DNA from: Dimorphilus gyrociliatus | Lineage: Eukaryota > Animalia > Annelida | NCBI GenBank assembly: GCA_904063045.1 | Contig: CAJFCJ010000011.1 | Location: 451,100 to 515,099 of the forward strand | Length of the DNA stretch: 64,000 bases | Direction: 5' to 3' | Part shown: positions 1-64,000 of the stretch, piece by piece | Numbering within the stretch: position 1 is the stretch's first letter | Layout: every line of letters begins with the position of its first letter | The notes under the pieces: generated by a model | Told to the model about the DNA's origin: nothing | The model's database searches: none | What the model saw: the letters and a program-made list of their open reading frames with translations, nothing else | Position numbers and translations under genes: made by a program

Positions 1-422
1 GAGGCCATATGTCATACCTCCGATCATTTTAGTTTCAAAACAAACTTCAAATAGATCATAATCATCAGTTGTAAAAGCAAACTTTCCTTTTTCTGCTTCT
101 TCTTTAGAGTACAATGTATGTCCCTTGGAATCTGTTACCTATTAAAAAGAAAGATATTATAATTTTTTAATAAATCATTGATCACTTTCAAAAGCATGTA
201 TTTAGCAAATTATTTACAATTTTTTATACATCTATGACTTACATGAAGATTTGTTTTTTGTCCAGGTGCATGAGAAAGTTCGTATTCACCAATTACTGTA
301 ACATTTTTATGAATTTCTTCTCTTAGGCATTTTTTCACATTCGGCGAAAGATGGAATTGAATAGCAGTTATTTGCGTAAGTACTAGTGATAATAGCACAA
401 ATAACTTTCGTAATAAATCCAT
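1..422 (-). CDS. TMED10: p24/emp24 GOLD-domain cargo receptor, TMED10 (p23/TMP21)-like; 5' part only, gene continues beyond window start
   Basis: Minus ORF from ATG at 422: signal peptide [20 protein letters not shown], then [30 protein letters not shown], which closely matches TMED10 [36 protein letters not shown] donor at 238-243. Second exon 1-140 encodes [37 protein letters not shown], matching TMED10 [37 protein letters not shown]. Confidence 0.75.
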
Positions 423-3400
423 TTTATATCTACAAAATTAGTTTCCCTAAATCAATCAACAAAAACGAGTAACTAAGACGAAAATATGACTTTTTTCTTA
501 TGATTTCTTGGGTTAACGTGGCATCAACGACTTTCGACTGGTTGTCACTTCCGACGGAAGTTGAAGAATTGCAGGATCGCATATATTTAAAATTATTTAA
601 ACTAGAAATTCGATTGTTTCTTTGATGAAGATACTTTAGAGATTAATCTGATTTACGTTTTACCTCTTTCTAAATCTTAAAAATTGCATTCTTTGTGAAT
701 CCACTTTTAACGTTGAACGGAAATACGTCAAAAGTTGATTATCCGTTCAAGAACTATTACTTTTTCATATAGCTGATATTAATTCTCCGACATGATCTCG
801 TACTAATAAAATTGTCATAAAAAACATAAAACTCGACAATTCGCAATTGTTTAACAAATTATAATCTAGATTTCTTATCACACCATTCACCTATTTATAT
901 ACTACCAGTAGCATAAATGTCGTCAATAGTAAAAGCAAGATAATTATGACATAAGAGAAACCCATTAAGAAGGAAATAAACTTTGAATACAAATTTTTAG
1001 GTTATTTCCTACTTTATAAAGGCATGAAAGATTTGTGATTAATTACAACAACTCAACAACTTTTCTTCAAATCTAGAAAGCACTTCTGAAACATTCAGCT
1101 CTATGAAATTTAAATAGTCTTGTATTAAAATAGAAGATAGGCTGAAAGTATATAATTTGAAAAGTATTAAGAAGTCCCCTTAAGGATATTAATTTGAAGT
1201 CTATAAGTTTTAAGACTTATATATATACAGTATATTCTTATAGCAATATCATTTTGAAATCATACATACATAGATTATCTCTGCTTATTGCGACCCATAA
1301 ATAAGACTGTCTTTCTTCCCGTAAAAATTATTAAATATGTTTTAACAGTTTTTATTTCTATTATAAAAGTAAACTAGAATATAAGAGGAAATTGCCTTAT
1401 TTCTTGGTATGTATAAAAGGCATAGAAACAGCCCTTTTCCTTAAGAAGAGTTATTTACATTGTTATCTGATATATGATGAATGTTTTATATAAAAGTTCG
1501 GCAGTTCAAAGAGCTCTAATCAATATTTATTTCTCTTTACCTTTTAGCAACTAATCTATTAATATGATATATGCCGTATTACAAAAATAATTTACTTATT
1601 GTCGATCTTTGAAAAAACTCTTTAAACTTATCAATACACAAATATGACTGATCAATGCCTTTTATTTTTCTTAGCGTATTTGATATTTGATATCTAAATT
1701 GGCCTTGAATGCTAATATTTTAAGATAATATCAACGGGAAAATACTAAAATCTCCTACAGTTTCAGAGTTTTGGAGATTCACGTCACCTCAGATAGGATT
1801 AAGGATTATAATTCTATACGTAAAAATATAAGATATCTTAACTACTAGTGTAAATATATGTTAGAAAGTTACATATAACAAATAAAAGAAATAATAATAC
1901 AAAAAAAAACATATTATATACATATTTATATTTATGATTTACAAGTGTATTTCTCTTTTATTCCAACAAGTTATATTCTAATTGTTTTGCATACACACTC
2001 GTTTAAAGTCAAATATAGATTTTTTATACAAAACTTTCTAACATTCTTGTTTAATAGTGACGTAGATTATTGGATTAGTTGTTGAGCTAGGTTTTAGACA
2101 ATGAGGATTTATTTTAAAGTATATACAGTATATATGGTACATTGTATATTTTTATTAAACTTGTTAGTAAAATAGATCTTATAATATCTAATTTGTCCAA
2201 ATATCACATAAAATTTTTCGTAAGCTTTAATATACTACTACTTCTAATAATAGATAAGATATAGATAAGATAAGCAACCCAAATAGTAAAAAATGGCTTT
2301 ACATGATTATTTGCAAATTTTTCCTTTGATTACGTGATTTTTATAAGAATCAATTTATCATTAATGTTATTTATGAGTATTATTCTATTGAGAATACATA
2401 ATATATAGACAAGTATTTACAGCAATTGAGTCGTAATAACGTCGTGAGTCAAAAACAATTTGCATATTATTTTCTAACTTATCTTTTTGATTCCACGCCT
2501 GAGAAAATTATTATTATTATTTAAAATATTTAACTAACCTTGATAAAATAAAACTTTTATGAACTATTGCGTAATCTCTCAAAATTTACAAATACTTTGA
2601 CCTTCGTTAAAGTCTAATTAAAGATTCTTAGTATCTGGTATATAAGAACGCCCACAATTTATCCTCATATAGCTAGGCAAGAGTTTTTAATAAAAAAGAT
2701 AATAAATAAATTAATTAAAATATTGTCATAGGTAATAAAACAGCATATTTAATTTCACCAATCAATTAGAAGAGAAACATCACTCCTTAAATTTCTAATT
2801 GTTGTTTTTTAATAATATGTTAAAAGATATTAAAGCAAATTTTATGGAAAAAAGAGGAATGCATGATTTCATAATAACAAACTCTTCTTTTCTTTTTATC
2901 ATACATAAAACAAACTTTGTAGACTTTATTAAATAAAGAAAATCTATTGTTTCATCACAATTGAGCATTTTACTCTTGATGTTTATTTGGATATTGGTGT
3001 ACTGTGTGTATTATTCCAGTATATTTCTGGTAAACTACTATGTTAGATAACGATATAAATGTATTATTCATGCGTACAATTGGAAACCAATTCAAGGTCA
3101 ACGGGAAAGAACATGCTTCAATTTATCTGGCTAATCATTTTTTCAATAAATAAAAAAGATATCCAAATAAACAAAGGAAAACACCTGGTAAATATAAATA
3201 TCTAAGCCTCTTCTTTTACCTTCTTAGCGAAGCTCAATTCCCATCTCTTGGGAATATTTCAAGAAATTTTAGATAATGTTGAAATCTTTATTAGGCAACT
3301 GTTGATAAATATCCAAGAATTCTGGCATAGATTCCTGCCATAAATTCATAAAAATCATACAAGGAGCAAATTACTTAATCTCATTTTATTTAATTTCTGA

Positions 3401-4744
3401 AGTTAAGGATATATTATAAAGACTAATTCTCTCCTTGCAATGTTCTTATTTAGCTATAATATCAAATAAACCAATACATTAAACAATAAAATACTAATGT
3501 GTATATACGATAACTTTGCTACTTGTATTGTCAATTTCTGAAGCATCCATTAAGCGTGAAAAAAATACATCTTGTAAAAAGAAATTTCGATCAAATTCAA
3601 CCTAAATTAGTTCCTAATTATTCTTGAAGTTGTTTTTTTGTCCTTCAAACTTTTATAAACTAGTTTACTTGATCTTGGATAGGACAGATCAAGTAGGTTA
3701 TTAATGATTTAAAATTGACGTCTAATAATATAGGACAAAGGGTTATAATAGTATGAAAACTCATATGGCTATTGCACTAAAAAAACTGATAAATATAAAA
3801 TATATACTTAAAAGAAATATTTAGAAATCAATAGTCCTTTCCGGAAAATGTTCAGATCTAGGAACGATTGGTGTTTTATCATTTTTACTGCAATTTTACC
3901 TTCAAAATTCAATTAGAAAAAATGAGTGCTTTTTAATTGAAAATATGTTTCAATTTTGCTATTTATTGATTTGTTTACCGAATATTCACAAACGCTTAGA
4001 TGCTTAAAGCAGCTTTTTAAAGGCCCTGGAGTGAATACTTTGCGAAAATTATACCTCACGAAAAAAGGTGTTCTTCCTTATAGTAAAAATAGCGCCTTCT
4101 ATTTGATTAACTAGCCATATATTAATACCGTCATGAATAAAATCACTTAGAGAGCTTCATAGATATATATTTCTTGAAAGATTCAGAGATTTCTTAGCTA
4201 TATTTATTGCAAAATGAAAGACCTACTATTCATAAGTTAAGGACTAAGTTTAAGGAATGGTTTACTTCGATAAGAAAAACTTAATGGAAAGCTTGCGCAT
4301 CTAATATTCCTTGGTTTTTATTTTTTCCATGAAGATACCATTTATCCTGTTGTTGCTCTAACATATTACTATATATAAAAGAAATGATAATAATTAGGTA
4401 CGTTCTTAGAATCTCTGTCTGTGAAAACTGAGAGTTTATTATGTGAAAATGAGGAAATTTTACAAAGGCAAGTATTCATCTAATTATCGAGAAGAAAATC
4501 ATACTTCATTTAATCAGCTTATTAATAATGGTGGTAATAACCTTTGTAAATGCGTTCTTGTGTTAAAGTTATTGTTATACCTGATATAACTTTTATATTT
4601 CACGAGTTTAATTACAAATGCAGTTAGAAAATAATAAGATCAAGTATAAGTCATTTCTTTAAACTTCAATTCTCTATTTAGAAATATTAATTAAACTTCT
4701 TTAGCATACTAAACTGACATAATGGCATATGGTGTATAAATAGA

Positions 4745-4752
4745 GTAACCAT
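4745..4752 (+). promoter_or_regulatory. Putative TATA box (GTATAAATA) ~40 bp upstream of the GPCR-1 start codon
   Basis: TATAAATA at 4745-4752. The identical GTATAAATA element sits at the equivalent position upstream of the paralogous GPCR at 39103. Confidence 0.35.
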
Positions 4753-4788
4753 AGAAAATTCCATGCACTTACATAGAAACTGCAAGTA

Positions 4789-5866
4789 ATGATGAATTCA
4801 ACTATGACGGAAACTTTTCCGTCATATACAGAGATATTAGCAACTTTTTATGGTATTGTAGTTTTATTCGTTTTAGGAAGTTTTGGAAATTTTTTGACAA
4901 TAACAATACTTATTCAAAGTGGAAAATTTGTAAAATCAACAAATATCTTTGTTTTCAACTTAGCAGTTGCAGATCTTGTCGTTTGTTTTACAACTGTTTT
5001 TGATACTGTTTCTTACTATGCTCATGATATAAGTCATTCCGTATGCAAATACGTTATGCCCTTTTATTTTGTCGCTGCTCTTACTTCTCAACTGAATTTG
5101 GCTGTAATTGCTCTAAATAGATATGTGTTTATACTGAAGGCAAGAGACACTTATGAAAAATATTTCTCAGATAAATTATCAATCATTATATGCTTTTGCT
5201 TGTGGATTTTCAATATTCTCTATACTTCTTGGGCCTTCGTATTCACTGAATTTTATTTCGTCAGAGAAAGTTATGCATGTCAACTTAAACATCATGAAAA
5301 TACTAAACATTTTATGGCTATAACTGGGTCGTTATATTTGCTGTTAGATGTTGTTGTAATTGCTGTTATATACTTTTTAATATTTAGAGGAATAGTAAAA
5401 TCTAAAAAGAGGACACAAGTAGATCCTTCAACTGCATCATCTAATATAAACTCAACGAATGGTATGTTTCAGGTTTAGATTTTGTAAATTACTTTTATTA
5501 ATGTAAATTTCTAAGCTGTTCACAGTACATCAAGTCCTGCGAAAATTAAAAGTAAGCCAAAAAGAAAATCTGGTAATCTTAAGCAGATGTTTGCGATATG
5601 GTTCGTTTATGTTATTCTTAGCACCCCCATAGCGATTGAATTCGGAATAAGATCTCAACTTAACGTTCCCTTGCTATATGACAGGTAAACTGTTTGGAAA
5701 ATAAGTAAAAATGCGTGTAATTGTTTGAAAATCAACAGGTTCAGCAATAGCATGCTAAGAACGAATTCAGCTGTTAATGTACTAATCTATGCTTGGACAA
5801 ACACGTTATATAGAAACTTATATAAAGATTTACTTAAGAAGGCTTTCAGCAATCCTTGTGCCTAAG
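4789..5866 (+). CDS. Orphan rhodopsin-like (class A) GPCR, paralog 1; 3 exons (4789-5461, 5516-5684, 5739-5866)
   Basis: 7TM hydropathy with GNFLTITIL (TM1), NLAVADL (TM2), NRY at the end of TM3 in place of DRY, and NSAVNVLIYAW (NPxxY-like, Pro missing) in TM7. Donors G|GTATGT and AG|GTAAAC; acceptors ttctaag and atcaacag keep the frame. Stop TAA at 5864-5866. Confidence 0.8.
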
Positions 5867-7205
5867 ACAATGATAGTTCAATATTAAATTTATTGTAGAA
5901 TACAAGTACCCTGGTTCAATTACCTTTCCTTTATATTGTTTGTACATAAATATAATATACTTAAGTATTTCTAATTCGATAGAGAAGTTGAAGAAACAAG
6001 AATAGTGATGATGTTTATTTTTCTAATAATTTAACATAAACAGCATTTTTTAATTTTGAACACAATTCTTTAGCACTATCCCATAACATTTACACTTTTC
6101 AATCTACTAATTCGATTAGCACTTTAACAAATACTGAAATAGATAAGATTTTGTGAACATAACCAAAAAATAGCTCAAACAATAAATTTTTCAATCTTTA
6201 AATATCAAACTTCTGAAGTTGCGTCTTAATTTCATAATTTTCAGTGAACAAGGCTACTTTCTTATTCAAAAAGAGGCCTAACTTCAATTTGTTGAATTAT
6301 TTTTAAGGTCGCTGAAAAGTCCTCCGCTACTTTCGTACATATCAAATCTATTAATGGATAGAAATATTCGCATAAATAGAAAAATAATAAAATAACACAT
6401 ACAAGTTGAGTAAACCATCCACCAATTCGTCACTATTTTGGCAATTAAATTTTTCAAGCGTTCTTAACCATCTGGAACTACTCGATCCGTATATTTTTAA
6501 ATTTTCGGTAGTTGATATTGATTCATTCTATGAAGAAAGTTATATTTTATAAATAAGAACATGTAATTAAATCGAATCGTTACTTTCTGTGTTTGAGCAT
6601 CTATTGATCGAACATTTTGGGGTGGATCAATTAACTGCAAAATTTATTATGCAAATAAACAATTTATGGTATTACAAATATAAATAATCTATACCGTTCT
6701 CATTATTCTTTGAAAGTGAGATGTTAGTATTTCAACGCTTGGCAAGCGAAACAAACTGCATAAAGCCTTATATCCAGACGGACTTTTAAAATAGAAATCT
6801 AATAATATCTATTAAAAGATACAGTTATTGTATTACTGTAATAATATTATATATTTTTAAATATATACTTTTATTGTATCTTCATCCCAATATATATTTT
6901 TGCCTTCTTTGGCATTATAGTTTGCTTCATATTGAGACTGGAAAAATTTCTTCTGAGCAGAGGTAAGATTATGAGATGAATATATTTTATCAAAGCTTTC
7001 GCTCTTTTTATTATCGATTTCTTCTTTTAGTGCATCTATGACAAATTAATAATTTAATCAGTTAACTTTCGTATTATCTTCCATATGAAATACTTACAAT
7101 ACTTTTGTTTAAAGTTTAATGAGCTAATTTTATGTTTAGATATCATATTGGAGAATGTACAAGATTGTTTCCTATGGTTTTCAATAAGAGTTTTACACAT
7201 TTCCC

Positions 7206-9017
7206 TTAATTCTTGCTGTTGCCGAAAGGAATTACTCTTAAAAGTTTCTTTTCGAATAAATGAAATAAACTTACAGCCGATAAATCATCTATCTGTTTTA
7301 CTTTATCCATGTCACTTGAGTTTGCACTGGCACTGTTTAAAGATGAGGTTGTCGTTGTGGAATTCAATTGATCTGTGTTACGAACTGATCCACTGATACT
7401 ACCACTAGATATTATTCTCCTTAACATTTTTTCCTGCTCCGGTGTTGCCTTGACATTTACAGTTACAGGTGTTCCAGTCTTATCCGCTGATGTTTTCATA
7501 ATATTTAACAAGGATTTGATATCATCCTCTTTACTTAAATCAAGTACTTTAGAGTTATCATTTTTGGAGGATGGCTTAATTTGCTGCATCTGAATCGGAT
7601 TAACAACAGCTCCATTAGATGGAGCAATCGTGGCATTCTGTTGTGGGCGGTTTTCTAAGACTATTGCTGAAGTAACTCGAGCCATATTACCTCGACTAAC
7701 GACTATTTTAGGTTTATTGATAATATTTTCATTTAGATGGCTCTGAGATATTTTGGAACTTTTTATAGCAATTGGTCTCTGGCCCACAGAGATATTTTGC
7801 ACGTCGCCATCACTCACAGGAATAAGTATTTGTTCTACTTTTCCACTATCATCCCTTCCCACAAAGAAGGTATGACCCGGTTGAACGCTTTCTGGTACTG
7901 GTAACTTAAGGATTGTGTTACTTCCAGGCAAAATACACTCCACTATTTTTTGTTTCTCTTTCTCTCTGATACTGGAAGTTTGAGCTATATTGGGAGCAAT
8001 AGAGGTATTTGATAATGCCTTTAGATTCGAAGATTCGTTAGGAGTTTCGTTTGAGACATCAAGTTTTATTCTTTTTGTAGGCAAGTAACTGTTCTCATCC
8101 TTATCAAAAACAAATTATTAATAGTTTATACGAATTTAAAATCAAATTTTACACCAACTTCATTATTTTCTTCTATAATACTTTCACTTTGGATTTGTAA
8201 AACATTTGATGTTTTTGGTACAGCCGTTTTTTTTAAGGCACTTGTCTGAAAATGACTAGGATTTTGAAAATCGTCGCGTCCAAAGTGATCGCTGCATACT
8301 TGTAATTTTCTCAAAGAAACCGTTAATTTGGAGTATCCCAATGCTTGTGCCCACTGCTCAAACCTATTGCAAATATAAAGATAAACTCAAGGAAAACAGT
8401 CGTTTTCACAAACCTTTTTTGTTCAAATGGAAAACTAAACCAGCGCAAAACATTTCCAAAGTTATCTGATACGTTTTGAGTACGTCGGTTCTTACAACTC
8501 TTTACTGCACATTTTGCCCCTGTTCTTTTTGTTTTCTCTTGAGTAGGAACAACTGCTTCTCGACTATTCAAAACAGTTTCCACTGTGATTTCTGCCTCTG
8601 GTGTACAATCCCCAGTTTCTTGATGAATATGGTTTTCGTTCACATTTTTAAACTTAACAACAACCTGATTTTTAAAGAGAATATAACATTAATGCTACAA
8701 TATGTTTCATTTACTAACTTTATCATCTTTTTCAATATTTCCTTCAACTGAAATTGGCTCTTTTCTCTTTAAAAAAAAAATTGTTAACAAAATATAGTCT
8801 ATTTTTTATCTTATAATAACGTACTATATTAACTTTCAAGTCAGGAATTGCACCATCTTTGAGAGTTTGATTTTCGGTATCTTCGTAACAAGTATTTCCA
8901 AAGTGTCTACTACACAAATAGCTTTCTTGATTAGGCTTAAAGCCTATAGGGCATATCTTAAGCCACTCTGTCAATTGCTCTATTGTATTGGCATCTTGAC
9001 CTTGAGGAAAACTAGAT
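7206..9017 (-). CDS. THAP-domain protein with two THAP-type zinc-finger modules plus a long Ser/Thr/Asn-rich tail; 5' end (first half of the upstream THAP) not located
   Basis: Minus-strand exons: ...EQLTEWLKICPIGFKPNQESYLCSRHF (C-terminal half of a THAP domain, C-x2-H). Then KCAVKSCKNRRTQNVSDNFGNVLRWFSFPFEQKR (THAP N-half, C-x4-C ... FP ... R) spliced via GTTTGT/ttgcaatag to FEQWAQALGYSKLTVSLRKLQVCSDHFGRDDF. Then a 292-codon ORF 7206-8084 rich in S/T/N/Q. Whether this is one gene or two is not resolved. Confidence 0.5.
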
Positions 9018-10895
9018 AAAGATTGTTAATGCATAAAATTTACAAAAATTTTACTCCAGCTCACCAGAAAAATTGAATTCTCTCGTCACCTCCCTCGTTT
9101 TCTATGGCTTGGCATGCTACACACTCTTTAACAATCTATTCACGAAAAAATATTAATAGTAAGCTTAATAAAGCTATGTAAACGAAAATTATGAGTACTT
9201 GAGAAATATCCTTATTTTGCCCGACATCCATTCGTTCTTCATTAACAAAATTTCTTCAATTATAACTTAACCATTTCAACTTTACGATGATGCCACATGC
9301 TTGATATATTAAGTAAACAGAAATATACTGCAAAATGAAATGAAAAAAGTAGTATAGTTAAAATTATTTAACAATTTTATTTCGAAAAATTGTTTCGTCT
9401 GAGCGATAATGAATGAAAATTAACTGCAAGTCGATGCAATATTTATTTTGAGCTGGTTTTATTTAGTTTTATTCTTATAAATGAATGATAACTTAATTCT
9501 TTTACTTTACAATTGAGGTTAAATTTACTTATGGTACCTCTAAAGTCGATCTTTTAAAAATATTTTTCCTGCTAAATACTCAAAATCACAACTAAATCAA
9601 AAATGGCTGCCAGATTTTGGTGGCCCATAATCAACTTAAAATTGTTGAATGAATTGTTATAAGATTTCCTACAACATTTGAAACTTTATTAACTTTTGTA
9701 GTTTAGTGCTTATTATATCCGTAATTTGTATATTGAATGCGAGAACAGTTAATTTCGAATTAAAGTATTCCAAAAAGTCAATGTTTAACAATGGCTTTAA
9801 TAGAGATAGATAGTCGTTATTGTAAAATGAAAAATAAATGTGTATACAAAAGTTTCCAATTATTTTTCACAGGCACTTAAGATAAGCGAAATAGAGAAAA
9901 TAACCTGCACTTCACTTCGAAAATATAACTACAATAGGCCTACAAAAAAATGTTTTTTCTTAAGTTTTCTCAAAAATCTCCTTAAATCAAGATAGAAAAA
10001 GATCCTCAGAGGAGAAAAGATTAAACTATACATCTGGTTGACCACCATCGGTTAGTTAGATGTGAGGGTTACAAACTCTTTTTGATAGCTTCACTCATAA
10101 GAATTTTTATTCTCTTACGACAACAAAGAACACGTGGTAATGCAGCCTGTAAAAAGATTTTTTTCTTTACTTTACAACAACTAATTTACTAGTACACAAC
10201 TGCCAAGATGAAACAGTTTTAGGACTAATTTTCGGGAAAAATTCTTTCATTTACAATCTTTCACCCACAAGAAAAAAGAATGTTTTAGCAGTCTTCAAAT
10301 TAATCAAGTTGTTAATAATAAGTAGAATTCCAGTAAATTTTTCCAAATCTATAGTCTTATGAGTGGTAGAATTTATAGAAAAGTGTAGCATGTATTAAAT
10401 TACAGGCGTTTAGACATAATAAACTTGTAATAAACGATTCTTTCGAATCTTATATTCCATAACCAGAGATTAATTAAGGGTAAAAAGGGTATTAGGCCAT
10501 GTAAATTGTTCGCACAACGCTAACATTTAACAGCTGGCCGTAAAAAAATCGTAATTGCGAAGGCCAATCTAGAAAAGTATAATATATAGCTAAAATATTT
10601 TTGCACTTGGTACTCTTGGTACTGTTGCTAGGTTCTAGGCCTAAGAATTCTGGGGGTTCATCTCGCATGTGGGTGGTAATATATATAATAAGGATCAAGA
10701 TATTGTAAAAAAAGAGGTTGAAGTATATAGAAATATGATTCATTATCAAGAATACAGTAATTTTTTTATAGATATTCCAAGTAAAAACATGCTACTAAAC
10801 GATTTAATAAAAAAAATCTGTGGGAAATTTCCCTAGGTTATAGATAGCTGGCTCCGCCGGTTTGTACGTATCTAACAGTCTAGACGGCAGTTCTT

Positions 10896-12249
10896 TTGCA
10901 GTTTACCCATCTTCAAGAGGTAATGTTAGACGTTCGATTCGTCGACGGCCTCTTCAACCTCTTTTTAGCCTGCCCAATAATTATCCTTTTCACATGGTCA
11001 TTAATCTCCTTCCTCGACAGCCTACCAACATTCCTATTCCCCTTCCTTACAACCTTCTCCCTAACAATTGAATTCGCCATCCTCTACTACCAAGAACTCC
11101 TAGTTGACCTAGCTGATCATATAGGGTTGGAGTACAATTATTTTGCTCTTTGCGTTTACAATTATATTATACTTTCTTCTAACGTCATTCGTTATAATGG
11201 ATTGGAAAATTTAATCGGTTGGCTGGGATTATCAAATGGCAAGTGCTTAGTTACCTGCGTAGTTATCCTCTGCGGAATAAGAGGGATGAAGAACATAGTT
11301 GGATCACCGTTTCGACTAGAATGCGACATAGATATGAATTTAAAGGATTATATTCGCTGTGAGGATACTTTATTCCAAATCCAGGTAAAAACAAAAGAAA
11401 GAACTTTCATGAATACAGTTTTTTTTAGCTATTATCGTCTCTGTTTCTATGATATATTTTCTCTATCTCAAGTCCTATGTATTAATTTATGTCTTCCCTT
11501 TCCTCTTTTTCGTTTGTGATCTTTAAAACATCATAAATTTATTTTAGCATTCTTATCTATGCTACATATACAAATAGCCTAAAGAAAAAAGTTCGGAGAA
11601 CGCCATAGACATCATAGCCACTATACTCTTCGTCTACATCCCTGTCGATCTCTGCTGGATATCGATATGGAACTTGATGGATAACTTCTGCTTGAATCTA
11701 ACAGCTTACCTCCACCCGACAATCGTTTGGTTCGTTTGCTATGTAATCTCATCTAGCATTTGCCTATCAATGCTAACCTTTCAAGACTTGGTATTGGAGT
11801 TTTTAAGAAACATCAACTTCCGGCATGCTTTCATCAAGATAATCGTTCAAGATATTTACTTGCTGGTTGTTTGCTCCATAACAGTTTTATATTGGAGAAG
11901 TGTTTTTAGCGTTTACACCTTCCTAGCTAAACATTTCCCTATTTTACATAAGGGAAAATTTGACACAAGCGTTGTGCATAGCCATATTACATCTTACTTA
12001 ATGCTGTGCTTATTATATATTACAAGTTCAATGATTACTCGAGGATGTTCTATTACACGGATAGATGATGAGGCCTATGACAGTCAATTCCAATCCATTT
12101 TCTTCCGTTTTAAATACTTTGAGACTCTATTCGATGGTAATGGCAGAGACAAGATGATCTTTCAAGAAAGTGTTGAAAAAGAATGCTCAATCCCCAAAGG
12201 AACGAACGGCCTGAGTTTGATTATGAATGATAAAACACAAGATTCATAA
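10896..12249 (+). other. Two consecutive hydrophobic ORFs (207 and 191 codons) of unknown function inside a GC-richer block; coding status uncertain
   Basis: ORFs 10896-11519 and 11674-12249 encode multi-hydrophobic segments with no recognisable family. Region 10850-11350 has visibly higher GC and CpG than its flanks (ccgccgg, cgtcgacggcc). A GTAAAA follows ...LFQIQ at ~11390. Confidence 0.2.
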
Positions 12250-12367
12250 CAATTGTTTTTTTGTTCTCAATTTCCTTATCTATACTTATTATAAAAGATT
12301 GCTATTATATTTAAAGGAAGAAGAAACTAGTTTCTTATTTATTAAGATCACATCTAAACAATGTTAT

Positions 12368-13884
12368 CAGTCCCATAATTGTAGCGAAAAATTTTCGTCG
12401 TAATTACAATTTCGTAGTTCATCTGCAGACGCAAAAAGACAGTTTTTACAGTTAGATTTAGTTAACGAATTGTCTCACCGGAAATCTGTGAAAAATTTAA
12501 CGAATCAGTTAAAACTATAAACTGCTCTTTATCATAATCCTTTCTTTTTACAACCCACAAATCTGAATGTGAGTGTTGAACTATTAACTCGCTATAATCA
12601 CTTTCATTGCTGAAAAAGTAGCATATTAGATATTAGACAAAATAATACATTCTTTAAGAAAAACTACTAACAATTTCCATGTATAATGCATATCTGCTAT
12701 CAAGGAGCATGCTGGTTCAACGATTGATTTATTGCTACGTTTTGATGAGAAGTCAGCTCCGTTAATATATATGTAGGTAGGAGAAGAGGAGTTTCTGTAT
12801 ATAAGGTAATGAAGTTTTCTGTAAATATCAAAAGCAATCTCTACTTACTCTTGCTTTCTTGAAATCCATTCTTCATATATATCCGTGGCTAGAGCACTTT
12901 GTTGTACGTCTAAGTAGTCGTGAATGTTTCGAAACCATTGTTCATTGGGAGGCGTCTTCCCATTAACCAGCATACATAATGTACTGGACAAAGCTGCATA
13001 AACAACTAAGTGGTAGGATTTAACAACTTCATTACCATTACAAATATGGACTAGGGGAAGTGTAGGTTTATTATCCTTGCTTAAATCGGACGGTCCATGT
13101 AAAAATTTACCATACTGGTTAATCTTTGGTGTCCCAGCTTCATTTGTAGTTTCCCTGCTTCTGGGTAATAGGCACTTAGTGACGTAGTAATACAAAATAC
13201 GCATATCTGAGTGGTGCAGTCCACTCCAAACTATTTCGTCATTAAAGAATAAGGCTGTACATGCTATATCAGAAAAAGAGGATGACAATCTATTCATGGA
13301 GCAATAGACTCTCATAAAATTATTCTTCTCAAGACAGAAGAACTTCATATAGCCCTCTGCATTCAGCAGATTAAAAGAGCTAGCAGATAAGGTTGACAAG
13401 TATGAATCAAAAAAACATTCTAAATACTTGGACAAGCAACTGTAGTCAGAATTATTATTTTTCAAAATATAGCTGCAGTTTCCATGAAAAAAGCAAAATG
13501 TCCTATATGCTATATTCAATATCGTTTGATAAAGACCGACACAGCATTTACTCTTCTTATTGTCGTTGATAACTGTCATAACAAAGCAAATGTTATCCTC
13601 CACCACTTGGAAAACTTGACAAGTTGTGGTTGTGTATAGGTATTGACATGGTTCGTCTGTAAAGTCTTCTGTAAAGTTGATTACTGCTTCGGACAATCCT
13701 ACTATTCTGCTTTTGATCATAACATCTTCAGACTTCGGGTGGAAGTATAGAATTTTGTCATCGGTCTAAATGGTAAAATTTTAAATATTTCATTACTATA
13801 TTTATAGGGTTAAAATCAAACCTTATCCTCGTCCAGAATTAGTTTTCCTCTAAAAATAAAAAAGTTTCCGAGCTTCGGCTCCAT
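12368..13884 (-). CDS. CCZ1: CCZ1 (vacuolar fusion / MON1-CCZ1 Rab7 GEF subunit) homolog; at least 4 exons
   Basis: MEPKLGNFFIFRGKLILDEDK | TDDKILYFHPKSEDVMIKSRIVGLSEAVINFTEDF...CQVFQVVEDNICFVMTVIN matches human CCZ1 LSFFIYNPRF...KILFYHPNEVEKNEKIRNVGLCEAIVQFTRTF...NFWMVMVV. Exon 1 has a GTTTGA donor, exon 2 ends at GTAAGT. Downstream exons LWVVKRKDYDKEQFIVL (human WVVGKRSDRELYVIL) and ...DELRNCNYDENFSLQLWD* end at a TGA at 12368-12370. Confidence 0.8.
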
Positions 13885-14689
13885 TTGTCTTTTTTGTTCA
13901 GAGTGATATAGTGGCGAACTTGCCAATTGCAAGCTTCTCCTTTCAATCGAACATAAAGATCCTCCCAAAAATAAAAATCCATCAGATGTCGCTAAAGTAT
14001 TTGATGACACATTTGATGAGAAACCAACTGAAAATCAACAAATTGTTGTCTATAGTAATTTAAATTTGATTGGTAGAAAATCTAATCCAATATTATCCAG
14101 CACATAAGTCTTTTTTACTCTTCGTTTACGAATTTTTACGACACATATAAAATAATAGGAAAAGACTTCTTTATAGGATTCGAAATTTCAAACTTTATTT
14201 CAGTTTAGAATTGATAAACGTTGCGCTTAGACTTAAAATTAATGATCTTCCTTTACTTTTAGTATGACGTATTATCATATGTAGGTTTCAACAAAATTTA
14301 TTTTTTGCTAAAATAAGTTATGAAATACGCTTTATATTTAATTTATAACTTCATAAATAACAAACAATGCATGTTTGTAGCCATTTTGAAAACAATTTTT
14401 ATAGGTCTATTCCCTTATACATCTAATCACAAAAACATTGAGCAATGTCAAAAGTACCTACATGCGCATGCTCATTAAACGTGCAACTTTAAGAGCAGCC
14501 ATTGCGTTACAAAAGTTTCACAAACACCTTTCAATTGCTTTATCAAAATTGGTAAAGATTTGTATCTATTTCAACTATTTCCGATAATTGCGAGAGGCGA
14601 TAATTTCAAAAAAAAAAACAGAAATAGATTATTTTCAGGAAGTATCTACTTTTAAGTGAAATTACTTTTCAAACTATCTGGCACAAACA

Positions 14690-15961
14690 ATGAATTCTCT
14701 CACTGTCAGCCAGCCAAAAGTAAACATTAGAGGATTGTTGTGTAACCAAATATTTAATCCCACAAAATTCGTCGCAGTCGTCGAATCAGATCAGGAGATA
14801 AAGGTAGTCGACGACAATTGTGTATTAATAAAGGGGCAACGCTTAATGATACACTATCGGCACACGAAAGAAAACGGAGTCTTCATGGAAGAAGAGCCAA
14901 ACGGAACTGTACATGTATATGAGAATGAAAGAAATAGATATTCTGCTATTAATCGATCAAAACTTCAATTTGTAAATGAATTTGGAAACTGTGTCTTAAG
15001 GGTTAGTCGAAAATCAAGAAGATACATTTGTTTGGATCTTCGAAAGAGAATAAATTCCGTTTGGCCTTCTTCTATAGCTGAGTATTTCAAGACTTTTCGT
15101 GCCGTTAGTGTTCAGTATCAAGACGTGGAGGGAGTTCTCCATGTAACTCCAGAAGTCACCCCTGAGTGGACCAAAGTTCTAAATGAAATTGAAGTGGAAG
15201 ACAATTTCTACAAGAGAACTAAAAGTTTACGAACGATTAGCCCATCATATACTTCATCTCCTGATTCTGACTGGTCAGATGTCATTCTTCAGTTGAATTC
15301 TACTGAAATCTTACCGACTGTCGACGAATTGAAACGTTCAGTGGAATCGTATCGAAACCAGAGCAAAACTTGTGGTACAAAGAAATCTCTGGACAGTGAT
15401 ACAACTCATGATTACGATCAGACGATTAAAATGACTGTTATTGAAAGAACACGAAAAACCTTTAAAGCTGTTATGGAAACATGTATACAGGAAAGTGATA
15501 AAGCTATTTTGCAGAAACAAGTTATTCAAGATCTAAATGAAAATCCTGATGTAATTATGACTGAATTAGAGAGATTAAAAAGAGAAAATGTAGTAAAATT
15601 TGAGATTTGCACTTTACTAAACTTTTATATCAATGCCAGCGTCACTGTTTCTGATTCTTGTCATCCTGTAATTACTGAATTGTGCGAATGGGTTATTTTC
15701 AGGGTTGTTAAAAAGAGTTTAGGTTGCTTTGAAGCTATAGACTGCTTATCAGAATTAATTGCAAATGAAGGTGCATCTGTATTAAAAAAATATTGTCCAA
15801 AGGCTGTGAAAAAATTATTAGCTTTCCTTGAGCAACAAAAGTCAACTTCCTTTAATAGTAAAGCTTGGAATCAAATAATCGACTGTTTTGATTACAATTG
15901 CAGCGAGGAATTACCTTTTGCTTCAAACTTGGACGGCAAAAGCGAAACTTTCGGCAGGTAA
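14690..15961 (+). CDS. Hypothetical protein, 423-aa single long exon, no family recognised
   Basis: Uninterrupted 1272-nt ORF from ATG in a ~30% GC genome, which is unlikely by chance. Codon usage resembles neighbouring genes. The end overlaps GGCAG|GTAAGC, a possible donor, but no in-frame downstream acceptor was found. Confidence 0.45.
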   Translation: MNSLTVSQPKVNIRGLLCNQIFNPTKFVAVVESDQEIKVVDDNCVLIKGQRLMIHYRHTKENGVFMEEEPNGTVHVYENERNRYSAINRSKLQFVNEFGNCVLRVSRKSRRYICLDLRKRINSVWPSSIAEYFKTFRAVSVQYQDVEGVLHVTPEVTPEWTKVLNEIEVEDNFYKRTKSLRTISPSYTSSPDSDWSDVILQLNSTEILPTVDELKRSVESYRNQSKTCGTKKSLDSDTTHDYDQTIKMTVIERTRKTFKAVMETCIQESDKAILQKQVIQDLNENPDVIMTELERLKRENVVKFEICTLLNFYINASVTVSDSCHPVITELCEWVIFRVVKKSLGCFEAIDCLSELIANEGASVLKKYCPKAVKKLLAFLEQQKSTSFNSKAWNQIIDCFDYNCSEELPFASNLDGKSETFGR

Positions 15962-16138
15962 GCAACTAGCCTAGCAGATATAAGGATTAAAAACTCTCGA
16001 TTTTCAGTCAAAGAAAGCGAAGGTCCAAAGAACACAAGGTTCTAAAGATTTTAGATCTATTTTTATTTTTAAATTTCATAGTTTCATAGCAAGTAGTGAT
16101 AAATTATTGTTTTAAAGAGCTCTGAGAAGCAGCTAGGA

Positions 16139-16533
16139 GAAAAGAATGAAATAGAAATAGTTAAGGCAGAACCGATGAACAGTAAGTCAGACTCTTTGAT
16201 GAATCAAGTTTAATGTTTATTTGATTGGATTATAGAATGTATAACAGTAATCCAAGCTGATTTTCTTCAGATAATAAGAAAAATGAGATATATTTTGAAA
16301 ATCAAATTCCCAAACGAATTACTCATTCCGGTAGAATGAGCGTAGCATCTAGAATTGAAAAATCTGCAGAGGTACTTAACATCCAGCGTGGAAGTAATTC
16401 TAAACATGAATCAGACGATGAAACGAAAGATTACTGGAAACCAAACCATAGAAAACGTGCTTGTGGTATATGTTACTCAAGAGAACATAAAACCATTGAT
16501 TGCGAAGATAGGAAGGCTTTTCTTGCTTCATAA
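16139..16533 (+). CDS. Possible small 2-exon ORF ending in a CCHC zinc-knuckle-like motif (C-x2-C-x4-H-x4-C); may be an unlinked 3' exon or spurious
   Basis: ...EKQLGEKNEIEIVKAEPMN | (GTAAGT ... ctgcag) KVLNIQRGSNSKHESDDETKDYWKPNHRKRACGICYSREHKTIDCEDRKAFLAS*. The frame is incompatible with splicing from the 14690 ORF. Confidence 0.25.
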
Positions 16534-17329
16534 TTAGTATATTAGTTCTAGTGATCCACAAGATTTTGTTATTATTTAATTTAGATATGTGTAAGTATTA
16601 GTATAAGTATGGCATTATTCCAATTTCACCATAAGCTTAAGTGATCTCATAATCTCTTGCTTCCTTTGACTTTTAAAAAATAATAAGGATGTCTTTTCAC
16701 CTTATTTGCCGTGTTCAAATTTTGATACTTTTATATTGCTAATAACCTGCAGAATATATAATGCTCTATTACTATTAAGTAATCGAATTGTAAGTTACTT
16801 TTTTTGAATCTTTTACAAATGTTACTCACATGACCTCTCTTGTGTCAATAAGTAATTGACTGGATGAATTATAATCTAATGATGTGTAATTTCCGAGCCA
16901 GAAATTATATTTTGAAAGTTTAGACCTGTTTGATATATGTATTTTACATATATTAAGATTGTATTCATCTTCATTTAGAGTTTATTTGAGATCTGATTTT
17001 TTGTTGGCAATATTATTGCGTAACGAATCGTAATTTATTGATGACATATATCATACTGTGTGTCCGAACTGAAATTTAATTTAAAAGACACCTAATGAAT
17101 TTCCTTCAAAAATTTATTAAAGTATTATTTTTCTTGATACAAGTTTTTGTTATCATGTATTACATAAATATTTCGATTTTAAATAATGTAGAAAGAATTT
17201 CTCAAAGTTCAGAATTGATAGTTGTCGACAGTAAACGATTATTTATAAATTTAGCATATTTGTTTATGTTTTTATATGCTATTGGCATCTTTTTGTTAAA
17301 ACGTTTATTTTTGGTAATAATAAAACATT

Positions 17330-18745
17330 TTATAGCAACAACGCTTTTTTAACCAAGTCTTTTCTTTCCGTATTCAAAGTTTTAGGAAATTCAATATCGA
17401 ATTCTAAAATAAGATCTCCTTTCTGCTCTGGATTAGAACTAATAGGCATACCTTCCCTTGGTACAGTTTTGATGTATCCAGGCTTAATGATATCATTTAT
17501 TGGAATATATAAGGTTCTTTCGTCTAGCGTTAAAATCTCAACAACATGACCTGTCAATGCTCGTCCAAGTGGTACATTTGCTTTATGGATCAGGTTTGAA
17601 CCCTCCCTTCTAAATCTGTTCAGAATCAAAAATATTAACCATAGCTCTCTAATAAAGCTAAGATTAATTTTTTTTTACCTTGGGTGCGACTTATCTTTCA
17701 AAATGAATACAATATCGGCGGGAATCTTGTTTGGTCCCTGGTCGCCTTCTTGAGGAAAAGTTACTCGAGTATTTGGTAACCATCCCTTTTTAACAGTTAT
17801 CGTCAAAATCTTATCTCTTATTGATGATGTATGTCCATCATCGTTCATGACTTTCCTAGAAATTTTCATTTTCTTTGTGCAGCCATGGAAGACTTCTTCT
17901 AGGGACAGTGCTAGATCTCTCTCGATTGGATTATCCTGTTTCTTAGCTCCACGTCCATGAAGCCCTCCAAAACTCCAGTGAAGATCTCCATCTAATCTAT
18001 CATAGTACTCTAAGAAAACAACAAGCCATTATTTTTGAGAAAATTTGGAATACTAATAGGAACTTAAATCATTGGCAGGAGGTTTTGATAAGGGACACTT
18101 TTTTAATTCAAACTATATAATGAATACATATAGCTAATAGAAATTACTATATTAGCAAAGGAATACAAATTTGGAGAAGGGGCGACGGAAAATATTATTT
18201 TATTTTTCTTGTAGGACAAACACTCACTATATTCTGCGTTTTAGTGTTTTGCATAAAGTTAAATAATTATAAGACTTGATTGAAAAAGATTTTCAGTGGC
18301 TCATGTTTCATTTGAAATTTTTGGTAAACTATTTGAAGTACTACCTTGAAATGGATTATCTCCTCCAAAAAATTCTCGAAATACTTTGTGACCATCACCA
18401 TGGAAAGAATAGCCACATGTCCAAGCACCTCCTTCACCTTGGTTATCTGGAACCCCGCTTTTCAAACCTTCTTCACCAAACTGATCGTATACTGCCTTTT
18501 TTCTTGCTTTATTTGTTAATTAATTCTTTTAAATGTTTCTTATTTTTATTAAATAAAATTCTTAACTCACGATCACTTAAAACATCATATGCTTCTGCTA
18601 TCAATCGAAATTTTTCTACCGCTTCTTGACTGTCAGCGTTCTTTAGTGGATGATATCTCTGGGCTTCTTTCTTATAAGCTTTTTTAATATCGGCGTCTGA
18701 TGCACTTCTTGTCAGCTTAAGAATGCTATAATAATCCTGACCCAT
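17330..18745 (-). CDS. DNAJB13: DnaJ homolog subfamily B member 13 (axonemal radial spoke protein 16-type Hsp40); multi-exon
   Basis: [58 protein letters not shown] matches human DNAJB13 [36 protein letters not shown]...[14 protein letters not shown], including the DNAJB13-specific HPL instead of HPD. C-terminal exon [57 protein letters not shown]...[12 protein letters not shown] matches human [63 protein letters not shown] donor after the J-domain exon. Confidence 0.85.
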
Positions 18746-19026
18746 CTTGATTAACAAAGTGTTTTGCCTAGCTGTTATGGTTTGATGTAACCTTGACGAC
18801 AATCACTAGAACAACGCAGCTGATTGGTTGAAAAATACTGCCACACATTTAGTCTTTCAAATTTACTCGTTCGATGACTTTACCTAAAAAGTTTCATAAT
18901 AAAATTAATTTTAGTCTAGGATTTATTTGTTTAAACTATTAGCTAAAATCAAATATAGGCTTATGGAATGACAAACTGAAACTAGTGCCATCTGAATATG
19001 AAATTCAAAAAAGCTCAACAACTAAG

Positions 19027-22000
19027 ATGGCGATTAGAGAGGGGCCGCTGAGTAAATGGACTAATGTAATGAAAGGATGGCAATACAGGTGGTTTGTATT
19101 GGAAAATGAAACTGGATTGCTTAGCTATTACACTGTGAGTTGAAGTGGGGTTTTCCTAATTTTTTTTCTTCTCGGTAACGTAGATTTCTCTCATTAAATG
19201 CTCGCTGACGTGTTAGTCATCAGTATTCTTCGGTTGATTCTTTATTTTCGTAATTAAATTTACTAGTAAAATTACTCAAACAAATGACTGAAATTCATGC
19301 ATAATTGAAAATAATTAATGTACCACATCACTGTAACCAAGGAATTATGTGTCAACTTTCTACAGACAAAGGAAAAACGAATAAAAGGGACCAAGCGTGG
19401 AAGTATTCGCCTCAAGGTAAAACTATATTACTTGTATAGCTGTAAACAATTTACACAGACTTTGATTAGTGCGTAATTAAATTTCAAAATAAATTATTAT
19501 TTTTCTAGTCTGCGCTAATAGGCGTTGATGATGAAGATGATTGCACTTTTACGATAACAGTTGAAAGCAAAACATATCACTTTCAGAGTAGGTTTAAATT
19601 ATTGATTAAGATAATAATTAAGTTTAAAGTAAAATCTTAACAGCAAGGGATTCGAAAGAGAAAGATAATTGGATAGCAGATCTCCAAATTTGTATCGATA
19701 GTCAAACATTACTAACAATGAAAGTAAGTTGAAAATATCTGATTGAGAGTTTACTTGTGCAGAATATTTATTTCTATCATTCTTTCCGTATTTTTTCATG
19801 TTTTTCATTTGTCCTATATTTATAGTTAAGTAAAAACATGAATGAAATTTCATAATATTTGTTCTTTATGGCATTTATTGATGTTTTATTTTTGATATAT
19901 AAAGTAATTTGAGGTAAATTGAAAAGATATTTTGTTATATTATTCTTATTTTTATTTTATTTTCTACAAAAAAAAAGAACAGCTTGCGAATGTTTTTTCT
20001 TTTTTTATTTTTATTTTTTCATCGTACCTCCATAATTGTAATTCGATATTCTGTATTATTTAAAGTGGAATTGTTGGCCAGTTCGTAGAGAATTTTTCAA
20101 AAGAAATGCACTGTTGTTTATTCAGTAATAATAGTAATAATATTAGTAATATATTTTTTCCTTTAGAATAGGGAAAACTATTCAAAATCATTGGAAAATT
20201 TCGACAAAAAACTATTAGAAAGTGATGGATATTTACAATTATTGATCTCGGGTGTTCAGGTGTGTCTACTTTACGTTTCATTAAGTAGGCAGGTCTAACT
20301 AACGCTTTATCAAAAAAAAAAAAATCAGGGATTAGAAGAACGCATAGAACTGTGCGCTGATGACGAGAGCGCAAATAAATTGAGAGAAATTCGAGATGCA
20401 AGCCAAAACTTGATTGAAACAGTAAAACATAGTATTGTTTTATTACAAATGGCAAAGGTATGTACAATATATCAACAATATACTATTTTTAATAAACATG
20501 TTGAAGGTTATTAAATCCATATATAATATTTTTATTTTAATGTCTTCATAAAAAAATAGCAAAACATTATTGGTCTGCAAGAAGCAGGAGTATTAGAGTT
20601 CAGCCAACAGTGTCAAGTAACTGCTAATGTTAATGGTAATAACGGTAAGTTAATTAAAATTATCATATAAAGACATAGCTCAAAATATGTAATAATTGCA
20701 ATTGGACGATATTAAAATTAAAACGAAATAATATACTCTTATCCTATTTAATGGTGATTTATCGGGGGAAATCGAATGAATTAGTTCATAAAAATGCTGA
20801 AAAGAAATCTAAGTCAAAGAAGAAAGGTATTTTATGAAGTCAGAAATCACTTATTGTAATTAATATCTATTTTATCCTATAATCTAGGGTACTTATTGAA
20901 AAGTTTTTTACCTTTTTGTAAGCTTTTAGTAATGCTTTTTAGAATCTTTTTAGAAAATTTTTAAATCCATTATCATCGTGGACTGCCCTAATTATAGTAT
21001 ATTTTATGTTTTTTCATAAAATACAGGTAGTAAAAATAGTCCAACTATGCCTAAACGTGTAGCGAATAAAACTCCTGAATTTAGTTCGGAAAGTGAGGAT
21101 GACTTTTTTGATGCTGATGATGGAATTGCAAATGCTAATGTAAAAGAAGATAAAAAAACTGCGAAAACAGAAGCTGAAATCAATGGGTTAGTGTATTTCT
21201 TGCTAAAAAACTGTTTAATAAAATTGCCTAATTATTATATAATTTATCTCTTATAGTGTGGATCACACTGTCACTGATCTGACGAGATTTGATGGTAAAT
21301 ATTTTGAAAATAAAAATATCTATTAAATATAATTTCATGTTGATTATATGTTTGTATAATTTTCAGATTACTATGATATTAATAATGAAGAAGACTGTGA
21401 GTTGTATAATACAATTGTATTTTATATATTTGTATACTATGGAAAATAAATATAATTAATTGCAGTGGGGAGTGTTGAGCAGCAGCATGGAAGTCTAATC
21501 CGGCATCTTCTTTCTCAAGTACGGATAGGGATGGATCTGACAAAAATAACTCTTCCAACGTTTATTTTAGAAAGACGGTCACTCTTAGAAATGTTTGCTG
21601 ATTTTCTGGCTCATCCTGATTTATGGTGTGCTATCGCTGATGGGGAGACTCCCGAGGACAGAATGGTTGCATGTCTTCGATGGTACTTGTCAGCATTTCA
21701 TGCTGGAAGAAATGCATCAATTGCTAAAAAGCCATACAATCCAATACTAGGTGAAATTTTTCAATGCCACTATGATATGGAAAGGTTTTTTCCAAATAGC
21801 GGTGAAAAGGAAGTTAAAGATGGTCCGGTAGCCTGGGCTAAAGAGAGAGATGTTTCCATCGTAGCTGAACAAGTCTCTCATCACCCGCCCATCTCAGCCT
21901 TCTATGCAGAGAATGTATCCAAGAGACTTTCATTAAATGCCCATATCTGGACGAAATCCAAATTTTTAGGTTTATCTATAGGAGTATCTATGGTTGGAAA

Positions 22001-22604
22001 AGCCGTTTTATCAGTTTTAGATCATAACGAGGAATATACTATTTCTTTTCCTTCTTGCTACGGACGAGCAATCTTAACTACGCCTTGGATGGAATTAGGT
22101 GGAAAAACTCAAATAACTTGTAATACAGGTTATACTGCAAACATAGATTTTCACTCTAAACCGTTCTATGGAGGCAAGAAGCATACTATTACGGCTGATA
22201 TCATGCCACCTGGAGGTCAACCGAAAAGTAAGCCGCTTCTAAGTGTTCAAGGGGAATGGAATGGTGTTATGCAAGCAACTTGGTTGGCCACTAATAAAAC
22301 TGAATTATTTCTTGATACACAAAAAATGAATGTTCATCCTAAAAGTATTAGACCAATTGCAGATCAAGATGTTCACGAATCAAGACAAATGTGGAAATAC
22401 GTAACATATTATCTGGCAAAAAAGGATGTTTTACATGCTACCGAGCATAAATCGAAATTGGAGCAAAAACAAAGAGAAGAAGCTAAAGCTAGAAAAGAAA
22501 CAGGTGCAGAATGGAAGCAGAGAGTCTTTGACTGTATTGGCGATGATTATTTTTATAAAACTCCTTTGAAGGATAGAATTGAAATTCATCATTCCAATAA
22601 TTAG
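19027..22604 (+). CDS. Oxysterol-binding protein-related protein (ORP9/10/11-type): PH domain, FFAT motif, OSBP-related domain; ~11 exons
   Basis: Exon 1 [36 protein letters not shown] (PH domain; GTGAGT donor), further PH exons. FFAT exon with [11 protein letters not shown]. Last exon 21465-22604 contains [11 protein letters not shown] and the OSBP fingerprint [16 protein letters not shown]. Donors GTAAAA, GTAGGT, GTAAGT, GTGTGT, GTATGT in series. Confidence 0.85.
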
Positions 22605-23245
22605 AAAATATTGACAATAACACTTGCTATTATAATGCTAAAATAATATAAAGAACTATAATACGTCGTTATAGTTATGTTAATGATAATTAAAGCAATG
22701 TTTATACAATTTCTGTTTTTGCATTTATACATATATTAAAGAAAATGGAAGCAAGAAAACGGGAAAAGGTGCTTGAAAGTAAATATCAAAAAAAATTAAC
22801 TTTTTTCGAAATAGTTGAAAATGTCTAAAATATAAATTTTTTCAAAAGTCGCTTCTCAATCACAATCCTTATCGTTATCTTAAAATATATTCAATTGGGT
22901 ATTTTTTAAACGGTTTCCTCCCTCATGTTTTAAAAACAAAAGTAAATTTTTTTCATAACAAAATCAAGATAAATCAAATTTATGAAGTATAAAATCATGA
23001 GACTCGTGTCATATTTTTAGTAAAAAGCAGTATAAAATCGAAATAAAAATTTATAAAAATTAAGTAATTGTAAACCAATTGTTTCCTTAAGTATTGGTGG
23101 TCTTTTTTAACTTTAGCTATAAAAATTTTGTGTCCTGAGAAGAGTTCCTTAAACTTTGATATTGAAAGATATTAGAAAATGTCTTAAAACATTTAGAAGG
23201 CTAGTTTCTTCTAGTACTAAAAAAACTACTTCTTGTTTTTCCTTT

Positions 23246-24452
23246 TCAATCGTCTCTTAGTCCCCATTCAGAAACCTTACGATGAGCTGCTACCATGACA
23301 ACCATTGAGGAACCGTTTGATATGAATGATCGCATGACCCCTGGAAGCAAACCTCTATAAAGTCCAAAAAATCCTCCTCTTGAAGAAAATGTTTCTTTTA
23401 ACCGTTTCCAGCTCGATTGACGCTTGCCATAATCTCCTTGGACTTGAGCTTTCATGTATTCTATTGGCCATACCAAAAGCCATGCCATACTAGCTGCTAT
23501 GCCAGAGGTCAAAAACGGCCCTAGCATTGGTCGGCTGAAGTGCTCTGGAAAGTGTCGTCGACCCGAATCGACGAGAATAAAGTAAGTTGTCATAAGACCG
23601 AGAGTTCGGGTCCACGTGACCGAAAAACCCTACATAAAAAATTGTTTTTTAGAAAATTATATGATTTCATTTATAAATTATATAATTTCTCTTGAAAACT
23701 ACTTACGGTATAAATATTTCGCAATTTCCAACCTTGCTGTGTTTGTCCCCTTATCTAAATAATAGATTCATTTTAATGATAATAAAATAATGAAGCCCAT
23801 GGTTCTCACCTTTACGTACTCCAAAGGCGTTTCAATTATTGCACGCGCTGTAGATCCCAGTAAACCAGCCAAGACTACTCTTCTGTCAAAATATTACATC
23901 CTTAGGTTAATAATAGCTTGAATTAAATTATGATTTTCTTACGTTTGCAATCCAAAAGAACCTGGAATTTCTTTTCTAAACACTGGGTTATCCATATAAG
24001 TATACCTGTAGTGACCCAATATTTTTTAATTTTAGACTAAATTTTACATTTATACTAACGCAGCTTCAAAAACGGCAAACTGGGAAGATCTGTATAAGCC
24101 TGATCCCCAAAGCGGAGGTATACATCCTCTAAAATAAGATAGAATTGTTTAAAGGGATTTATAATTATTATGACTACCTGTATAAACCTCGAATGCCTTG
24201 ATTTTTTAGGGTTTTGAGTAAAGTTTCGAACATTCCTCGTTTTTCGAACCCTTTTTGAGCTTGCATTTTGGTTTTTATTGTATCTAATGGATGACCAACG
24301 GCAACGCTAGTTGTTCCGTATAATATTCCGACTGATGGAAAAGGAAAATTCTTGATAGTTATAAAATCAAATTAAAGTTTGTTCATATTTTTACCTCCTA
24401 ATCCGATTGCCCCTTCTTTGAGCCAATGTCCTCTCTTTTCATTATGAGTCAT
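23246..24452 (-). CDS. Mitochondrial carrier family (SLC25) protein, carnitine/acylcarnitine-basic amino acid carrier-like; ~7 exons
   Basis: MTHNEKRGHWLKEGAIGLGG | ...VAVGHPLDTIKTKMQAQK... (Px[DE]xx[KR] carrier signature), ...RRVVLAGLLGSTARAIIETPLEYVK..., terminal exon with GFFGLYRGLLPGVMRSFISNGSSMVVM. Start ATG at 24450-24452, stop at 23246. Confidence 0.75.
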
Positions 24453-25078
24453 TTTAATGCAGTTTTAAAGAAAATAGCAAATATATAAGTTAATTTGTTT
24501 GCGAAGTGTCAAAAATTTCGAAAGTGTATATTATCGCTCCGATTAAAGTGGAAAAGGAATATATTTTTAAATATGTACAAAACAAACTGGGTTTTGTAAT
24601 AGTTTAAAGATTCTTTTTAGTTTTATAGTTTTATTTCTTTTCGTTGAAAAAAATATCTCTGCTTCAGTTTTATGGTGATCACTGAATCTGATAAGCTCCA
24701 AGATCTTAATAGAATAACAACTCTAATGCCATCTGGCGGATAAGTTAGTCAACAAAATGGCCGCCATCATAAACAATAATAGACAGTAAAACTTGGATTA
24801 ACGTCATGATTACTGCTTCTATAGAAGTAGTAGAACAATGATCACAATATCATAGTTTTAACGTATCGAGAAAACATATTTTTATTGGCGGAAAAAGGCC
24901 ACATTCGAACATAGTCGAAATCTTAATATCAGTCTGTCTTCTGTTCTGTTCGATGAGAAGCCTTATAAATTAGAATACTTTTTAACCCTTCCAGGTAAAG
25001 CATTTATTTTTAAGCCAATTTTTAAGATAACACTTTAAAAATAATATGCACTTCTTCAAAGGATTGTAGTTATGAAAA

Positions 25079-28000
25079 ATGAGCGAAAAAACTCCTGGAC
25101 ATAGTAAAGCAACTCCGATTAAACCTTCGGACTTAAAAAGGCACGTCATTTTCCTCGACGTGCAAGGATATTCGAATTCTTCCAATTTAGAAAAGTATCT
25201 AACGCAACTTGGTGCCAAAATCGACAAATTTTTGTCAAAAGATGTCACATGCGTCGTTACAAATCGCAAGGAAACGAAATCTGATACTAGCCTCGCCGGC
25301 GAAGATGGAATTTACATGTCAAGATCGCAAATTATGCTCAACAAATCGAAAGAAGTGAATAAAAACGCTAAATCAATGAATCCTGTCGAACGAGCTAAAA
25401 AACTAGGAATTCGAATATGTAAATTATCAGAAATTTTGAAGTTGATAAATTCTACTGGTTTAAACAAACGTTCGTCGTCTTCGGAATCTGTTCGCTTTCA
25501 ACACCTAACCGATTGCTTCATAAAAATCGATGATAGCAACAGCGGATTAAAGCCTGTGTACCAAAAATTGTCTAGTATGCCGACGGTAGAGTTAACACGT
25601 TCCGGATCTCCATTCTTAACAACGGAAGATGAAAAGGAGGAGAAAGGAAGTGATAAAAAATCGGAAGTATCGAAAGAAACTAAGACGTTATCAAAAGATA
25701 GTATTTCGGCCGCTTCTACTAAATCTAAACCAACAAAAAAAGAGAGAAAAGCCTCTAAGAAGAAGGAGAACACTTATTGCGAATGTTGTAACACTGTATT
25801 TACTAATTTAGAGGAGCATTTAAAATCCAATGTTCACAAGGCCTACTTAAATTCGAAATCAAATTTCACTAATTTGGAAGAGACGCTCCGGGAGATACCG
25901 ACTGTGGATAGACTTGTTGAAGAATCTCAGAATAAGCGCGTCAAAACAAAAGGTGCTATGAAATTTATGCAAAATCCTCAAATTCTAGCCGAGCTAAACG
26001 ACGTCAGTGAGAAACCGGAGGAGAAACAGTCGAAAAGAAATAGTATTGTCGTGACGGAAAAGAATGGAGAATTATTTAGCTCTGAGATACGTGCTACCGT
26101 TATAAAATGCTCACCCGCTAAAGAGGGGAAATCTCCGACTCGTGCATTTAAGGAGCATGATAAGCGTTCATCGTCTTGTGAATCCAGAAAGCAGAAGGAA
26201 AGGAAACATCAAAAATCTGATTTGAACTCATCTAGGCAAAAAGAGAAAAGAGAAGATAATAAGGTTAAAGAACGAAAGAAATCCGAGAGATCACAAGGTG
26301 GAAAGGAAAAATCTAGTCAGGAAAGTGAAACTGATAGAAAAAGTAATCAAAAGGCTCAAAACGTTCTTCGTCGGGTAATAGATGACGACTCACTAATTTC
26401 TGCCATTTTAAACGAGAAGGCTTCTGAAAATTGTTCTATATGGCGTAGACCAACTACCAAGGTCAATTACAAATCGCCTGATAATTTTGATTGGCCGGAT
26501 AAGGCAGAGAAGAAGCCTAAGAAAAGTCCTGCGAATGATTCCAAATCTAAGAAGAGGAGTAAGAGCTCAAAGGATACTGATAAGAAAGACAAAATTCAGC
26601 GTTCAACTCCACCTTTCGACAAAACTGCAGATAATTCAAAGTCTTCATCAAAGTCTGGCGGATCTAAGAAAGGCAAAATAGGCACCGATAATGATGATGA
26701 AGTAATTAGTTTTAAAAAGAAATCGAAATCAAAATTGGATACGTCGTCAGAGGTCGAAAAAAGTCCGAAAAAGAAGCCCAAGCCAAAAAGAATTCGAATA
26801 ACTTCTAGTAGCAGTAGTTCCGAGGCAGAAAATAATGAAGAAGAAAAAGTTCCGGAGAAAACTGCTGAAATAAAAATCCCTTTCTGTTGGGATGATTTCA
26901 ACTCCAGTGAAAGCGATGATTCAGACTCAGATTGGTCAGAAGCTGAGAAAAAGAAATCTAAAGCTAAGAAAAAATCAAAACGTCATCCCCCAGCATCAAA
27001 GAAAGATAAAACTGCTCTTATTTCATCACCGCGGAGTAAAAGAGATAATAGTGAGGCTGATGCTTTCCTTCGCCGTAAGGAACTAATGGCTAATCAACCA
27101 AAAAAGAAGTCCAAGGGGAAAAATTTAGCTAATTATGAAAAGTATGTTAAGAAAGTAGAAGAAGAGGAAAAGAATTCAAAGAAGAAAAAAGAACCTGCAA
27201 AAACGGAAGTTTCTCTTCCAACTCCCATGAAAAATTGTAGCTTACAGTTTGACTCTTCTGACGATGAAACACCAAAAATCGACATGAATACTCTATTAAA
27301 CTTCGATAAAGATTCATCTCCATCAAATTCACCTGACTTTTTAGATCAATCTCCCCTTATACCTGATGATGCCTATTTAAATGATGTCTTGAATCATCTG
27401 GGTTCAATTGAAGATAATAATGAAACACCTTCAGAGACACCTATAAGCAGTGTTCCTCCAGCAACGCCATCGTCACAAAGGGTTCCCCAGCAGACTCCAA
27501 ATTACGTACCGTCTACTCCAGCCGAGTGCGATCAGCCTATGTCTGTCGAGACCTTTTGTGCTCCATCTGTCTACGCATCCCAGACTCCTGATTATGCGGC
27601 AACACCTTATTCCGTGCCACCTGGCTCAGTCGCCCAGCCTCCATCGATCCCAATGCAAGATCCAATGACTCCTTGCCCTATTGTCACCAAAAGTCATGTG
27701 ACAAATGCCGACTTTGAGGAGACACTAGAAATGATTGATGACTTTCAGAGAAAGGAAAATGTCACTGCTTTAACAGTTGAACAGCAAGAGATTTTGAATT
27801 CATCTTTGAATTTTTTGAATGAGCCTTTAGATGGGGCAGGTCAAATAGCTAACAATGAACAAGAGTTTCATGATCTGGAATTGGTTCTTGAGGGCCTATC
27901 TCATAGTAACGCTCCCCCAACAACTTCTTTAAGGGAAGAGTCTATCGAAAAAATACTATGTTTAAATGAACAGAAAAAAGAAGTTGTTGAAGAACCAAAA

Positions 28001-30742
28001 CAAACATCTGAAACTTTACATTCTGAATCAACTGATATTTCTGACGACGAGCACGAGTTCAATTTGGCTAGCGAACATAATCGTCGCTCGTCGCAACTTG
28101 CTAGTCCATCTTCATCTTCCATTGACGAACTGAAACAAGATGTAGAGGTAACAGAGAAAACAGAAGTAAATGAATTAAAAGAAGTATCTGAATTAAAGGA
28201 AGTAAATGAGTTAAAGGAATTAAATGAAATTAGGAAAGATAGGGAATTCAAGGACGTTAGTGATATAAAAGAGACAGAGAAAGCGGAAGAAACACCTGTG
28301 AAATTTGAACAAAGTGAAAAAGAACAATCAAATGCACCCGTTATTGATTTGGCAAAAGTTGCTGAGGAAGTCGGAATCAGTGAATCAATTGATGAAGGAC
28401 ATGCTGAAGCTCAAAGGCCCATTGAAACGCCATCATCTGCCTTTCCCATGCAAGAAGTTTTGAACATGGCTCCAATTCATCAACAATCTGCTTTTGAACC
28501 TCCACCACCTCATCCTCCAGTTCAGTTTTTTCCAATGCAACCTGGATCTAACTTACATCCATTACCTCAGAACTTTTTGGCAAATCAATCACTTATACAG
28601 CCGAATTTTAATTACAAGCTGAATTTAATATCAAAACCAACTGATTTGGTTAATCAGATTCAGCGACCTCCGCCGACAGTTACTACTGCTTCAATTCCTA
28701 CTTCTGCTGTAACGCCCCTTAGTGAACAATTACCTGTTGCCCATTCATTATCTCATCATAGTCATCCCCTACCGCACTACGATCTTCGACCCACTTTGCC
28801 TTTAAAGCAAGCACCCTTCGACTCAATGAAGATGGATTTAAACGCTCATATGATGCAGCAATCTACAGTCGTCCAGAATCTTATGAGACAACAAAGTGTT
28901 ACGCCACAGCCACCAAAAAAGGCCGCTGCAGCTGTAGAGAAGAAGCGATTAGCGGCCGAGAAACTGAAAAACGCAGAAGATAACTCTGGGGACAGCAGCA
29001 AGTATTCAACTATAGACGAAGGAATTTGTCAGCAGTTAGACTTAGGTGTTTTTGGCAACGAAAGTATAAACATCCAAAAAGAACCAGAGAGACCCATAAG
29101 TCCTATGAAATTACCTATGGAATCTCCAAAATCAAGAACTCCCCTTGCAGGTCCCATCTACTCGCCAGTCACTCCTGCCGAACCTTCCCCGAAACCTCTC
29201 CCTAAATCCTCCACTGATTCTCCTGCAAACAAATCAGACGAAAAGTTAGAAACACAAATCGAAACACAGAAGAATATTATACAAGAAACAACCAAAGAAA
29301 GGGAAATATCCTCTCCACCTCCCCGTCCACCCTCCCCTCCCCCTCCCGAGCCCTCTATCCCCAAGACCCTCTCAGTCCCCATTGCAGTTCCTAAAACCAT
29401 ACCCTCAGTAGATCCATCACCTTCACAGAATGTTCCTTCAGTAGCTACCTCGACAGTTGTTGCTGAAATTGAGCATAAATTAGACGTAACAAACCCTTCG
29501 AAGAAAGGTGGTTTAGATAGCATTATATCTAAAATTGAAGCCACAAATGTGAAACGTAAAGAAACACCATCAACTCCAAAAGCTGAGTCAAAAATTATCG
29601 CCGATAATAACCTACCGTCTAGTCACAAGCGAAAGGCATCCACACCTCAACGCCGAAAGAGCTGTCACGAAACGCTCTCAGGAAGCCAATTTACATTTCC
29701 TAAATACTTTATTCCTCCTTCGCCAGAGCCACCGCCCAAGCCATCCGCTTCAAGCGAAATATGTAAGCCCTTAAAGAAACGGCATTTACAATTGGCTGAA
29801 TATTTTGAACAAACGGAAACGAAGGAAGATACAGTTGAAAAAGAAAAACCACAAGTGAAAATTGAAAGGCGTCAAACGCGATCATCTACGAGATTGCAAA
29901 CGGAAGCCGTTAAAGAAAAAGAGAAGTCGAAGCCGAAAGTTTCTGAAAAGCCTACATGTAGTAAAAAGAAGGAAAAAGAAGAGAGGCCAAAGCCTCAGTC
30001 TGTTAAAAAAATTCCTCCCAACCTCACTGAATCGTCAAACGATGATGTTCTAGTCAAGGTTACGGTAGCGTCAGCAAATAAACTTAAGATAAAGCGGTTT
30101 GTGAAGAAACCGAAAAACTCTCTTTCAACCAATGAATCCTCCTCACCGACCAAGCCTAATAAGGCGGAACAAAAGGAGGATATTTACGATTTTGATAAGC
30201 AATCCGACGTTATCGAAACAATTGCTGTAAAAGGTCAGCAGACTCCGCAGCCGAATCCGCTACCAATTCCACAATTGAATCCCCAGACGCTTGTCATGCC
30301 TAAACTTAAAATAAAACGTATTAACTCTGATACGCCTGAAGGTAGTACGGATGATTATGAAATTGAGAAAAATGATGGTGAAGTTTCAGAAAAAGTAGAA
30401 AAGATGGCTGGTAAAAGAAAACGCCATAAAGAACATAAAAAGAAGAAAAAACGTCGAAAGTCAGCGGAATCACAGTCTATTTTAGAAACAACTGAGGGTA
30501 TTAAATTGACTATTAAAACTGTAAAGCCGCCAAATGACTTAAAAGAACCTACGGTGGAAAATAACGCCGGAAGTGGTATAAAATTAAAAATTAAGCTGCC
30601 AAAAAACGGGGAACATTCGGGGAGTGAGGGGGTAGAACGAAGATCGAAAAAACATCGTAAACGAAGGCCCTTCGAAGATGACGACGACCAAACGTCCATC
30701 GAGAAGAAGCATAAATTAGATTATATCCGCTCTATACTTTGA
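25079..30742 (+). CDS. DBF4: Dbf4-type zinc finger protein (Dbf4/ASK/Chiffon-like CDC7 activator) with ~1600-aa low-complexity C-terminal extension; single 5664-nt exon
   Basis: N-terminal BRCT-like motif-N (KRHVIFLDVQGYSNSSNLEKYLTQLGAKIDKFLSKDVTCVVTN). Dbf4-type zinc finger YCECCNTVFTNLEEHLKSNVHKAYLNSKSNFTNLEETL matches the zf-DBF consensus YCExC...F..L..H..S..H. The remainder is K/E/S/P-rich with NLS-like KKKKRRK stretches. No motif-M was recognised by eye. Confidence 0.7.
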   Translation: MSEKTPGHSKATPIKPSDLKRHVIFLDVQGYSNSSNLEKYLTQLGAKIDKFLSKDVTCVVTNRKETKSDTSLAGEDGIYMSRSQIMLNKSKEVNKNAKSMNPVERAKKLGIRICKLSEILKLINSTGLNKRSSSSESVRFQHLTDCFIKIDDSNSGLKPVYQKLSSMPTVELTRSGSPFLTTEDEKEEKGSDKKSEVSKETKTLSKDSISAASTKSKPTKKERKASKKKENTYCECCNTVFTNLEEHLKSNVHKAYLNSKSNFTNLEETLREIPTVDRLVEESQNKRVKTKGAMKFMQNPQILAELNDVSEKPEEKQSKRNSIVVTEKNGELFSSEIRATVIKCSPAKEGKSPTRAFKEHDKRSSSCESRKQKERKHQKSDLNSSRQKEKREDNKVKERKKSERSQGGKEKSSQESETDRKSNQKAQNVLRRVIDDDSLISAILNEKASENCSIWRRPTTKVNYKSPDNFDWPDKAEKKPKKSPANDSKSKKRSKSSKDTDKKDKIQRSTPPFDKTADNSKSSSKSGGSKKGKIGTDNDDEVISFKKKSKSKLDTSSEVEKSPKKKPKPKRIRITSSSSSSEAENNEEEKVPEKTAEIKIPFCWDDFNSSESDDSDSDWSEAEKKKSKAKKKSKRHPPASKKDKTALISSPRSKRDNSEADAFLRRKELMANQPKKKSKGKNLANYEKYVKKVEEEEKNSKKKKEPAKTEVSLPTPMKNCSLQFDSSDDETPKIDMNTLLNFDKDSSPSNSPDFLDQSPLIPDDAYLNDVLNHLGSIEDNNETPSETPISSVPPATPSSQRVPQQTPNYVPSTPAECDQPMSVETFCAPSVYASQTPDYAATPYSVPPGSVAQPPSIPMQDPMTPCPIVTKSHVTNADFEETLEMIDDFQRKENVTALTVEQQEILNSSLNFLNEPLDGAGQIANNEQEFHDLELVLEGLSHSNAPPTTSLREESIEKILCLNEQKKEVVEEPKQTSETLHSESTDISDDEHEFNLASEHNRRSSQLASPSSSSIDELKQDVEVTEKTEVNELKEVSELKEVNELKELNEIRKDREFKDVSDIKETEKAEETPVKFEQSEKEQSNAPVIDLAKVAEEVGISESIDEGHAEAQRPIETPSSAFPMQEVLNMAPIHQQSAFEPPPPHPPVQFFPMQPGSNLHPLPQNFLANQSLIQPNFNYKLNLISKPTDLVNQIQRPPPTVTTASIPTSAVTPLSEQLPVAHSLSHHSHPLPHYDLRPTLPLKQAPFDSMKMDLNAHMMQQSTVVQNLMRQQSVTPQPPKKAAAAVEKKRLAAEKLKNAEDNSGDSSKYSTIDEGICQQLDLGVFGNESINIQKEPERPISPMKLPMESPKSRTPLAGPIYSPVTPAEPSPKPLPKSSTDSPANKSDEKLETQIETQKNIIQETTKEREISSPPPRPPSPPPPEPSIPKTLSVPIAVPKTIPSVDPSPSQNVPSVATSTVVAEIEHKLDVTNPSKKGGLDSIISKIEATNVKRKETPSTPKAESKIIADNNLPSSHKRKASTPQRRKSCHETLSGSQFTFPKYFIPPSPEPPPKPSASSEICKPLKKRHLQLAEYFEQTETKEDTVEKEKPQVKIERRQTRSSTRLQTEAVKEKEKSKPKVSEKPTCSKKKEKEERPKPQSVKKIPPNLTESSNDDVLVKVTVASANKLKIKRFVKKPKNSLSTNESSSPTKPNKAEQKEDIYDFDKQSDVIETIAVKGQQTPQPNPLPIPQLNPQTLVMPKLKIKRINSDTPEGSTDDYEIEKNDGEVSEKVEKMAGKRKRHKEHKKKKKRRKSAESQSILETTEGIKLTIKTVKPPNDLKEPTVENNAGSGIKLKIKLPKNGEHSGSEGVERRSKKHRKRRPFEDDDDQTSIEKKHKLDYIRSIL
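28164..28232 (+). repeat. Coding tandem repeat, ~4 x 18 bp (gaagtaaatgaattaaaa variants) encoding VNELKE/VSELKE/VNELKE/LNEIRK
   Basis: Direct reading of the sequence within the DBF4-like ORF. Confidence 0.6.
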
Positions 30743-31860
30743 CAAGAAAAATAGGAAAAAAGACGCCGACAGAGTACTAACACAGTATTTTTTTAGAAGA
30801 TGGGAAAAGAAGAATAGTTTTGTATTCGAGATCCTGGTGAGGAATAAGGGGAAAATAGTCGCTCCTTTTTCCTTTTATTTTATTTTTCTTCTGTGTGTAC
30901 GTCTGACCGTTTACAGTCGCTTTAGCTGCTATTTTCGTTCATTAGTTATTGTTATTCTAAAAAGAGGAATAAATTCTTCGTATAGAGATGTAAATAAACG
31001 TAAAAAGTTCCATATGCTGAAAACAAACAAATACATCAATATTTAATAAATACAAATTTTATGAAAGAAACTTTCTCATTCTGACTATTAGTCGAAAATT
31101 ATCGATCTGTCTAAAGCCTCTGAAATTGTTAATTTACAGATAAATATCGGGTTACAGGGAAAAAGGAAAAGAATTTACCTTGTTTCCCAGTCTAGTGTTT
31201 CATTTCTACAAAGCTAAGTATGTTTAAGAACATTTAAAGAATTAATACTAGTGTATAAACACCATGCGCATGTTAGCTTTCTCCCTTTGGTTTAGTCATA
31301 TTAAAGAAGCCCGAAGAAAATTTCTCTGATCTTGCAGTACAAAGAATATTGCGATTGAAGAAGAAAGAGAGAAAGAATACAATTACTTAAAAAATGACCG
31401 CAATAGAGAGAGCATCGAATAAGACAACTAATAGTTTGCCTGTTAAGCCTATAAATATAAATTGAGTTTTATTCTTTACAAACTTAGGCATATATTCGTT
31501 AATGAAATAAAAAAAATAACTCAATTCATGTTATACCTTCGTTAAAGGAAAGCTCAAGATCATGAATAAAATAGATCATTGTTTGTTTTATAATTATCTT
31601 AAAGAGTTATTCGATCATGTAAAAACAGCATCTAATTCTCTCGCTATAGCTTCTTTGGGTTGACTTTGATTACTACAGCAAAATCCGAATGATCCGCTTC
31701 AATTTCAATACAAAAAAAAATTTTTTTTCTCTCTTTCGAAGAGAGAATGATAAAGGAATAAAATGGGTTAAATTTAGTATTACGCTTTTAAATAAATCCA
31801 TTTTGATGATTTGGTTATGTCAACAACAACACATATTTAATTTCCATGTTCAGTTTCCAT

Positions 31861-31920
31861 TCATCTAATATATATATATATATATATACTGTATATAAAG
31901 TGTATATATACAGTATATGT
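31861..31920. repeat. (TA)n microsatellite flanked by inverted copies of the recurrent TATATACAGTATATA palindromic motif
   Basis: atatatatatatatatatactgtatataaagtgtatatatacagtatatg. Confidence 0.8.
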
Positions 31921-32440
31921 TTTTATAAATTTATTAGTAAAGATAAAAGAAATGGAGAGAAAGACTGTAAATAATTTCTTAAAGATTTCTTATATTGCTT
32001 ATAATGGTTTTAAGAAATTAAATTCTTCAGTTTCCTTTTACTAAAATGGATATTAAATCTCTCTGGAACTAGTTGGACAGATATTTAATTCGGTATATTT
32101 GAAATTGTTTTCGTGGGAGAGACGTTGCTTAATTTTTCTTGTGTCCCTAGAAAGATTCAAGGTGGATTAAGGGTCATTTTGTGTTGCCAGTCGCTATGCT
32201 GTTCGAATTTTTTGCCAGCTAATTATAGGCTGTCTTGCGATGTTATTTTTTTTATAAGCGCAAAATCTAGGAGGCGCTTTATAATTAAAAAAAATGAATC
32301 AATAGCATATTCTATTTTTACATGTTTTTAACCAACTTATTTATCTTATGTGAAACATAAAAAAAATTAAAGTATATCATAAAATGTATATGTTATTTAA
32401 AAATAGTTAGTTAGTTGTACAGAACAAGAAAGGCTAAAAG

Positions 32441-32453
32441 AGATAGATAGATG

Positions 32454-32487
<34 letters not shown>

Positions 32488-32489
32488 GA
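32441..32489. repeat. (GATA)n tetranucleotide microsatellite, ~11 units, followed by (GA)n
   Basis: agatagatagatggatagatagatagatagatagatagatagatagagagggagag. Confidence 0.9.
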
Positions 32490-33407
32490 GGGAGAGAACA
32501 TCAGTAAAGCGAGGATTTGGAATATAATGAGGCTCATTATAGCTATTTTAATCGTCATTGCTTTCTCAAAAAGTTTGTCTCATTTATCTCATTTGTCATG
32601 TAATTAAGTCCTTAAATATTACAAATAATAGTCCTGATGATCATAACAGTGAGAATAATTGTGTATTTTTTGAAAACCTTCGGGATCCCACAGTGATTCG
32701 TTAGCGATTTCTATTTATATACGTATTTATCGTGTAGTATACTAGTAGATTAAAAACTGTATTCATCACAAACGCAGCATGCACGCTAACTTCAAAATTT
32801 TATTAAATTTTCTAGATAATGACATGACTAGTCTGCTCGTCCTATAAAAAAAACACTGAAGGTCAAAGCTCTAAAAACCTCTAATTTCCTAACATAACAA
32901 ATATTATTAGAGTATGCCTATAGTATAGATCTATTATTTTTTATATATTAAAAAAGATTCATATAATTTGTCGGTTCCAGCGATGTAGCCTCGTATTGAG
33001 ACGAACTTAATTAATAATTCATTGTGATCTTAAAAGTTGGAAAAAAGGGCAACGGATAATAATATATCAGTAGTGCCATCTATTTTTTAATAGAATAATT
33101 ATAAATGCGCATTAATCCTTATAATAAGTCATACGTTTGTTTACCAACTATACTACTGTTCGAGAAGATTTAAAATGAATAAAATATAAATGATTGAACA
33201 ATATCTATAAAAGATGTACGCAAATTTGAAAAAGTATTAAAGGGAAAATTGATTTGTCTATATCTTTTTCGAATTTAAAAACAATAGCCCAAAAAAAGGA
33301 TTAAAAAAAATAGAGAGAGAGAAAACGAGAGCGATTTTAAGTGGATAACGATATTTCTATTTATATTTGGCTTATAGTTCTAAAATACAGTTAAAAGATT
33401 ATATATT

Positions 33408-34570
33408 ATGGAAAATCAACAAGTGTTAGTTTTAAAGGAAGGGCATTTAGAAAATGTAGATAATTATTTTATGAGATTATGTATAATTAGAAATAAAATA
33501 GCATTTGAGATGCTAAACGCAAGAAAGAACTTTAAATTAGCAACCTCTTCAAAATTATCTATTGAAATTTATGAAATGGATAGCTATATTAGTCATTTAA
33601 GGTGGCTACTGCTAATAGATTATATACAACCTAGTCTTGATTTCTATGTTCTTAATGGTTCGAATAGAGAGTTTGTAAAGATATTACAATCTTATAAAGT
33701 AAAGTTAGAAGATAGAAAGAATTTATGGGGTACATTTAATTCTCCATTTACTGAGGTTTCGCTAAAATTTTTCAACACTTTAGGCTATGTGTTTCTTTTT
33801 TTCTATTATAATAAATCTTTTCTTCACCTTACATAGACATTTGAAGCTGAGCGTACTCTTATTGATTATGGCCTATTAAATAATCATATAAATCATTGTA
33901 AGAAAAACAATTATTTATCTAAAGTCGATAAACCATCAAATGATTCTATTAAAATGGACATTAATAAAATACTATTAGATCAAGTTTATAATTCAGAGGA
34001 AAACGGGCGATTTGATCAATTTATCAATCTTCAAGATGTTATAACTGGTAATCCAATGCTTGTTGATATATTTGATGAAAATATCTTACAAAATATTTAT
34101 ATATGGAAATGGGTTATTACTATTTTATGAAATTAATTAATAAGATTTTTCTAATTAATATTCATAACATTTTTATAGAAAATTTTCTTTCCTAAAAATG
34201 CTAAGATAATGGATAGAAATGACCCAGCTAATCTTATTGATGCTTCTGATTATATACCTTTAGAATTTTCACAAAATATTAACTCTAAAGGATTGTTTAG
34301 CCATTTTAGAGGAAAAGTAATGTTTATAAATATATTATTTATTAGATAAGGAAATATTACTTTCGAAATATTTCGCTTCTTATTGAAAAAAAGCCTTTTA
34401 TAATTTTATCAGTATAATTCTTTTCTTATCAAACCAGACCTTAGAAAGGAAAATGAATTTATCTTTATTTTCTTTGTGATCAAAACATTTCTTTTTTTTT
34501 TCTTTTTCGATTTTTACAGTATAAATATCCGAGGCGATTCGAGAAGAATCAATACGAATTTGGAGAATGA
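33408..34570 (+). CDS. Hypothetical multi-exon gene (>=4 exons), no family recognised
   Basis: ORF 33408-33836 (142 aa). Acceptor ttacatag at ~33836 continues TFEAERTLIDYGLLNNHINHCKK...ENILQNIYIWKWVITIL. Further candidate exons are FPKNAKIMDRNDPANLIDASDYIPLEFSQNINSKGLFSHFRGK (GTAATG donor) and YKYPRRFEKNQYEFGE*. Exon linkage is not verified. Confidence 0.3.
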
Positions 34571-35002
34571 TTCATGATCGATGGATTCTACTAGTTTTCT
34601 TCCTGATTACAAAGGGAACTATTAATTGTAAACCAGTTTTTTATTATACACTTTTTTCTACTATATTATACAAGAAAACTTTATGATTGCTTTATTAACT
34701 ACTTCCCCGTCTTCTCATTGTCATCATTATCATTATCATTTTATGCTTACTCCTTTTTTTAATCTCTATTGGAGACTAGAGCAATTTTTTGTTTATTTAT
34801 AAAATATAAGCTTAAAAGTAGAATTAAAGACAATGGAAAACTAATTAAGAGCCAATGTTCAATACTGTTGTAATTGTCATTCACTTGGTTTGATAATCAA
34901 ATTTTACTGAATTCAACTAATTTTTAGGTTTTATTGTCAATGAATAAATGATCGTAAATTTTCTCCCTAGAGAAATATGTTAGCTGATTGACTGTATTCA
35001 TA

Positions 35003-35849
35003 CTATTTATTCATACTTTCGTAAGAGAGGCTGTCACTTCGACTTCGAGCTATTTTTTGTCTAATTACTCTTTTAACAGTAGTAAGAGTAGCTATAGATG
35101 GTAATCGCCTTTCTTGAGTCACGTTCATTAATGGCTTCCTTATCATTCGAACTATTATCTCTGTTGCTTCTTTGACTGACGAATAACTCTCCGATACAGA
35201 AAGCTCTCTAAAGAGGCAATTTATACTTTCCGAAAGTTTTTTGCCGTCCAACATTGAAACTTTTCTCAAATGATTCAAATCTAGTTTGTTTCCAATTAGT
35301 AGGATATTATCAGTGGGCTTTGTCCCCTTTATTCTCGTAATTATCTCTTGTGCCTCTTTTATACTACCGTCATCAGTTATACAATAGATGATTATAAATC
35401 CATCTATTTCTTCCAGATTGATATTATCCCATTGAATCTGAAAAATAAATCATGGGACTAAAGTAAATGCAATCATGTATTTATAAATATTTATTGTAGG
35501 AAGTGTGTACTTACATCGCTACAAGTATCAATCAATTCAAGGTTAACTTCATCTTTATCAATATTCATTTTACAATTATGAACTTTGTCTTTTGGGATAA
35601 ATTGAAAAAGTCATTAATCTTATCGTGTACGGTATTGTTCTAAGAATCCTCACTGACCTGGATTTGATACTATGTATTCTCCTATAAATCGTTTTGTTAA
35701 AAATCTTACTGTAAACGCTAAAATAAGTGCATTTTCAATTAATAATATTCATATTAGCTGAAAATATACTTGCCAGATTTTCCCACTTTTTTATCTCCAA
35801 ATATTCCAATCTTTATCTTGGAAAGTTTATTCTTTTGAATTAGAGACAT
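35003..35849 (-). CDS. RERG-like Ras-family small GTPase with degenerate G3 box; 4 exons (35849-35774, 35708-35658, 35588-35515, 35438-35003), first intron GC-AG
   Basis: MSLIQKNKLSKIKIGIFGDKKVGKS (P-loop) | VRFLTKRFIGEYIVSNP matches human RERG VRFLTKRFIWEYDPTLE. Then DKVHNCKMNIDKDEVNLELIDTCSD, where the G3 DTAGQ is replaced by DTCSD. Then IQWDNINLEEIDGFIIIYCITD...NILLIGNKLDL, the NKxD G4 box. Donor after GKS is G|GCAAGT (GC donor); the other donors are GTCAGT and GTAAGT. Confidence 0.75.
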
Positions 35850-36073
35850 TAAGCAAACGAATTTTTAGGAAATACAGAAGAGATTCTGCTCTCTCAGTCG
35901 TTTAAATACTTGTAGTTATATCTTTCAGATAAAATTTATAGTACTCTACCAAGTAATAAGACTTTTTTTATCGTAAAAAAAACAGAGAAGACTTAGGATT
36001 CTCTTTTTTATTTTTATAAAGTAAAATGAAGGAAATCTTTAAATATCTCTTTTTTCTTTTATTATTCAAGCTT

Positions 36074-36590
36074 TCAATAATAGAAAAGTAGAAAAATAAT
36101 AAAAACTATGGCTTTGATAAAAAAAGTAAAACAGATTTTGGACGTTTTGTTACATAATGTTTCCGGGCAATAACAAACTTCGGTGTTATTAGTCTGAGTG
36201 CAATGTCCTTTGAGCAATGTATAATTGGTTGGTAGGCAGTCTCTCTTAATAAATATTCCTGAAAAATTAAAGAAAGTGATAATAAATTACTGGAAAGAAA
36301 AGGGAATTCAAATTGCTGTAAGAGTATTGTTATCTTTAAGAATTATCGTAATGTAAACCTCTGTGAGTTTGACCCACTTAAAGAAATAACTTGTAAACCG
36401 ATCGCTAAAATGAATAATGACCTTTCGGTGTCTTTGTTTTTTCCTTTGAACATAGTCCAAATGATTCATGTTGGCAAATATGTTTATCTTTTGAAAAAGT
36501 TTCTGAATTATCTTTGAAAGGTTCCGTGCACCATTCGTCTATTGTAGAATCGCACTTCCAACATCTTCCAGCAGCTGAAAAAGAATTTTG
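36074..36590 (-). CDS. Ly6/uPAR (three-finger, LU-domain) protein, GPI-anchor-type C-terminus; domain exons only, signal-peptide exon not identified
   Basis: Exon AAGRCWKCDSTIDEWCTEPFKDNSETFSKDKHICQHESFGLCSKEKTKTPK, phase-1 donor G|GTCATT, acceptor aatttttcag, exon IFIKRDCLPTNYTLLKGHCTQTNNTEVCYCPETLCNKTSKICFTFFIKAIVFIIFLLFYY*. That gives 10 Cys in the Ly6 order (CxxC...C...C...C / C...C...CxC...CN) plus a hydrophobic tail. Confidence 0.55.
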
Positions 36591-37088
36591 CATCTCAACG
36601 AACTTTTTAGTTTATAACGTAAATTAAGACTTTTTATTTCAGGTTTCCCAAGTCGTAAAAACCGCAATCCATCACAGTATGGTGTTGAGCAACGACACAA
36701 CGTGTAATTATGTCTGAACAGGCAGTTGTCATTCGGAACTACGTCTCCCTCCCGTCTACACCTTCTAGCCAGATAGTAAGTTCCTGTAAATAAAATTGCA
36801 ATTAAATTGACAATATGAAATAATTTCCTTACCACTTTCTTTCAATTCCTCAACAATACATGAAGAATCTGTTTCGCCTTTGCAAATACTCACACCAGCG
36901 GATAGTGAATATTGACTACTATATTTTGAGTGTCTATTAAGGTATTTACACCAGTTTCCTTCACTCGTCGTTTTACACGACAAACACTTTAAATCTGATG
37001 AGATAAGAGAGATAATAAAAAGAGACTGAATTAAAATTTTATACTTTAAATTTGACTGTTTTCTTACTTTTACTCTTAAGTTTTGCAT
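36539..37088 (-). CDS. Ly6/uPAR protein with contiguous signal peptide; 2 exons
   Basis: MQNLRVKVRKQSNLKYKILIQSLFIISLISS (signal) DLKCLSCKTTSEGNWCKYLNRHSKYSSQYSLSAGVSICKGETDSSCIVEELKES, phase-1 GTAAGG donor, 48-bp intron, tttacag, GTYYLARRCRREGDVVPNDNCLFRHNYTLCRCSTPYCDG... The C-terminal tail is only weakly hydrophobic. Confidence 0.5.
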
Positions 37089-37426
37089 CGGATGCCAACT
37101 CAAGACACTTCTCATATAAGCACGAACATTGAATTCCTAAATTACTTATTTCGCAATGATAATTTAGGTAAATACGAGATCTTAAGCAATTCCATCGAGT
37201 GTAAAAGCGTTCTTTATAAAGAAAAAAATAATGAAATAGGAAAAATAGAATGATTTTCTTATAAAACCAATACGCTGAATAATACTTATGCATACTATGT
37301 ACAGAATTCCACATTTGAATTATGCTGCAGGATCCAAACCTTCCCACATCACATATTTGTTGCCTCAGCCTTAGATTTCTTACACCGCATTCTGAATTAT
37401 TTCTTTCAGAGCACTTTGGACATGCT
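37039..37426 (-). CDS. Ly6/uPAR domain exon set lacking its own start codon; begins 45 bp downstream of the stop of the upstream Ly6 gene with a phase-1 acceptor (possible alternative 3' exon set sharing the 37972 signal exon)
   Basis: Acceptor ttaattgtag, then (A)CPKCSERNNSECGVRNLRLRQQICDVGRFGSCS...; putative 84-nt in-frame intron (GTATGC...tttataaag); then RFYTRWNCLRSRIYLNYHCEISNLGIQCSCLYEKCLE... 10 Cys in total. There is no in-frame ATG upstream before a stop. Confidence 0.4.
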
Positions 37427-37467
37427 ACAATTAAAGAAAGCTTACAATAAAGGACCTATTCAATTAA

Positions 37468-37972
37468 TTATTTACTTTCTGCTTTGTTGGTCCTTAATCG
37501 ATTCTTCATATCTGGTAGTAAATTACAATAGTTATAGTCACAAAAGCAGGTGATGACTCCTATTCGACGTACACAATTATTGTTTAAATGATAAAAGTTA
37601 CGACCGCATCCTCTCTCAATCACAATGGCATCTTATTTAGAAACAAAAAATATTTCAAAATTATATTAAAATGTATGCTAATTAAATAAAATTAATTAAT
37701 TACCTCCTTCCATTTTTTCAATAGTGTAACAGCCTTCTTCATATGCTGCTTCACAGGTGAAATTACTTCGCGCTTCAGCCTTTACGTGTTTATTAATGTT
37801 TCTACAAATTTCAGGAAATCCATTACAAAGCCAGCATTTTAGTCCTGAAATTTATTAACATAATGCAACTTTAAACAGTTTTGAAAAACTTTTCTCTCTT
37901 TTTTTTTACCTAAATTAAAAATAAAAAGGGAAAAGTAAACAGTCATAAATAAGTATTCCTCTCTTCTAGCCA
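37468..37972 (-). CDS. Ly6/uPAR protein, complete: signal-peptide exon + 2 domain exons
   Basis: MARREEYLFMTVYFSLFIFNL | (phase 1, GTAAAA ... aatttcag) GLKCWLCNGFPEICRNINKHVKAEARSNFTCEAAYEEGCYTIEKMEG | (GTAATT ... tctaaataag) DAIVIERGCGRNFYHLNNNCVRRIGVITCFCDYNYCNLLPDMKNRLRTNKAESK*. 10 Cys, ending CFCDYNYCN, the canonical CCxxxxCN. Confidence 0.65.
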
Positions 37973-39059
37973 TTGTTTTCTTGTTAACTTTTAAAGTCCG
38001 AGCAGTACCGAATGTGAAAACATGAAAAACATGGAGAAGCCTATTGCTATAGGCCAAAATATTACAGTTTTATATCAAATTACACAATCGGAAATTATAT
38101 ATACAATAGGGAAACCAAAAGAAGAGAAAGAAGACAAAATTCAAGAGAAACGTTCTTTACGAAAGAGTTTTTAATTCTGGAAATATTTTTAAATGATAAG
38201 GTACAAACAGATGCAATTGTTAAGTGAAATGTATGAATGCTGCTTCCAGAGATGATTAAATTTAAAAAAAATGTAGAAATTATAGACAAATAGTTTCTTT
38301 TCAACAAAGTAAATTATCACAGCGCTAAAAAAGATAATTAAAAAACTAGGATATAAATCATAATAATTGAATTCAAGGAAATAAGATATAAAGATATCTA
38401 TATTTCTAAAAGTAAGAAACATAGAAAAGTAAATAGAAAACCAAACAATTAACAAGAAAATAACCATACACTATCGGTTTTTTTATATTAAAACAATATT
38501 TAAAAAAAAATTTTCCTTTTTAATTATAAGAAAAAACTAGCTTTAAACTATTTTTACACATTGTATTAAATAGAAATACAATTGTAATTATATCTTGTTT
38601 GAGAATTGAAAATTTCATAAATAATAGAATACTTCATACTGACAAGCACTCTTGTAAATTTAAAATAATTGATCATTGATACATAAAACTATAGATTTTA
38701 TTTATTTAGCTGTACATACGAATTTTATACTTTCTTTAGTAATACATACCATTTATGTACACAGTATATAGATTGTATATTTTTGTTATTCAATTCTCCT
38801 TAAGAGAAAATAGACACTTTTAATAATTTTATATAAGATGATTATTTAATAGAATGGTTTTGTTTCCCTCCTTTTCATATCATTACGGTAATTTGATCCT
38901 AAACTCCAGATTCCTTTCGCTTTTTATATACATTGAAATATATTATCACGCTAATTTTAATAAAGTATGACGCAGATTGAAAATTTAGTAATGAACAAAG
39001 CTTTTTCTATAAAGTATATAATCATTTCATTTCGTCATATGAAACAATCCGATTGTAAG

Positions 39060-39067
39060 TATAAATA
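39060..39067 (+). promoter_or_regulatory. Putative TATA box (GTATAAATA) ~36 bp upstream of the GPCR-2 ATG
   Basis: Same 9-mer as upstream of GPCR-1. Confidence 0.35.
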
Positions 39068-39102
39068 TTTTTCTCCAGCTTTAATGAACTTTATACATAC
39101 CT

Positions 39103-40225
39103 ATGTATACTTTGAACAGAGATAAAATAATAATGGAGAAAGTTTCCAATAGTAGTGAAACTATCTTTCCCCTATATAGTAACATTATAGCTGATGTTTA
39201 TGGTATAGCCGTCATTTTTTGCTTGGGTTCTTTGGGAAATTTCCTTACAATTATAATTCTCCTTCACAAAAGAATATTTCATTTGTCAACAAATATTTTC
39301 ATCTTTAATTTGGCTCTAGCTGATGGTTTTATATGCTTAATTAATGTTTTTCATACTATAGCTTACTATTATTCTGCCATTCATATTCAAATTTGCACCG
39401 TTTATACTGTTGTATTTATATCTTGTGCAAATATTTCACAGTATAGTTTAGCTTTAATTGCAATAAATAGATATTTTTTTGTATTAAAAACCCAAGAAAA
39501 GTATGAAAGTTTATTTTCCTGTAAGCTTTGCTGGGTGTGGTGTATTTCTTTATGGTTTCTGTCTTGGTGCATTGGTCTTTCAACTCTATTTCTCGCATAT
39601 TTTAATTTTGATCGTAAGTCTCATTCTTGTAAAGTGAAAAATTATTCCGAAATGAAAACATTTCTTCTTATTAATTCTGTCTGTTGTTTCGTAGTAAATG
39701 TTCTATTAATAGGTATTTTCTATTTAAAAATATATAATGGGATAAGAAAATCTAGAACCAGAGTTATGTCTCTTGCAAATACACTACAAATCGTATCCTC
39801 ATTAACTTCTCAGAAAGGTAAATTAGTAAATAGATTTTTATAAATGATCTATATTTAATAAGGAAGTATACTGCAGCTATAAATCAGATGAAAAGTAATG
39901 ACAGTATAACTATGAAGAAGAGAAGATCAGCGATAAAAGAGATTAATCAATTTTTTTTAATATGGTTTTTATATGTATTGTTTATATTACCAATTATAAT
40001 TGATGTTATACTGAGACGGACTAGTACTGTACCCTACATTTACGATCGGTTTGATCTTTTTCATTAAACTATTGACTGCTGTTCAAGTTATTATTTTGCA
40101 GTGTAAGCTATAACTTACTTCGAACGAACTCTACCGTGAATATAATGATATATGTCTGGAATAATAAACAGCTTAGAAAAATCATGAAAGAGCTTTTTTT
40201 TAATAAGGTATGCAAAGCTATTTAA
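39103..40225 (+). CDS. Orphan rhodopsin-like GPCR, paralog 2; 3 exons (39103-39817, 39877-40048, 40102-40225)
   Basis: IIADVYGIAVIFCLGSLGNFLTIIILLH / NLALADGF / INRY / ...LIWFLYVLFILPIIIDVILRRTSTVPYIYDR / RVSYNLLRTNSTVNIMIYVW aligns along its length with GPCR-1 (4789). Intron phases are identical (1, 2), donors G|GTAAAT and CG|GTTTGA, acceptors ctgcag and ttttgcag. Confidence 0.8.
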
Positions 40226-40277
40226 AATCTATACTGTTTGTTTATTCAAATATATAATTTGTTTTCATATAAATAAA

Positions 40278-40799
40278 TCAAATAAGAAATTTATTTAATA
40301 ATAAATAGATTAAGCTTGAATTCAAAATCCAAAATAGATCTAACTTTCCCTGACACTTTGCTCCGGCACCGTTGCCAGGTATTGAATCGTGATCCAGTCT
40401 ATATTCCTCTTTTATTCTTGTATAATTTGCCACCCTTTCAAGAAATCCCTCTTTTCCATTACAAAAATTACCAAGACAATAACAATGGTGAGAAGAGCCA
40501 TCATTGAAACAGTTCTCCGTAACAAAAGTGGTGTCAGTATAACAAAGTCTATTAATTACCGCTGTTCCTAAGGAATATTTATAAATAAGCAAATTTTTCA
40601 TCCATTATGTACTTAAAAAATTAATTACCATTTCTAGTATTATTCTGATTAACAGTAGTAAGACAGGATCCTGAGGATATATCCACTTGGCACGTGTAAT
40701 TGGCCATCAAAACATCACTCGGTTCAATTTGCAAGTCTTTACACCAGCTTTGATCCTTAGAATTGCATTTTAAGCATTGTATTGCTGAAATTATGCCTT
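40278..40799 (-). CDS. Ly6/uPAR protein domain exons with GPI-signal-like tail; signal exon possibly shared with the gene at 40816-41467
   Basis: Acceptor atttttttacag, then (E)GIISAIQCLKCNSKDQSWCKDLQIEPSDVLMANYTCQVDISSGSCLTTVNQNNTRNG, then acceptor ccttag, then GTAVINRLCYTDTTFVTENCFNDGSSHHCYCLGNFCNGKEGF...AKCQGKLDLFWILNSSLIYLLLNKFLI*. Confidence 0.5.
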
Positions 40800-40815
40800 C
40801 TGTAAAAAAATAATG

Positions 40816-41467
40816 TTAAATATATTTCATATATATACTGTTTAATTGTCTTTTTCGATGTCTAGCCAGCGGAAGTAGATCACAATAATTGGAAGAGCAA
40901 ATACATGATTTGAAAGAATTTTGAATTACACAATTGTCTTTTAAATCTAAGATTTGTAAAGATTCGCAAGTTCTTCTAACATGATAGTAACCTGGTAGAA
41001 CGATAAAATATATCATAAAGTTTAATGAGAAATCTTTCTAGGTAATATACTTACTGTAAGTCGCAATTTCATACGAAACGCATTGTTCATAAGTATCAGC
41101 TTCACAAGTACTCTCTGCCAGTTCCGTTTCATTTAATTTTCTATCTAAATTACTACACCAACTGTTCCTGGAGTGAGATTGACAACTCCAACATTTTAGA
41201 GCTGAATTAGCACAAAAGATTTCATATTTTAAGATGATTATATATCAAACTAATAATATTTGCATTCGAAAGGGTAAGGAAACAAAGTACCTAAATATTA
41301 ATGAGGTTGTCTGTTATATAAATAATAACAAATATATATATATATAATATACTGCATACATATTACAGTATATACATGTAAAAAAATCCTACATTAAACG
41401 ATAATTATATCCTACCTGATGTAACACTACAAGTAATTGAGAAAATGTATAACGTGAGAATCTTCAT
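40816..41467 (-). CDS. Ly6/uPAR protein, complete: signal exon + 2 domain exons
   Basis: MKILTLYIFSITCSVTS | (phase-1 GTAGG donor) (A)LKCWSCQSHSRNSWCSNLDRKLNETELAESTCEADTYEQCVSYEIATY | (GTAAGT) ...YYHVRRTCESLQILDLKDNCVIQNSFKSCICSSNYCDLLPLARHRKRQLNSIYMKYI*. Confidence 0.6.
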
Positions 41468-42085
41468 GATTAACAAACTAGATTTAAACTAAAGTTTAGT
41501 AATTCATCTCTGGTGGAAGAAAAATGATCTGGAAGAATGCAACCAACCTGCGAACTTTTTATGGATAGGCTAAAATCAAAGGAAGAGCTTGATATACCAA
41601 AAAAAATCTACATTTTTCAGTATTCACATATGCGGTATAACAAGCTAAAGAAAACAAAATTGTTATGCAAAAAAAAATATTAGAAAGCTAGCTCCCTCTC
41701 TTTCTCTTTATTCCTTCCTAACAGAGAGATAAAAATCGGTTTTCGTCTTTGTTTCCTTAATATTTAGAAAACAAATAGAACACCACTTTATAAAATATTG
41801 GCCTAAGTTTTTACCATATGATCAACCATTCTCTTCCAGATTTAACATCGTCTCTCAATAGAATCATACAGAAAAATGAACTTTGGAAAGAAAAATTGAA
41901 TGTCTTCATTCTGTGTGTTAATAGAGACAATAACACGGCTATTATGCTTTATTACGTGTTTTAATTATTTCAGTATTATAGGCAAAAATTAATAGGCTCA
42001 TAAGAATAAATATAGCTATCAATACTTTTCAGATACCTGAAGAAGTAATCATAAAAAAGGAATTTGCGCTTTTTATTTATCGATT

Positions 42086-42430
42086 CTAGAAAGAAATGAC
42101 TAAAAAATTGAGGTAAAGAAAGGTAGAGAAATTATTTTGCAGGTGAAATTCAATCTTAATAATAAAGGTGTTTAATTGATACTGATAAGTTTGTTTATTG
42201 TGTCTCTTTCTATGGTTTTTCCCTACTTTACTATAAGATAAAAATACATTTCTTTCGTTTTCCTCATCTAATCTATTACAAGTGTTAGATGAACAGTAAC
42301 AAGTAGCAGTATTCTTTTCAGTTTCATAGAATTTTTTGGCAGTAGGTGAAGGATCCTTGATTGAGGTCATATGAACAATTACTTACCATTTCCCGAGCAC
42401 ATGTAGACGAATAAAGATAAGGGCAATAAA
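42086..42430 (-). CDS. Ly6/uPAR-like protein fragment (C-terminal domain exon with CYCSSNTCN motif and hydrophobic tail; upstream Cys-rich exon CKQFYCPYLYSSTCAREM + GTAAGT)
   Basis: ...TATCYCSSNTCNRLDEENERNVFLSYSKV...STFLYLNFLVISF*. Exon linkage is not fully resolved. Confidence 0.4.
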
Positions 42431-44018
42431 ATTGCTTACATCTTTATATTTTAAAGCAACAAAGGAAAATAAGTACTTTATATAGAGCAATTACAATATA
42501 TTTTAAGCAATATTTCATCGTAAAACAAAAGGGTATACTTCTTTCTAGATCGACACAAATAAGTTGATACAAACTTTCTTATATATTATTTATTGAAGTT
42601 TGAAAACAACGAAACAACCAATTAGAATGTGTTTTAACTCAATTAAAAAATACTTTATTAAAAAATTTATTCTACTTTTAAAAGAATTCATAAAGCAATT
42701 AGGAAAATATTTCCAAGCCCTGCAAAGTGAATGGTTTTTTTTTTAAAAAAAAATAAAGTTGAAGATATATAGTATATTATAAATATGTTACTCTTAAGTT
42801 CATATCTTAGATGTCTATTCAGCATTACATTTATAAACATTATATTTTTATTTTTCTAAAAATGAGTTTCCATGTAAAAAATACATTACTGATTAATAGA
42901 AGAATATTATTATACATATAGCTTACAATATCTTTATAAAAAGTTTTGAACTTGTTTTTCAGACTAATTAGCACGTAAGGCGTTTCCATTTCATGCTTAT
43001 AACATTTCTTTCTATTACAATAAAACTTTGCCGCACTTCAATAAATATATGCTAGCTATATCTTTTCTTAATCTTAGATTTGTAGACTGAACCAGTTTCT
43101 ATCCGTATAATTTGCGTTAAGCGTATCAAGATATTGATTAATGACAATAGAAAGTACTTTCCTATTGTTTTTCTCTTACCTTCGACATATATTGCTAATT
43201 TTTAAATGAACAATCATAATCTCATTGAAGATATCAAACTATCCTTGGAATATTTACTAATTATATAACGCCATCTATTGCAATATATACTAATAGATAT
43301 ATTAGTATATAAATTTATACAATATACTGTAAATTAGTATATTTAATCAGAGTATGCTTTAATTTGGAACAAATTCAGTATATTTTTTAATGTTTTGACA
43401 AAACTAAAGACAAAGCATTTAAACTTTATTACTGATAGTGAAAGCTTGTTAAAACTAACATACACTTGATGAAAAGAGAAGAATTTCATAGTACAGTAAA
43501 TACACTAAGTGAATCCTAACTCTTCAAGAAGACTTTGGGGTTCTTCGCCTTCCTGTTATCAATAAAAAACAAAGCAATAGTAAAAGGAAATTAACAATAT
43601 ATATATATATATATAATACATTAAGTTTGTTTATTTGTACAGAGTAATATACATTATACATTCAATGTATATTAGTATCATTTGCTGTTATACTATAATT
43701 TCTGTGCGTATGAATCTTGAGGACAAACATGCTTTATATTACAAAACGATTGTAAATCTTTTCTTATCGTGGTAGCAGTTAGTTACATAGTAATGAATAT
43801 GTTAAAAGGGAATTAGTTTACATAACCAAAGATTAAAGAGATTAGTTTTCTTTCCCTTTTTTTTTAAACCTGAATTATAAATCCCAAAATATCCGGTTGA
43901 TACTTCTCTCTGTTGACATAGTTTTAATAAAATACTGTAAATATTTAGATACTCTTTTTCCCTAGATTTTGCAATGCCGAGTGATTTCCTATATATTTCC
44001 TACTCAATAAATAAAGAT

Positions 44019-44670
44019 CAACAAACTTCTTGCAAAGCATCTCCGGACGCAACGGCTCTAAGAACGTTCCGTTTAGAACTCTCCTGCACTTCACCTCCTA
44101 AGAGGAATTCATCCAAAATATAATAGGCTTTCTCGAAATTAAAGATAATATCTAGTTCACAAACCTGAAATAAGATACAATAAATAGCTTAATCCTGATT
44201 AATATAAATATATACAGTATACATATATTAGTATATAATGCATATACTGTATATCATAAGTAAAAGTAAAAGGTACAGTGATTATGAATAAAGTACAACT
44301 AAGTATATAGTAGATCACACAAAGATATTACTTACGTTCCCGAAATACTTATCTAAAAGTTCAACGTATCGATGAATTAATTCAAGTATCATTAACTCAT
44401 TATCATTCTTTTCGACACAACAGCAGAAATACAAGCTGGCGTACCTGTAAAATTTATTCATTAATTTCTTCATGGTTCACTCAACAAATAAATGGCAAAC
44501 CTTTTATAAATAACTTTCATGTCCTTCCATTCGATGAAATTACACATTTTTGGCTTTCTTGCAACGACGCTTGTTATTAATTCTCTTATAAATTTCTTCT
44601 TAGTCTTCTCCGGATGAGCAACAAACCATTTTTGTAATCTCAGTTTACCTTGACGGCTGAATAATAGCAT
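44019..44670 (-). CDS. AP1S: AP-1 adaptor complex sigma subunit (clathrin adaptor small chain); 3 exons
   Basis: [57 protein letters not shown] | (GTTTGC) [35 protein letters not shown] | (GTAAGT) [48 protein letters not shown], near-identical to human AP1S1 throughout. Confidence 0.85.
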
Positions 44671-46121
44671 GAAATGAATCTGTTGGGACAAATTATAACC
44701 TATTGACTTGGACGAAACTTTCTTTCTACAAACATTAGCTAAATGACAATAGAAAATTATATAACAAACCATTTTTGTTGTTCAGATTTTCTTATTCTTC
44801 GAGTTATGATCTGCTGTTTAAATTTAGTCCAATTTCTAATACGAAGTCAACCAGTTCAGATAAAAAAGCAGTGAAAACTGGGAGAAGTTTATATTATCTA
44901 GTTACGTTTTAATAGTTAAGGTAGATAAAGCAAAACGTCGAATAGTCACATGATTGTTTATTATTCTCCTATTGGCTAGGTAGGTCGTAATATATGTTTA
45001 TAGCTTGAATAGCGATAAAGCGGATAAGATTTATTAGAATCTTATTAAATATATTATGAGCTATTTAGAAATCAATAAGAATCAAGAGAAGACTTATAGG
45101 TGGTTTTATATTAAGTATTACTAACTTAATGACCACATTGTAACAAAATATAGGTTCTAAGCTAATTGAATAATAACTTTTTATTAAATAACACTCCTTC
45201 TATCAAAAAGCTTTTATATATTTCTATAAAGTAAATACACTTTTCTACATTCTACTATTTTCTCATGAAAAAAATGTTGTCTGACAGTTTCACTCCATCA
45301 ATAGTCAAACTGAAGCTATTCAATGTCAAAACTATATCTAAATTATTATTTAGTATATTTCTATATATTTTAATGTAATTAATAATTTATAAACAAATAA
45401 TACAGCTGACATTGATTACTGTTAAAGATTAATTGTTATAATAACTTAACTATTTATACTACTCTCATTCAATATTAACCATATCCTTTAAAAGAAAAAT
45501 ACAATATAGAATAATAGAATGTTTAGCTAAGCGTCATATATTATCTCTTCATTTTTAATATCCCCATTATGAGATTATATTAAATTTTCCCTCATCATCC
45601 TCTTCGCGGACTCATATTATATTGAAATAGCGATTAAATGGAAAAGTTAATTTATACATATTTAATTTTATATTTCTATTACAATTATTTTTAATTATTT
45701 TATATAATCTAATTTACCTTTACTTCATTTATTACTATATTTAGAAAACATAAAAATGTATTAGACTCCTCCAGATTGCTCTATTTGAAATAAATTAAGT
45801 CTAGAATGTTTGTAAAAAGTACAATCATTGTAAATTGCCATTTTAGATTATGTTTAAAAATATGAATTACTCTTTTAGAAGCTTTACTTGATGTCTTTTC
45901 AAGGAAAATAGGTCATGTAAACAGATATGTAAATAGAGTTAGTGCATCCAGTCTCTTAACCGACTTCTTGAAGTTAATAATATTCATTAGGTTCGTGTCG
46001 TTTCCCACATTTTACGCATCAGAACATGGTATTACATGTCACGGAGAGCATTTAATTAACCTCATTTATCTCCATCTTATGCGTCACCTGGTGCTCAGTT
46101 CTCATATTTTCTTAAAACGCA

Positions 46122-46841
46122 ATGGGAGGCTGTTCATCTATTTCCTGTATAGATAGTCTTCTATTTCAGAATAACAATTCACTGACACCTATGTCGCCAA
46201 ATAGACTGGCTAGAGCAAGAAGAAGAGCATCTCAAGCTCCTCCTTCGTTTTCATCTCTGCCTCTCAATGAGAGAGAGGTTATAAAGATGGCTCGGACGTG
46301 GAGAACAATTCAGAGGCAAATGACTAGAGCAGGAAAGCTCATGTTCATACGAATGTTTGAATCGAGTGATGCTGTTCGTTCAACTTTCGAGCAGTTTCGA
46401 TCTGTGGATCAAGTTTCTGATTTGTGGACTAGCAAATCATTAGAGAATCATGCCATGATTGTTATGAATGCCTTAGATGAGGCATTTAGTAATTTGGAGG
46501 ACGAAGAATATGTTGTCGATTTATTACTTATTAATGGTCTATCTCATAGAAGATTCGTTAGTATGACGGCAGCTGTATTTTGGGTAAGTAAAAAGATAAT
46601 CCCATTCAACGTTCTTTCAAGTCTCTCTAATTAGAATTACTCTTTTCTCGTAAAAAAAAAGTCAGTTGAAGAACCTTTTCTATTAGCGATAAAAGAGATT
46701 CTCGAAGATAAGTATACCGCATCTACCGAAGCCTTATTTCGCAAGACAATAAAGTGGGTGCTTGAGATATTAATATTTGGTTTTGAAAGTTCAAATGCTG
46801 AAAGATTTGTCAATAAAAAGGATGAAATTAACTTCATGTAA
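46122..46841 (+). CDS. Globin with N-terminal acylation motif (globin X / nematode-type membrane-tethered globin-like); 2 exons (46122-46583, 46662-46841)
   Basis: MGGCSS... (Gly2 myristoylation consensus MGxxxS plus adjacent Cys), ~45-aa extension, then globin fold: REVIKMARTWRTIQRQMTRAGKLMFIRMFE (A/B helices), ENHAMIVMNALDEAF (distal His), GLSHRRF (proximal His). GTAAGT donor after ...AVFW. Exon 2 SVEEPFLLAIKEILEDKYTASTEALFRKTIKWVLEILIFGF (G/H helices). Confidence 0.65.
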
Positions 46842-47129
46842 GTTTTTACTACTCTGTATCACAAGTAAGTGAAAAATAATAATTAAATAGGGTTGTTGAA
46901 GGAGACGAAACTTGAGAGGAAGTCTGTCGATCCTGTACAAAGTTTTACTAGAACTAGAATTCTAAAATTCAGGCTGAAGATGCAGAAATTTTTTAAACTT
47001 GAGTTTATACTTAAAAAACAGAACTGCTTATTTTACAAAATTTTGCTTCATAAATAATGTTACATCCGTACAGTTTGTAAACTAAATGTGTATAAAAAGA
47101 CTACGTATCTTAAATATAAAATATGTTCT

Positions 47130-49266
47130 TTATAATTTCCTTAATCTTGCGGATTGTCGTCGTTTTCCTTTACTTTCGGCACCTTTTGGTTCAAGTTCTT
47201 TTTTATGTTGCTGCTCTTCTGAATCCTTTTCTTCATCATCTTCTTCATCAGGATCTTTCATATCCTCATCGTTACTAATTAAGTCGTTGTCTTCGCTCTT
47301 TACATCGTCTTCTTCCTCTTCTTCTTCCTCTTCCGATGATGAGCTACCTCGCAATCCATGTAAAAATTCTTTCATATCTTCATTTACTTCTATCGGGAAA
47401 GAGTCATTGTTTACTTCGGAAATTATAACTTCAGATTGTGGAACGTTTACAATATTGACTTTTTCTACTGTTTCTTCCTCCATCTCTTCAACAAAGTCTT
47501 GGTCATTCGAGGGTTCTTCAAGCCCTTTAGTTACTGATGGATGGGTATCCGAGCCGAAGTCATTTCGTTTAATCATTACATTATCTTTAAAATACTTATC
47601 GACGTTTTTGTCCATAAGTAATTCTTCCCATAGAATACTTGTTTTCGATTTCGTTACTTTCATGAGGTTCTTATATTTTTCGATTAATTTTATCAGCAGA
47701 TTAAAAGATAAACCCTCTCTATATCTTCCCAGCTGAGAGAGACTATGAACAACAGGTGCTGGGGAGTAAGCTTCAAGGAAATCCTCGTTAAAGATAAGAT
47801 CTTGGAACTTATTAATTTCTGCTTTAGATGGATTTGGTTTCTTTAAGTCTAGTCCATGTCCTTTCATAAAATTATTCATAATATCTAGTTGTTCTTTCAT
47901 TTCATTATTTTGCTCCAGTCTCTTAGCATGAAATTTAGTAAACCATTTCGGTTTTCTTTTCAGCAATTCCAATTCATATGACTCAATATCTTTTCCCGGC
48001 TCTTTGAATGGTAACTTTTCTAATTTTCTTAGCTGCTGCAAAGCTGCTAAGCTATAATATGGTTTTCCTGTCAAAGGATCAGTATATTTCGCCGGTTGAC
48101 CCGTTATTACACATATTTTTGGTCTTGGTGGTGGACGAGAACGTAACCGCTTAACATCATTAGGATTATGATAAGTGACAAAATGGTCAATTTTGTTACT
48201 AAAAAAAGATACAAATTACAATACAAATTGTGGAGAATAGTGCATACTCACTTTCTATTGACAACAAGTGTAGATACAATAGGCTGATTTTGCTTTTTAA
48301 GCATTCTCTTTGCTCTGTGTATTTCAGCTTCATTTATTCGGTAAGCATCTAAACGAAGAAAGAATTCTAGACATAGTTAGCAAAAGACAACTGAGAGGCC
48401 TACTTAAACTTTTCCTATTTAAATATTCGTTGAGCTTGGCCTCTTCCATTTTAGTATGTTGGAGTGCAATAAATTTTTCTGGATCTATGTCTTGCATTTC
48501 TTGCTTTTTCTTTTCGCGTTCTAACCTTTGAGCTTCTATCAATTTCATAGCAATACCTGGCATAATATAAATTTAGAAAACACATTGGTTTTTATAAAGA
48601 AATGTTTAAATCTATTTATACTTGATGCTCCAGATAAGATTGTTCTTCCTCCACTTGCAACAGCTTCTTCAATTTGCTCCAAATCAAGCTGTTCATTTTC
48701 TGGAATTTTTGAGATCATTTTTATATTTTCTAGCTTTTTTATTTCTATAGGTATGGTATGGTATCTCTTAATTTCTTCCTGAGTCCATTCACTCATTGGT
48801 TTATTTAGAGAATTTTTGTATTCAAGTTGAGCTTTTTCTATCAAAACTTTAGTATCCTGTTGTAAAAATTGCATGTTAAGTTTGTATTAAAAATAAAATT
48901 ACCGTACCTTTATAATATCACGCTTTTTCTTCTTTTTATCACCCTTCTCAGGTTTATCGGCTTCCTCCTCCTCGCTTCTAATCTCATCAGTCTCATCTAT
49001 ATCAAAATCGGAATCCACAGAATCATCAGAATCTTGATCAGCATCAGAGTCTGATGAATAGTTGATATCTTCTGTTTCCTGTTAGAATTAGACTATTGTT
49101 ATTACAACAATATAACTATTTGAAATTGAACAAGTACTTCAGCGAAACCGCCATAAGCGGTCTGATAAAATTCATCTTTATGTTTTTCTGGATCTTCATT
49201 TTCTAGTAATTTATTCAAACGATTACCGGCTGTAGATCGCTTAGCCCTATTTCTGGCTAAAGACAT
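47130..49266 (-). CDS. VPS72: VPS72/YL1 (SWR1/SRCAP/TIP60 complex H2A.Z-binding subunit) homolog with long acidic C-terminal extension; ~6 exons
   Basis: MSLARNRAKRSTAGNRLNKLLENEDPEKHKDEFYQTAYGGFAE matches human MSLAGGRAPRKTAGNRLSGLLEAEEEDEFYQTTYGGFTE. Acidic exon ETEDINYSSDSDADQDSDDS...DFDIDETDE. YL1_C motif CVITGQPAKYTDPLTGKPYYSLAALQQLRKL matches human CPVTHRPALYRDPVTDIPYATARAFKIIR. The same exon runs on for ~300 more codons, ending in an SEEEEEEEEDD acidic run and KGKRRQSARLRKL*. Confidence 0.7.
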
Positions 49267-49739
49267 ATTTAGTTTATTATCGCTCACTAAGTAAGGATGC
49301 CTAAAATTTTTCAAGCTCAGTCTGTTCTGAAAGCCGACAATTTTTTGCCATTCACCGGTTAGTTGTGGTAGTTAACCAATGATTACGCTCTAAGCGTCTG
49401 GTTACAACCGGTTTGTTCAGCAGCGCCATCTGTGGTGTTCTTAAAGCTCTGCGTTATATACTATCAAAAACATTTTTGCGCTTATTTTCTTCAAGCGAAA
49501 AATGATCACAGCTTCACAATTTTATTATATAGATAGTCTCCCAAGGTCTTAAAACATGAAAAGAATAAGACTTCAAAATTTTTTATTGTATTGAAATTAG
49601 TAAATTTCCTATTTAAAGAATTAACAAAAACATTTTCCAAATAAGGATATATGTTTATATATATATATATATATATAAGCGTTGTAACTTAGCAAGTAAA
49701 CAATTACTATACAAACAAATGAATTTGAGTTCATCTTAA

Positions 49740-50888
49740 CTACCAACTAGAGGCCTTGGTGAATCTTTTCTCCAAATATTCAGGACTATGCATATCCGAT
49801 AATATTTGAGACTCAATTTTATCTAGTGCACCCAAAGTAAGAACAAGCGTTTCATGTTTCAATATACTATGAACATTGAGTCCGTAAACGGGCATTACGC
49901 TATATTGTTTATATTCACTAATAGCATCAGCGAAATATTGGTCCTCCAAAACGTCTTTTCTGAAAGTAAAATTTTATAAGTAATATAAAGCAAACAAGTT
50001 ACAACTTACTCATTTACAAAAAGAACAGATAATCCCCAGCCACGACTTTCTATTAGCTCTTCCAAATAACCTGGTTCATCAGTCGGCAGGCAGAGGTCGT
50101 TGACTATGTGCAAATTATCCTAAAGGCAAACAAGCATTTATATCATTGATGTTATGAGAAAAAATTATACAAACTTGAGCGAATTTACAAGATAAAGCTG
50201 TTCGTAATCCCAATACTCTCATTTTTTTGCCTAACATAAAAAAGTATCCTCTGGGACCCCTAGGTCCAAATGTTTTACCGCCTTTAAATAACAGTAATTA
50301 GCATGAGACATAATCTTGTCATTTAGTCAAAACTTACCTCCAATCCACAAAGGAGATCGAATACTGCCATGTCTGGCTCTACCAGTTCCTTTTTGAGGCC
50401 AAGGTTTACGGCCTCCTCCAGGTAATTCAGCACGATTACGTACAAATTCATAATTCTAGTGCACATTTATTCAATAATGTAATTAAAACATTCAAACAAT
50501 ACTATTTTTATACTTACCACTTTCTTATATCTAGATTGCCAATGGGTATTCCACCAAAGGACATCGATTCTGTTGATAACTCTTCGTTATGAAAAAATTA
50601 TGAAAACTAAAGCGTGTAATAATACCGAGGAAAGGTGGCAAATATGTCGGGATGCAGGTCAACTATTCCCAACTTCTTATCATTAATGATTGATAAAGTT
50701 TCCAACCAAGCCTGTTTTGCTTGCTGATGTTTTGGGACTCTATATAACTCTCTTGAAGTCATTAAGGGTAAAGGTCTCGATAGAACCGATTCAGAATCTA
50801 TGAAAGGCACTTAAAGTTTATTTGAATTTATATTTCAATAAAAACTAAATATACCTAGAGATGATGCTGCTTTCACATCACTGCACAT
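49740..50888 (-). CDS. MRPL4: Mitochondrial ribosomal protein L4 (uL4m); ~6 exons
   Basis: ...[29 protein letters not shown] matches human [45 protein letters not shown] matches [41 protein letters not shown] is identical to the human motif. Terminal exon ...[21 protein letters not shown] matches [20 protein letters not shown]. N-terminal exon ([12 protein letters not shown]) assignment is tentative. Confidence 0.7.
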
Positions 50889-51592
50889 ATTAGCAAAAAG
50901 GTTTGGTCGTATCTGAAGAGTGAAAATATTGCTCAAGGATGAAAGTTTACAAGGATTTGATTAAATATAAATTAAAAAATTAACAGTTTGTTATTAGGTT
51001 ATGAAAAAAAAAGTACCTTCATACTTCCAGTGAGAAATAAACGCCCGTTCAGAATAAGTCTACAATTCATGATTTTTCTCCGGCACACTCCGTCAATGTG
51101 ATAACTTAGATCACAACCTTGACATTCAGGCACATGTCCCTACCGGTTTTTCAAACCGGTTTTGACTTATTCTCTTCAGTGTTATATTCAATATATATCA
51201 TTCACAATGGTCTAATAAAGTTCATTACTTAACTTTAAACTCAAATAAAACATCACACTATGACTTCTACTTATATTTATATTTCAGAAAAGTTGAAAAA
51301 TGTCAAATAAGATTGCACAAATAAGAACTTTGCTTTAATTTAATTTACTAGGAGAAATCAAATAGAGTAATATCGTGTCATACTTAAAAACCTTGAATAG
51401 GCAGTTAATGCTACGATAACTGTTTATGGTCAAAACACGTGAAGTTTTAAAACTTGTTTAAAAAATAAAACTCTATAAACGAATGGTATTCTATGTTGTG
51501 AGGTGTCCAATATTCTCCATTTTTGTCAGATGTGGTAGGAAATTTGCAGATTGTTTCTGATTTATGACATCTCTTCTTGATAAAAAGGCATA

Positions 51593-54500
51593 ATGTTTAA
51601 AAAATTAAAGCAAAAAGTGCAGGAAGGAGTGAATACTGGTAGTCAGATTCTCCAACAAAGTAAAAATAACATTTTAAACAGGGTAAGAGCTTTATCGTCT
51701 GCTAATTCAACTTGTTTCGCTCAGTTCTAAAAGTATCAATAATTTTCTCTAGGATATTTCTGCCAGTCAGGAAAAGGTTTGTATTAAGTTTAAAATATTT
51801 TCTCATACATAATGGAAGATTATAGATCTCTGAAAGACAATATGATCAAGTTTCAAAAGAACAAAGTAGCACCCATGGCCCTTTAATCAACATAGGGGTA
51901 TGTTGCTGAATACTTTTAAAGTAATAATTGACAAATCTATAATTTTAGGATACATCTCAGCATTCTGTAGATTCTAACCCAGCAATACCCCAGCAAAATC
52001 ATCCTGATGGGGATCTTGTTGAATTGAATGTAAGAGCTAAGTGCTTTCCTTGGAATAAACTAATTATATATCCTACAGGAACCACCAGCAACTTTGGATT
52101 TGAGTGGACAGAATTATTTTGCAGATAGTGATGTGAGTTTTCTAACGACTGACGAAAAAAAGGCGCAAATACCTCGTTCAAGAACCGATTCAATTTCGTC
52201 GCAAGCTTCTGACCAATTTTTCGGTATTCCTATTTCTCCGTTCACCCATACACACATGCCTTTAGCCAGTGATGTTGAAAGCACCGCAAGTGAGGTTAGT
52301 GCTATTTTTAGCTTCAGATCAATTTAATTAATATTTGAACGTTTTTATTTGCCATATGTGAAATATTAAAATTATCTTTGTTGTTTAATTTAATATTATT
52401 TTTTTGTCTAAAATTTCAGATTGATGATTCTTCTGTGAAGAGTTTCGGAACGTTAAGTAAAGAACAAATATTGAATAATTATGCGAAAATTGTAAAGAGA
52501 TGCGAAAAATATAAAATAAGATTTAAACGAGTAAATTTCTGTTTTTGACTATTTAAAATTGAGGTGATTAATTGTAATTTTTTGCTATAGCTAGCTGAAG
52601 CTTATCGAGAAACAGAAAAGGAACGGGAAAAATTACAAAATGTACTCACTGCTTCACAAGATAAGGCAATCAGAAAAATATCAGAATTTAAAGAACAAGC
52701 AAAACTAGACGCTCTAGCCAAACGAGATATACAACAAAATTATGAACTACTGTTAGAAGAAAAAGATGAATATATCTTTGTTTTAAAAACTCAGATTGGA
52801 CTATTAAAGGAAGGACAATCAATTCCTGATGATTTGCAAGCTAAAACTGAGTCAGTTGAGAAGTCGACGGCAGTGAAAGAAGAAAAAGCTAAATCTCTTA
52901 TGAGTGGGTCAGAACAAGCAGCTGATGTATCCTTGAAAGAATATTCTGATAGAGTGAAAAAATTGGAGAATTTATTGGGAAAATGTAAAGAAACCATACA
53001 GCAAAAACGAGTGGAATGCGCTCGGTTAAATCAAGATAAAGAAGATATTGAAAATAAACTACGAACTCTTCAAGAAGAAAATGAACAATTAAGAGTTTGT
53101 GAAGTTGACACGAAGAAAAAAGTTCAAAAGCAGTTATTAGATGCTCGTCAGATAATGGAAGAATTGGAAAGTAGTAAGGCAATGGCAGTTGCTGAAGTAA
53201 AAGCCGAATTACACTCTCAACTACAGATCACTGATGAAGAATTATCGAAAACAAGGGAAACTTTTAAAATTGCACAAAAAGAAATTGAGAATTTACAGGA
53301 AGCGAACTCCAAATTAAAGCAGTCATTCACAGAACAGTTGGAAAAAGCAAAATCTATAATATCTCGACTAAAGAATGAAAAAGCTCAGTTGAAGGAGGAT
53401 TTGCAGACAAGACTTGAGACATCTGAACACTCTTTAGACGAAGAAAAAGAAACTGTAGTACATGAACTGAAAAGAGCGAAAACACAAGCTTTGGAAGTGA
53501 TGCAAAGTGAACATGATGAACAAATAAAAATAATGAAAGATTGCCATAATAAGGAACTGAATGAATTAAGAGAAAAATTGACTGAAGAATTTAATGAAAG
53601 AGATATATTAAATCAAAAGCAGTTGGAGGAAGCAAAGCTTCAAATTGAAAAAGCCATTCAAAACAAACAGGATGAACTTAGTAAATTGTTAATTGAGAAG
53701 GACGAAGAATGTAGAAGAATGTTACTTGAAAAAAATGATGAAATGAGGCTAGCACTTGAAGAGAGGGAATTGCGAAAAATGGCTGTTGTATCCAAACAAG
53801 ATGAAGAAAACGATGTTCTGAGTGCAAAAATAGCTCATTTAGAAACGACTAACTTACAGCTAGAACAAGATATGAATGATTTGAAAGAAAAGCATAAACT
53901 CGAAATTGAAAAATTTGTTTTCAAAATTGAAGAAAATGCTACACGAAAAGCGGAAGATTTATTAGAAGTAAACAGAAAGCATGAAGAGGAACTAGAAAAT
54001 TCTAAGAGGTCGATCGAAGAGAGTTTTGAACTGAAATTTATGGAAATGGGACAGAGTAGAAAAGATGAAATAGACACTTTAGTGGCAAAATACGAAGAAT
54101 TACTCAGAAATAATTCATCTGAATTGGATAATGACTATGGAAAGCAGATGGAGATACTGAAAACTCAAAATAATCAAGCACTTGGCGAACTGCAATCATC
54201 TCTCAATCAATCTTCACGAAGAGTGAATGAATTAATCAGTGAAAACGAAGAACTAAAGGAGAAAATAAAAACAAATGAGCATGACTTAGAAGAGACAGTG
54301 GAAAAACATTCAAGTGTCTTATCCAGTTTGAACGAAAAACTTCGAAGTAGCTCGGAAGATTATGAAAAGTTAATGAAAGAATATAATAATTTACAATCTC
54401 AGCACAAAGAAAAATTAGATGAATTAAATTCCAATATACAAGAGCATGTTACGACTAATGAAAAGTTAAGAAACACTGTTTCAGAGTTGGAAAATAATTG

Positions 54501-57500
54501 CAAAGATTTGCTAACATCTTTAGAAGATAAATCTAAACAATTCGAAGCAAAATTAAATAATGCTAATGAACAATGGGAAAAGAAGTTGGAAAATGAACTA
54601 CAAATTCTGCAGAATGAGTGCAGAAGAAAAGTAGATGCTTTAGAAATACAACAGCGCGAAAGCGAAGAAAACGTAAATAATGAATTAAGTAATAAGCTTT
54701 CTGAAGCTAATGCAACTATTAGTGGCCTAGAAAAAGATGTTTTATCGGAGAAGGAGAATAGTGAGGTCTTAAGATGTGAGATCGAAAATTTCAAACAAGC
54801 TGAAAATTCCCACAAAGAAATCATCAATGATTTAAAGCTTCGACTTCAAGATTATGATGACAACTTAGAAAGTGAAAGAAAAAAACTGGCTGAAATGTTA
54901 GAAGAATTAGCAGCTATGTCCGATAATGAAAATTTACTGAAACAAAAACTAGAGTCTAATGAAGAGGAATATAAGCAAAAATTAAATGAAATTGAAATGC
55001 AAAGGTCTAAAGAAGTAGAAAATCTGAATAATTGTATATCTGAAAACCAGAAAGCCCTACATGATGTACTTGAAGAACTGAATGATAGTAAAAGTCGCCT
55101 AGAAAGCTTTGAAATTAAAATTAATGAATTAGCAACCGAAAATGAGAAATTAGTCGATCATGCCCAGGTTAAAGACAAAGAAATTGAAAAAAATAGTGCA
55201 GAAATCTCTGAAAAGGTTCGACTACTGGAATCAACTTTGGAAACTAGAGAGGAAGAAGTTTTAAGATATCAGAAAGAAAAGGAGGATCAAACTAAGACTC
55301 TTGAATCTGCCAATGATCGCTTAAAAACTCTTGAAGAAAGTTTGACTAGTTGGAAGACGGCTGCTGAACAAAAGGAAGGAGAACAAGGTTCTCTCTTAGA
55401 AAGGCTATCAGAGCTCGAGCAATATCAAGCAGATTCTAAAGAAGATTTTGAAATAAAACTGGCAGAGATCCAGTCCGAAAAAGAAGCAAAGGAAGTTCTC
55501 CTTAAAGACTTGTATGTGCAATTAAACGACTCAAATAAAGAAATGTTGGAAAAGAACACTAAGATTGACCAACTTGAAAGTAAAGTTAGAGATTTTGGTT
55601 CACATTTGGAACTGCAAGCATCTCAGCAAAAAGAGAGAATAGTTGAAGTAGAAAAGGTTATAACAGAGCGCAATGAAACAGTGAAATGTTTAGAAAATGA
55701 GTTAAAAAAAAAGCAAGAGGAAATCACCAATTTGCTATCAATGATTCAGACTTATGAAGAAAATATCAAAGAAGTTGAAAGCCTTAAAAATGATACAGAA
55801 AAAGAAAGAGAAGATATTATTAAAGAATATCAAAATCATATTGAAAATTTACAAGTAAAATTACAACAAGAGGAACATAATATGATTCAGTTTAAGGATA
55901 GTGTTAAAAAACAGTTTGAACAAAATCAAACACGTGTAAAAGAAACCATTGCAAAGATGAAGAAAAAGTCTGACGAAGAAATAGCTGATAGGGACGAAAT
56001 TCATCAAAGGAAAATTGAGCGTTTCAACAAAGAAAAACAAAAAGAGATTGACGAAGCAGTTCGAACAGTAAAGAAATCCGTTGAAGATGAATTAAATTTT
56101 CTAAAAGCAGATTTAGAATCATCTAGAATTAAGAGTAGTGAATTGTCTGCCCAATGGCAATCTGAGAAACAGGCCCTTTTAAGTTGCTCAGATAGTGTTC
56201 GAGGCGAAATTGCTATACTGACGGAAGAGAAGAAGCAATTAGAAAAGGAAATCGATGATTTAAATAAAACGATAAAGGATTTTGACTCATCAGAGTCAAA
56301 TTACAAAACGACAATTGATGATCTTAACAACCAAATCGAAGTGCTTAAAAATGATTTTACGGACAAACTGGATAAAGTTAAAGAGAAGCAATCGAAAGAC
56401 TTGGAGGAATTGACAAAGTCCCATTCTTTAGAACTGGAGGAAATACGAAAAGAACAAGATAAAGCCGTAGAGTCATCATCCAATGCTGAAGTAAAATTTC
56501 AAAAGCAATTCCAAGAGTTGAAGGAAAAAGCCAAATCGAAGTTATTAGATATGAAAAGAAGCCAAGAGGCTAAAGAAGCTGACTACAATATAAAATTATC
56601 GGAACTTGAATCGAAATTACAAGAACAAAAAACGAACTCAGCTGATCTTGAAAATAAACTAGAAAAAACGAGCCATGAGTTTAAGGAAGTTACTGTTAAG
56701 TATGAAGAAACTGAAACACGGTTGAGAGAAATGACAGAAAATGATTCTACTTTGCAAAATCGATTGTCGGAATTGAAAGATAAGCTGCAAATTGTAACAG
56801 AGAAATTAGAAATTGTTACTGAAAATGAAAAGCAATTCAAAATGAGAGAAAACGAATTAGAATTGGCCTTGCAAGATAAAAAGAGAGAAATTGAACTTAT
56901 TTCTGAAACTTTAAACACTAGGCAATCTGAAGAAAACGAATATGAAAAATTAAGAGGCGAAATTGAACAAAAAAATGTTAGTTTACAAGATCTACAAATT
57001 GAGATAGAAAATCTAAAAAAATCATTGTTAGAAGCAAATACTCACAACAATGAACTGGTTAATGCCGAAAAAGCCAAATTATCATCTATCAAAGATTCGA
57101 CTCAGGAAAAAATTAAGAAACTTCAAAAGAATTTGTCAGAAAAGGACGATCGTTTAGAAGAATTTAAGGAAACCTTATCGCAAATGAGGCTTCAATTTGA
57201 CAGAGAAAGAGAATTGAATGAAAAATTAAAAGCAAATTATGAAAATGAAAAACAAGAGTATCTCAATAAACTAGAAATTTTTAACAATGAAGCTGAAAAA
57301 GTATTGTCAGAAAAAGAACAAATGTGCGTGGAGCTAAAACAAGTAACTGATCGTGCGGAAGCTCTAGATGAAAAAGTCAAAGAATACGAAGAACATATAA
57401 AGGAGACCAATGAAAAATTATTGTCAATGGAGTCCGAATTATCAGAGCATAAAACAGCAGGATCAGAAGCAGCAGAAGCGTCTCAACATACTGTCGTAAA

Positions 57501-58695
57501 ACTAAAGTCATTAGTTAAACAGTTAAAATCTGAGAATGAAAGAACAGAGAAACAAGTAGAAATTTTGAAGAAAGAACATGAATCAGCCATCCAAAAACTC
57601 ATGCGAGAAAATGAAGAACAAGTAGAAGATATGAAGAACGAGTGTAGCAGCCAATTAAAAATGATTTTGAAAGAATACAATTCACAATTGGATCAAAAGG
57701 AGAACGAATTCCAAGAAAATTATGGAAAAACTATAGAAAACTCACAGTTAGAGCAAGAAAAATTGCAGAGAGAGCATTTACAAGAAGTCGATGATTTACA
57801 CAAGGAGCTTAATGAAAAAGATAAAAGAATGGAAGAAATGTTTAATGAACATGAGCTGCAATTACAAATGAGAGATGATGAATTTGAAGAAAAGATGCAA
57901 GGAACCGAAAAACGTATTTCAGATTTAGAAAATGCTATCGGAGTTAAAGAACAGGAAATAAATTTGTTAAAACTATCTAATATGAAGGTACCAAACTAAA
58001 TGATATATTTGTAATCATAAATTTAGATGTTTACCTTCTAGGCTCTATCAGAGAAAGATCAAGAAGTTACAGACATAAGAAATCAACTAGAAATTATTAA
58101 AATGCGCCTAGAAGGATCGGAAACAGAAAGTTCTCTATTAGAAAATCCAGAGGGAACCCCAGAACACAACTTAGAAGTCGAAAATATGAATTTACACGCA
58201 AAAGTTAGACATTATCAAGGTGAACTTGCTCAATTAAAACTAAAAGAAAAAGGCATAATTCAACAAGTAAGAGAACAAACATGTAAAAATTTCCCCACTA
58301 ATATTCCTTTTAATAGGGTAGCGATTTGCCCTCTGCTCTAAATCATCAAGCTTATTTTTCGAATGAGCCAGTCCTTACTGAACAAACAAAGATGGAATAT
58401 ATGCGCAATGTTTTGTATGAATATATGATGGGATCTCACACCAAAGTAATAGGAATTTATGAAAACTATAAATGTTAATTTCTTATTCAAATATGTATTT
58501 TCACAGACCCTATCAAAAGTTCTTTGTGAGTTATTGCATTTCTCCAAAGAGCAAACAAGAAAAGTTGTAGAGAAAGAAGAGTCTCGATCAATAGTAAGTC
58601 ATTAAGTTTTTACATATTCCGCAAGGTTAAGCTAATTGTCAAACAAACAAAACAAAAATATTTTAAAAAATCTGTAATTATTTTACTAGACCTAA
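51593..58695 (+). CDS. GOLGA4: Golgin-245 (golgin subfamily A member 4 / trans-Golgi p230) homolog: N-terminal MFKKLKQK motif, ~1800-aa coiled coil in one 5.4-kb exon (52591-57987), C-terminal GRIP domain; ~12 exons
   Basis: Exon 1 MFKKLKQKVQEGVNTGSQILQQ (human GOLGA4 begins MFKKLKQKISEE). Small exons with GTAAAA, GTTTGT, GTAAGA, GTTAGT, GTAAAT donors. Giant exon of E/K/L/Q heptad-rich sequence. 45-bp intron 57988-58032 containing the in-frame TAA. GRIP exons (A)YFSNEPVLTEQTKMEYMRNVLYEYMMGSHTK and TLSKVLCELLHFSKEQTRKVVEKEESRSI match human GEPTEFEYLRKVLFEYMMGRETKTMAKVITTVLKFPDDQTQKILEREDAR. Final 2-codon exon T*. Confidence 0.85.
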
Positions 58696-60127
58696 AATGT
58701 TTTGACTGGATCGATTTAGGACATTGGTGAGTTAATTGGGTCGGGATTACACGAATAAATGATTGATTAAAGATTGCATAGAACACATTTTATAATTTAT
58801 TTGGTAGTGGGTTCTAATGGCAATTTATTAGGATATTAGTTGCGATTTTTTCTATAAAAATACTTTGAAAGCGTAAAAAAAACCGCTACTGTTGTGTTGT
58901 TCCACTCGTACTACTCCTTCAGAGCATCTTCGCGCCTTTCGGCTTTGGATCAACACCAGTGTTGTCACCTCAGCCGTCATCATTGTCGTCATCCTCGCAC
59001 ACCGCTAGTCCTCCATCTTCGCCGATACGGCGAAAGGAAAGAAAAAACGTCAACCCTGTTTTCGTGTAGTCTTTCCTGGTGAGGTTGCTGGTTTGATATA
59101 CCATTATATTATCCATTTTCCCAACATACTATCTGTTGAGTAAATATTATTTCTATTGTTAAGAAAAAAACACTAGAACTATTACAAAAATGTCTAATAT
59201 AATACATACAAAAACCATCTTTGATAGTGTTAGGAATCCTCAATATATTTTTGATCGAAAAAGGAAATTACCCACCTCAAATAATTCAATCATAAACAAA
59301 TATGGAAATTCAATTAAATTCAAATTTTTAATCCATCAGGGATTATTGTTTACATATTATTTCAAGATGATTTAAGATCGTAAATAAAAAGAAACATAGC
59401 AGCATGCATCTTCTGTTTGGTTAAGCAATAATTTAGAAAGGTGCAAATCGTTTTGTTGCTGTATATTGAAAACAGACACTAACACATAAAATATCTATCA
59501 TTTGAATCTGGTTTATTCTAGCCAGATGAAATAGAATAAGTTTTAATTGTGTATTATATTAGCACATAACTATCTAAATCATATTTATACATAGATTTTA
59601 TGTATGTATAAATAAGAACTTGAGACTTTTCCGTTTTTCTACTCTTCTTATACTTTTTCACCTGCTTGATATCGTTTATATCTTTTATTTTCACATTGCT
59701 GTATTATTCAATACCTGCACTCACCTACCCCCACCCCCCTTTCCGCTCCATCTCGAATTAAACAAACTAGGTAACCGTGTTTTTTTCATTATGCTTGTTT
59801 TTTTACAACCTTCAAACATATTTCGGATAATCTATATAAACTTGAATAACATAACTTAGATAAATTTTCTCTTTGAACAGGTTTGGGGAATGACTAGTAG
59901 CCCTTTGAAATTTTCAACACAATCCTCTAATAGATGATGGTTGGCTTAGATGTTGGCGAACGATGGATATCTTGTTTACTTTTCTTTTTTGCGGTGCTTG
60001 TTCAACATTCCGTTTATTTAAAATAATTTAACATTTGCATTATTTATAAAATTAAATTTAGCAATTTACAATTATTCACATCCAATGAAACTACAACTGA
60101 TTGAGTAACATACTGCCTAATAATAAA

Positions 60128-60245
60128 TACAAAATCTAATATATATATACAGTATATATATATATATTTGTATATAGTAAAATTGAATAAACATACTAAA
60201 TATATATATTTGAATTGATATATAGATATATACAGTATATAGGAT
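60128..60245. repeat. AT-rich block with two copies of the TATATACAGTATATA motif separated by ~80 bp, plus (TA)n
   Basis: aatatatatatacagtatatatatatatatttgtatatagta ... gatatatagatatatacagtatatagga. Confidence 0.7.
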
Positions 60246-60534
60246 TTTCTAACTATTATAACTGAAAACATATATACTTTGATTATGAAATATTTTCTCG
60301 TGCTTTGTTTTATTATTTGATAAGACTAATACAAAATATTAATTTGTAATGTTTATTAAAAGGGATTAAAAGAGAAAGGCCTAAGGCGTCGAGTTAGTTA
60401 CGTATAAAACAGGTCAATAAAGTGTTTTATATATCCATACATGAAGGTAAACTTCGACTGTATCGATTCCCAACTATGTCAAATTAGTATTATTTCTTTA
60501 TCCACTTCGGTCTTTCTTCGGTTTTAGAAGAACA

Positions 60535-60998
60535 ATGTCGAATTGGAATCTTGTTTGGCTTCAACAAAAACAAACACCGTCATACTCTAGACACGACGTC
60601 TTTCCGCCTGATTTCGTCCTTAATTCTTCAAACTGGAGCAGGATTAACGATAACAGTAAGATTTTTAGAGCTTTCAAGCAAGCATATTCTCATCTTTTAA
60701 AAGTTACTTCTAAAAAGATGATAATCTAAAACTTTCTAAATAAAGTTTTATTATTAATTAGAAACGTCAAAACTCCCGGTCACTAATGATCGTGTAGCGA
60801 ATATAGCGAAGCATACTGTATCGAGTTCAGCTAAGCGGGAGACGATCGACCTAAAACGGCACCACGTTCCGAATTACATGGAGATGAATAAATATTGCTG
60901 GAACAGAATGGATTTTATGAGAGATTCTACAAAGCGATTATGGACTGCTGGAGGGGCCGTTAATAGAGGAGGAACATCCCATTCCAAATAGTAAATCT
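60535..60998 (+). CDS. Hypothetical small protein (~118 aa), 2 exons, unknown family
   Basis: MSNWNLVWLQQKQTPSYSRHDVFPPDFVLNSSNWSRINDN | (A|GTAAGA ... ttaattag) KTSKLPVTNDRVANIAKHTVSSSAKRETIDLKRHHVPNYMEMNKYCWNRMDFMRDSTKRLWTAGGAVNRGGTSHSK*. Phase-consistent splice. Confidence 0.3.
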
Positions 60999-62124
60999 AA
61001 CCTTTGACTACACTCTACTTGCCGCCTACTTTTCCCATAATTTTGACTAATAAGAAAATTATACGGTTGAGATTCTGTCCAATCAACTTGATTTTGCAAG
61101 CGTCTTGCATACGAATTTGCTTTAATAAATTATTGATAGAGAAGGGTAGAAGGGATTAGAGTTAGGTCGCCTATAAACCTTACATATTTCTACCCTAAAG
61201 CATACAGAGTATGTTAAATGTAAAATAAAAATACACGGTACTATAAAATCCACCGTATATATTAGTATGTTATATGCAATATATAAATATAGGGAATAAA
61301 GCATTAGCCCACCATACAAACTAACAGGTATTTTCAATTACAGGCCTAGTGTAGACGGGTCAGGCAAAAAAACATACTGATTCAGTCTAATCTTTTGCCT
61401 TCTGTCATTCAAAAACGTTTTGATAAGCCGCGGGATGACCGAAAACATATACATGATGCTGCTCAAAGCTAACCTTGGCCATTTCCCTCGAATTTTCGTC
61501 TACATATCCTCCCTCAGGCTTTTTTTTTTCTTCTTACCTTCACAAATTTCATCTTTTTTTCCATCCCTCGATCTCTATCATGGTCTCCTTTTTAATCATT
61601 TCGGCCTAATTCTGATCTTCTTAAGTGCTTTTCGTCACTCTTCAGAATTGTCGCCAGGACTCGCCTAAACGTTCTTCTTCGTTTCTTCTTTCGACAAAAG
61701 ACGAATGATCGCTGGTGTTTTATCAGACATTTCGTTTATATACGGCCTGATAGGCGTCAGAAGGGTTAAAAGTTATCAAAAACAGGGTTTTTGCGAAGGA
61801 AGGAGAGGCTTGGTCATAAACGCTGTTATAACCTCGTTGTAACAAAATAGAATGAGGAAAAATTGCACTATTTGCTATTGAAGAAAAAACGTTAACTAGC
61901 AATAGATATGAGTGTTATAGTTGTTGTGTAAATACAACAATTATTACCCATTAAAAAGGAGAAGCGGTCATATGTTAAAGAAAAAGAGAATAATTTAGCT
62001 ATAAAGGGGGAAAATAAAGAAAGAAATTGTATCTATGGTGCGCTTCGATAATTATTATACGACCGTCTTGCGCAGTAGTCGACTGGCCGCTGCGCTATTG
62101 CAGCTTTGCAGTCGTGAGCCGAAG

Positions 62125-64000
62125 ATGTTGTCGAAAAGTATCTATTTCAGAAACTTGTTTTGGATAACTATACATATATTATTCTTAGGTAAGATTAATC
62201 AAAAGAAGACATTCCTACGATATTTACCTTTATTCTATCTTTCGTGCTTCTTTTCTTTAGCTGTTGTCACTTTTTAATTCAGGTACTAAAGCTATTAGAG
62301 AGGAGCTACAACTACTGAAGGACTTATTGAAGGATTATGATACGGCTGCCAGACCAGTTTTAAATCAATCACAGGTCGTTCAAGTAAAAATGGGCGTAGC
62401 CCTCTTTCAAATTAGAGATCTAGATGAAAAAAACCAATTCCTTCAAGTAAATGCATGGTTTCAATTCGTGAGTTCATCTCTTATCTTCATCTACTGCAAC
62501 GTGCCTATTCCCCCTGAATTCCTTTTTTATGTCTCGTTTTATAGCATTGGTATGATCCTCATCTAACATGGAACGAATCGGACTACGGGAATTTAACGAA
62601 TCTGCGTATCCCATCGACACGCGTTTGGATTCCAGATGTTGTTTTATACAACAGGTATATGATTTCAATCGTTTAGAACGTCTTTTACAGAGATTCTGCT
62701 CCTTTTCTTTCTCGTTCGTACCCTAAGTTTTACTTATGTTTGATTTTTCTGCCTTTCATAAAAAAAAAAGTGTGGATGAAACAAAACCCGCAACGGAAGT
62801 GTTCGCTCATACAAATGCCATTGTGAAATCGGACGGAAAGATTTTATGGGTGGTACCGGCAATGATTAAGTCTTCATGTAAAATAGACGTTCGATATTTT
62901 CCCTTCGATGAGCAGAATTGTAGTTTAAAATTTGGTAGTTGGACATACGATGGTTTCCAATTGGATTTAACTAATTTAAGAGATACGGGAGATTTAAATA
63001 AGTATATAGAGAGTGGTGAATGGCATTTAGCTGGAATGCCAGCAAAAAGTAAGTTACATGAATTGTACTTTTACGGTATAAACTCAAAATCTTGATCAAA
63101 AACTTTTATGTAATACCCAATTCCTCTAAAATTTTAAGCCTAATCCACATTTCCTTCTTTTAGGAAATGTCGAATATTATTCATGCTGTGTCGAGCCTTT
63201 TGTCGACGTTACTTATAGTATCATTTTGAGGAGAAAACCAATGTTCTACACCTATAATTTAGTGTTTCCGTGTGTACTTCTTATGGCTATAGGTGTTCTA
63301 GTATTTTGTCTTCCCCCCGAATCAGGAGAAAAAGTTTCTCTAGGAATAACCGTCCTTCTAGCCATGACTGTATATCAGCTACTTATTGCTGAAGCTATAC
63401 CTCCAACGTCTGAGGTTGTCCCCTTAATTGGGCAATTTTTTGGGGCAACCATTTTTCTATTGTCACTATCATCTGCAATGACAGTAGTAATTATGAAGCT
63501 CCATTTTAATGGTGAACATGGTAATAGGCTACCAAATTGGATGCGTAAATTAGTACTTCACTGGATAGCACGAATGCTCCGCATGAGACAGGCTACAGTC
63601 GAAATACGTAAAGTAGGTGACGCCTATTTATCTAAGCACCAGAATTCTTTTTTCATTATTTCCTCTATATATTTCAACAATAATCCATTCCATCCATTCA
63701 GCCTTTGAGGGATTACGACAGAGAATTGCGAGCGGACTGCGATATATCTCTCGGCCTATTAGGCAATCATCGTGTGTCCGTCAAACAACCACCGGTTGCT
63801 TACTGCAGGAAGCATCTTCATCATCATCAGCAACAAAATCAACATCAACATCAACAGCAGCAAAACAGAAGAAATATAGAGGAGAAGAGAAACGACCCTT
63901 TCTCATCTTCTGCTTTCGATAACTATGTGCCTTCCACAACTGGAGAAGCTCTACCAGAAATACTAAACCACGTTAGGCAAGTAAATGAGGAATTACATCA
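62125..64000 (+). CDS. Nicotinic acetylcholine receptor subunit, alpha-type (vicinal Cys in loop C), Cys-loop ligand-gated ion channel; exons 62125-62188, 62283-62467, 62545-62655, 62771-63048, 63165-63612, 63702->64000 (3' end with TM4 outside window)
   Basis: Signal [77 protein letters not shown] | [36 protein letters not shown] | ...[41 protein letters not shown] (Cys-loop) | ...[23 protein letters not shown] (YxCC) [22 protein letters not shown]...[22 protein letters not shown] (TM1-TM2) ...TM3 | cytoplasmic loop [14 protein letters not shown]... Donors GTAAGA, GTGAGT, GTATAT, GTAAGT, GTAGGT. Confidence 0.85.

What the first reader, a model, noticed from the sequence alone, without database searches (positions are those of the whole stretch)
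4745..5866. Pair of divergent orphan class-A GPCR paralogs with non-canonical NRY and NVLIY motifs and conserved promoter/intron architecture
Genes at 4789-5866 and 39103-40225 (34 kb apart, same strand) share roughly 40-45% identity and the same three-exon structure. Both have a phase-1 intron in the third intracellular loop and a phase-2 intron before TM7, and both have a GTATAAATA box ~40 bp upstream of the ATG.
Both replace the E/DRY motif with NRY and lack the Pro of NPxxY (NVLIY / NIMIY).
It is established that loss of the DRY Asp and the NPxxY Pro usually alters G-protein coupling and activation.
It is inference that these are a lineage-specific receptor subfamily, for example chemosensory or peptide receptors with atypical activation. 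No close match to a named family is evident by eye.
Basis: partly seen in the sequence, partly recalled or inferred. Interest (0 to 1): 0.55.

Follow-up and report, generated by a model that had tools for sequence, protein, structure and literature searches.

The report
Two orphan melatonin-receptor-like GPCR paralogs
Two intact, three-exon genes in an AT-rich invertebrate genome encode a small, lineage-restricted subfamily of rhodopsin-type receptors whose "odd" NRY and Pro-less TM7 motifs are shared with the melatonin/Tre1/GPR84-like receptor group, so this is a modestly interesting new orphan family rather than a new kind of receptor.

Summary
Gene 1 (exons 4789-5461, 5516-5684, 5739-5865; 322 aa) and gene 2 (39103-39817, 39877-40048, 40102-40225; 336 aa) are intact class A GPCR genes. 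They are 39% identical (E 8e-73) and have homologous phase-1 and phase-2 introns. Both have a GTATAAATA box upstream, NRY at 3.49-3.51 and NVLIY/NIMIY at 7.49-7.53.

A syntenic ortholog of gene 1 in a related species keeps both motifs and both introns, with dN/dS 0.12. That species also has a third paralog (NRL, NIFIY) with the same intron phases. In 1.84 billion representative proteins, only these relatives score below 1e-30, so the family is lineage-restricted and orphan.

The highlighted motifs are not unique to this family. Of the 145 nearest homologs, 124 have Asn3.49, and 36 of 112 lack Pro7.50. NRY and NAxxY are the textbook marks of melatonin receptors, and Tre1 has NRY. However, the melatonin-binding residues are absent and no orthology is supported.

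What is family-specific is Gln3.40, Tyr6.44, a non-Pro residue at 5.50, no Trp6.48, and Arg7.43 or Lys7.39. The receptors are probably functional, with unknown ligands. Interest is low to moderate.

The parts
4734..4742 (+). TATA box (GTATAAATA) of gene 1, 55 nt upstream of the ATG
   Evidence: The ortholog has TATAAAAA at the same distance, 55 nt (L001 9946 to ATG 10001). The 9-mer occurs 8 times in the window against about 2 expected.
4789..5461 (+). Gene 1 exon 1. It encodes the N-terminus through TM5 and the start of ICL3, and ends in phase 1.
   Evidence: Donor is GTATGT. The region is 81% identical in protein to ortholog fragment P0001.
5116..5124 (+). NRY codons (Asn110-Arg111-Tyr112, positions 3.49-3.51) of gene 1
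   Evidence: Aligned to GRY of GPR84 and DRY of galanin receptor 1.
5462..5515 (+). Gene 1 intron 1 (54 nt, phase 1, GT..AG)
   Evidence: Homologous introns are present in gene 2, in the ortholog (L001 10678-10732) and in the third paralog (L002 6662-6716).
5516..5684 (+). Gene 1 exon 2 (rest of ICL3, TM6, ECL3)
   Evidence: Contains LSTP in place of CWxP (5617-5628).
5685..5738 (+). Gene 1 intron 2 (54 nt, phase 2, GT..AG), splitting the invariant Arg codon of YDR
   Evidence: The same Arg codon is split in gene 2, in the ortholog and in the L002 paralog.
5739..5865 (+). Gene 1 exon 3 (TM7 with NVLIY at 5776-5790, helix 8, stop TAA 5863-5865)
   Evidence: 81% identical to the ortholog exon.
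39059..39067 (+). TATA box (GTATAAATA) of gene 2, 44 nt upstream of ATG 39103
39103..39817 (+). Gene 2 exon 1 (NRY at 39466-39474). An alternative in-frame ATG lies at 39133.
39877..40048 (+). Gene 2 exon 2 (ICL3, TM6 with FILP, ECL3). It is flanked by intron 1 (39818-39876, phase 1) and intron 2 (40049-40101, phase 2).
40102..40225 (+). Gene 2 exon 3 (TM7 with NIMIY at 40139-40153, helix 8, stop)

Best explanation
The two loci are functional genes for a small, old, lineage-restricted subfamily of rhodopsin-type (class A) G-protein-coupled receptors. There are at least three paralogs in the lineage. The subfamily arose inside the broad Asn3.49 ('NRY') radiation that also holds melatonin receptors and the invertebrate receptors that databases label melatonin-, moody- or GPR84-like.

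Shown here: the proteins fold as 7TM plus helix 8. They keep the residues that engage and activate G protein (Arg3.50, Tyr5.58, Tyr7.53), the Asp2.50/Ser3.39/Asn7.45/Asn7.49 polar core, and the TM3-ECL2 disulfide.

Inferred: they are signalling-competent receptors. Because Asn replaces the acidic 3.49 and position 6.30 is Lys or Ser, there is no ionic lock. They are expected to activate easily and to couple like their NRY relatives, probably to Gi/o.

Shown: the cytoplasmic halves of the helices are conserved between paralogs (about 55% identity), while the ligand-side halves have diverged (20-31%).

Inferred: each paralog therefore recognises a different ligand through a shared signalling core. 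There is no Asp3.32, so the ligand is not a biogenic amine. The melatonin contact residues are absent, so it is not melatonin. A family-specific basic residue lies deep in the pocket (Arg7.43 or Lys7.39), together with aromatic residues. This suggests small hydrophobic or anionic ligands, but that is speculation.

Shown: the usual transmission switch is rewritten in all members to Asp/Asn/Thr5.50 - Gln3.40 - Tyr6.44, Ser/Ile/Asn6.48 and Val/Ile7.50.
For: - Intact three-exon ORFs with GT..AG introns at homologous positions in four genes.
- Pfam 7tm_1 matches at 4e-27 and 2e-21.
- AlphaFold model with pLDDT 88 and pTM 0.87, showing seven helices plus helix 8. It matches solved class A receptors, with TM-score up to 0.74 to GPR84.
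- A syntenic ortholog in a collinear contig of a related species is 73% identical, with dN/dS 0.115 and dS about 1.55. It retains NRY, NVLIY and both introns.
- Conserved N1.50, D2.50, C3.25, S3.39, R3.50, W4.50, Y5.58, P6.50, N7.45, N7.49 and Y7.53.
- 124 of the 145 nearest homologs have N3.49, and 36 of 112 lack P7.50.
- Database names of the neighbours are melatonin-like, moody-like, GPR84-like and 5-HT4-like.
- The family is monophyletic at 90% bootstrap.
- Gln3.40 is found in 0 of 143 non-family homologs. Arg7.43 is not among the eight commonest residues at that position in the nearest homologs.
- Identity between paralogs is 54-55% in the inner TM halves and 20-31% in the outer halves.
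- Literature: natural NRY/NAxxY melatonin receptors signal through Gi (PMC3645733, PMC8786939), and the Tre1 NRY motif acts through G-alpha-o (PMC5584160).
Against: - There is no expression or transcript evidence. The splice junctions are inferred from reading frame and from conservation.
- The ortholog contig carries one extra T in a T-run that breaks the frame (L001 around 10406-10415). This could be a real pseudogenising mutation in that species.
- No ortholog of gene 2 was recovered. By collinearity its expected position lies just beyond the contig end, so purifying selection is shown only for gene 1.
- Trp6.48, Pro5.50, Ile3.40 and Pro7.50 are all missing, so canonical activation cannot simply be assumed.
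- Coupling preference and ligand class are inference only.
- Deep nodes of the tree are unresolved: the sister group has 14% support. Placement in the 'NRY radiation' rests on motif enrichment and best-hit ranking, and a query profile that itself carries Asn slightly favours Asn hits.
Confidence: 0.7

Rival explanations
1. They are true but divergent melatonin receptors: orthologs or co-orthologs of MT1/MT2/GPR50 that still bind melatonin or a related indole.
For: - NRY and a Pro-less N-x-x-x-Y in TM7 are the diagnostic melatonin-receptor motifs (PMC3645733).
- GPR50, MT1 and MT2 are among the PDB profile hits, at E 3e-18 to 6e-15.
- Several nearest homologs are annotated as melatonin receptor 1B-like or 1C-like.
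Against: - The PDB hits are flat across families. GPR84, galanin, opioid and muscarinic receptors score as well or better.
- The melatonin-contact and activation residues N4.60, Y5.38, H5.46 and W6.48 are A/P/T, F/L, Y/C/L and S/I/N here (PMC8786939).
- Position 7.50 is Val or Ile, not Ala. The CWAP motif is absent.
- In the NJ tree a bona fide vertebrate-type melatonin receptor does not group with the family.
Confidence: 0.07
2. They are chemosensory (odorant- or tastant-type) receptors of a lineage-specific expansion.
For: - The family is lineage-restricted and has no named ortholog.
- The ligand-side halves of the helices diverge much faster than the cytoplasmic halves between paralogs.
- There are weak matches to nematode Srsx, Srv and Srw chemoreceptor models.
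Against: - Only two copies lie in 64 kb. They are 34 kb apart and separated by about ten unrelated housekeeping-type genes, not arranged in a tandem array.
- Only three family members are detectable in the related species' assembly through the protein library.
- The 1:1 ortholog is under strong constraint, including the outer helix halves (77% identity; dN/dS 0.12). This is unlike birth-and-death chemoreceptor families.
- The Srsx/Srv/Srw matches are far weaker than the 7tm_1 match and are typical of any class A receptor.
Confidence: 0.15
3. They are non-signalling, constitutively active or decaying receptors (decoys or pseudogenes in the making), because four canonical microswitches are lost.
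For: - D3.49, P5.50, W6.48 and P7.50 are all replaced.
- The ortholog contig has a frameshifting extra T.
- There is no expression evidence.
Against: - dN/dS is 0.12 with saturated dS, across full-length ORFs and conserved splice sites in two species.
- R3.50, Y5.58, Y7.53, N7.49 and D2.50 are kept in all four sequences.
- The replacements are themselves conserved within the family: Gln3.40 and Tyr6.44 are invariant. This indicates selection on a modified core rather than decay.
- The frameshift lies in a run of nine or ten T in an automatic short-read assembly.
Confidence: 0.08

Closest known systems
Melatonin receptors (MT1/MTNR1A, MT2/MTNR1B, GPR50/Mel1c), class A alpha group
   Same: Asn3.49 gives NRY in place of D/ERY, and TM7 has N-x-x-x-Y without Pro7.50. 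Both have a short N-terminus and the TM3-ECL2 disulfide. Both are among the best profile hits (PMC3645733).
   Different: Position 7.50 is Val or Ile, not Ala. The CWAP motif and Trp6.48 are absent. The P5.50-I3.40-F6.44 triad is replaced by D/N/T-Q-Y. The melatonin contacts N4.60, Y5.38 and H5.46 are not conserved. No phylogenetic grouping is supported.
Drosophila Tre1 / moody and vertebrate GPR84 group
   Same: Tre1 carries NRY and GPR84 carries GRY at the same position. GPR84 is the top PDB sequence hit (E 6e-19) and the best structural match by TM-score (0.74). Some nearest homologs are annotated moody-like or GPR84-like (PMC5584160).
   Different: Tre1 keeps NPIIY. No orthology was demonstrated, because no fly sequences were available for a direct test. 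The family-specific Gln3.40, Tyr6.44 and Arg7.43 were found in none or few of the 145 nearest homologs.
Lineage-specific orphan rhodopsin families of invertebrates, such as flatworm PROF1/Srfb and fwRhods
   Same: The concept is the same: taxonomically restricted, highly diverged rhodopsin-like receptors with degenerate TM3, TM6 and TM7 motifs and unknown ligands (PMC3261222, PMC6114109).
   Different: PROF1 genes are intronless and keep Asp3.49 (D[R/K][C/M], DR[L/V]). They have [N/S][F/G]xx[Y/F] in TM7. The present genes have two introns, NRY/NRL and N[V/I]xxY. The host is not evidently a flatworm: its best named OSBP match is an annelid at 64%.

Membership tests
Class A (rhodopsin-like) GPCR, Pfam PF00001 7tm_1 | Significant match to the 7tm_1 profile above the gathering score | tested here: met
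   95.7 and 77.1 bits against a cut-off of 30.5.
Class A (rhodopsin-like) GPCR, Pfam PF00001 7tm_1 | Seven-helix bundle plus helix 8, superimposable on solved class A receptors | tested here: met
   AlphaFold pLDDT 88 and pTM 0.87. Foldseek found 1421 PDB matches at E<=0.001, all GPCRs among the top 50.
Class A (rhodopsin-like) GPCR, Pfam PF00001 7tm_1 | Reference residues N1.50, D2.50, R3.50, W4.50, Y5.58, P6.50, N7.49, Y7.53 and the C3.25-ECL2 Cys pair | tested here: met
   All are present in p1, p2, the ortholog and the third paralog.
Class A (rhodopsin-like) GPCR, Pfam PF00001 7tm_1 | Canonical microswitches D/E3.49, P5.50-I3.40-F6.44, CW6.48xP and P7.50 | tested here: not met
   The residues are N3.49; D/N/T5.50, Q3.40 and Y6.44; S/I/N6.48; and V/I7.50. 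These are typical rather than obligatory features of the class.
Melatonin receptor family | NRY motif after TM3 | tested here: met
   NRY in p1, p2 and the ortholog; NRL in the third paralog.
Melatonin receptor family | NAxxY in TM7 (Ala7.50) | tested here: not met
   The motifs are NVLIY, NIMIY and NIFIY. Pro is absent, but the residue is Val or Ile, not Ala (PMC3645733).
Melatonin receptor family | CWAP in TM6 with Trp6.48 contacting the ligand | tested here: not met
   The motifs are LSTP, FILP and LNIP (PMC8786939).
Melatonin receptor family | Ligand-pocket residues N4.60, Y5.38 and H5.46 | tested here: not met
   The residues are A/P/T/P, F/F/F/L and Y/Y/C/L. Counts were made from conserved anchors and compared with a Callorhinchus MT1A-like sequence.
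Melatonin receptor family | Monophyly with bona fide melatonin receptors | tested here: inconclusive
   The NJ tree (252 columns, 100 bootstraps) places the family apart, but deep nodes have below 50% support.
Tre1 / moody / GPR84 group | Non-acidic 3.49 (NRY in Tre1, GRY in GPR84) | tested here: met
   NRY aligns with GRY of GPR84. NRY in Tre1 is taken from PMC5584160.
Tre1 / moody / GPR84 group | Orthology to Tre1, moody or GPR84 | not tested
Only database labels of neighbours (moody-like, GPR84-like) were seen.
Flatworm PROF1 (Srfb) orphan rhodopsins | Intronless genes; TM3 D[R/K][C/M], DR[L/V] or D[R/S]C; TM7 [N/S/D][F/G/I]xx[Y/F/M/L] | tested here: not met
   These genes have two introns and N rather than D at 3.49. 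PROF1 motifs are from Table 3 of PMC3261222.
Expanded chemoreceptor-type GPCR families | Many paralogs, usually in tandem arrays, with rapid turnover | tested here: not met
   Two copies lie 34 kb apart among unrelated genes, with no further copy in 64 kb. The 1:1 ortholog has dN/dS 0.12. Genome-wide family size could not be counted.

The most novel reading that the evidence does not exclude
The subfamily may represent a class A receptor design in which the whole ligand-to-G-protein transmission switch has been rebuilt from polar residues. The changes are Gln3.40, Tyr6.44 and Asp/Asn/Thr5.50 in place of the hydrophobic P-I-F triad; no Trp6.48 toggle; no Pro7.50 kink; and a buried Arg7.43 (or Lys7.39) at the position of the opsin Schiff-base lysine. 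Activation would then run through a hydrogen-bond or salt-bridge relay, possibly triggered directly by an anionic ligand binding Arg7.43. Gln3.40 was found in 0 of 143 non-family neighbours, and it is invariant in all four family sequences.
Probability: 0.15. Interest if true: 0.5.

Novelty: new member of a known kind. Interest (0 to 1): 0.3.

Why it matters
The finding adds a previously unnamed, taxonomically restricted orphan subfamily to the rhodopsin-type GPCRs of a poorly sampled spiralian lineage. It also corrects the reading of its 'non-canonical' motifs: NRY and a Pro-less TM7 are inherited clade features of the melatonin/Tre1/GPR84-like radiation, not evidence of unusual coupling.

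The part that could interest GPCR specialists is the conserved replacement of the P-I-F connector and the Trp6.48 toggle by polar residues, together with a buried Arg7.43. That combination would be a natural experiment on how class A activation can be rewired. Without expression data or pharmacology it remains an annotation-level result, and lineage-specific orphan rhodopsin families are already common in invertebrate genomes.

Tried and rejected
- The word-indexed homology search with p1 alone returned nothing at E<=0.001. The exhaustive HMMER search was needed instead.
- The 423-aa ORF at 14690-15961 and the Dimorphilus OSBP protein are not on record, so a synteny test in Dimorphilus was impossible.
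- A profile search with the family plus 86 neighbours (A3) gave only heterogeneous automatic names (5-HT4-like, kappa-opioid-like, beta-3 adrenergic, moody-like, melatonin-like). It was useful only as a source of reference sequences for the tree.
- Upstream regions of gene 1, gene 2, the ortholog and the third paralog do not align beyond a TATA box. The 'conserved promoter' idea was rejected.
- The flatworm PROF1/fwRhod hypothesis was considered because of the AT-rich genome and short introns. It was rejected on motifs, on the presence of introns and on the taxon of the best hits.
- The true melatonin receptor hypothesis was rejected on pocket residues.
- No further GPCR copy, DNA repeat, Rfam family or tRNA was found in the window.

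Full report
**The observation**

The window is 31% GC eukaryotic DNA. At the stated coordinates there is a 229-codon ORF starting at ATG 4789, with an in-frame stop 15 nt upstream. Joining 4789-5461, 5516-5684 and 5739-5865 across two GT..AG introns of 54 nt each gives an uninterrupted 322-aa protein.

The second locus gives a 336-aa protein from 39103-39817, 39877-40048 and 40102-40225, with introns of 59 and 53 nt. The two proteins are 39% identical over 318 residues, E 8e-73.

Intron 1 is phase 1 in both genes and splits an aligned Ala codon (G|CT) in the third intracellular loop. Intron 2 is phase 2 in both and splits the invariant Arg codon of a conserved YDR just before TM7.

GTATAAATA lies at 4734-4742 and 39059-39067, which is 55 and 44 nt before the ATGs. 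The 9-mer occurs 8 times in the window against about 2 expected. TATAAA lies 35-80 nt upstream of 7% of random positions. Nothing else in the upstream regions aligns. The boxes are therefore plausible but generic TATA promoters. No DNA-level repeat links the two loci, and tblastn finds no third copy in the window.

**What the proteins are**

Both pass Pfam 7tm_1, at 4e-27 and 2e-21. A profile of the pair hits 573 solved GPCR sequences. The best hits are GPR84, galanin receptor 1, GPR50, the opioid receptors, muscarinic M2 and MT1/MT2, all within E 6e-19 to 6e-15. In those alignments NRY lies on GRY of GPR84 and DRY of galanin receptor 1, and NVLIY lies on NPxxY.

An AlphaFold model of gene 1 built on an 88-sequence alignment is confident (pLDDT 88, pTM 0.87) and shows seven helices plus helix 8. 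Foldseek returns only class A receptors, with TM-score up to 0.74 to GPR84.

**Relatives elsewhere**

An exhaustive HMMER search of 1.84 billion representative proteins found 6444 hits, but only two below 1e-30. P0001 is a 140-aa fragment 81% identical to gene 1. P0002 is a 239-aa fragment about 36% identical to both genes. Both come from one sequencing run, SRR23372228.

The contig carrying P0001 is collinear with window positions 14-15259 (EMP24, GPCR, an unnamed ORF, Fuseless-like, Intu-longin), so it holds the ortholog. After removing one T from a T-run, its three-exon model gives a 322-aa protein 73% identical to gene 1. It has NRY, NVLIY, both introns and a TATAAAAA box 55 nt upstream. 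dN/dS is 0.115 with dS about 1.55.

The P0002 locus is not syntenic with the window. It encodes a third paralog of 312 aa with NRL, NIFIY and the same intron phases.

An NJ tree (252 columns, 100 bootstraps) makes the four sequences monophyletic at 90%. The nearest group has only 14% support. It consists of unnamed, apparently intronless receptors that also lack Pro7.50.

**Host organism**

The host is an unidentified spiralian. A 379-aa OSBP-related ORF in the window is 90% identical to the SRR23372228 species and 64% identical to the annelid Dimorphilus gyrociliatus. Molluscs, arthropods and vertebrates score 54-59%.

**The motifs in context**

Among the 145 best homologs aligned to the family profile, 124 have Asn at 3.49: 78 NRY, 19 NRF, 13 NRL and 9 NRW. 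Only 6 have Asp or Glu there. Of the 112 that cover TM7, 36 lack Pro7.50. A query carrying Asn biases this slightly, but one column cannot account for the enrichment.

The named neighbours are annotated melatonin receptor 1B-like or 1C-like, moody-like, GPR84-like, 5-HT4-like and alpha-1B-like. In the literature NRY plus NAxxY is the defining signature of melatonin receptors, which signal normally through Gi (PMC3645733; PMC8786939). Tre1 uses an NRY motif acting through G-alpha-o (PMC5584160). The two motifs are therefore inherited clade characters, not a peculiarity of this gene pair, and by themselves they do not predict aberrant coupling.

**Not melatonin receptors, not PROF1**

Counting from conserved anchors, the melatonin contact and activation residues N4.60, Y5.38, H5.46 and W6.48 are A/P/T/P, F/F/F/L, Y/Y/C/L and S/S/I/N in the four family sequences. 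M3.32 is Y/Y/F/H, so there is no Asp3.32 either.

Flatworm PROF1 receptors are intronless and keep Asp3.49, so that family is also excluded.

**What is specific to the family**

- All four sequences keep N1.50, D2.50, C3.25, S3.39, R3.50, W4.50, Y5.58, P6.50, N7.45, N7.49 and Y7.53.
- All four have Gln3.40, found in 0 of 143 other homologs, and Tyr6.44, found in 9 others.
- All four have a non-Pro polar residue at 5.50 (Asp, Asn or Thr), no Trp6.48, Val or Ile at 7.50, and Lys or Ser at 6.30.
- Each has a basic pocket residue: Arg7.43 in gene 1, its ortholog and gene 2, and Lys7.39 in the third paralog. These are rare among the neighbours.
- Between paralogs, the cytoplasmic halves of the helices are 54-55% identical and the extracellular halves 20-31%. 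Between orthologs the figures are 83% and 77%.

**Interpretation**

The most likely reading (confidence about 0.7) is a functional, old, lineage-restricted orphan subfamily of class A receptors within the NRY radiation. The members share a signalling core that lacks an ionic lock, and each paralog has its own ligand. Gi/o-type coupling and a small hydrophobic or anionic ligand are inferences from relatives and pocket chemistry; they have not been demonstrated.

The rivals are:
- Divergent true melatonin receptors (0.07), contradicted by the pocket residues.
- Chemoreceptors (0.15), disfavoured by the small, dispersed and strongly constrained family. About ten unrelated genes separate the two copies: Fuseless-like, Intu/CCZ1-longin, DnaJ, OSBP-9, a mitochondrial carrier, a 1887-aa zf-DBF/BRCT protein, AP sigma, and others.
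- Decaying or non-signalling receptors (0.08), disfavoured by dN/dS 0.12 and by conservation of the replacement residues themselves.

**Limits**

- There is no transcript evidence.
- The gene 2 ortholog was not recovered. By collinearity it would lie just beyond the contig end.
- The ortholog's T-run frameshift is unresolved.
- The deep phylogeny is unresolved.

**Verdict**

This is a new orphan subfamily of a known receptor class. Its advertised oddities are clade-typical, but its transmission switch is unusually rewritten. Interest is 0.3.

Noticed in passing
L001 10406-10415 (ortholog of gene 1 in the SRR23372228 contig): A run of T has one base more than the reading frame allows, splitting the ortholog into two called ORFs (142 aa and 126 aa). 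The rest of the gene is intact and under purifying selection. This is either a homopolymer assembly error or a very recent frameshift.
   Followed up: partly
window 4763-4789 and 39084-39125: Short upstream ORFs lie between the TATA box and the main ATG of both GPCR genes. Gene 1 has 8 codons whose stop overlaps the start as TAATG. Gene 2 has 13 codons. They may lie upstream of the transcription start, about 30 nt after the TATA box, or they may act as uORFs.
   Followed up: no
window, 8 sites: 4734, 23708, 34519, 39059, 45451(-), 48613(-), 59582(-), 59606: The extended TATA consensus GTATAAATA occurs 8 times against about 2 expected. One divergent pair lies only 16 nt apart, at 59582-59590(-) and 59606-59614(+). 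This looks like the organism's general core-promoter consensus.
   Followed up: partly
window 25079-30742 (+): A single uninterrupted 1887-codon ORF, rich in Ser, Lys, Glu and Pro low-complexity sequence. It has an N-terminal BRCT-like region and a DBF-type zinc finger (E 4e-10), so it resembles DBF4/ZDBF. The exon is unusually long for an animal gene.
   Followed up: partly
window 52834-57999 (+): A 1721-codon ORF of almost pure coiled-coil composition (Glu, Lys, Leu, Gln) with no Pfam match. It is probably a golgin- or CENP-like protein.
   Followed up: partly
window 40278-40601 (-) and 42086-42370 (-): Two small ORFs just downstream of gene 2, on the opposite strand, share a Cys-rich C-Y-C-x-x-N-x-C-N stretch. 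This is reminiscent of the C-terminal CCxxxxCN of Ly6/uPAR three-finger domains. Neither has a significant Pfam match.
   Followed up: partly
window 62264-63708 (+), 46122-46634 (+), 10896-12249 (+): Exons of a nicotinic-type ligand-gated ion channel subunit (Neur_chan_LBD 5e-27, Neur_chan_memb 1e-33), a globin-domain ORF (9e-07) and a two-exon Fuseless-like membrane protein. These are ordinary animal genes that frame the two GPCR loci.
   Followed up: partly
L003 91-1173 and L004 103-1185 (NCBI assemblies GCA_022702875.1 and GCA_022702835.1): P0012 is a member of the weakly supported nearest group (NRY, NFLIY). It is encoded by a single uninterrupted 360-codon ORF, which suggests that the two introns of the family studied here are lineage-specific or that the neighbours are intronless.
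   Followed up: partly
window 600-4780 versus L001 7463-9998: The intergenic region upstream of gene 1 is 4.2 kb here and 2.5 kb in the related species. It shows no detectable similarity, although the flanking genes are collinear.
   Followed up: no

What the first reader, a model, noticed from the sequence alone, without database searches (positions are those of the whole stretch)
25079..30742. Dbf4-type zinc finger protein with a ~1600-aa Chiffon-like low-complexity extension encoded by one 5.7-kb exon
The N-terminal 260 aa carry a BRCT-like motif-N and an unmistakable zf-DBF (YCECCNTVFTNLEEHLKSNVHKAY).
The remaining ~1600 aa are K/E/S/P-rich, with basic clusters, a PPPPHPP stretch, an 18-bp tandem repeat (VNELKE x4) and many SP/TP sites.
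Canonical Dbf4/ASK proteins are 600-700 aa. A long C-terminal extension is known from insect Chiffon, where it recruits Gcn5 into the CHAT acetyltransferase complex.
No motif-M was recognised. The zinc finger also sits N-terminal of the long tail rather than near the C-terminus.
Basis: partly seen in the sequence, partly recalled or inferred. Interest (0 to 1): 0.55.

Follow-up and report, generated by a model that had tools for sequence, protein, structure and literature searches.

The report
Annelid Dbf4 with giant private tail
This is the gene for Dbf4, the activator of the Cdc7 DNA-replication kinase, in the miniature marine worm Dimorphilus gyrociliatus; it carries a ~1600-residue, mostly disordered tail that resembles fly Chiffon in layout only, with no detectable sequence similarity, so it is a curious variant of a well-known protein.

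Summary
Window 25079-30742 (+) is one uninterrupted 1887-aa ORF. It is identical to GenBank CAD5119836.1 / UniRef A0A7I8VWB1, "DBF4-type domain-containing protein", from Dimorphilus gyrociliatus, an annelid and not an insect.

The first ~275 aa carry all three Dbf4 motifs in the canonical order:
- BRCT-like motif N: marginal.
It aligns to human DBF4 motif M.
- zf-DBF, motif C: 40-44 bits against a cutoff of 24.8.

The ~1600-aa tail is real coding sequence. A relative's ortholog (82% identity, dS ~1.2) keeps the whole frame, with dN/dS 0.07. The tail is mostly disordered and has no Pfam domain. An exhaustive HMMER search of 1.84 billion proteins found no homolog outside that relative. The published tail motifs of insect Chiffon and vertebrate DBF4 are absent.

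"Chiffon-like" therefore describes architecture: N-M-C, then a long tail, in one coding exon. Homology is not shown and Gcn5 recruitment is unsupported.

The tail has conserved blocks, enriched S/T-P sites, and four conserved K-L-x-I-K motifs. One of these is an exact IKLKI, a known BET ET-domain ligand. This suggests, speculatively, a chromatin-tethering scaffold.

Interest is modest: a new variant of a known kind.

The parts
24727..24994 (+). Highly conserved promoter / 5'UTR-exon block. It holds TGGCGG (24734-39), ATGGCCGCCATC (24757-68, YY1-like) and TTGGCGGAAAAA (24885-96, E2F-like with one mismatch). It ends at a conserved CAG|GTAAAG splice donor.
   Evidence: The block is 91% identical to the relative's locus L001 over 285 nt, and 96-100% over 24750-24824. 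The adjacent intergenic DNA is 40-60% identical, and synonymous sites in the CDS are saturated. The transcription-factor assignments are my reading of the sequence and were not tested.
24995..25069 (+). Probable 5'UTR intron of 67 or 75 nt. The acceptor AG lies at 25060-61 or 25068-69.
   Evidence: The GT donor and AG acceptors are conserved, while the interior drops to 44-52% identity. The size fits the species' median intron of 66 bp (PMC7854359). No transcript data were available.
25072..25104 (+). Out-of-frame upstream ATG, 7 nt before the main ATG. It opens a 10-codon uORF (MKNERKNSWT*) that overlaps the start of the CDS.
   Evidence: Read directly from the sequence. It is conserved in L001. 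Any function is unknown.
25079..30742 (+). Complete Dbf4 coding sequence: 1887 codons plus stop, in one exon.
   Evidence: ORF list. Exact match to CAD5119836.1 / UniRef100_A0A7I8VWB1 of Dimorphilus gyrociliatus. Ortholog P0001 is 82% identical over 100% of its length. dN/dS is 0.07 overall and below 0.25 in every 100-codon bin that could be computed; dS was saturated (nan) in two bins, 901-1000 and 1101-1200. Indels net to multiples of 3.
25133..25441 (+). Motif N: BRCT-like domain, aa 19-121.
   Evidence: On aa 1-135 scanned alone, Pfam BRCT scores 22.2 bits (cutoff 21.3) and PTCB-BRCT 22.9 bits (cutoff 22). In the full-length scan BRCT scores only 19 bits. The AlphaFold model was too poor to test the fold, at pLDDT 34.
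25499..25618 (+). Motif M, aa 141-180: the segment expected to bind the Cdc7 C lobe.
   Evidence: It aligns to human DBF4 motif M in 4F99_B. Pairwise BLASTP gives E=7e-7, with 30% identity and 58% positives over 40 aa. Human motif M is residues 210-254 and wraps the CDC7 C lobe (PMC7416108).
25766..25891 (+). Motif C: DBF4-type CCHH zinc finger, aa 230-271, followed by the conserved NF..LE..L helix.
   Evidence: Pfam zf-DBF scores 40-43.6 bits against a cutoff of 24.8. It aligns with human, Xenopus and insect fragments.
25949..27028 (+). Tail segment 1, aa 291-650. It is lysine/serine-rich and basic (net charge +30), with NLS-like clusters and an acidic-aromatic patch at aa 601-625.
   Evidence: Composition and charge. 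Predicted disordered. 68-94% identical to P0001.
27029..28078 (+). Tail segment 2, aa 651-1000. This is the most conserved part of the tail. It is acidic, S/P/T-rich, and carries acidic-hydrophobic motifs (DAYLNDVLNHL, ETLEMIDDF, EFHDLELVLEGL).
   Evidence: 92-100% identical to P0001 per 50-aa bin. dN/dS is 0.02-0.05 in bins 601-900. Net charge is -31. No Pfam family reaches threshold.
28079..28528 (+). Tail segment 3, aa 1001-1150. Variable and glutamate-rich, it includes the 18-bp tandem repeat at 28162-28228 (VNELKE-type units) and PPPPHPP.
   Evidence: TRF finds period 18 with 3.7 copies. Identity to P0001 is 44-54%, and the repeat is absent from P0001.
28529..29578 (+). Tail segment 4, aa 1151-1500: proline/glutamine-rich and near neutral.
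   Evidence: Composition. 52-80% identical to P0001.
29579..30739 (+). Tail segment 5, aa 1501-1887. It is basic (net charge +31), with strong NLS-like runs (KRKRHKEHKKKKKRRK, KKHRKRR) and four K[LI]xIK motifs: aa 1668 (30080-30094), aa 1742 (30302-30316), aa 1809 (30503-30517) and aa 1835 (30581-30595, within GIKLKIKL).
   Evidence: All four motifs are conserved in P0001. Shuffles give 0.07-0.18 expected, but the pattern was chosen post hoc. For the literature-defined motif Phi[+]Phi[+] there are 4 observed against 0.65 expected in this segment (P=0.006). Over the whole protein that enrichment is not significant (P=0.157). IKLKI is the BRD4 ET-domain-binding motif of WHSC1/WHSC1L1 (PMC6375729). 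No Pfam family matches.
30899..31150 (+). Conserved 3'UTR block with three AATAAA signals.
   Evidence: 92.5% identical to L001 over 254 nt, which is higher than the CDS at 81%. There is no significant RNA structure (z=-1.0) and no Rfam match.

Best explanation
This locus is the Dbf4 gene of the annelid Dimorphilus gyrociliatus. [quoted passage not shown]

Shown:
- The first ~275 residues contain the three family motifs in canonical animal order and spacing: a BRCT-like motif N, motif M, a ~50-residue linker, and the CCHH zf-DBF motif C.
- The whole 1887-codon CDS is one exon.
- The same architecture, under strong purifying selection, is present in a relative.

Inferred from the human CDC7-DBF4 structures: motif M binds the Cdc7 C lobe and motif C the N lobe. 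This switches the kinase on so that it phosphorylates MCM2-7 at replication origins.

The remaining ~1600 residues are a lineage-restricted, mostly disordered tail. It is not detectably related to insect Chiffon-B or to vertebrate DBF4 tails.

My inference is that this tail acts as a scaffold of short linear motifs that localises and regulates DDK on chromatin. The candidate motifs are:
- nuclear localisation clusters;
- enriched S/T-P phospho-sites;
- a very conserved acidic-hydrophobic block (aa 651-1000);
- four C-terminal alternating hydrophobic/lysine motifs of the kind bound by BET ET domains.

This would be functionally analogous to the human DBF4 tail (LEDGF binding) and the fly Chiffon tail (Gcn5 binding), but evolved independently.
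For: Identity and organism:
- Exact match to CAD5119836.1, D. gyrociliatus, phylum Annelida.

Family motifs:
- zf-DBF scores 40-44 bits against a cutoff of 24.8.
- Motifs M and C align to human DBF4 4F99_B at E=1.7e-6. Motif M alone gives E=7e-7.
- BRCT is just above its gathering cutoff on aa 1-135.
- The roles of M and C in CDC7 activation are described in PMC7416108.

The tail is coding and constrained:
- dN/dS is 0.07 with dS ~1.2, and indels net to multiples of 3.
- Conserved blocks are 92-100% identical.

The tail is disordered and domain-free:
- Charge-hydropathy analysis.
- No Pfam family.

The tail is lineage-restricted:
- P0001 was the only hit among 1.84e9 representatives and in the 5.8e9-protein index.

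Candidate motifs:
- [ST]P sites are enriched, 42 against 27.6, P=0.002.
- Four K[LI]xIK motifs are conserved.

Precedents for replication factors tethered by tail motifs:
- ASK/DBF4 binds the LEDGF IBD (PMC7835958).
- TICRR binds the BET ET domain (PMC5859964).
- Chiffon-B binds Gcn5 (PMC9796610).
Against: - No biochemical or transcript data were available.
- A CDC7 ortholog in this genome was not checked. None lies in the window.
- Whether this is the only Dbf4 gene in the genome is unknown.
- BRCT support is marginal: 19 bits in the full-length scan, below the cutoff.
- The AlphaFold model of aa 1-300 was uninformative, at pLDDT 34.
- Every function assigned to the tail rests on short-motif matching, which has a high false-positive rate.
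- The K[LI]xIK pattern was defined after seeing the sequence. The literature-defined motif is not enriched over the whole protein (P=0.157).
- Very high conservation of aa 651-1000 is unusual for a purely disordered linker. It may hide a fold or a binding-coupled domain that I could not detect.
Confidence: 0.72

Rival explanations
1. True Chiffon ortholog in the functional sense. On this view the tail is a highly diverged homolog of insect Chiffon-B that binds Gcn5 and nucleates a CHAT-like histone acetyltransferase complex.
For: - The layout matches Drosophila Chiffon: 1695 aa, motifs N/M/C within the first 350 aa, a long tail, and all coding sequence in one ~5-kb exon (PMC9796610).
- The tail has acidic-hydrophobic blocks like the activation-domain-like blocks described in Chiffon-B.
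- D. gyrociliatus has a kat2a/b (gcn5) ortholog (PMC12153100).
- Chiffon-B is only 9-20% identical between insect orders, so a negative sequence search is weak evidence against deep homology.
Against: - The host is an annelid. The extension is reported to be conserved only in insects.
- The Gcn5 interaction was detected only for Diptera, according to the abstract and introduction of PMC9796610.
- Exhaustive phmmer of aa 688-1887 found no insect protein.
- Profiles built from published non-dipteran and dipteran Chiffon-B motif fragments score no better than against shuffled sequence.
- The insect motif FxFExVP..W and the C-terminal RWYRER-type ending are absent. I deduced that ending from the published primers.
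Confidence: 0.06
2. The tail's C-terminal K-L-K-I-K motifs are functional ligands. They would bind a BET-protein ET domain, or the similar beta-strand-capturing AHD of AF9/ENL, and so tether DDK to acetylated chromatin. This is a specific version of the scaffold idea.
For: - GIKLKIKL contains the exact IKLKI motif mapped as the BRD4 ET ligand in WHSC1/WHSC1L1. NKLKIKRF and PKLKIKRI also fit the published Phi[+]Phi[+] class (PMC6375729). GIKLTIKT deviates, with T in place of the second basic residue, and was not counted by the Phi[+]Phi[+] pattern.
- All four motifs are invariant in P0001, whereas the sequence between them varies.
- The motifs cluster in the last 220 residues: 4 observed against 0.65 expected, P=0.006.
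- There is a precedent in TICRR, a replication initiation factor that binds the BET ET domain (PMC5859964).
Against: - The motif is short and degenerate, and sits in a lysine-rich region.
- Enrichment over the whole protein is not significant (P=0.157).
- The stricter pattern was chosen post hoc.
- Presence of a BET protein with an ET domain in D. gyrociliatus was not verified.
- No binding data or complex model exists. The motifs could equally be NLS or DNA-binding elements.
Confidence: 0.15
3. Bifunctional 'two proteins from one ORF' gene, as in Drosophila chiffon. On this view the N-terminal Dbf4 part and the tail are produced or used as separate polypeptides with independent functions, through internal initiation or processing.
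For: - Drosophila chiffon makes Chiffon-A and Chiffon-B from one exon by uncharacterised translational mechanisms.
- Here an out-of-frame uATG lies 7 nt upstream of the main ATG, which implies leaky scanning.
- Synonymous sites are unusually conserved at codons 41-80 and 1361-1400, which could mark embedded regulatory elements.
Against: - There is no direct evidence.
- The ORF is continuous, and selection is uniform across the junction region.
- No conserved internal start context was identified.
- The synonymous-site peaks are based on ~35 codons each and may be noise.
Confidence: 0.08
4. Gene-model or assembly artefact. On this view two neighbouring genes, a short Dbf4 and an unrelated low-complexity protein, are fused into one ORF, or the tail is non-coding.
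For: - The tail has no homologs and no domains.
- Low-complexity AT-rich sequence can sometimes stay open by chance over short stretches.
Against: - The 5.66-kb frame is open in two independently assembled genomes, and also in a second Logan assembly of the relative.
- dS is ~1.2 but dN only 0.086, and every 100-codon bin that could be computed has dN/dS < 0.25 (dS was saturated in two bins). Indels net to multiples of 3.
- The deposited gene model, built with transcript evidence (PMC7854359), equals the ORF.
- There is no stop codon or diverged gap at the zf/tail junction.
Confidence: 0.02
5. A zf-DBF protein that is not a Cdc7 activator. The model is vertebrate ZDBF2, which as I recall has a DBF4-type zinc finger followed by a very long disordered region encoded mostly by one large exon.
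For: - It has a zf-DBF plus a very long, largely domain-free tail in one exon.
- N-terminal similarity to other Dbf4 proteins is weak. The word-indexed search with aa 1-300 returned nothing.
Against: - Motif M is present and collinear with motif C in the alignment to human DBF4.
- A BRCT-like motif N precedes them.
- These motifs are the features that define Dbf4 proper.
- The ZDBF2 architecture is recalled from memory and was not checked here.
Confidence: 0.04

Closest known systems
Animal Dbf4/ASK (human DBF4A; class II Dbf4 in the Matthews & Guarne scheme as cited in PMC9796610)
   Same: - Motifs N (BRCT-like), M and C (CCHH zf-DBF) occur in the same order near the N-terminus, with a short disordered M-C linker and then a disordered tail.
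- The zinc-ligand spacing is identical to human DBF4 by my count on the alignment.
   Different: - The protein is 1887 aa, against about 600-700 aa for canonical Dbf4 (from memory; PMC9796610 says only that Chiffon is nearly double the vertebrate size).
- The tail is ~1600 aa and lacks the vertebrate FxGF LEDGF-binding-type motif.
- The coding sequence is a single exon.
Drosophila Chiffon and insect class III Dbf4 (Chiffon-A/DDK plus Chiffon-B/CHAT)
   Same: - Overall architecture and size class: 1695 aa against 1887 aa.
- The whole CDS lies in one ~5-kb exon.
- The tail contains acidic-hydrophobic blocks.
   Different: - The host is an annelid, not an insect.
- There is no detectable sequence similarity in the tail.
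- The insect tail motifs are absent, and no AT-hook is present.
- Gcn5 binding and a two-polypeptide output are untested.
ZDBF2 (vertebrate DBF4-type zinc-finger protein 2); comparison from memory
   Same: It has a zf-DBF followed by a very long, low-complexity region encoded largely by one big exon.
   Different: The annelid protein also has motif M and a BRCT-like motif N. That places it with Dbf4 proper.
BET ET-domain ligands (WHSC1/NSD3-type IKLKI motif; TICRR/Treslin C-terminus)
   Same: - The tail has short alternating hydrophobic/basic motifs in a disordered region, including an exact IKLKI.
- TICRR is a replication initiation factor that uses the ET domain to reach acetylated chromatin.
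   Different: - Only motif-level resemblance exists.
- No homology, no binding test, and the partner protein was not verified in this species.

Membership tests
Dbf4/ASK family (DDK regulatory subunit) | Motif C: DBF4-type CCHH zinc finger (Pfam PF07535) | tested here: met
   The match scores 40 bits (E=4e-10) in the full-length scan and 43.6 bits on a fragment, against a gathering cutoff of 24.8. It covers aa 230-271. The spacing is C-x2-C-x9-H-x5-H, as in the aligned human DBF4 sequence.
Dbf4/ASK family (DDK regulatory subunit) | Motif M upstream of motif C, separated by a short linker | tested here: met
   A single phmmer alignment of aa 141-260 to human DBF4 4F99_B spans motifs M and C, at E=1.7e-6. 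Motif M alone gives BLASTP E=7e-7 one-to-one. Alone against the whole PDB it is not significant, at E=0.6.
Dbf4/ASK family (DDK regulatory subunit) | Motif N: BRCT-like domain near the N-terminus | tested here: inconclusive
   PF00533 scores 19 bits in the full-length scan, below the 21.3 cutoff. On aa 1-135 it scores 22.2 bits, and PTCB-BRCT scores 22.9 against a cutoff of 22. The fold was not confirmed, because the AF2 model had pLDDT 34. No BRCT-domain structure was hit significantly in PDB; the only BRCT-protein hit, S. pombe Rad4 (4BMD), had E=1.4.
Dbf4/ASK family (DDK regulatory subunit) | Binds and activates Cdc7; a Cdc7 ortholog is present in the same genome | not testable with these tools
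   No tool searches the D. gyrociliatus genome. No Cdc7-like ORF lies among the window's larger ORFs.
Insect Chiffon / class III Dbf4 (CHAT-forming) | Long C-terminal extension roughly doubling protein length, with the CDS in one exon | tested here: met
   The protein is 1887 aa, with ~1600 aa after motif C, in one ORF.
Insect Chiffon / class III Dbf4 (CHAT-forming) | Sequence conservation of the extension with insect orthologs (conserved tail motifs) | tested here: not met
   An exhaustive search of aa 688-1887 returns only the dinophilid ortholog. Profiles of published insect motif fragments score no better than against shuffles, and regex checks for the motifs are negative. Caveat: only published fragments of Chiffon were available, not full sequences.
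Insect Chiffon / class III Dbf4 (CHAT-forming) | Occurs in insects | tested here: not met
   The host is Dimorphilus gyrociliatus, Annelida, Dinophilidae.
Insect Chiffon / class III Dbf4 (CHAT-forming) | The tail binds Gcn5, and N- and C-terminal products are made separately | not testable with these tools
   This needs yeast two-hybrid, pull-down and proteomic experiments. The only related fact is that the species has a gcn5 ortholog.
BET ET-domain-binding short linear motif (WHSC1/L1-like, Phi[+]Phi[+]) | Sequence match to the motif in a disordered region, conserved in orthologs | tested here: met
   Phi[+]Phi[+] matches start at aa 1669, 1743, 1834 and 1836, including an exact IKLKI. The related GIKLTIKT (aa 1809) deviates from that class. 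All are conserved in P0001. The region is predicted disordered. The motif definition comes from PMC6375729. This is a weak criterion: whole-protein enrichment has P=0.157.
BET ET-domain-binding short linear motif (WHSC1/L1-like, Phi[+]Phi[+]) | Physical binding to an ET domain | not testable with these tools
   No complex prediction or binding assay was available. Presence of a BET ortholog in the species was not checked.

The most novel reading that the evidence does not exclude
Long-tailed 'class III' Dbf4 architecture arose independently outside insects. In dinophilid annelids the DDK activator would have acquired its own ~1600-residue disordered tail. The conserved motifs of that tail include four ET-domain-type K-L-K-I-K ligands and a near-invariant acidic block. 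These would couple the replication kinase to chromatin readers or co-activators, in convergence with fly Chiffon-Gcn5, human DBF4-LEDGF and TICRR-BET.
Probability: 0.15. Interest if true: 0.55.

Novelty: new variant of a known kind. Interest (0 to 1): 0.3.

Why it matters
Dbf4 tails are where different lineages attach the replication-initiation kinase to chromatin or to other machines. Vertebrates use LEDGF, and flies use Gcn5 in the CHAT complex. The literature treats very long Dbf4 proteins as an insect peculiarity.

A worm Dbf4 with an even longer, unrelated but strongly constrained tail shows that this architecture is not confined to insects. It gives a second, independent case for asking what such tails do.

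In practice, the result corrects a tempting mis-annotation ("Chiffon-like, Gcn5-recruiting"). It gives a bare "DBF4-type domain-containing protein" entry a full N-M-C motif map. If the tail turns out to be a mere lineage-specific disordered appendage, the finding is ordinary.

Tried and rejected
- **Word-indexed homolog search, full protein.** It returned only the close relative, because low-complexity words saturated the candidate list.
- **Same tool, aa 1-300.** It returned nothing, not even the relative, so it is uninformative.
- **Same tool, motif M+C profile.** The profile was seeded with human, Xenopus and insect fragments. It returned only short, unnamed fragments and no full-length Dbf4 or Chiffon. 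I could not build a length survey or a full Chiffon-B profile.
- **Supplementary alignments of PMC9796610.** They are not held as text.
- **AlphaFold2 of aa 1-300 with a two-sequence alignment.** pLDDT was 34. I therefore ran no fold search and did not spend a second job on the tail.
- **PDB search with aa 1-135.** It gave no significant BRCT hit.
- **Pfam on the two best-conserved tail blocks.** Nothing reached threshold.
- **Profiles of published tail motifs.** The insect FxFExVP..W motif, the dipteran activation-domain block and the vertebrate FxGF/IBM motif are all absent.
- **AT-hook search.** None found.
- **Rfam and tRNA scans of the window.** Both empty.
- **RNA folding of the ultra-conserved 5' and 3' blocks.** Not significant, at z=-1.9 and z=-1.0.
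- **Literature search for the relative's run accessions.** No paper found, so the species of P0001 remains unidentified.
- **Considered and rejected.** Insect origin of the window (refuted); fused-gene artefact; ZDBF2-like protein without Dbf4 function (motif M and BRCT are present).


Full report
**What is there**

It stands out by composition: 39.8% G+C, in a window that is mostly 25-33% G+C.

An exact-sequence look-up shows that the protein is already deposited. It is GenBank CAD5119836.1 / UniRef100_A0A7I8VWB1, named "unnamed protein product" and "DBF4-type domain-containing protein", from Dimorphilus gyrociliatus, on a 1.30-Mb contig. This species is a miniature annelid of the family Dinophilidae with a compact 73.8-Mb genome and a median intron of 66 bp (PMC7854359). 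The host is therefore a spiralian worm, not an insect.

Neighbouring ORFs are ordinary animal gene fragments: rhodopsin-type GPCRs, an INTU/CCZ1/HPS4 longin protein, an oxysterol-binding protein, a mitochondrial carrier and a globin.

**The N-terminal part is a complete Dbf4 core**

- **Motif C.** Pfam zf-DBF matches aa 230-271 with 40 bits (E=4e-10) against a gathering cutoff of 24.8. On a fragment it scores 43.6 bits. The ligand spacing, C-x2-C-x9-H-x5-H, is the same as in the aligned human DBF4 sequence.
- **Motif M.** The motif-M pairing is CFIKIDDSNSGLKPVYQKLSSMP against PFVKVEDMSQLYRPFYLQLTNMP. The motif-M segment alone gives BLASTP E=7e-7 in a one-to-one comparison. It would not be found alone in a database-wide search (E=0.6).
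- **Motif N.** The BRCT-like motif is marginal. It scores 19 bits in the full-length scan, below the 21.3 cutoff. When aa 1-135 are scanned alone, BRCT scores 22.2 bits over nearly the whole model and PTCB-BRCT scores 22.9 bits. A two-sequence AlphaFold model was too poor, at pLDDT 34, to test the fold.

In the human CDC7-DBF4 structures, motif M (residues 210-254) wraps the kinase C lobe and motif C (292-347) wraps the N lobe. A disordered linker of ~34-37 residues separates them (PMC7416108). The worm protein has the same order, with a ~50-residue K/S/E-rich linker.

The position of the zinc finger ahead of a tail is the normal animal arrangement. Only fungal Dbf4 has motif C at the extreme C-terminus (PMC9796610).

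**Gene structure**

An in-frame TGA at 25073-25075 lies immediately upstream of the ATG, and no AG lies between them. No upstream coding exon can therefore join the frame.

Upstream, a 285-nt block (24727-25010) is 91% identical to the relative's locus. It ends in a conserved CAG|GTAAAG donor. Then come ~67-75 diverged nucleotides and a conserved acceptor just before the ATG. This looks like a non-coding first exon plus a typical short intron.

So the CDS is single-exon, as in Drosophila chiffon, but the gene probably is not. The deposited gene model came from a pipeline that used transcript alignments, and it has exactly this CDS. I had no RNA data to confirm this directly.

**The tail is real, constrained and private**

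The only homolog found is P0001. It is 1850 aa and 82% identical over the full length. It comes from Logan assemblies of runs SRR23372228 and SRR23372229, in a syntenic context with the oxysterol-binding protein and mitochondrial carrier genes upstream. Its species is unidentified.

Codon-level comparison gives dS ~1.2, dN 0.086 and dN/dS 0.07 overall. Every 100-codon bin that could be computed is below 0.25, and two bins had saturated dS. All indels net to multiples of three. This rules out a non-coding tail or a fused-gene artefact.

Conservation is uneven:
- aa 651-1000: 92-100% identical.
- aa 1501-1600, 1651-1700 and 1851-1887: about 90-97% identical.
- aa 1001-1150: 44-54% identical. This region includes the 18-bp VNELKE repeat at 28162-28228, which the relative lacks.
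- aa 1401-1450: 52% identical.

By composition the tail divides into five segments:
- aa 291-650: basic, K/S-rich, net charge +30.
- aa 651-1000: acidic, S/P-rich, net charge -31.
- aa 1001-1150: variable, E-rich.
- aa 1151-1500: P/Q-rich.
- aa 1501-1887: basic, net charge +31.

Charge-hydropathy analysis calls most 60-residue windows of the tail disordered. No Pfam family reaches threshold anywhere in it.

**Is it Chiffon-like?**

The literature describes Drosophila Chiffon as follows:
- It is 1695 aa, with N, M and C motifs in the first 350 aa and one ~5-kb coding exon.
- Its C-terminal region, Chiffon-B (aa 1243-1695), binds Gcn5 and forms the CHAT complex.
- The gene yields two polypeptides (PMC9796610).
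- The extension is said to be conserved only in insect orthologs (PMC8917357).
- The Gcn5 interaction was detected only in Diptera, according to the abstract and introduction.

I tested homology in three ways.
- **Exhaustive search.** phmmer of tail residues 688-1887 against 1.84 billion cluster representatives returned one protein with E<=0.001, the dinophilid ortholog.
- **Motif checks.** Regular expressions for the non-dipteran insect motif (F-x-F-E-x-V-P..E.W-[YF]-x-T-[YF]), for the C-terminal RW[YL] ending, and for the vertebrate F-x-G-F motif found nothing. I deduced the RW[YL] ending from the published primers.
- **Small HMMs.** Profiles built from the published Chiffon-B and DBF4 tail fragments scored no better on the worm protein than on locally shuffled versions.

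The resemblance to Chiffon is therefore architectural only. The caveat is that Chiffon-B is just 9-20% identical between insect orders, and I could not obtain full Chiffon sequences. Very deep homology is undetected rather than excluded.

**What the tail may do (inference)**

[ST]P sites are enriched in the tail: 42 against 27.6 +/- 4.4 in shuffles. Strong NLS-like runs lie near the C-terminus.

The near-invariant block at aa 651-1000 contains acidic-hydrophobic motifs of the general kind noted in Chiffon-B and other co-activator-binding regions.

The last 220 residues carry four K[LI]xIK motifs: NKLKIKRF, PKLKIKRI, GIKLTIKT and GIKLKIKL. All four are identical in the relative. IKLKI is precisely the motif mapped as the BRD4 ET-domain ligand in WHSC1/WHSC1L1, and it defines the Phi[+]Phi[+] class (PMC6375729).

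There are three precedents for such tethering:
- The replication initiation factor TICRR uses the BET ET domain to reach acetylated chromatin (PMC5859964).
- Human ASK/DBF4 binds the LEDGF IBD (PMC7835958).
- Fly Chiffon-B binds Gcn5.

I therefore favour a model in which the tail is a lineage-specific scaffold of short motifs that localises or regulates DDK on chromatin.

This is weakly supported. The strict pattern was chosen after seeing the sequence. The literature-defined motif is enriched only within the C-terminal segment (P=0.006), not across the whole protein (P=0.157). No partner was verified in this species, other than the presence of a gcn5 ortholog.

**Verdict**

- **Observation:** confirmed.
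- **Interpretation:** partly supported. The Chiffon and Gcn5 reading is not supported, and the organism is an annelid.
- **Database status:** the entry already exists under an automatic name. The motif map, the evidence that the whole tail is constrained coding sequence, its restriction to dinophilids and its candidate motifs are additions.
- **Classification:** a new variant of a known kind, of modest interest.
- **Open questions:** whether this genome encodes Cdc7 (not checked, no tool could search it), the lengths of other spiralian Dbf4 proteins, transcript structure, and any separate tail product.

Noticed in passing
window 24727-25010: A 285-nt block just upstream of the Dbf4 start is 91% identical to the relative's locus, and 96-100% over 24750-24824. 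The surrounding intergenic DNA is 40-60% identical, and synonymous sites in the CDS are saturated. The block contains TGGCGG, ATGGCCGCCATC (YY1-like), TTGGCGGAAAAA (E2F-like) and a near-perfect palindrome, CTGCTTCTATAGAAGTAG. It probably serves as a shared divergent promoter with the mitochondrial-carrier gene, whose first exon lies at ~24393-24453 on the minus strand.
   Followed up: partly
window 25072-25104: An out-of-frame ATG lies 7 nt upstream of the main start. It opens a 10-codon uORF that overlaps the Dbf4 initiation codon and is conserved in the relative. The main ORF would then need leaky scanning.
   Followed up: no
window 30899-31150: A 3'UTR block is 92.5% identical to the relative, which is more conserved than the coding sequence (81% nt). 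It has three AATAAA signals, no significant RNA fold (z=-1.0) and no Rfam match.
   Followed up: partly
window 25199-25318 (codons 41-80) and 29159-29278 (codons 1361-1400): Synonymous sites are unusually conserved here: 92% and 88% identical codons, against 62% on average. This may mark embedded nucleotide-level elements, or it may be sampling noise, since each bin has only ~35 codons.
   Followed up: no
window 52834-57999 (+): A second giant uninterrupted ORF of 1721 aa lies here. It is glutamate/lysine/leucine-rich and looks like coiled coil, with no Pfam match. Multi-kilobase single exons are therefore not unique to the Dbf4 gene in this region.
   Followed up: partly
window 4789-5478 (+) and 39103-39843 (+): Two similar rhodopsin-family GPCR exons lie ~34 kb apart on the same strand. 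Both begin with comparable N-terminal sequences and are likely paralogs.
   Followed up: no
protein collection (cluster of the window protein): In the 90% identity clustering, the 1887-aa protein is represented by a 45-aa JGI/IMG fragment (P0003). This is why the homolog search did not return a self-hit. Any scan that relies on cluster representatives will miss this protein.
   Followed up: yes
window 46122-46634 (+), 62736-63708 (+): A globin-domain exon lies at 46122-46634, with Pfam Globin E=9e-7. At the window's end lie ORFs that I read as Cys-loop (nicotinic-type) receptor exons. That reading is from the translation only and was not scanned against Pfam. Both look like ordinary neighbouring genes.
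   Followed up: partly

Follow-up and report, generated by a model that had tools for sequence, protein, structure and literature searches.

Minus-strand Cys-rich units in an annelid genome probably form two multi-domain Quiver-type Ly6/uPAR genes and one relic

The window, the whole 64-kb stretch of annelid DNA that was analysed, contains two predicted minus-strand genes with tandem Ly6/uPAR (LU) domains, g1 (36074–37973) and g2 (40278–41467). The spans match the coordinates of the original prediction almost exactly. A further Cys-rich unit on the same strand, unit G (42086–42443), is probably a decayed relic. A rhodopsin-family GPCR gene (39103–40225) lies between g1 and g2 on the plus strand, as the original prediction had it. 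It contains three exons (39103–39825, 39888–40048, and 40102–40225) encoding 335 aa, and Pfam 7tm_1 aligns with it over profile positions 1–260 of 260 with 77.8 bits. The alpha-type nAChR subunit gene that was predicted at 62125 is also present (62125–64000, plus strand) and runs past the end of the window. Specifically, the Cys-loop, the YYSCC loop C, and TM1–TM3 can be read directly, and a Paralvinella palmiformis protein shares 71% identity with the product, other matches being alpha-7/9/10-like.

g1 consists of nine exons (37973–37910, 37844–37704, 37631–37476, 37424–37296, 37211–37068, 36994–36833, 36783–36631, 36574–36422, and 36258–36074) and would encode a 428-aa protein in which a signal peptide precedes four LU domains and a single hydrophobic tail that resembles a GPI signal. 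All eight introns (49–163 nt) are GT..AG introns of phase 1, and the spliced ORF is open throughout. The donors of introns 7 (GTCTTA) and 8 (GTCATT) are weak. Exon GC is 0.355 compared with 0.23 for introns, and the sole AATAAA behind a stop codon is 11 nt past the final stop. Exon 1 (37910–37973) can be read directly as a predicted signal peptide, MARREEYLFMTVYFSLFIFNL/G, with a core Kyte-Doolittle mean of 2.0, and the mature protein would start at LKCWLC. The LU domains follow in the order D, C, B, and A, each encoded by two exons and containing 10 Cys. Unit D (37476–37844) ends with CFCDYNYCN, unit C (37068–37424) with CSCLYEKCL, and unit B (36631–36994) with CRCSTPYCD. Upstream of unit B, an in-frame Met is followed by a hydrophobic stretch, ILIQSLFIISLISS, a conceivable internal start; this stretch overlaps the unit C coding sequence and the pyrimidine tract of the intron. 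Unit A and the C-terminal tail, KTSKICFTFFIKAIVFIIFLLFYY, occupy 36074–36574. The tail has a hydropathy of 3.0 and, with its very short spacer, could be a membrane-spanning anchor instead of a GPI signal.

g2 consists of five exons (41467–41416, 41201–41055, 40991–40839, 40799–40629, and 40567–40278) and would encode a 270-aa protein in which the signal peptide is followed by two LU domains and then by a hydrophobic tail. Its four introns (39–214 nt) are likewise all GT..AG and phase 1, the ORF is open throughout, and GC is 0.339 in exons compared with 0.21 in introns. Two acceptors, 40799 and 40784, are usable, the latter giving a protein of 265 aa. The first LU domain, unit F (40839–41201), ends with CICSSNYCD. 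The second, unit E, shares 40278–40799 with the tail and ends with CYCLGNFCN, followed by a 45-aa linker, a possible omega (GPI attachment) region, GNGAGA, and the hydrophobic tail LFWILNSSLIYLLLNKFLI (hydropathy 1.8).

All six two-exon units contain 10 Cys in LU spacing. Specifically, the domains are 85–97 aa long, the ancestral LU pattern placing its 10 Cys within 60–90 residues, and align in 10 invariant Cys columns, and all 60 scaffold Cys of this ancestral five-disulfide pattern are intact. A regular expression for the first half of the LU domain (C-x2-C...C...C...C) matches exactly these six units in the cluster and gives two isolated chance matches elsewhere in the 64 kb. The C-terminal motif CxCx(3-7)C[NDSG] matches five units and unit G; unit C escapes. 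The original prediction described every unit as having 10 Cys and ending with CxCxxxxCN/D. The first part is accurate for the six units and the second for five of them, the residue after the final Cys being L in unit C, and unit G, with 6–8 Cys, does not fit the description.

In a leave-one-out analysis, a profile of five domains was scored on the sixth domain and on 2334 segments of the six-frame translation of the remainder of the window. The left-out domain ranks first in six of six cases, with 39–52 bits compared with at most 9 bits for the background (47.0, 45.0, 52.4, and 38.8 bits for units D, B, F, and E, respectively). The exception in score is unit C, the most divergent domain, with 13.5 bits (E 0.012), still at rank 1. 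The Cys scaffold of unit C aligns with those of the other five domains, and neither a Pfam match nor similarity past the scaffold was found for it. Similarity beyond the Cys scaffold holds for the five other domains; for instance, the nearest relatives of unit F are the g1 domains D (z ~10) and B (z ~8).

Pfam QVR (PF17064) is the best and the only consistent profile match. It aligns full-length to five of the six domains, scoring 21.3 bits for unit D, 22.0 for unit F, 22.4 for unit E, and just 9.4 for unit B. Only unit A (27.8–28.6 bits) and g2 as a whole (32.0 bits) exceed the gathering cutoff of 27.3 bits; g1 as a whole scores 25.1 bits. The six translated units thus score as LU domains, five with QVR and unit C in the leave-one-out analysis, and the Ly6/uPAR assignment of the original prediction is confirmed, the Cys pattern and both kinds of profile pointing to domains of Quiver type. 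The sole outside match is P0123, which is 41% identical to unit A. This independent protein has a signal peptide, a single LU domain (QVR, 36 bits), and a tail. Neither a PDB profile search nor fold searches produced a significant match to these domains, by sequence or by fold.

LU genes typically contain a signal-peptide exon and two exons per LU domain, with phase-1 flanks and an inner intron at the tip of loop 2 (PMC6600238). The exon layout of g1 and g2 matches this arrangement. In the predicted model of domain A, the intron that splits the domain lies at the turn (residues 49–51) of the central hairpin, which is the best hairpin of the model (E41–48/E51–58, pLDDT 75–79).

Exon linkage within g1 and g2 was inferred from sequence logic. 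All 12 introns, eight in g1 and four in g2, are GT..AG and phase 1, and two uninterrupted ORFs result, each running from one signal-peptide exon through two exons per LU domain to one hydrophobic C-terminal tail. Adjacent units are separated by 39–73 nt, bounded by GT..AG in matching phase (37476/37424, 37068/36994, and 36631/36574 in g1; 40839/40799 in g2). GC is 0.34–0.355 in the exons of the two genes and 0.21–0.23 in their introns. The only stop codons with an AATAAA behind them are the final ones of the two models, and the few other copies of AATAAA are in intron 1 or in coding sequence. Hydropathy indicates a hydrophobic tail only at units A and E and at unit G, while the read-through ends of units D, C, B, and F are hydrophilic; the claim that most units have GPI-signal-like tails does not hold. 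Instead of seven gene units, phase-1 GT-AG splicing yields two genes with four and two LU domains, and a relic. The joint explanation, namely that the Cys-rich units are real Quiver-type LU domains spliced into two paralogous multi-LU surface-protein genes, that unit G has decayed, and that the gene order is ordinary, is in our judgement likely.

The g1 and g2 products are probably GPI-anchored surface proteins. Specifically, they would enter the secretory pathway, the signal peptide would be cut just ahead of LKCW, and the C-terminal tail, judging from its hydropathy, would be swapped for a GPI anchor. By analogy with the family, the proteins would then be displayed on the outer leaflet, where they would serve as accessory molecules that bind other proteins. 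Some characterised LU proteins of this type act in junction assembly.

Unit G keeps ...TATCYCSSNTCN and a hydrophobic tail and is a probable decayed LU relic or pseudogene, although it was originally counted (42086–42430) as a seventh LU gene. Only its C-terminal half, which keeps the CxCxxxxCN motif and no other, is above noise, with 17.2 bits in a second-half profile compared with 8.0 bits for the next-best segment. The first half, with 4.4 bits, does not rise above noise. As a whole domain, unit G scores 7.4–10.7 bits compared with up to 8.6 bits for shuffles and is graded within shuffle range, and it gives no match to Pfam LU profiles. Its parts can be linked only if a 31-nt intron or, at an A-run near 42345, a 1-nt frameshift is assumed, and an in-frame stop is present between the signal-peptide-like ORF and the domain.

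One locus might yield many products, through skipping of exon pairs to give isoforms that carry a GPI anchor and between one and four LU domains, and through intron retention to give truncated secreted forms. Because all introns are in phase 1, exon pairs can be combined freely without loss of frame, and a retained inter-domain intron (g1 introns 3, 5, and 7; g2 intron 3) meets a stop within 3–31 codons. The two usable acceptors of g2 are consistent with such a scheme, and the weak donors of g1 introns 7 and 8 could make regulated splicing more likely. However, symmetric phases are general to LU exons and imply no alternative splicing, and we consider many products possible, if rather unlikely. 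This reading is compatible with the two-gene explanation and not opposed to it. It is doubtful that the phase-1 exon pairs act as splicing cassettes, with a single signal-peptide exon and a single anchor exon joined to varying subsets of the four (or two) highly divergent LU domains and with secreted forms added by intron retention. If they do, a single locus would supply a small repertoire of surface and soluble three-finger ligands, in a multi-LU state that retains all 10 Cys from the first domain on and arose independently of the mammalian uPAR type.

LU genes often occur in tandem clusters of single-domain genes (PMC6600238), and the units could in principle represent seven (or six) separate Ly6 genes with one LU domain apiece, all having a start and a stop of their own and most having a GPI signal. 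A stop codon does follow every unit if the downstream intron is left unspliced, and unit B has its upstream in-frame Met and hydrophobic stretch. However, an in-frame Met is missing from units C and E, the Met of unit A is not followed by a hydrophobic signal sequence, and units D, C, B, and F lack a hydrophobic tail, which argues that they are not independent genes. Moreover, the gaps of 39–73 nt, with their phase-matched GT..AG, leave no room for a terminator, promoter, and signal-peptide exon, so the internal units cannot stand alone. An AATAAA scan found no polyadenylation signal after the internal stops of g1 and g2, and a five-disulfide domain without a signal peptide is not expected to fold. 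An architecture in which every unit has its own start and signal peptide, stop, and 3' end is not what is seen here, and independent genes are very unlikely.

The GPCR at 39103 carries NRY where DRY is expected. Its outside homologs are weak (33% identity to an amphioxus melatonin-receptor-like protein), and it is 39% identical to a GPCR exon at 4789–5478. The gene is divergent from g1 across a 1.1-kb interval and convergent with g2, with which it overlaps at the 3' end. QVR/SSS binds Shaker and nAChRs, Lynx1 binds nAChRs, and QVR/SSS and Lynx-type LU proteins modulate nAChRs (PMC4735452, PMC6502960). These arrangements and precedents could favour a reading in which the LU proteins are dedicated modulators of the adjacent GPCR, whose gene would use the 1.1-kb interval as a divergent promoter region in common with g1, or of the nAChR alpha subunit 20 kb away, and are co-adapted with these receptors, as was originally suggested. 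However, the cluster and the nAChR gene are separated by three or more unrelated genes, among them a globin and two ORFs of 314 aa and 1721 aa, the longer one coiled-coil; motif and profile scans find no LU neighbour of the paralogous GPCR at 4789, and no LU motif is present within 10 kb of the nAChR gene on a related contig, L001. In addition, animal genomes contain many LU and many nAChR genes, so that a proximity of 20 kb would be unremarkable in a gene-dense genome, and the targets of most characterised LU proteins are unlinked. Co-adaptation is thus most improbable, and for the place of the cluster beside the GPCR gene and ~20 kb from the nAChR gene, the simplest account is the ordinary gene order of a compact genome. 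The locus opens no new mechanism, and its gene order gives no sign of linking prototoxin-like proteins to receptor targets. That the units are non-functional remnants, either pseudogenes or chance Cys-rich ORFs in AT-rich DNA, is hardly tenable: unit G looks decayed and searches of very large protein sets detected no orthologs, but 60 of 60 scaffold Cys are intact, the nine-exon and five-exon ORFs are open, all splice sites are canonical, exon GC exceeds intron GC, and leave-one-out scores are far over the window background.

The LU domains of g1 and g2 share 9–23% identity outside the Cys and 19–31% overall, lower than the 25–35% over non-Cys positions given in the original prediction. No DNA-level repeats were found among the LU units, which, together with the deep divergence, gives no sign of recent duplication. 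The domains are best read as old paralogs, and a fast-evolving, lineage-specific expansion is not supported.

Among the closest known systems are the Quiver/Sleepless-type Ly6 proteins of Drosophila (PF17064 QVR; also boudin, coiled, crooked, Bero). Both share the QVR profile, ten Cys, the CxCxxxxCN end, a signal peptide and a hydrophobic GPI-type C-terminal signal (both predicted for g1 and g2), two exons per domain, phase-1 introns, and clustered genes. By contrast, the fly proteins mostly have a single LU domain, compared with four and two in tandem in g1 and g2, most single domains of which are below the Pfam gathering cutoff; g1 and g2 come from an annelid, not an insect, and are known from sequence alone. 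Flies and mammals are known to have multi-LU proteins, and a few fly proteins carry 2–44 LU domains (PMC6600238).

Mammalian 19q13 multi-LU proteins (uPAR/PLAUR, C4.4A/LYPD3, Haldisin/LYPD5, TEX101, and CD177) also have one signal peptide, tandem LU domains, and one GPI signal, the first and the last again predicted for g1 and g2. Their genes keep the generic exon pair for every added domain, as do g1 and g2, but in all of the mammalian proteins the 7-8 disulfide is missing from the N-terminal LU domain (PMC6600238). The first domains of g1 and g2, D and F, keep all 10 Cys. The mammalian 19q13 proteins end in CCxxxxCN-type motifs, not CxCxxxxCN. No sequence relationship of g1 or g2 to them was detected, and, given this and the complete N-terminal domains, the multi-domain state probably arose independently of the mammalian one. 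Lynx1/SLURP prototoxins, the basis of the idea of nAChR modulation (PMC6502960, PMC6616073), and snake three-finger toxins belong to the same domain superfamily. Compared with g1 and g2, they are single-domain and many are secreted, and the PDB profile and fold searches gave no significant match to them. Nothing indicates a venom or toxin role for g1 or g2.

Tandem LU exon pairs in compact AT-rich genomes are easily counted as separate genes, an annotation trap that inflates apparent lineage-specific expansions. In the two-gene explanation, the locus adds two multi-domain Quiver-type Ly6 proteins from an annelid, a group in which the family is barely described, and every domain of both has the full 10-Cys set, unlike mammalian multi-LU proteins.

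Six-frame reading followed by base-level inspection of the minus strand between 35.5 and 43.5 kb identifies paired Cys-rich segments. The six units A–F share a first half of the form C-x2-C...C...C...C and a second half of the form C...C...CxCxxxxC, and their alignment contains 10 invariant Cys columns within 85–97 residues. Across the whole 64 kb, the first-half Cys pattern occurs in these six units, in two isolated chance matches and nowhere else, and the terminal motif occurs in five of the six and in unit G, the putative seventh. In a leave-one-out test, in which a profile of five domains was scored against the sixth, the omitted domain ranked first every time, with 38.8–52.4 bits (13.5 bits for unit C), and 2334 background segments scored at most 9 bits. 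This non-circular test supports each of the six units. With the Pfam profile QVR (PF17064, "Quiver family u-PAR/Ly-6-like domain"; cutoff 27.3 bits), the gene model g2, containing units F and E, scores 32.0 bits and unit A 27.8–28.6 bits. Units D (21.3 bits), F (22.0 bits), E (22.4 bits) and B (9.4 bits) fall below the cutoff, and unit C has no QVR match in Pfam. Thus, the Cys pattern, the leave-one-out scores and the QVR matches confirm the Ly6/uPAR (LU) domain call for six units. A sequence-profile search of the PDB returned chance antibody and lectin matches alone. A toxin or venom reading is rejected in view of the membrane-anchor tails (by hydropathy), the QVR match and the housekeeping-gene surroundings.

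When exons are joined exclusively at canonical GT..AG sites, the six LU units are predicted to form two open reading frames, neither of them interrupted, and all introns are in phase 1. Specifically, g1 (36074–37973, minus strand; 9 exons, 428 aa) encodes a putative signal peptide, MARREEYLFMTVYFSLFIFNL/G, followed by LKCW..., domains D-C-B-A and a tail ending in CNKTSKICFTFFIKAIVFIIFLLFYY. The second model, g2 (40278–41467, minus strand; 5 exons, 270 aa), encodes a putative signal peptide, MKILTLYIFSITCSVTS/A, followed by LKCW..., domains F-E, a linker and a tail ending in LFWILNSSLIYLLLNKFLI. Taken in isolation, units C and E lack an in-frame Met, the Met of unit A is not accompanied by a hydrophobic signal, and units D, C, B and F end in short hydrophilic read-through tails. 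The units are spaced 39–73 nt apart, and an AATAAA follows a stop codon solely at the end of each model. GC content is 34–35.5% in the exons of g1 and g2 and 21–23% in their introns. The two strands predicted best in one structure model (E41–48 and E51–58, pLDDT 75–79) are connected by a turn that contains the junction codon of domain A. As read from the sequence, the six units are two multi-domain Quiver-type Ly6/uPAR genes, not six genes. The Cys-rich units of the original prediction, at least seven tandem genes, are thus largely real, and the count of separate genes was a misreading of two joint reading frames and a relic. Hydrophobic ends are present in A, E and relic G only, not in most units as had been stated; hydropathy suggests putative GPI anchoring of the g1 and g2 products.

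An alternate-frame ORF at 36765–37115 (minus strand) starts at an ATG within the second exon of unit C and passes via the pyrimidine tract of an intron to unit B. The tract translates as the hydrophobic ILIQSLFIISLISS. This ORF could look as if unit B had a signal peptide of its own and might mislead gene finders.

Unit G (42086–42430, minus strand) is LU-like in its C-terminal half alone. This half scores 17.2 bits vs 8.0 bits for the next segment, the first half is noise (4.4 bits), and the score of the whole domain is not above shuffles, leaving six of the seven LU units proposed. The parts of unit G can be linked only through a 31-nt intron or by a frameshift at an A-run, and the sole upstream signal-like ORF is separated from the unit by an in-frame stop. 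The disruption possibly reflects a homopolymer assembly error. The preferred reading is that unit G is a decayed relic, and it looks like a dead single-LU gene. Within 42086–42585 (minus strand), the signal-peptide-like ORF, MKYCLKYIVIALYKVLIFLCCFKI (42518–42447), is cut by the in-frame stop from a Cys-rich stretch, in which a 1-nt shift at the A-run near 42345 gives ...CYCSSNTCN and a hydrophobic tail.

The six domains are 19–31% identical overall and 9–23% identical outside Cys, lower than the 25–35% previously given for the non-Cys positions. Compared with shuffles in which Cys positions were fixed, similarity beyond the Cys scaffold is found for F-D (z ~10), F-B (~8), D-B (~6) and A-E (~5), and unit C shows no relation to the other domains beyond the scaffold. 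The F-D and A-E scores indicate that the N-terminal domains of g1 and g2 are mutually closest, as are their anchor-proximal domains. A probable reading of this pattern is that a gene that already had several domains was duplicated, with domain gain or loss thereafter. No relevant direct or tandem repeat was found at the DNA level across the cluster, so nothing there indicates a recent duplication.

Spliced g1 had no homolog at E <= 1e-3 in a word-indexed search, and a scan of JGI metagenome contigs with the same query found no relative. Among 1.84 billion representatives, exhaustive phmmer search with g1, in which four junction residues were set to the read-through residues (T to S, K to E, N to D and T to S), identified a single match, P0123. 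This protein, encoded on a 1-kb JGI contig, is 153 aa long and consists of a signal peptide, a single LU domain and a tail; it is 41% identical to domain A and itself scores 36 bits with QVR. Significance at 1.84 billion representatives needs ~41 bits, and single diverged LU domains are therefore invisible in such a search. From the scarcity of matches it does not follow that the genes are lineage-specific, only that the records contain no close multi-domain ortholog.

GPI proteins with multiple LU domains occur in mammals and flies, with 2–44 domains in flies (PMC6600238), and g1 and g2 are thus of a kind already known. In mammalian multi-LU proteins the N-terminal domains lack the full ten Cys, whereas in g1 and g2 all ten are present in every domain. 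This retention, the only distinguishing detail of the two genes, argues for an origin of their multi-domain state independent of the mammalian proteins.

Between g1 and g2 lies a rhodopsin-family GPCR gene (39103–40225, plus strand; 3 exons, 335 aa) that matches the full Pfam 7tm_1 profile with 77.8 bits. Similarity to outside proteins is weak (33% to a melatonin-receptor-like one), so the label "orphan GPCR" is fair, and no close homolog that could serve as a synteny anchor is on record. The GPCR gene and g2 are convergent (40102–40567), with stop codons at 40223–40225 and 40278–40280, 52 nt apart. For g2, the AATAAA is at 40246–40241; the nearest ones for the GPCR, at 40272 and 40300, fall within the last coding exon of g2 or at its edge; from these positions, the two mRNAs must overlap antisense at their 3' ends. 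The first exons of a paralogous GPCR (4789–5478, plus strand) and of this one (39103–39825, plus strand), 34 kb apart, are 39% identical over 230 aa. Both have NRY replacing DRY, and neither has more than weak similarity to a recorded receptor. LU genes adjoin the 39103 GPCR alone, and none is beside the paralog.

The nicotinic receptor (nAChR) gene at ~62.1 kb, ~20 kb from the cluster, is indeed alpha-type, with a YYSCC motif and alpha-7/9/10-like matches. The best named match of its exons (62261–63705) is a Paralvinella palmiformis protein with 71% identity, followed at 54% or less by alpha-7/9/10-like subunits from nemerteans, brachiopods, molluscs and other invertebrates; partial unnamed fragments reach 81–84%. 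These matches point to an annelid as the probable source. The LU proteins QVR/SSS and Lynx1 modulate nAChRs (PMC4735452, PMC6502960). Proximity is the sole basis for linking g1 and g2 to this receptor, and at least three unrelated genes intervene: one for a globin, a 314-aa ORF and a 1721-aa ORF that resembles a coiled coil. No LU motif was found in the one related genomic contig compared (ENA ERZ21781341 ctg59192l), which was covered for 10 kb on each side of its nAChR gene. Together with the GPCR paralog that has no LU gene beside it, these findings speak against the proposed co-adaptation with neighbouring receptors. That contig (record 43531–64112) carries an 81%-identical nAChR exon, crowded on both flanks by reverse-transcriptase and integrase ORFs, and has a GC content of 40% vs ~32% in the window. 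Its retrotransposon load indicates a genome much less compact than that studied here.

Overall, the sequence describes the locus as two ordinary multi-domain Quiver-type Ly6/uPAR genes and a probable relic in a gene-dense, AT-rich region (GC 25–42%) with short GT-AG introns. These properties mark the window as eukaryotic. Further genes, all unrelated to the LU cluster (10896–13720, 21465–23593 and 46122–46634 among their positions), encode a Fuseless-family membrane protein (two ORF pieces), an Inturned/CPLANE-type longin protein (minus strand), an oxysterol-binding protein (238 bits), a mitochondrial carrier exon (minus strand) and a globin-domain protein. The 1721-aa ORF (52834–57999, plus strand), a single frame with many E, K and L residues, is coiled-coil-like and has no significant Pfam domain; its purine skew is strong (AT skew up to 0.35, GC skew 0.2). 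A single-exon 1887-aa ORF (25079–30742, plus strand), which occupies the GC-richest part of the window, may encode a Dbf4/ZDBF-like protein. It combines a BRCT-like region at the N-terminus with a DBF-type zinc finger (Pfam zf-DBF, 40 bits), after which it continues in a long low-complexity stretch rich in S, K, E and P.
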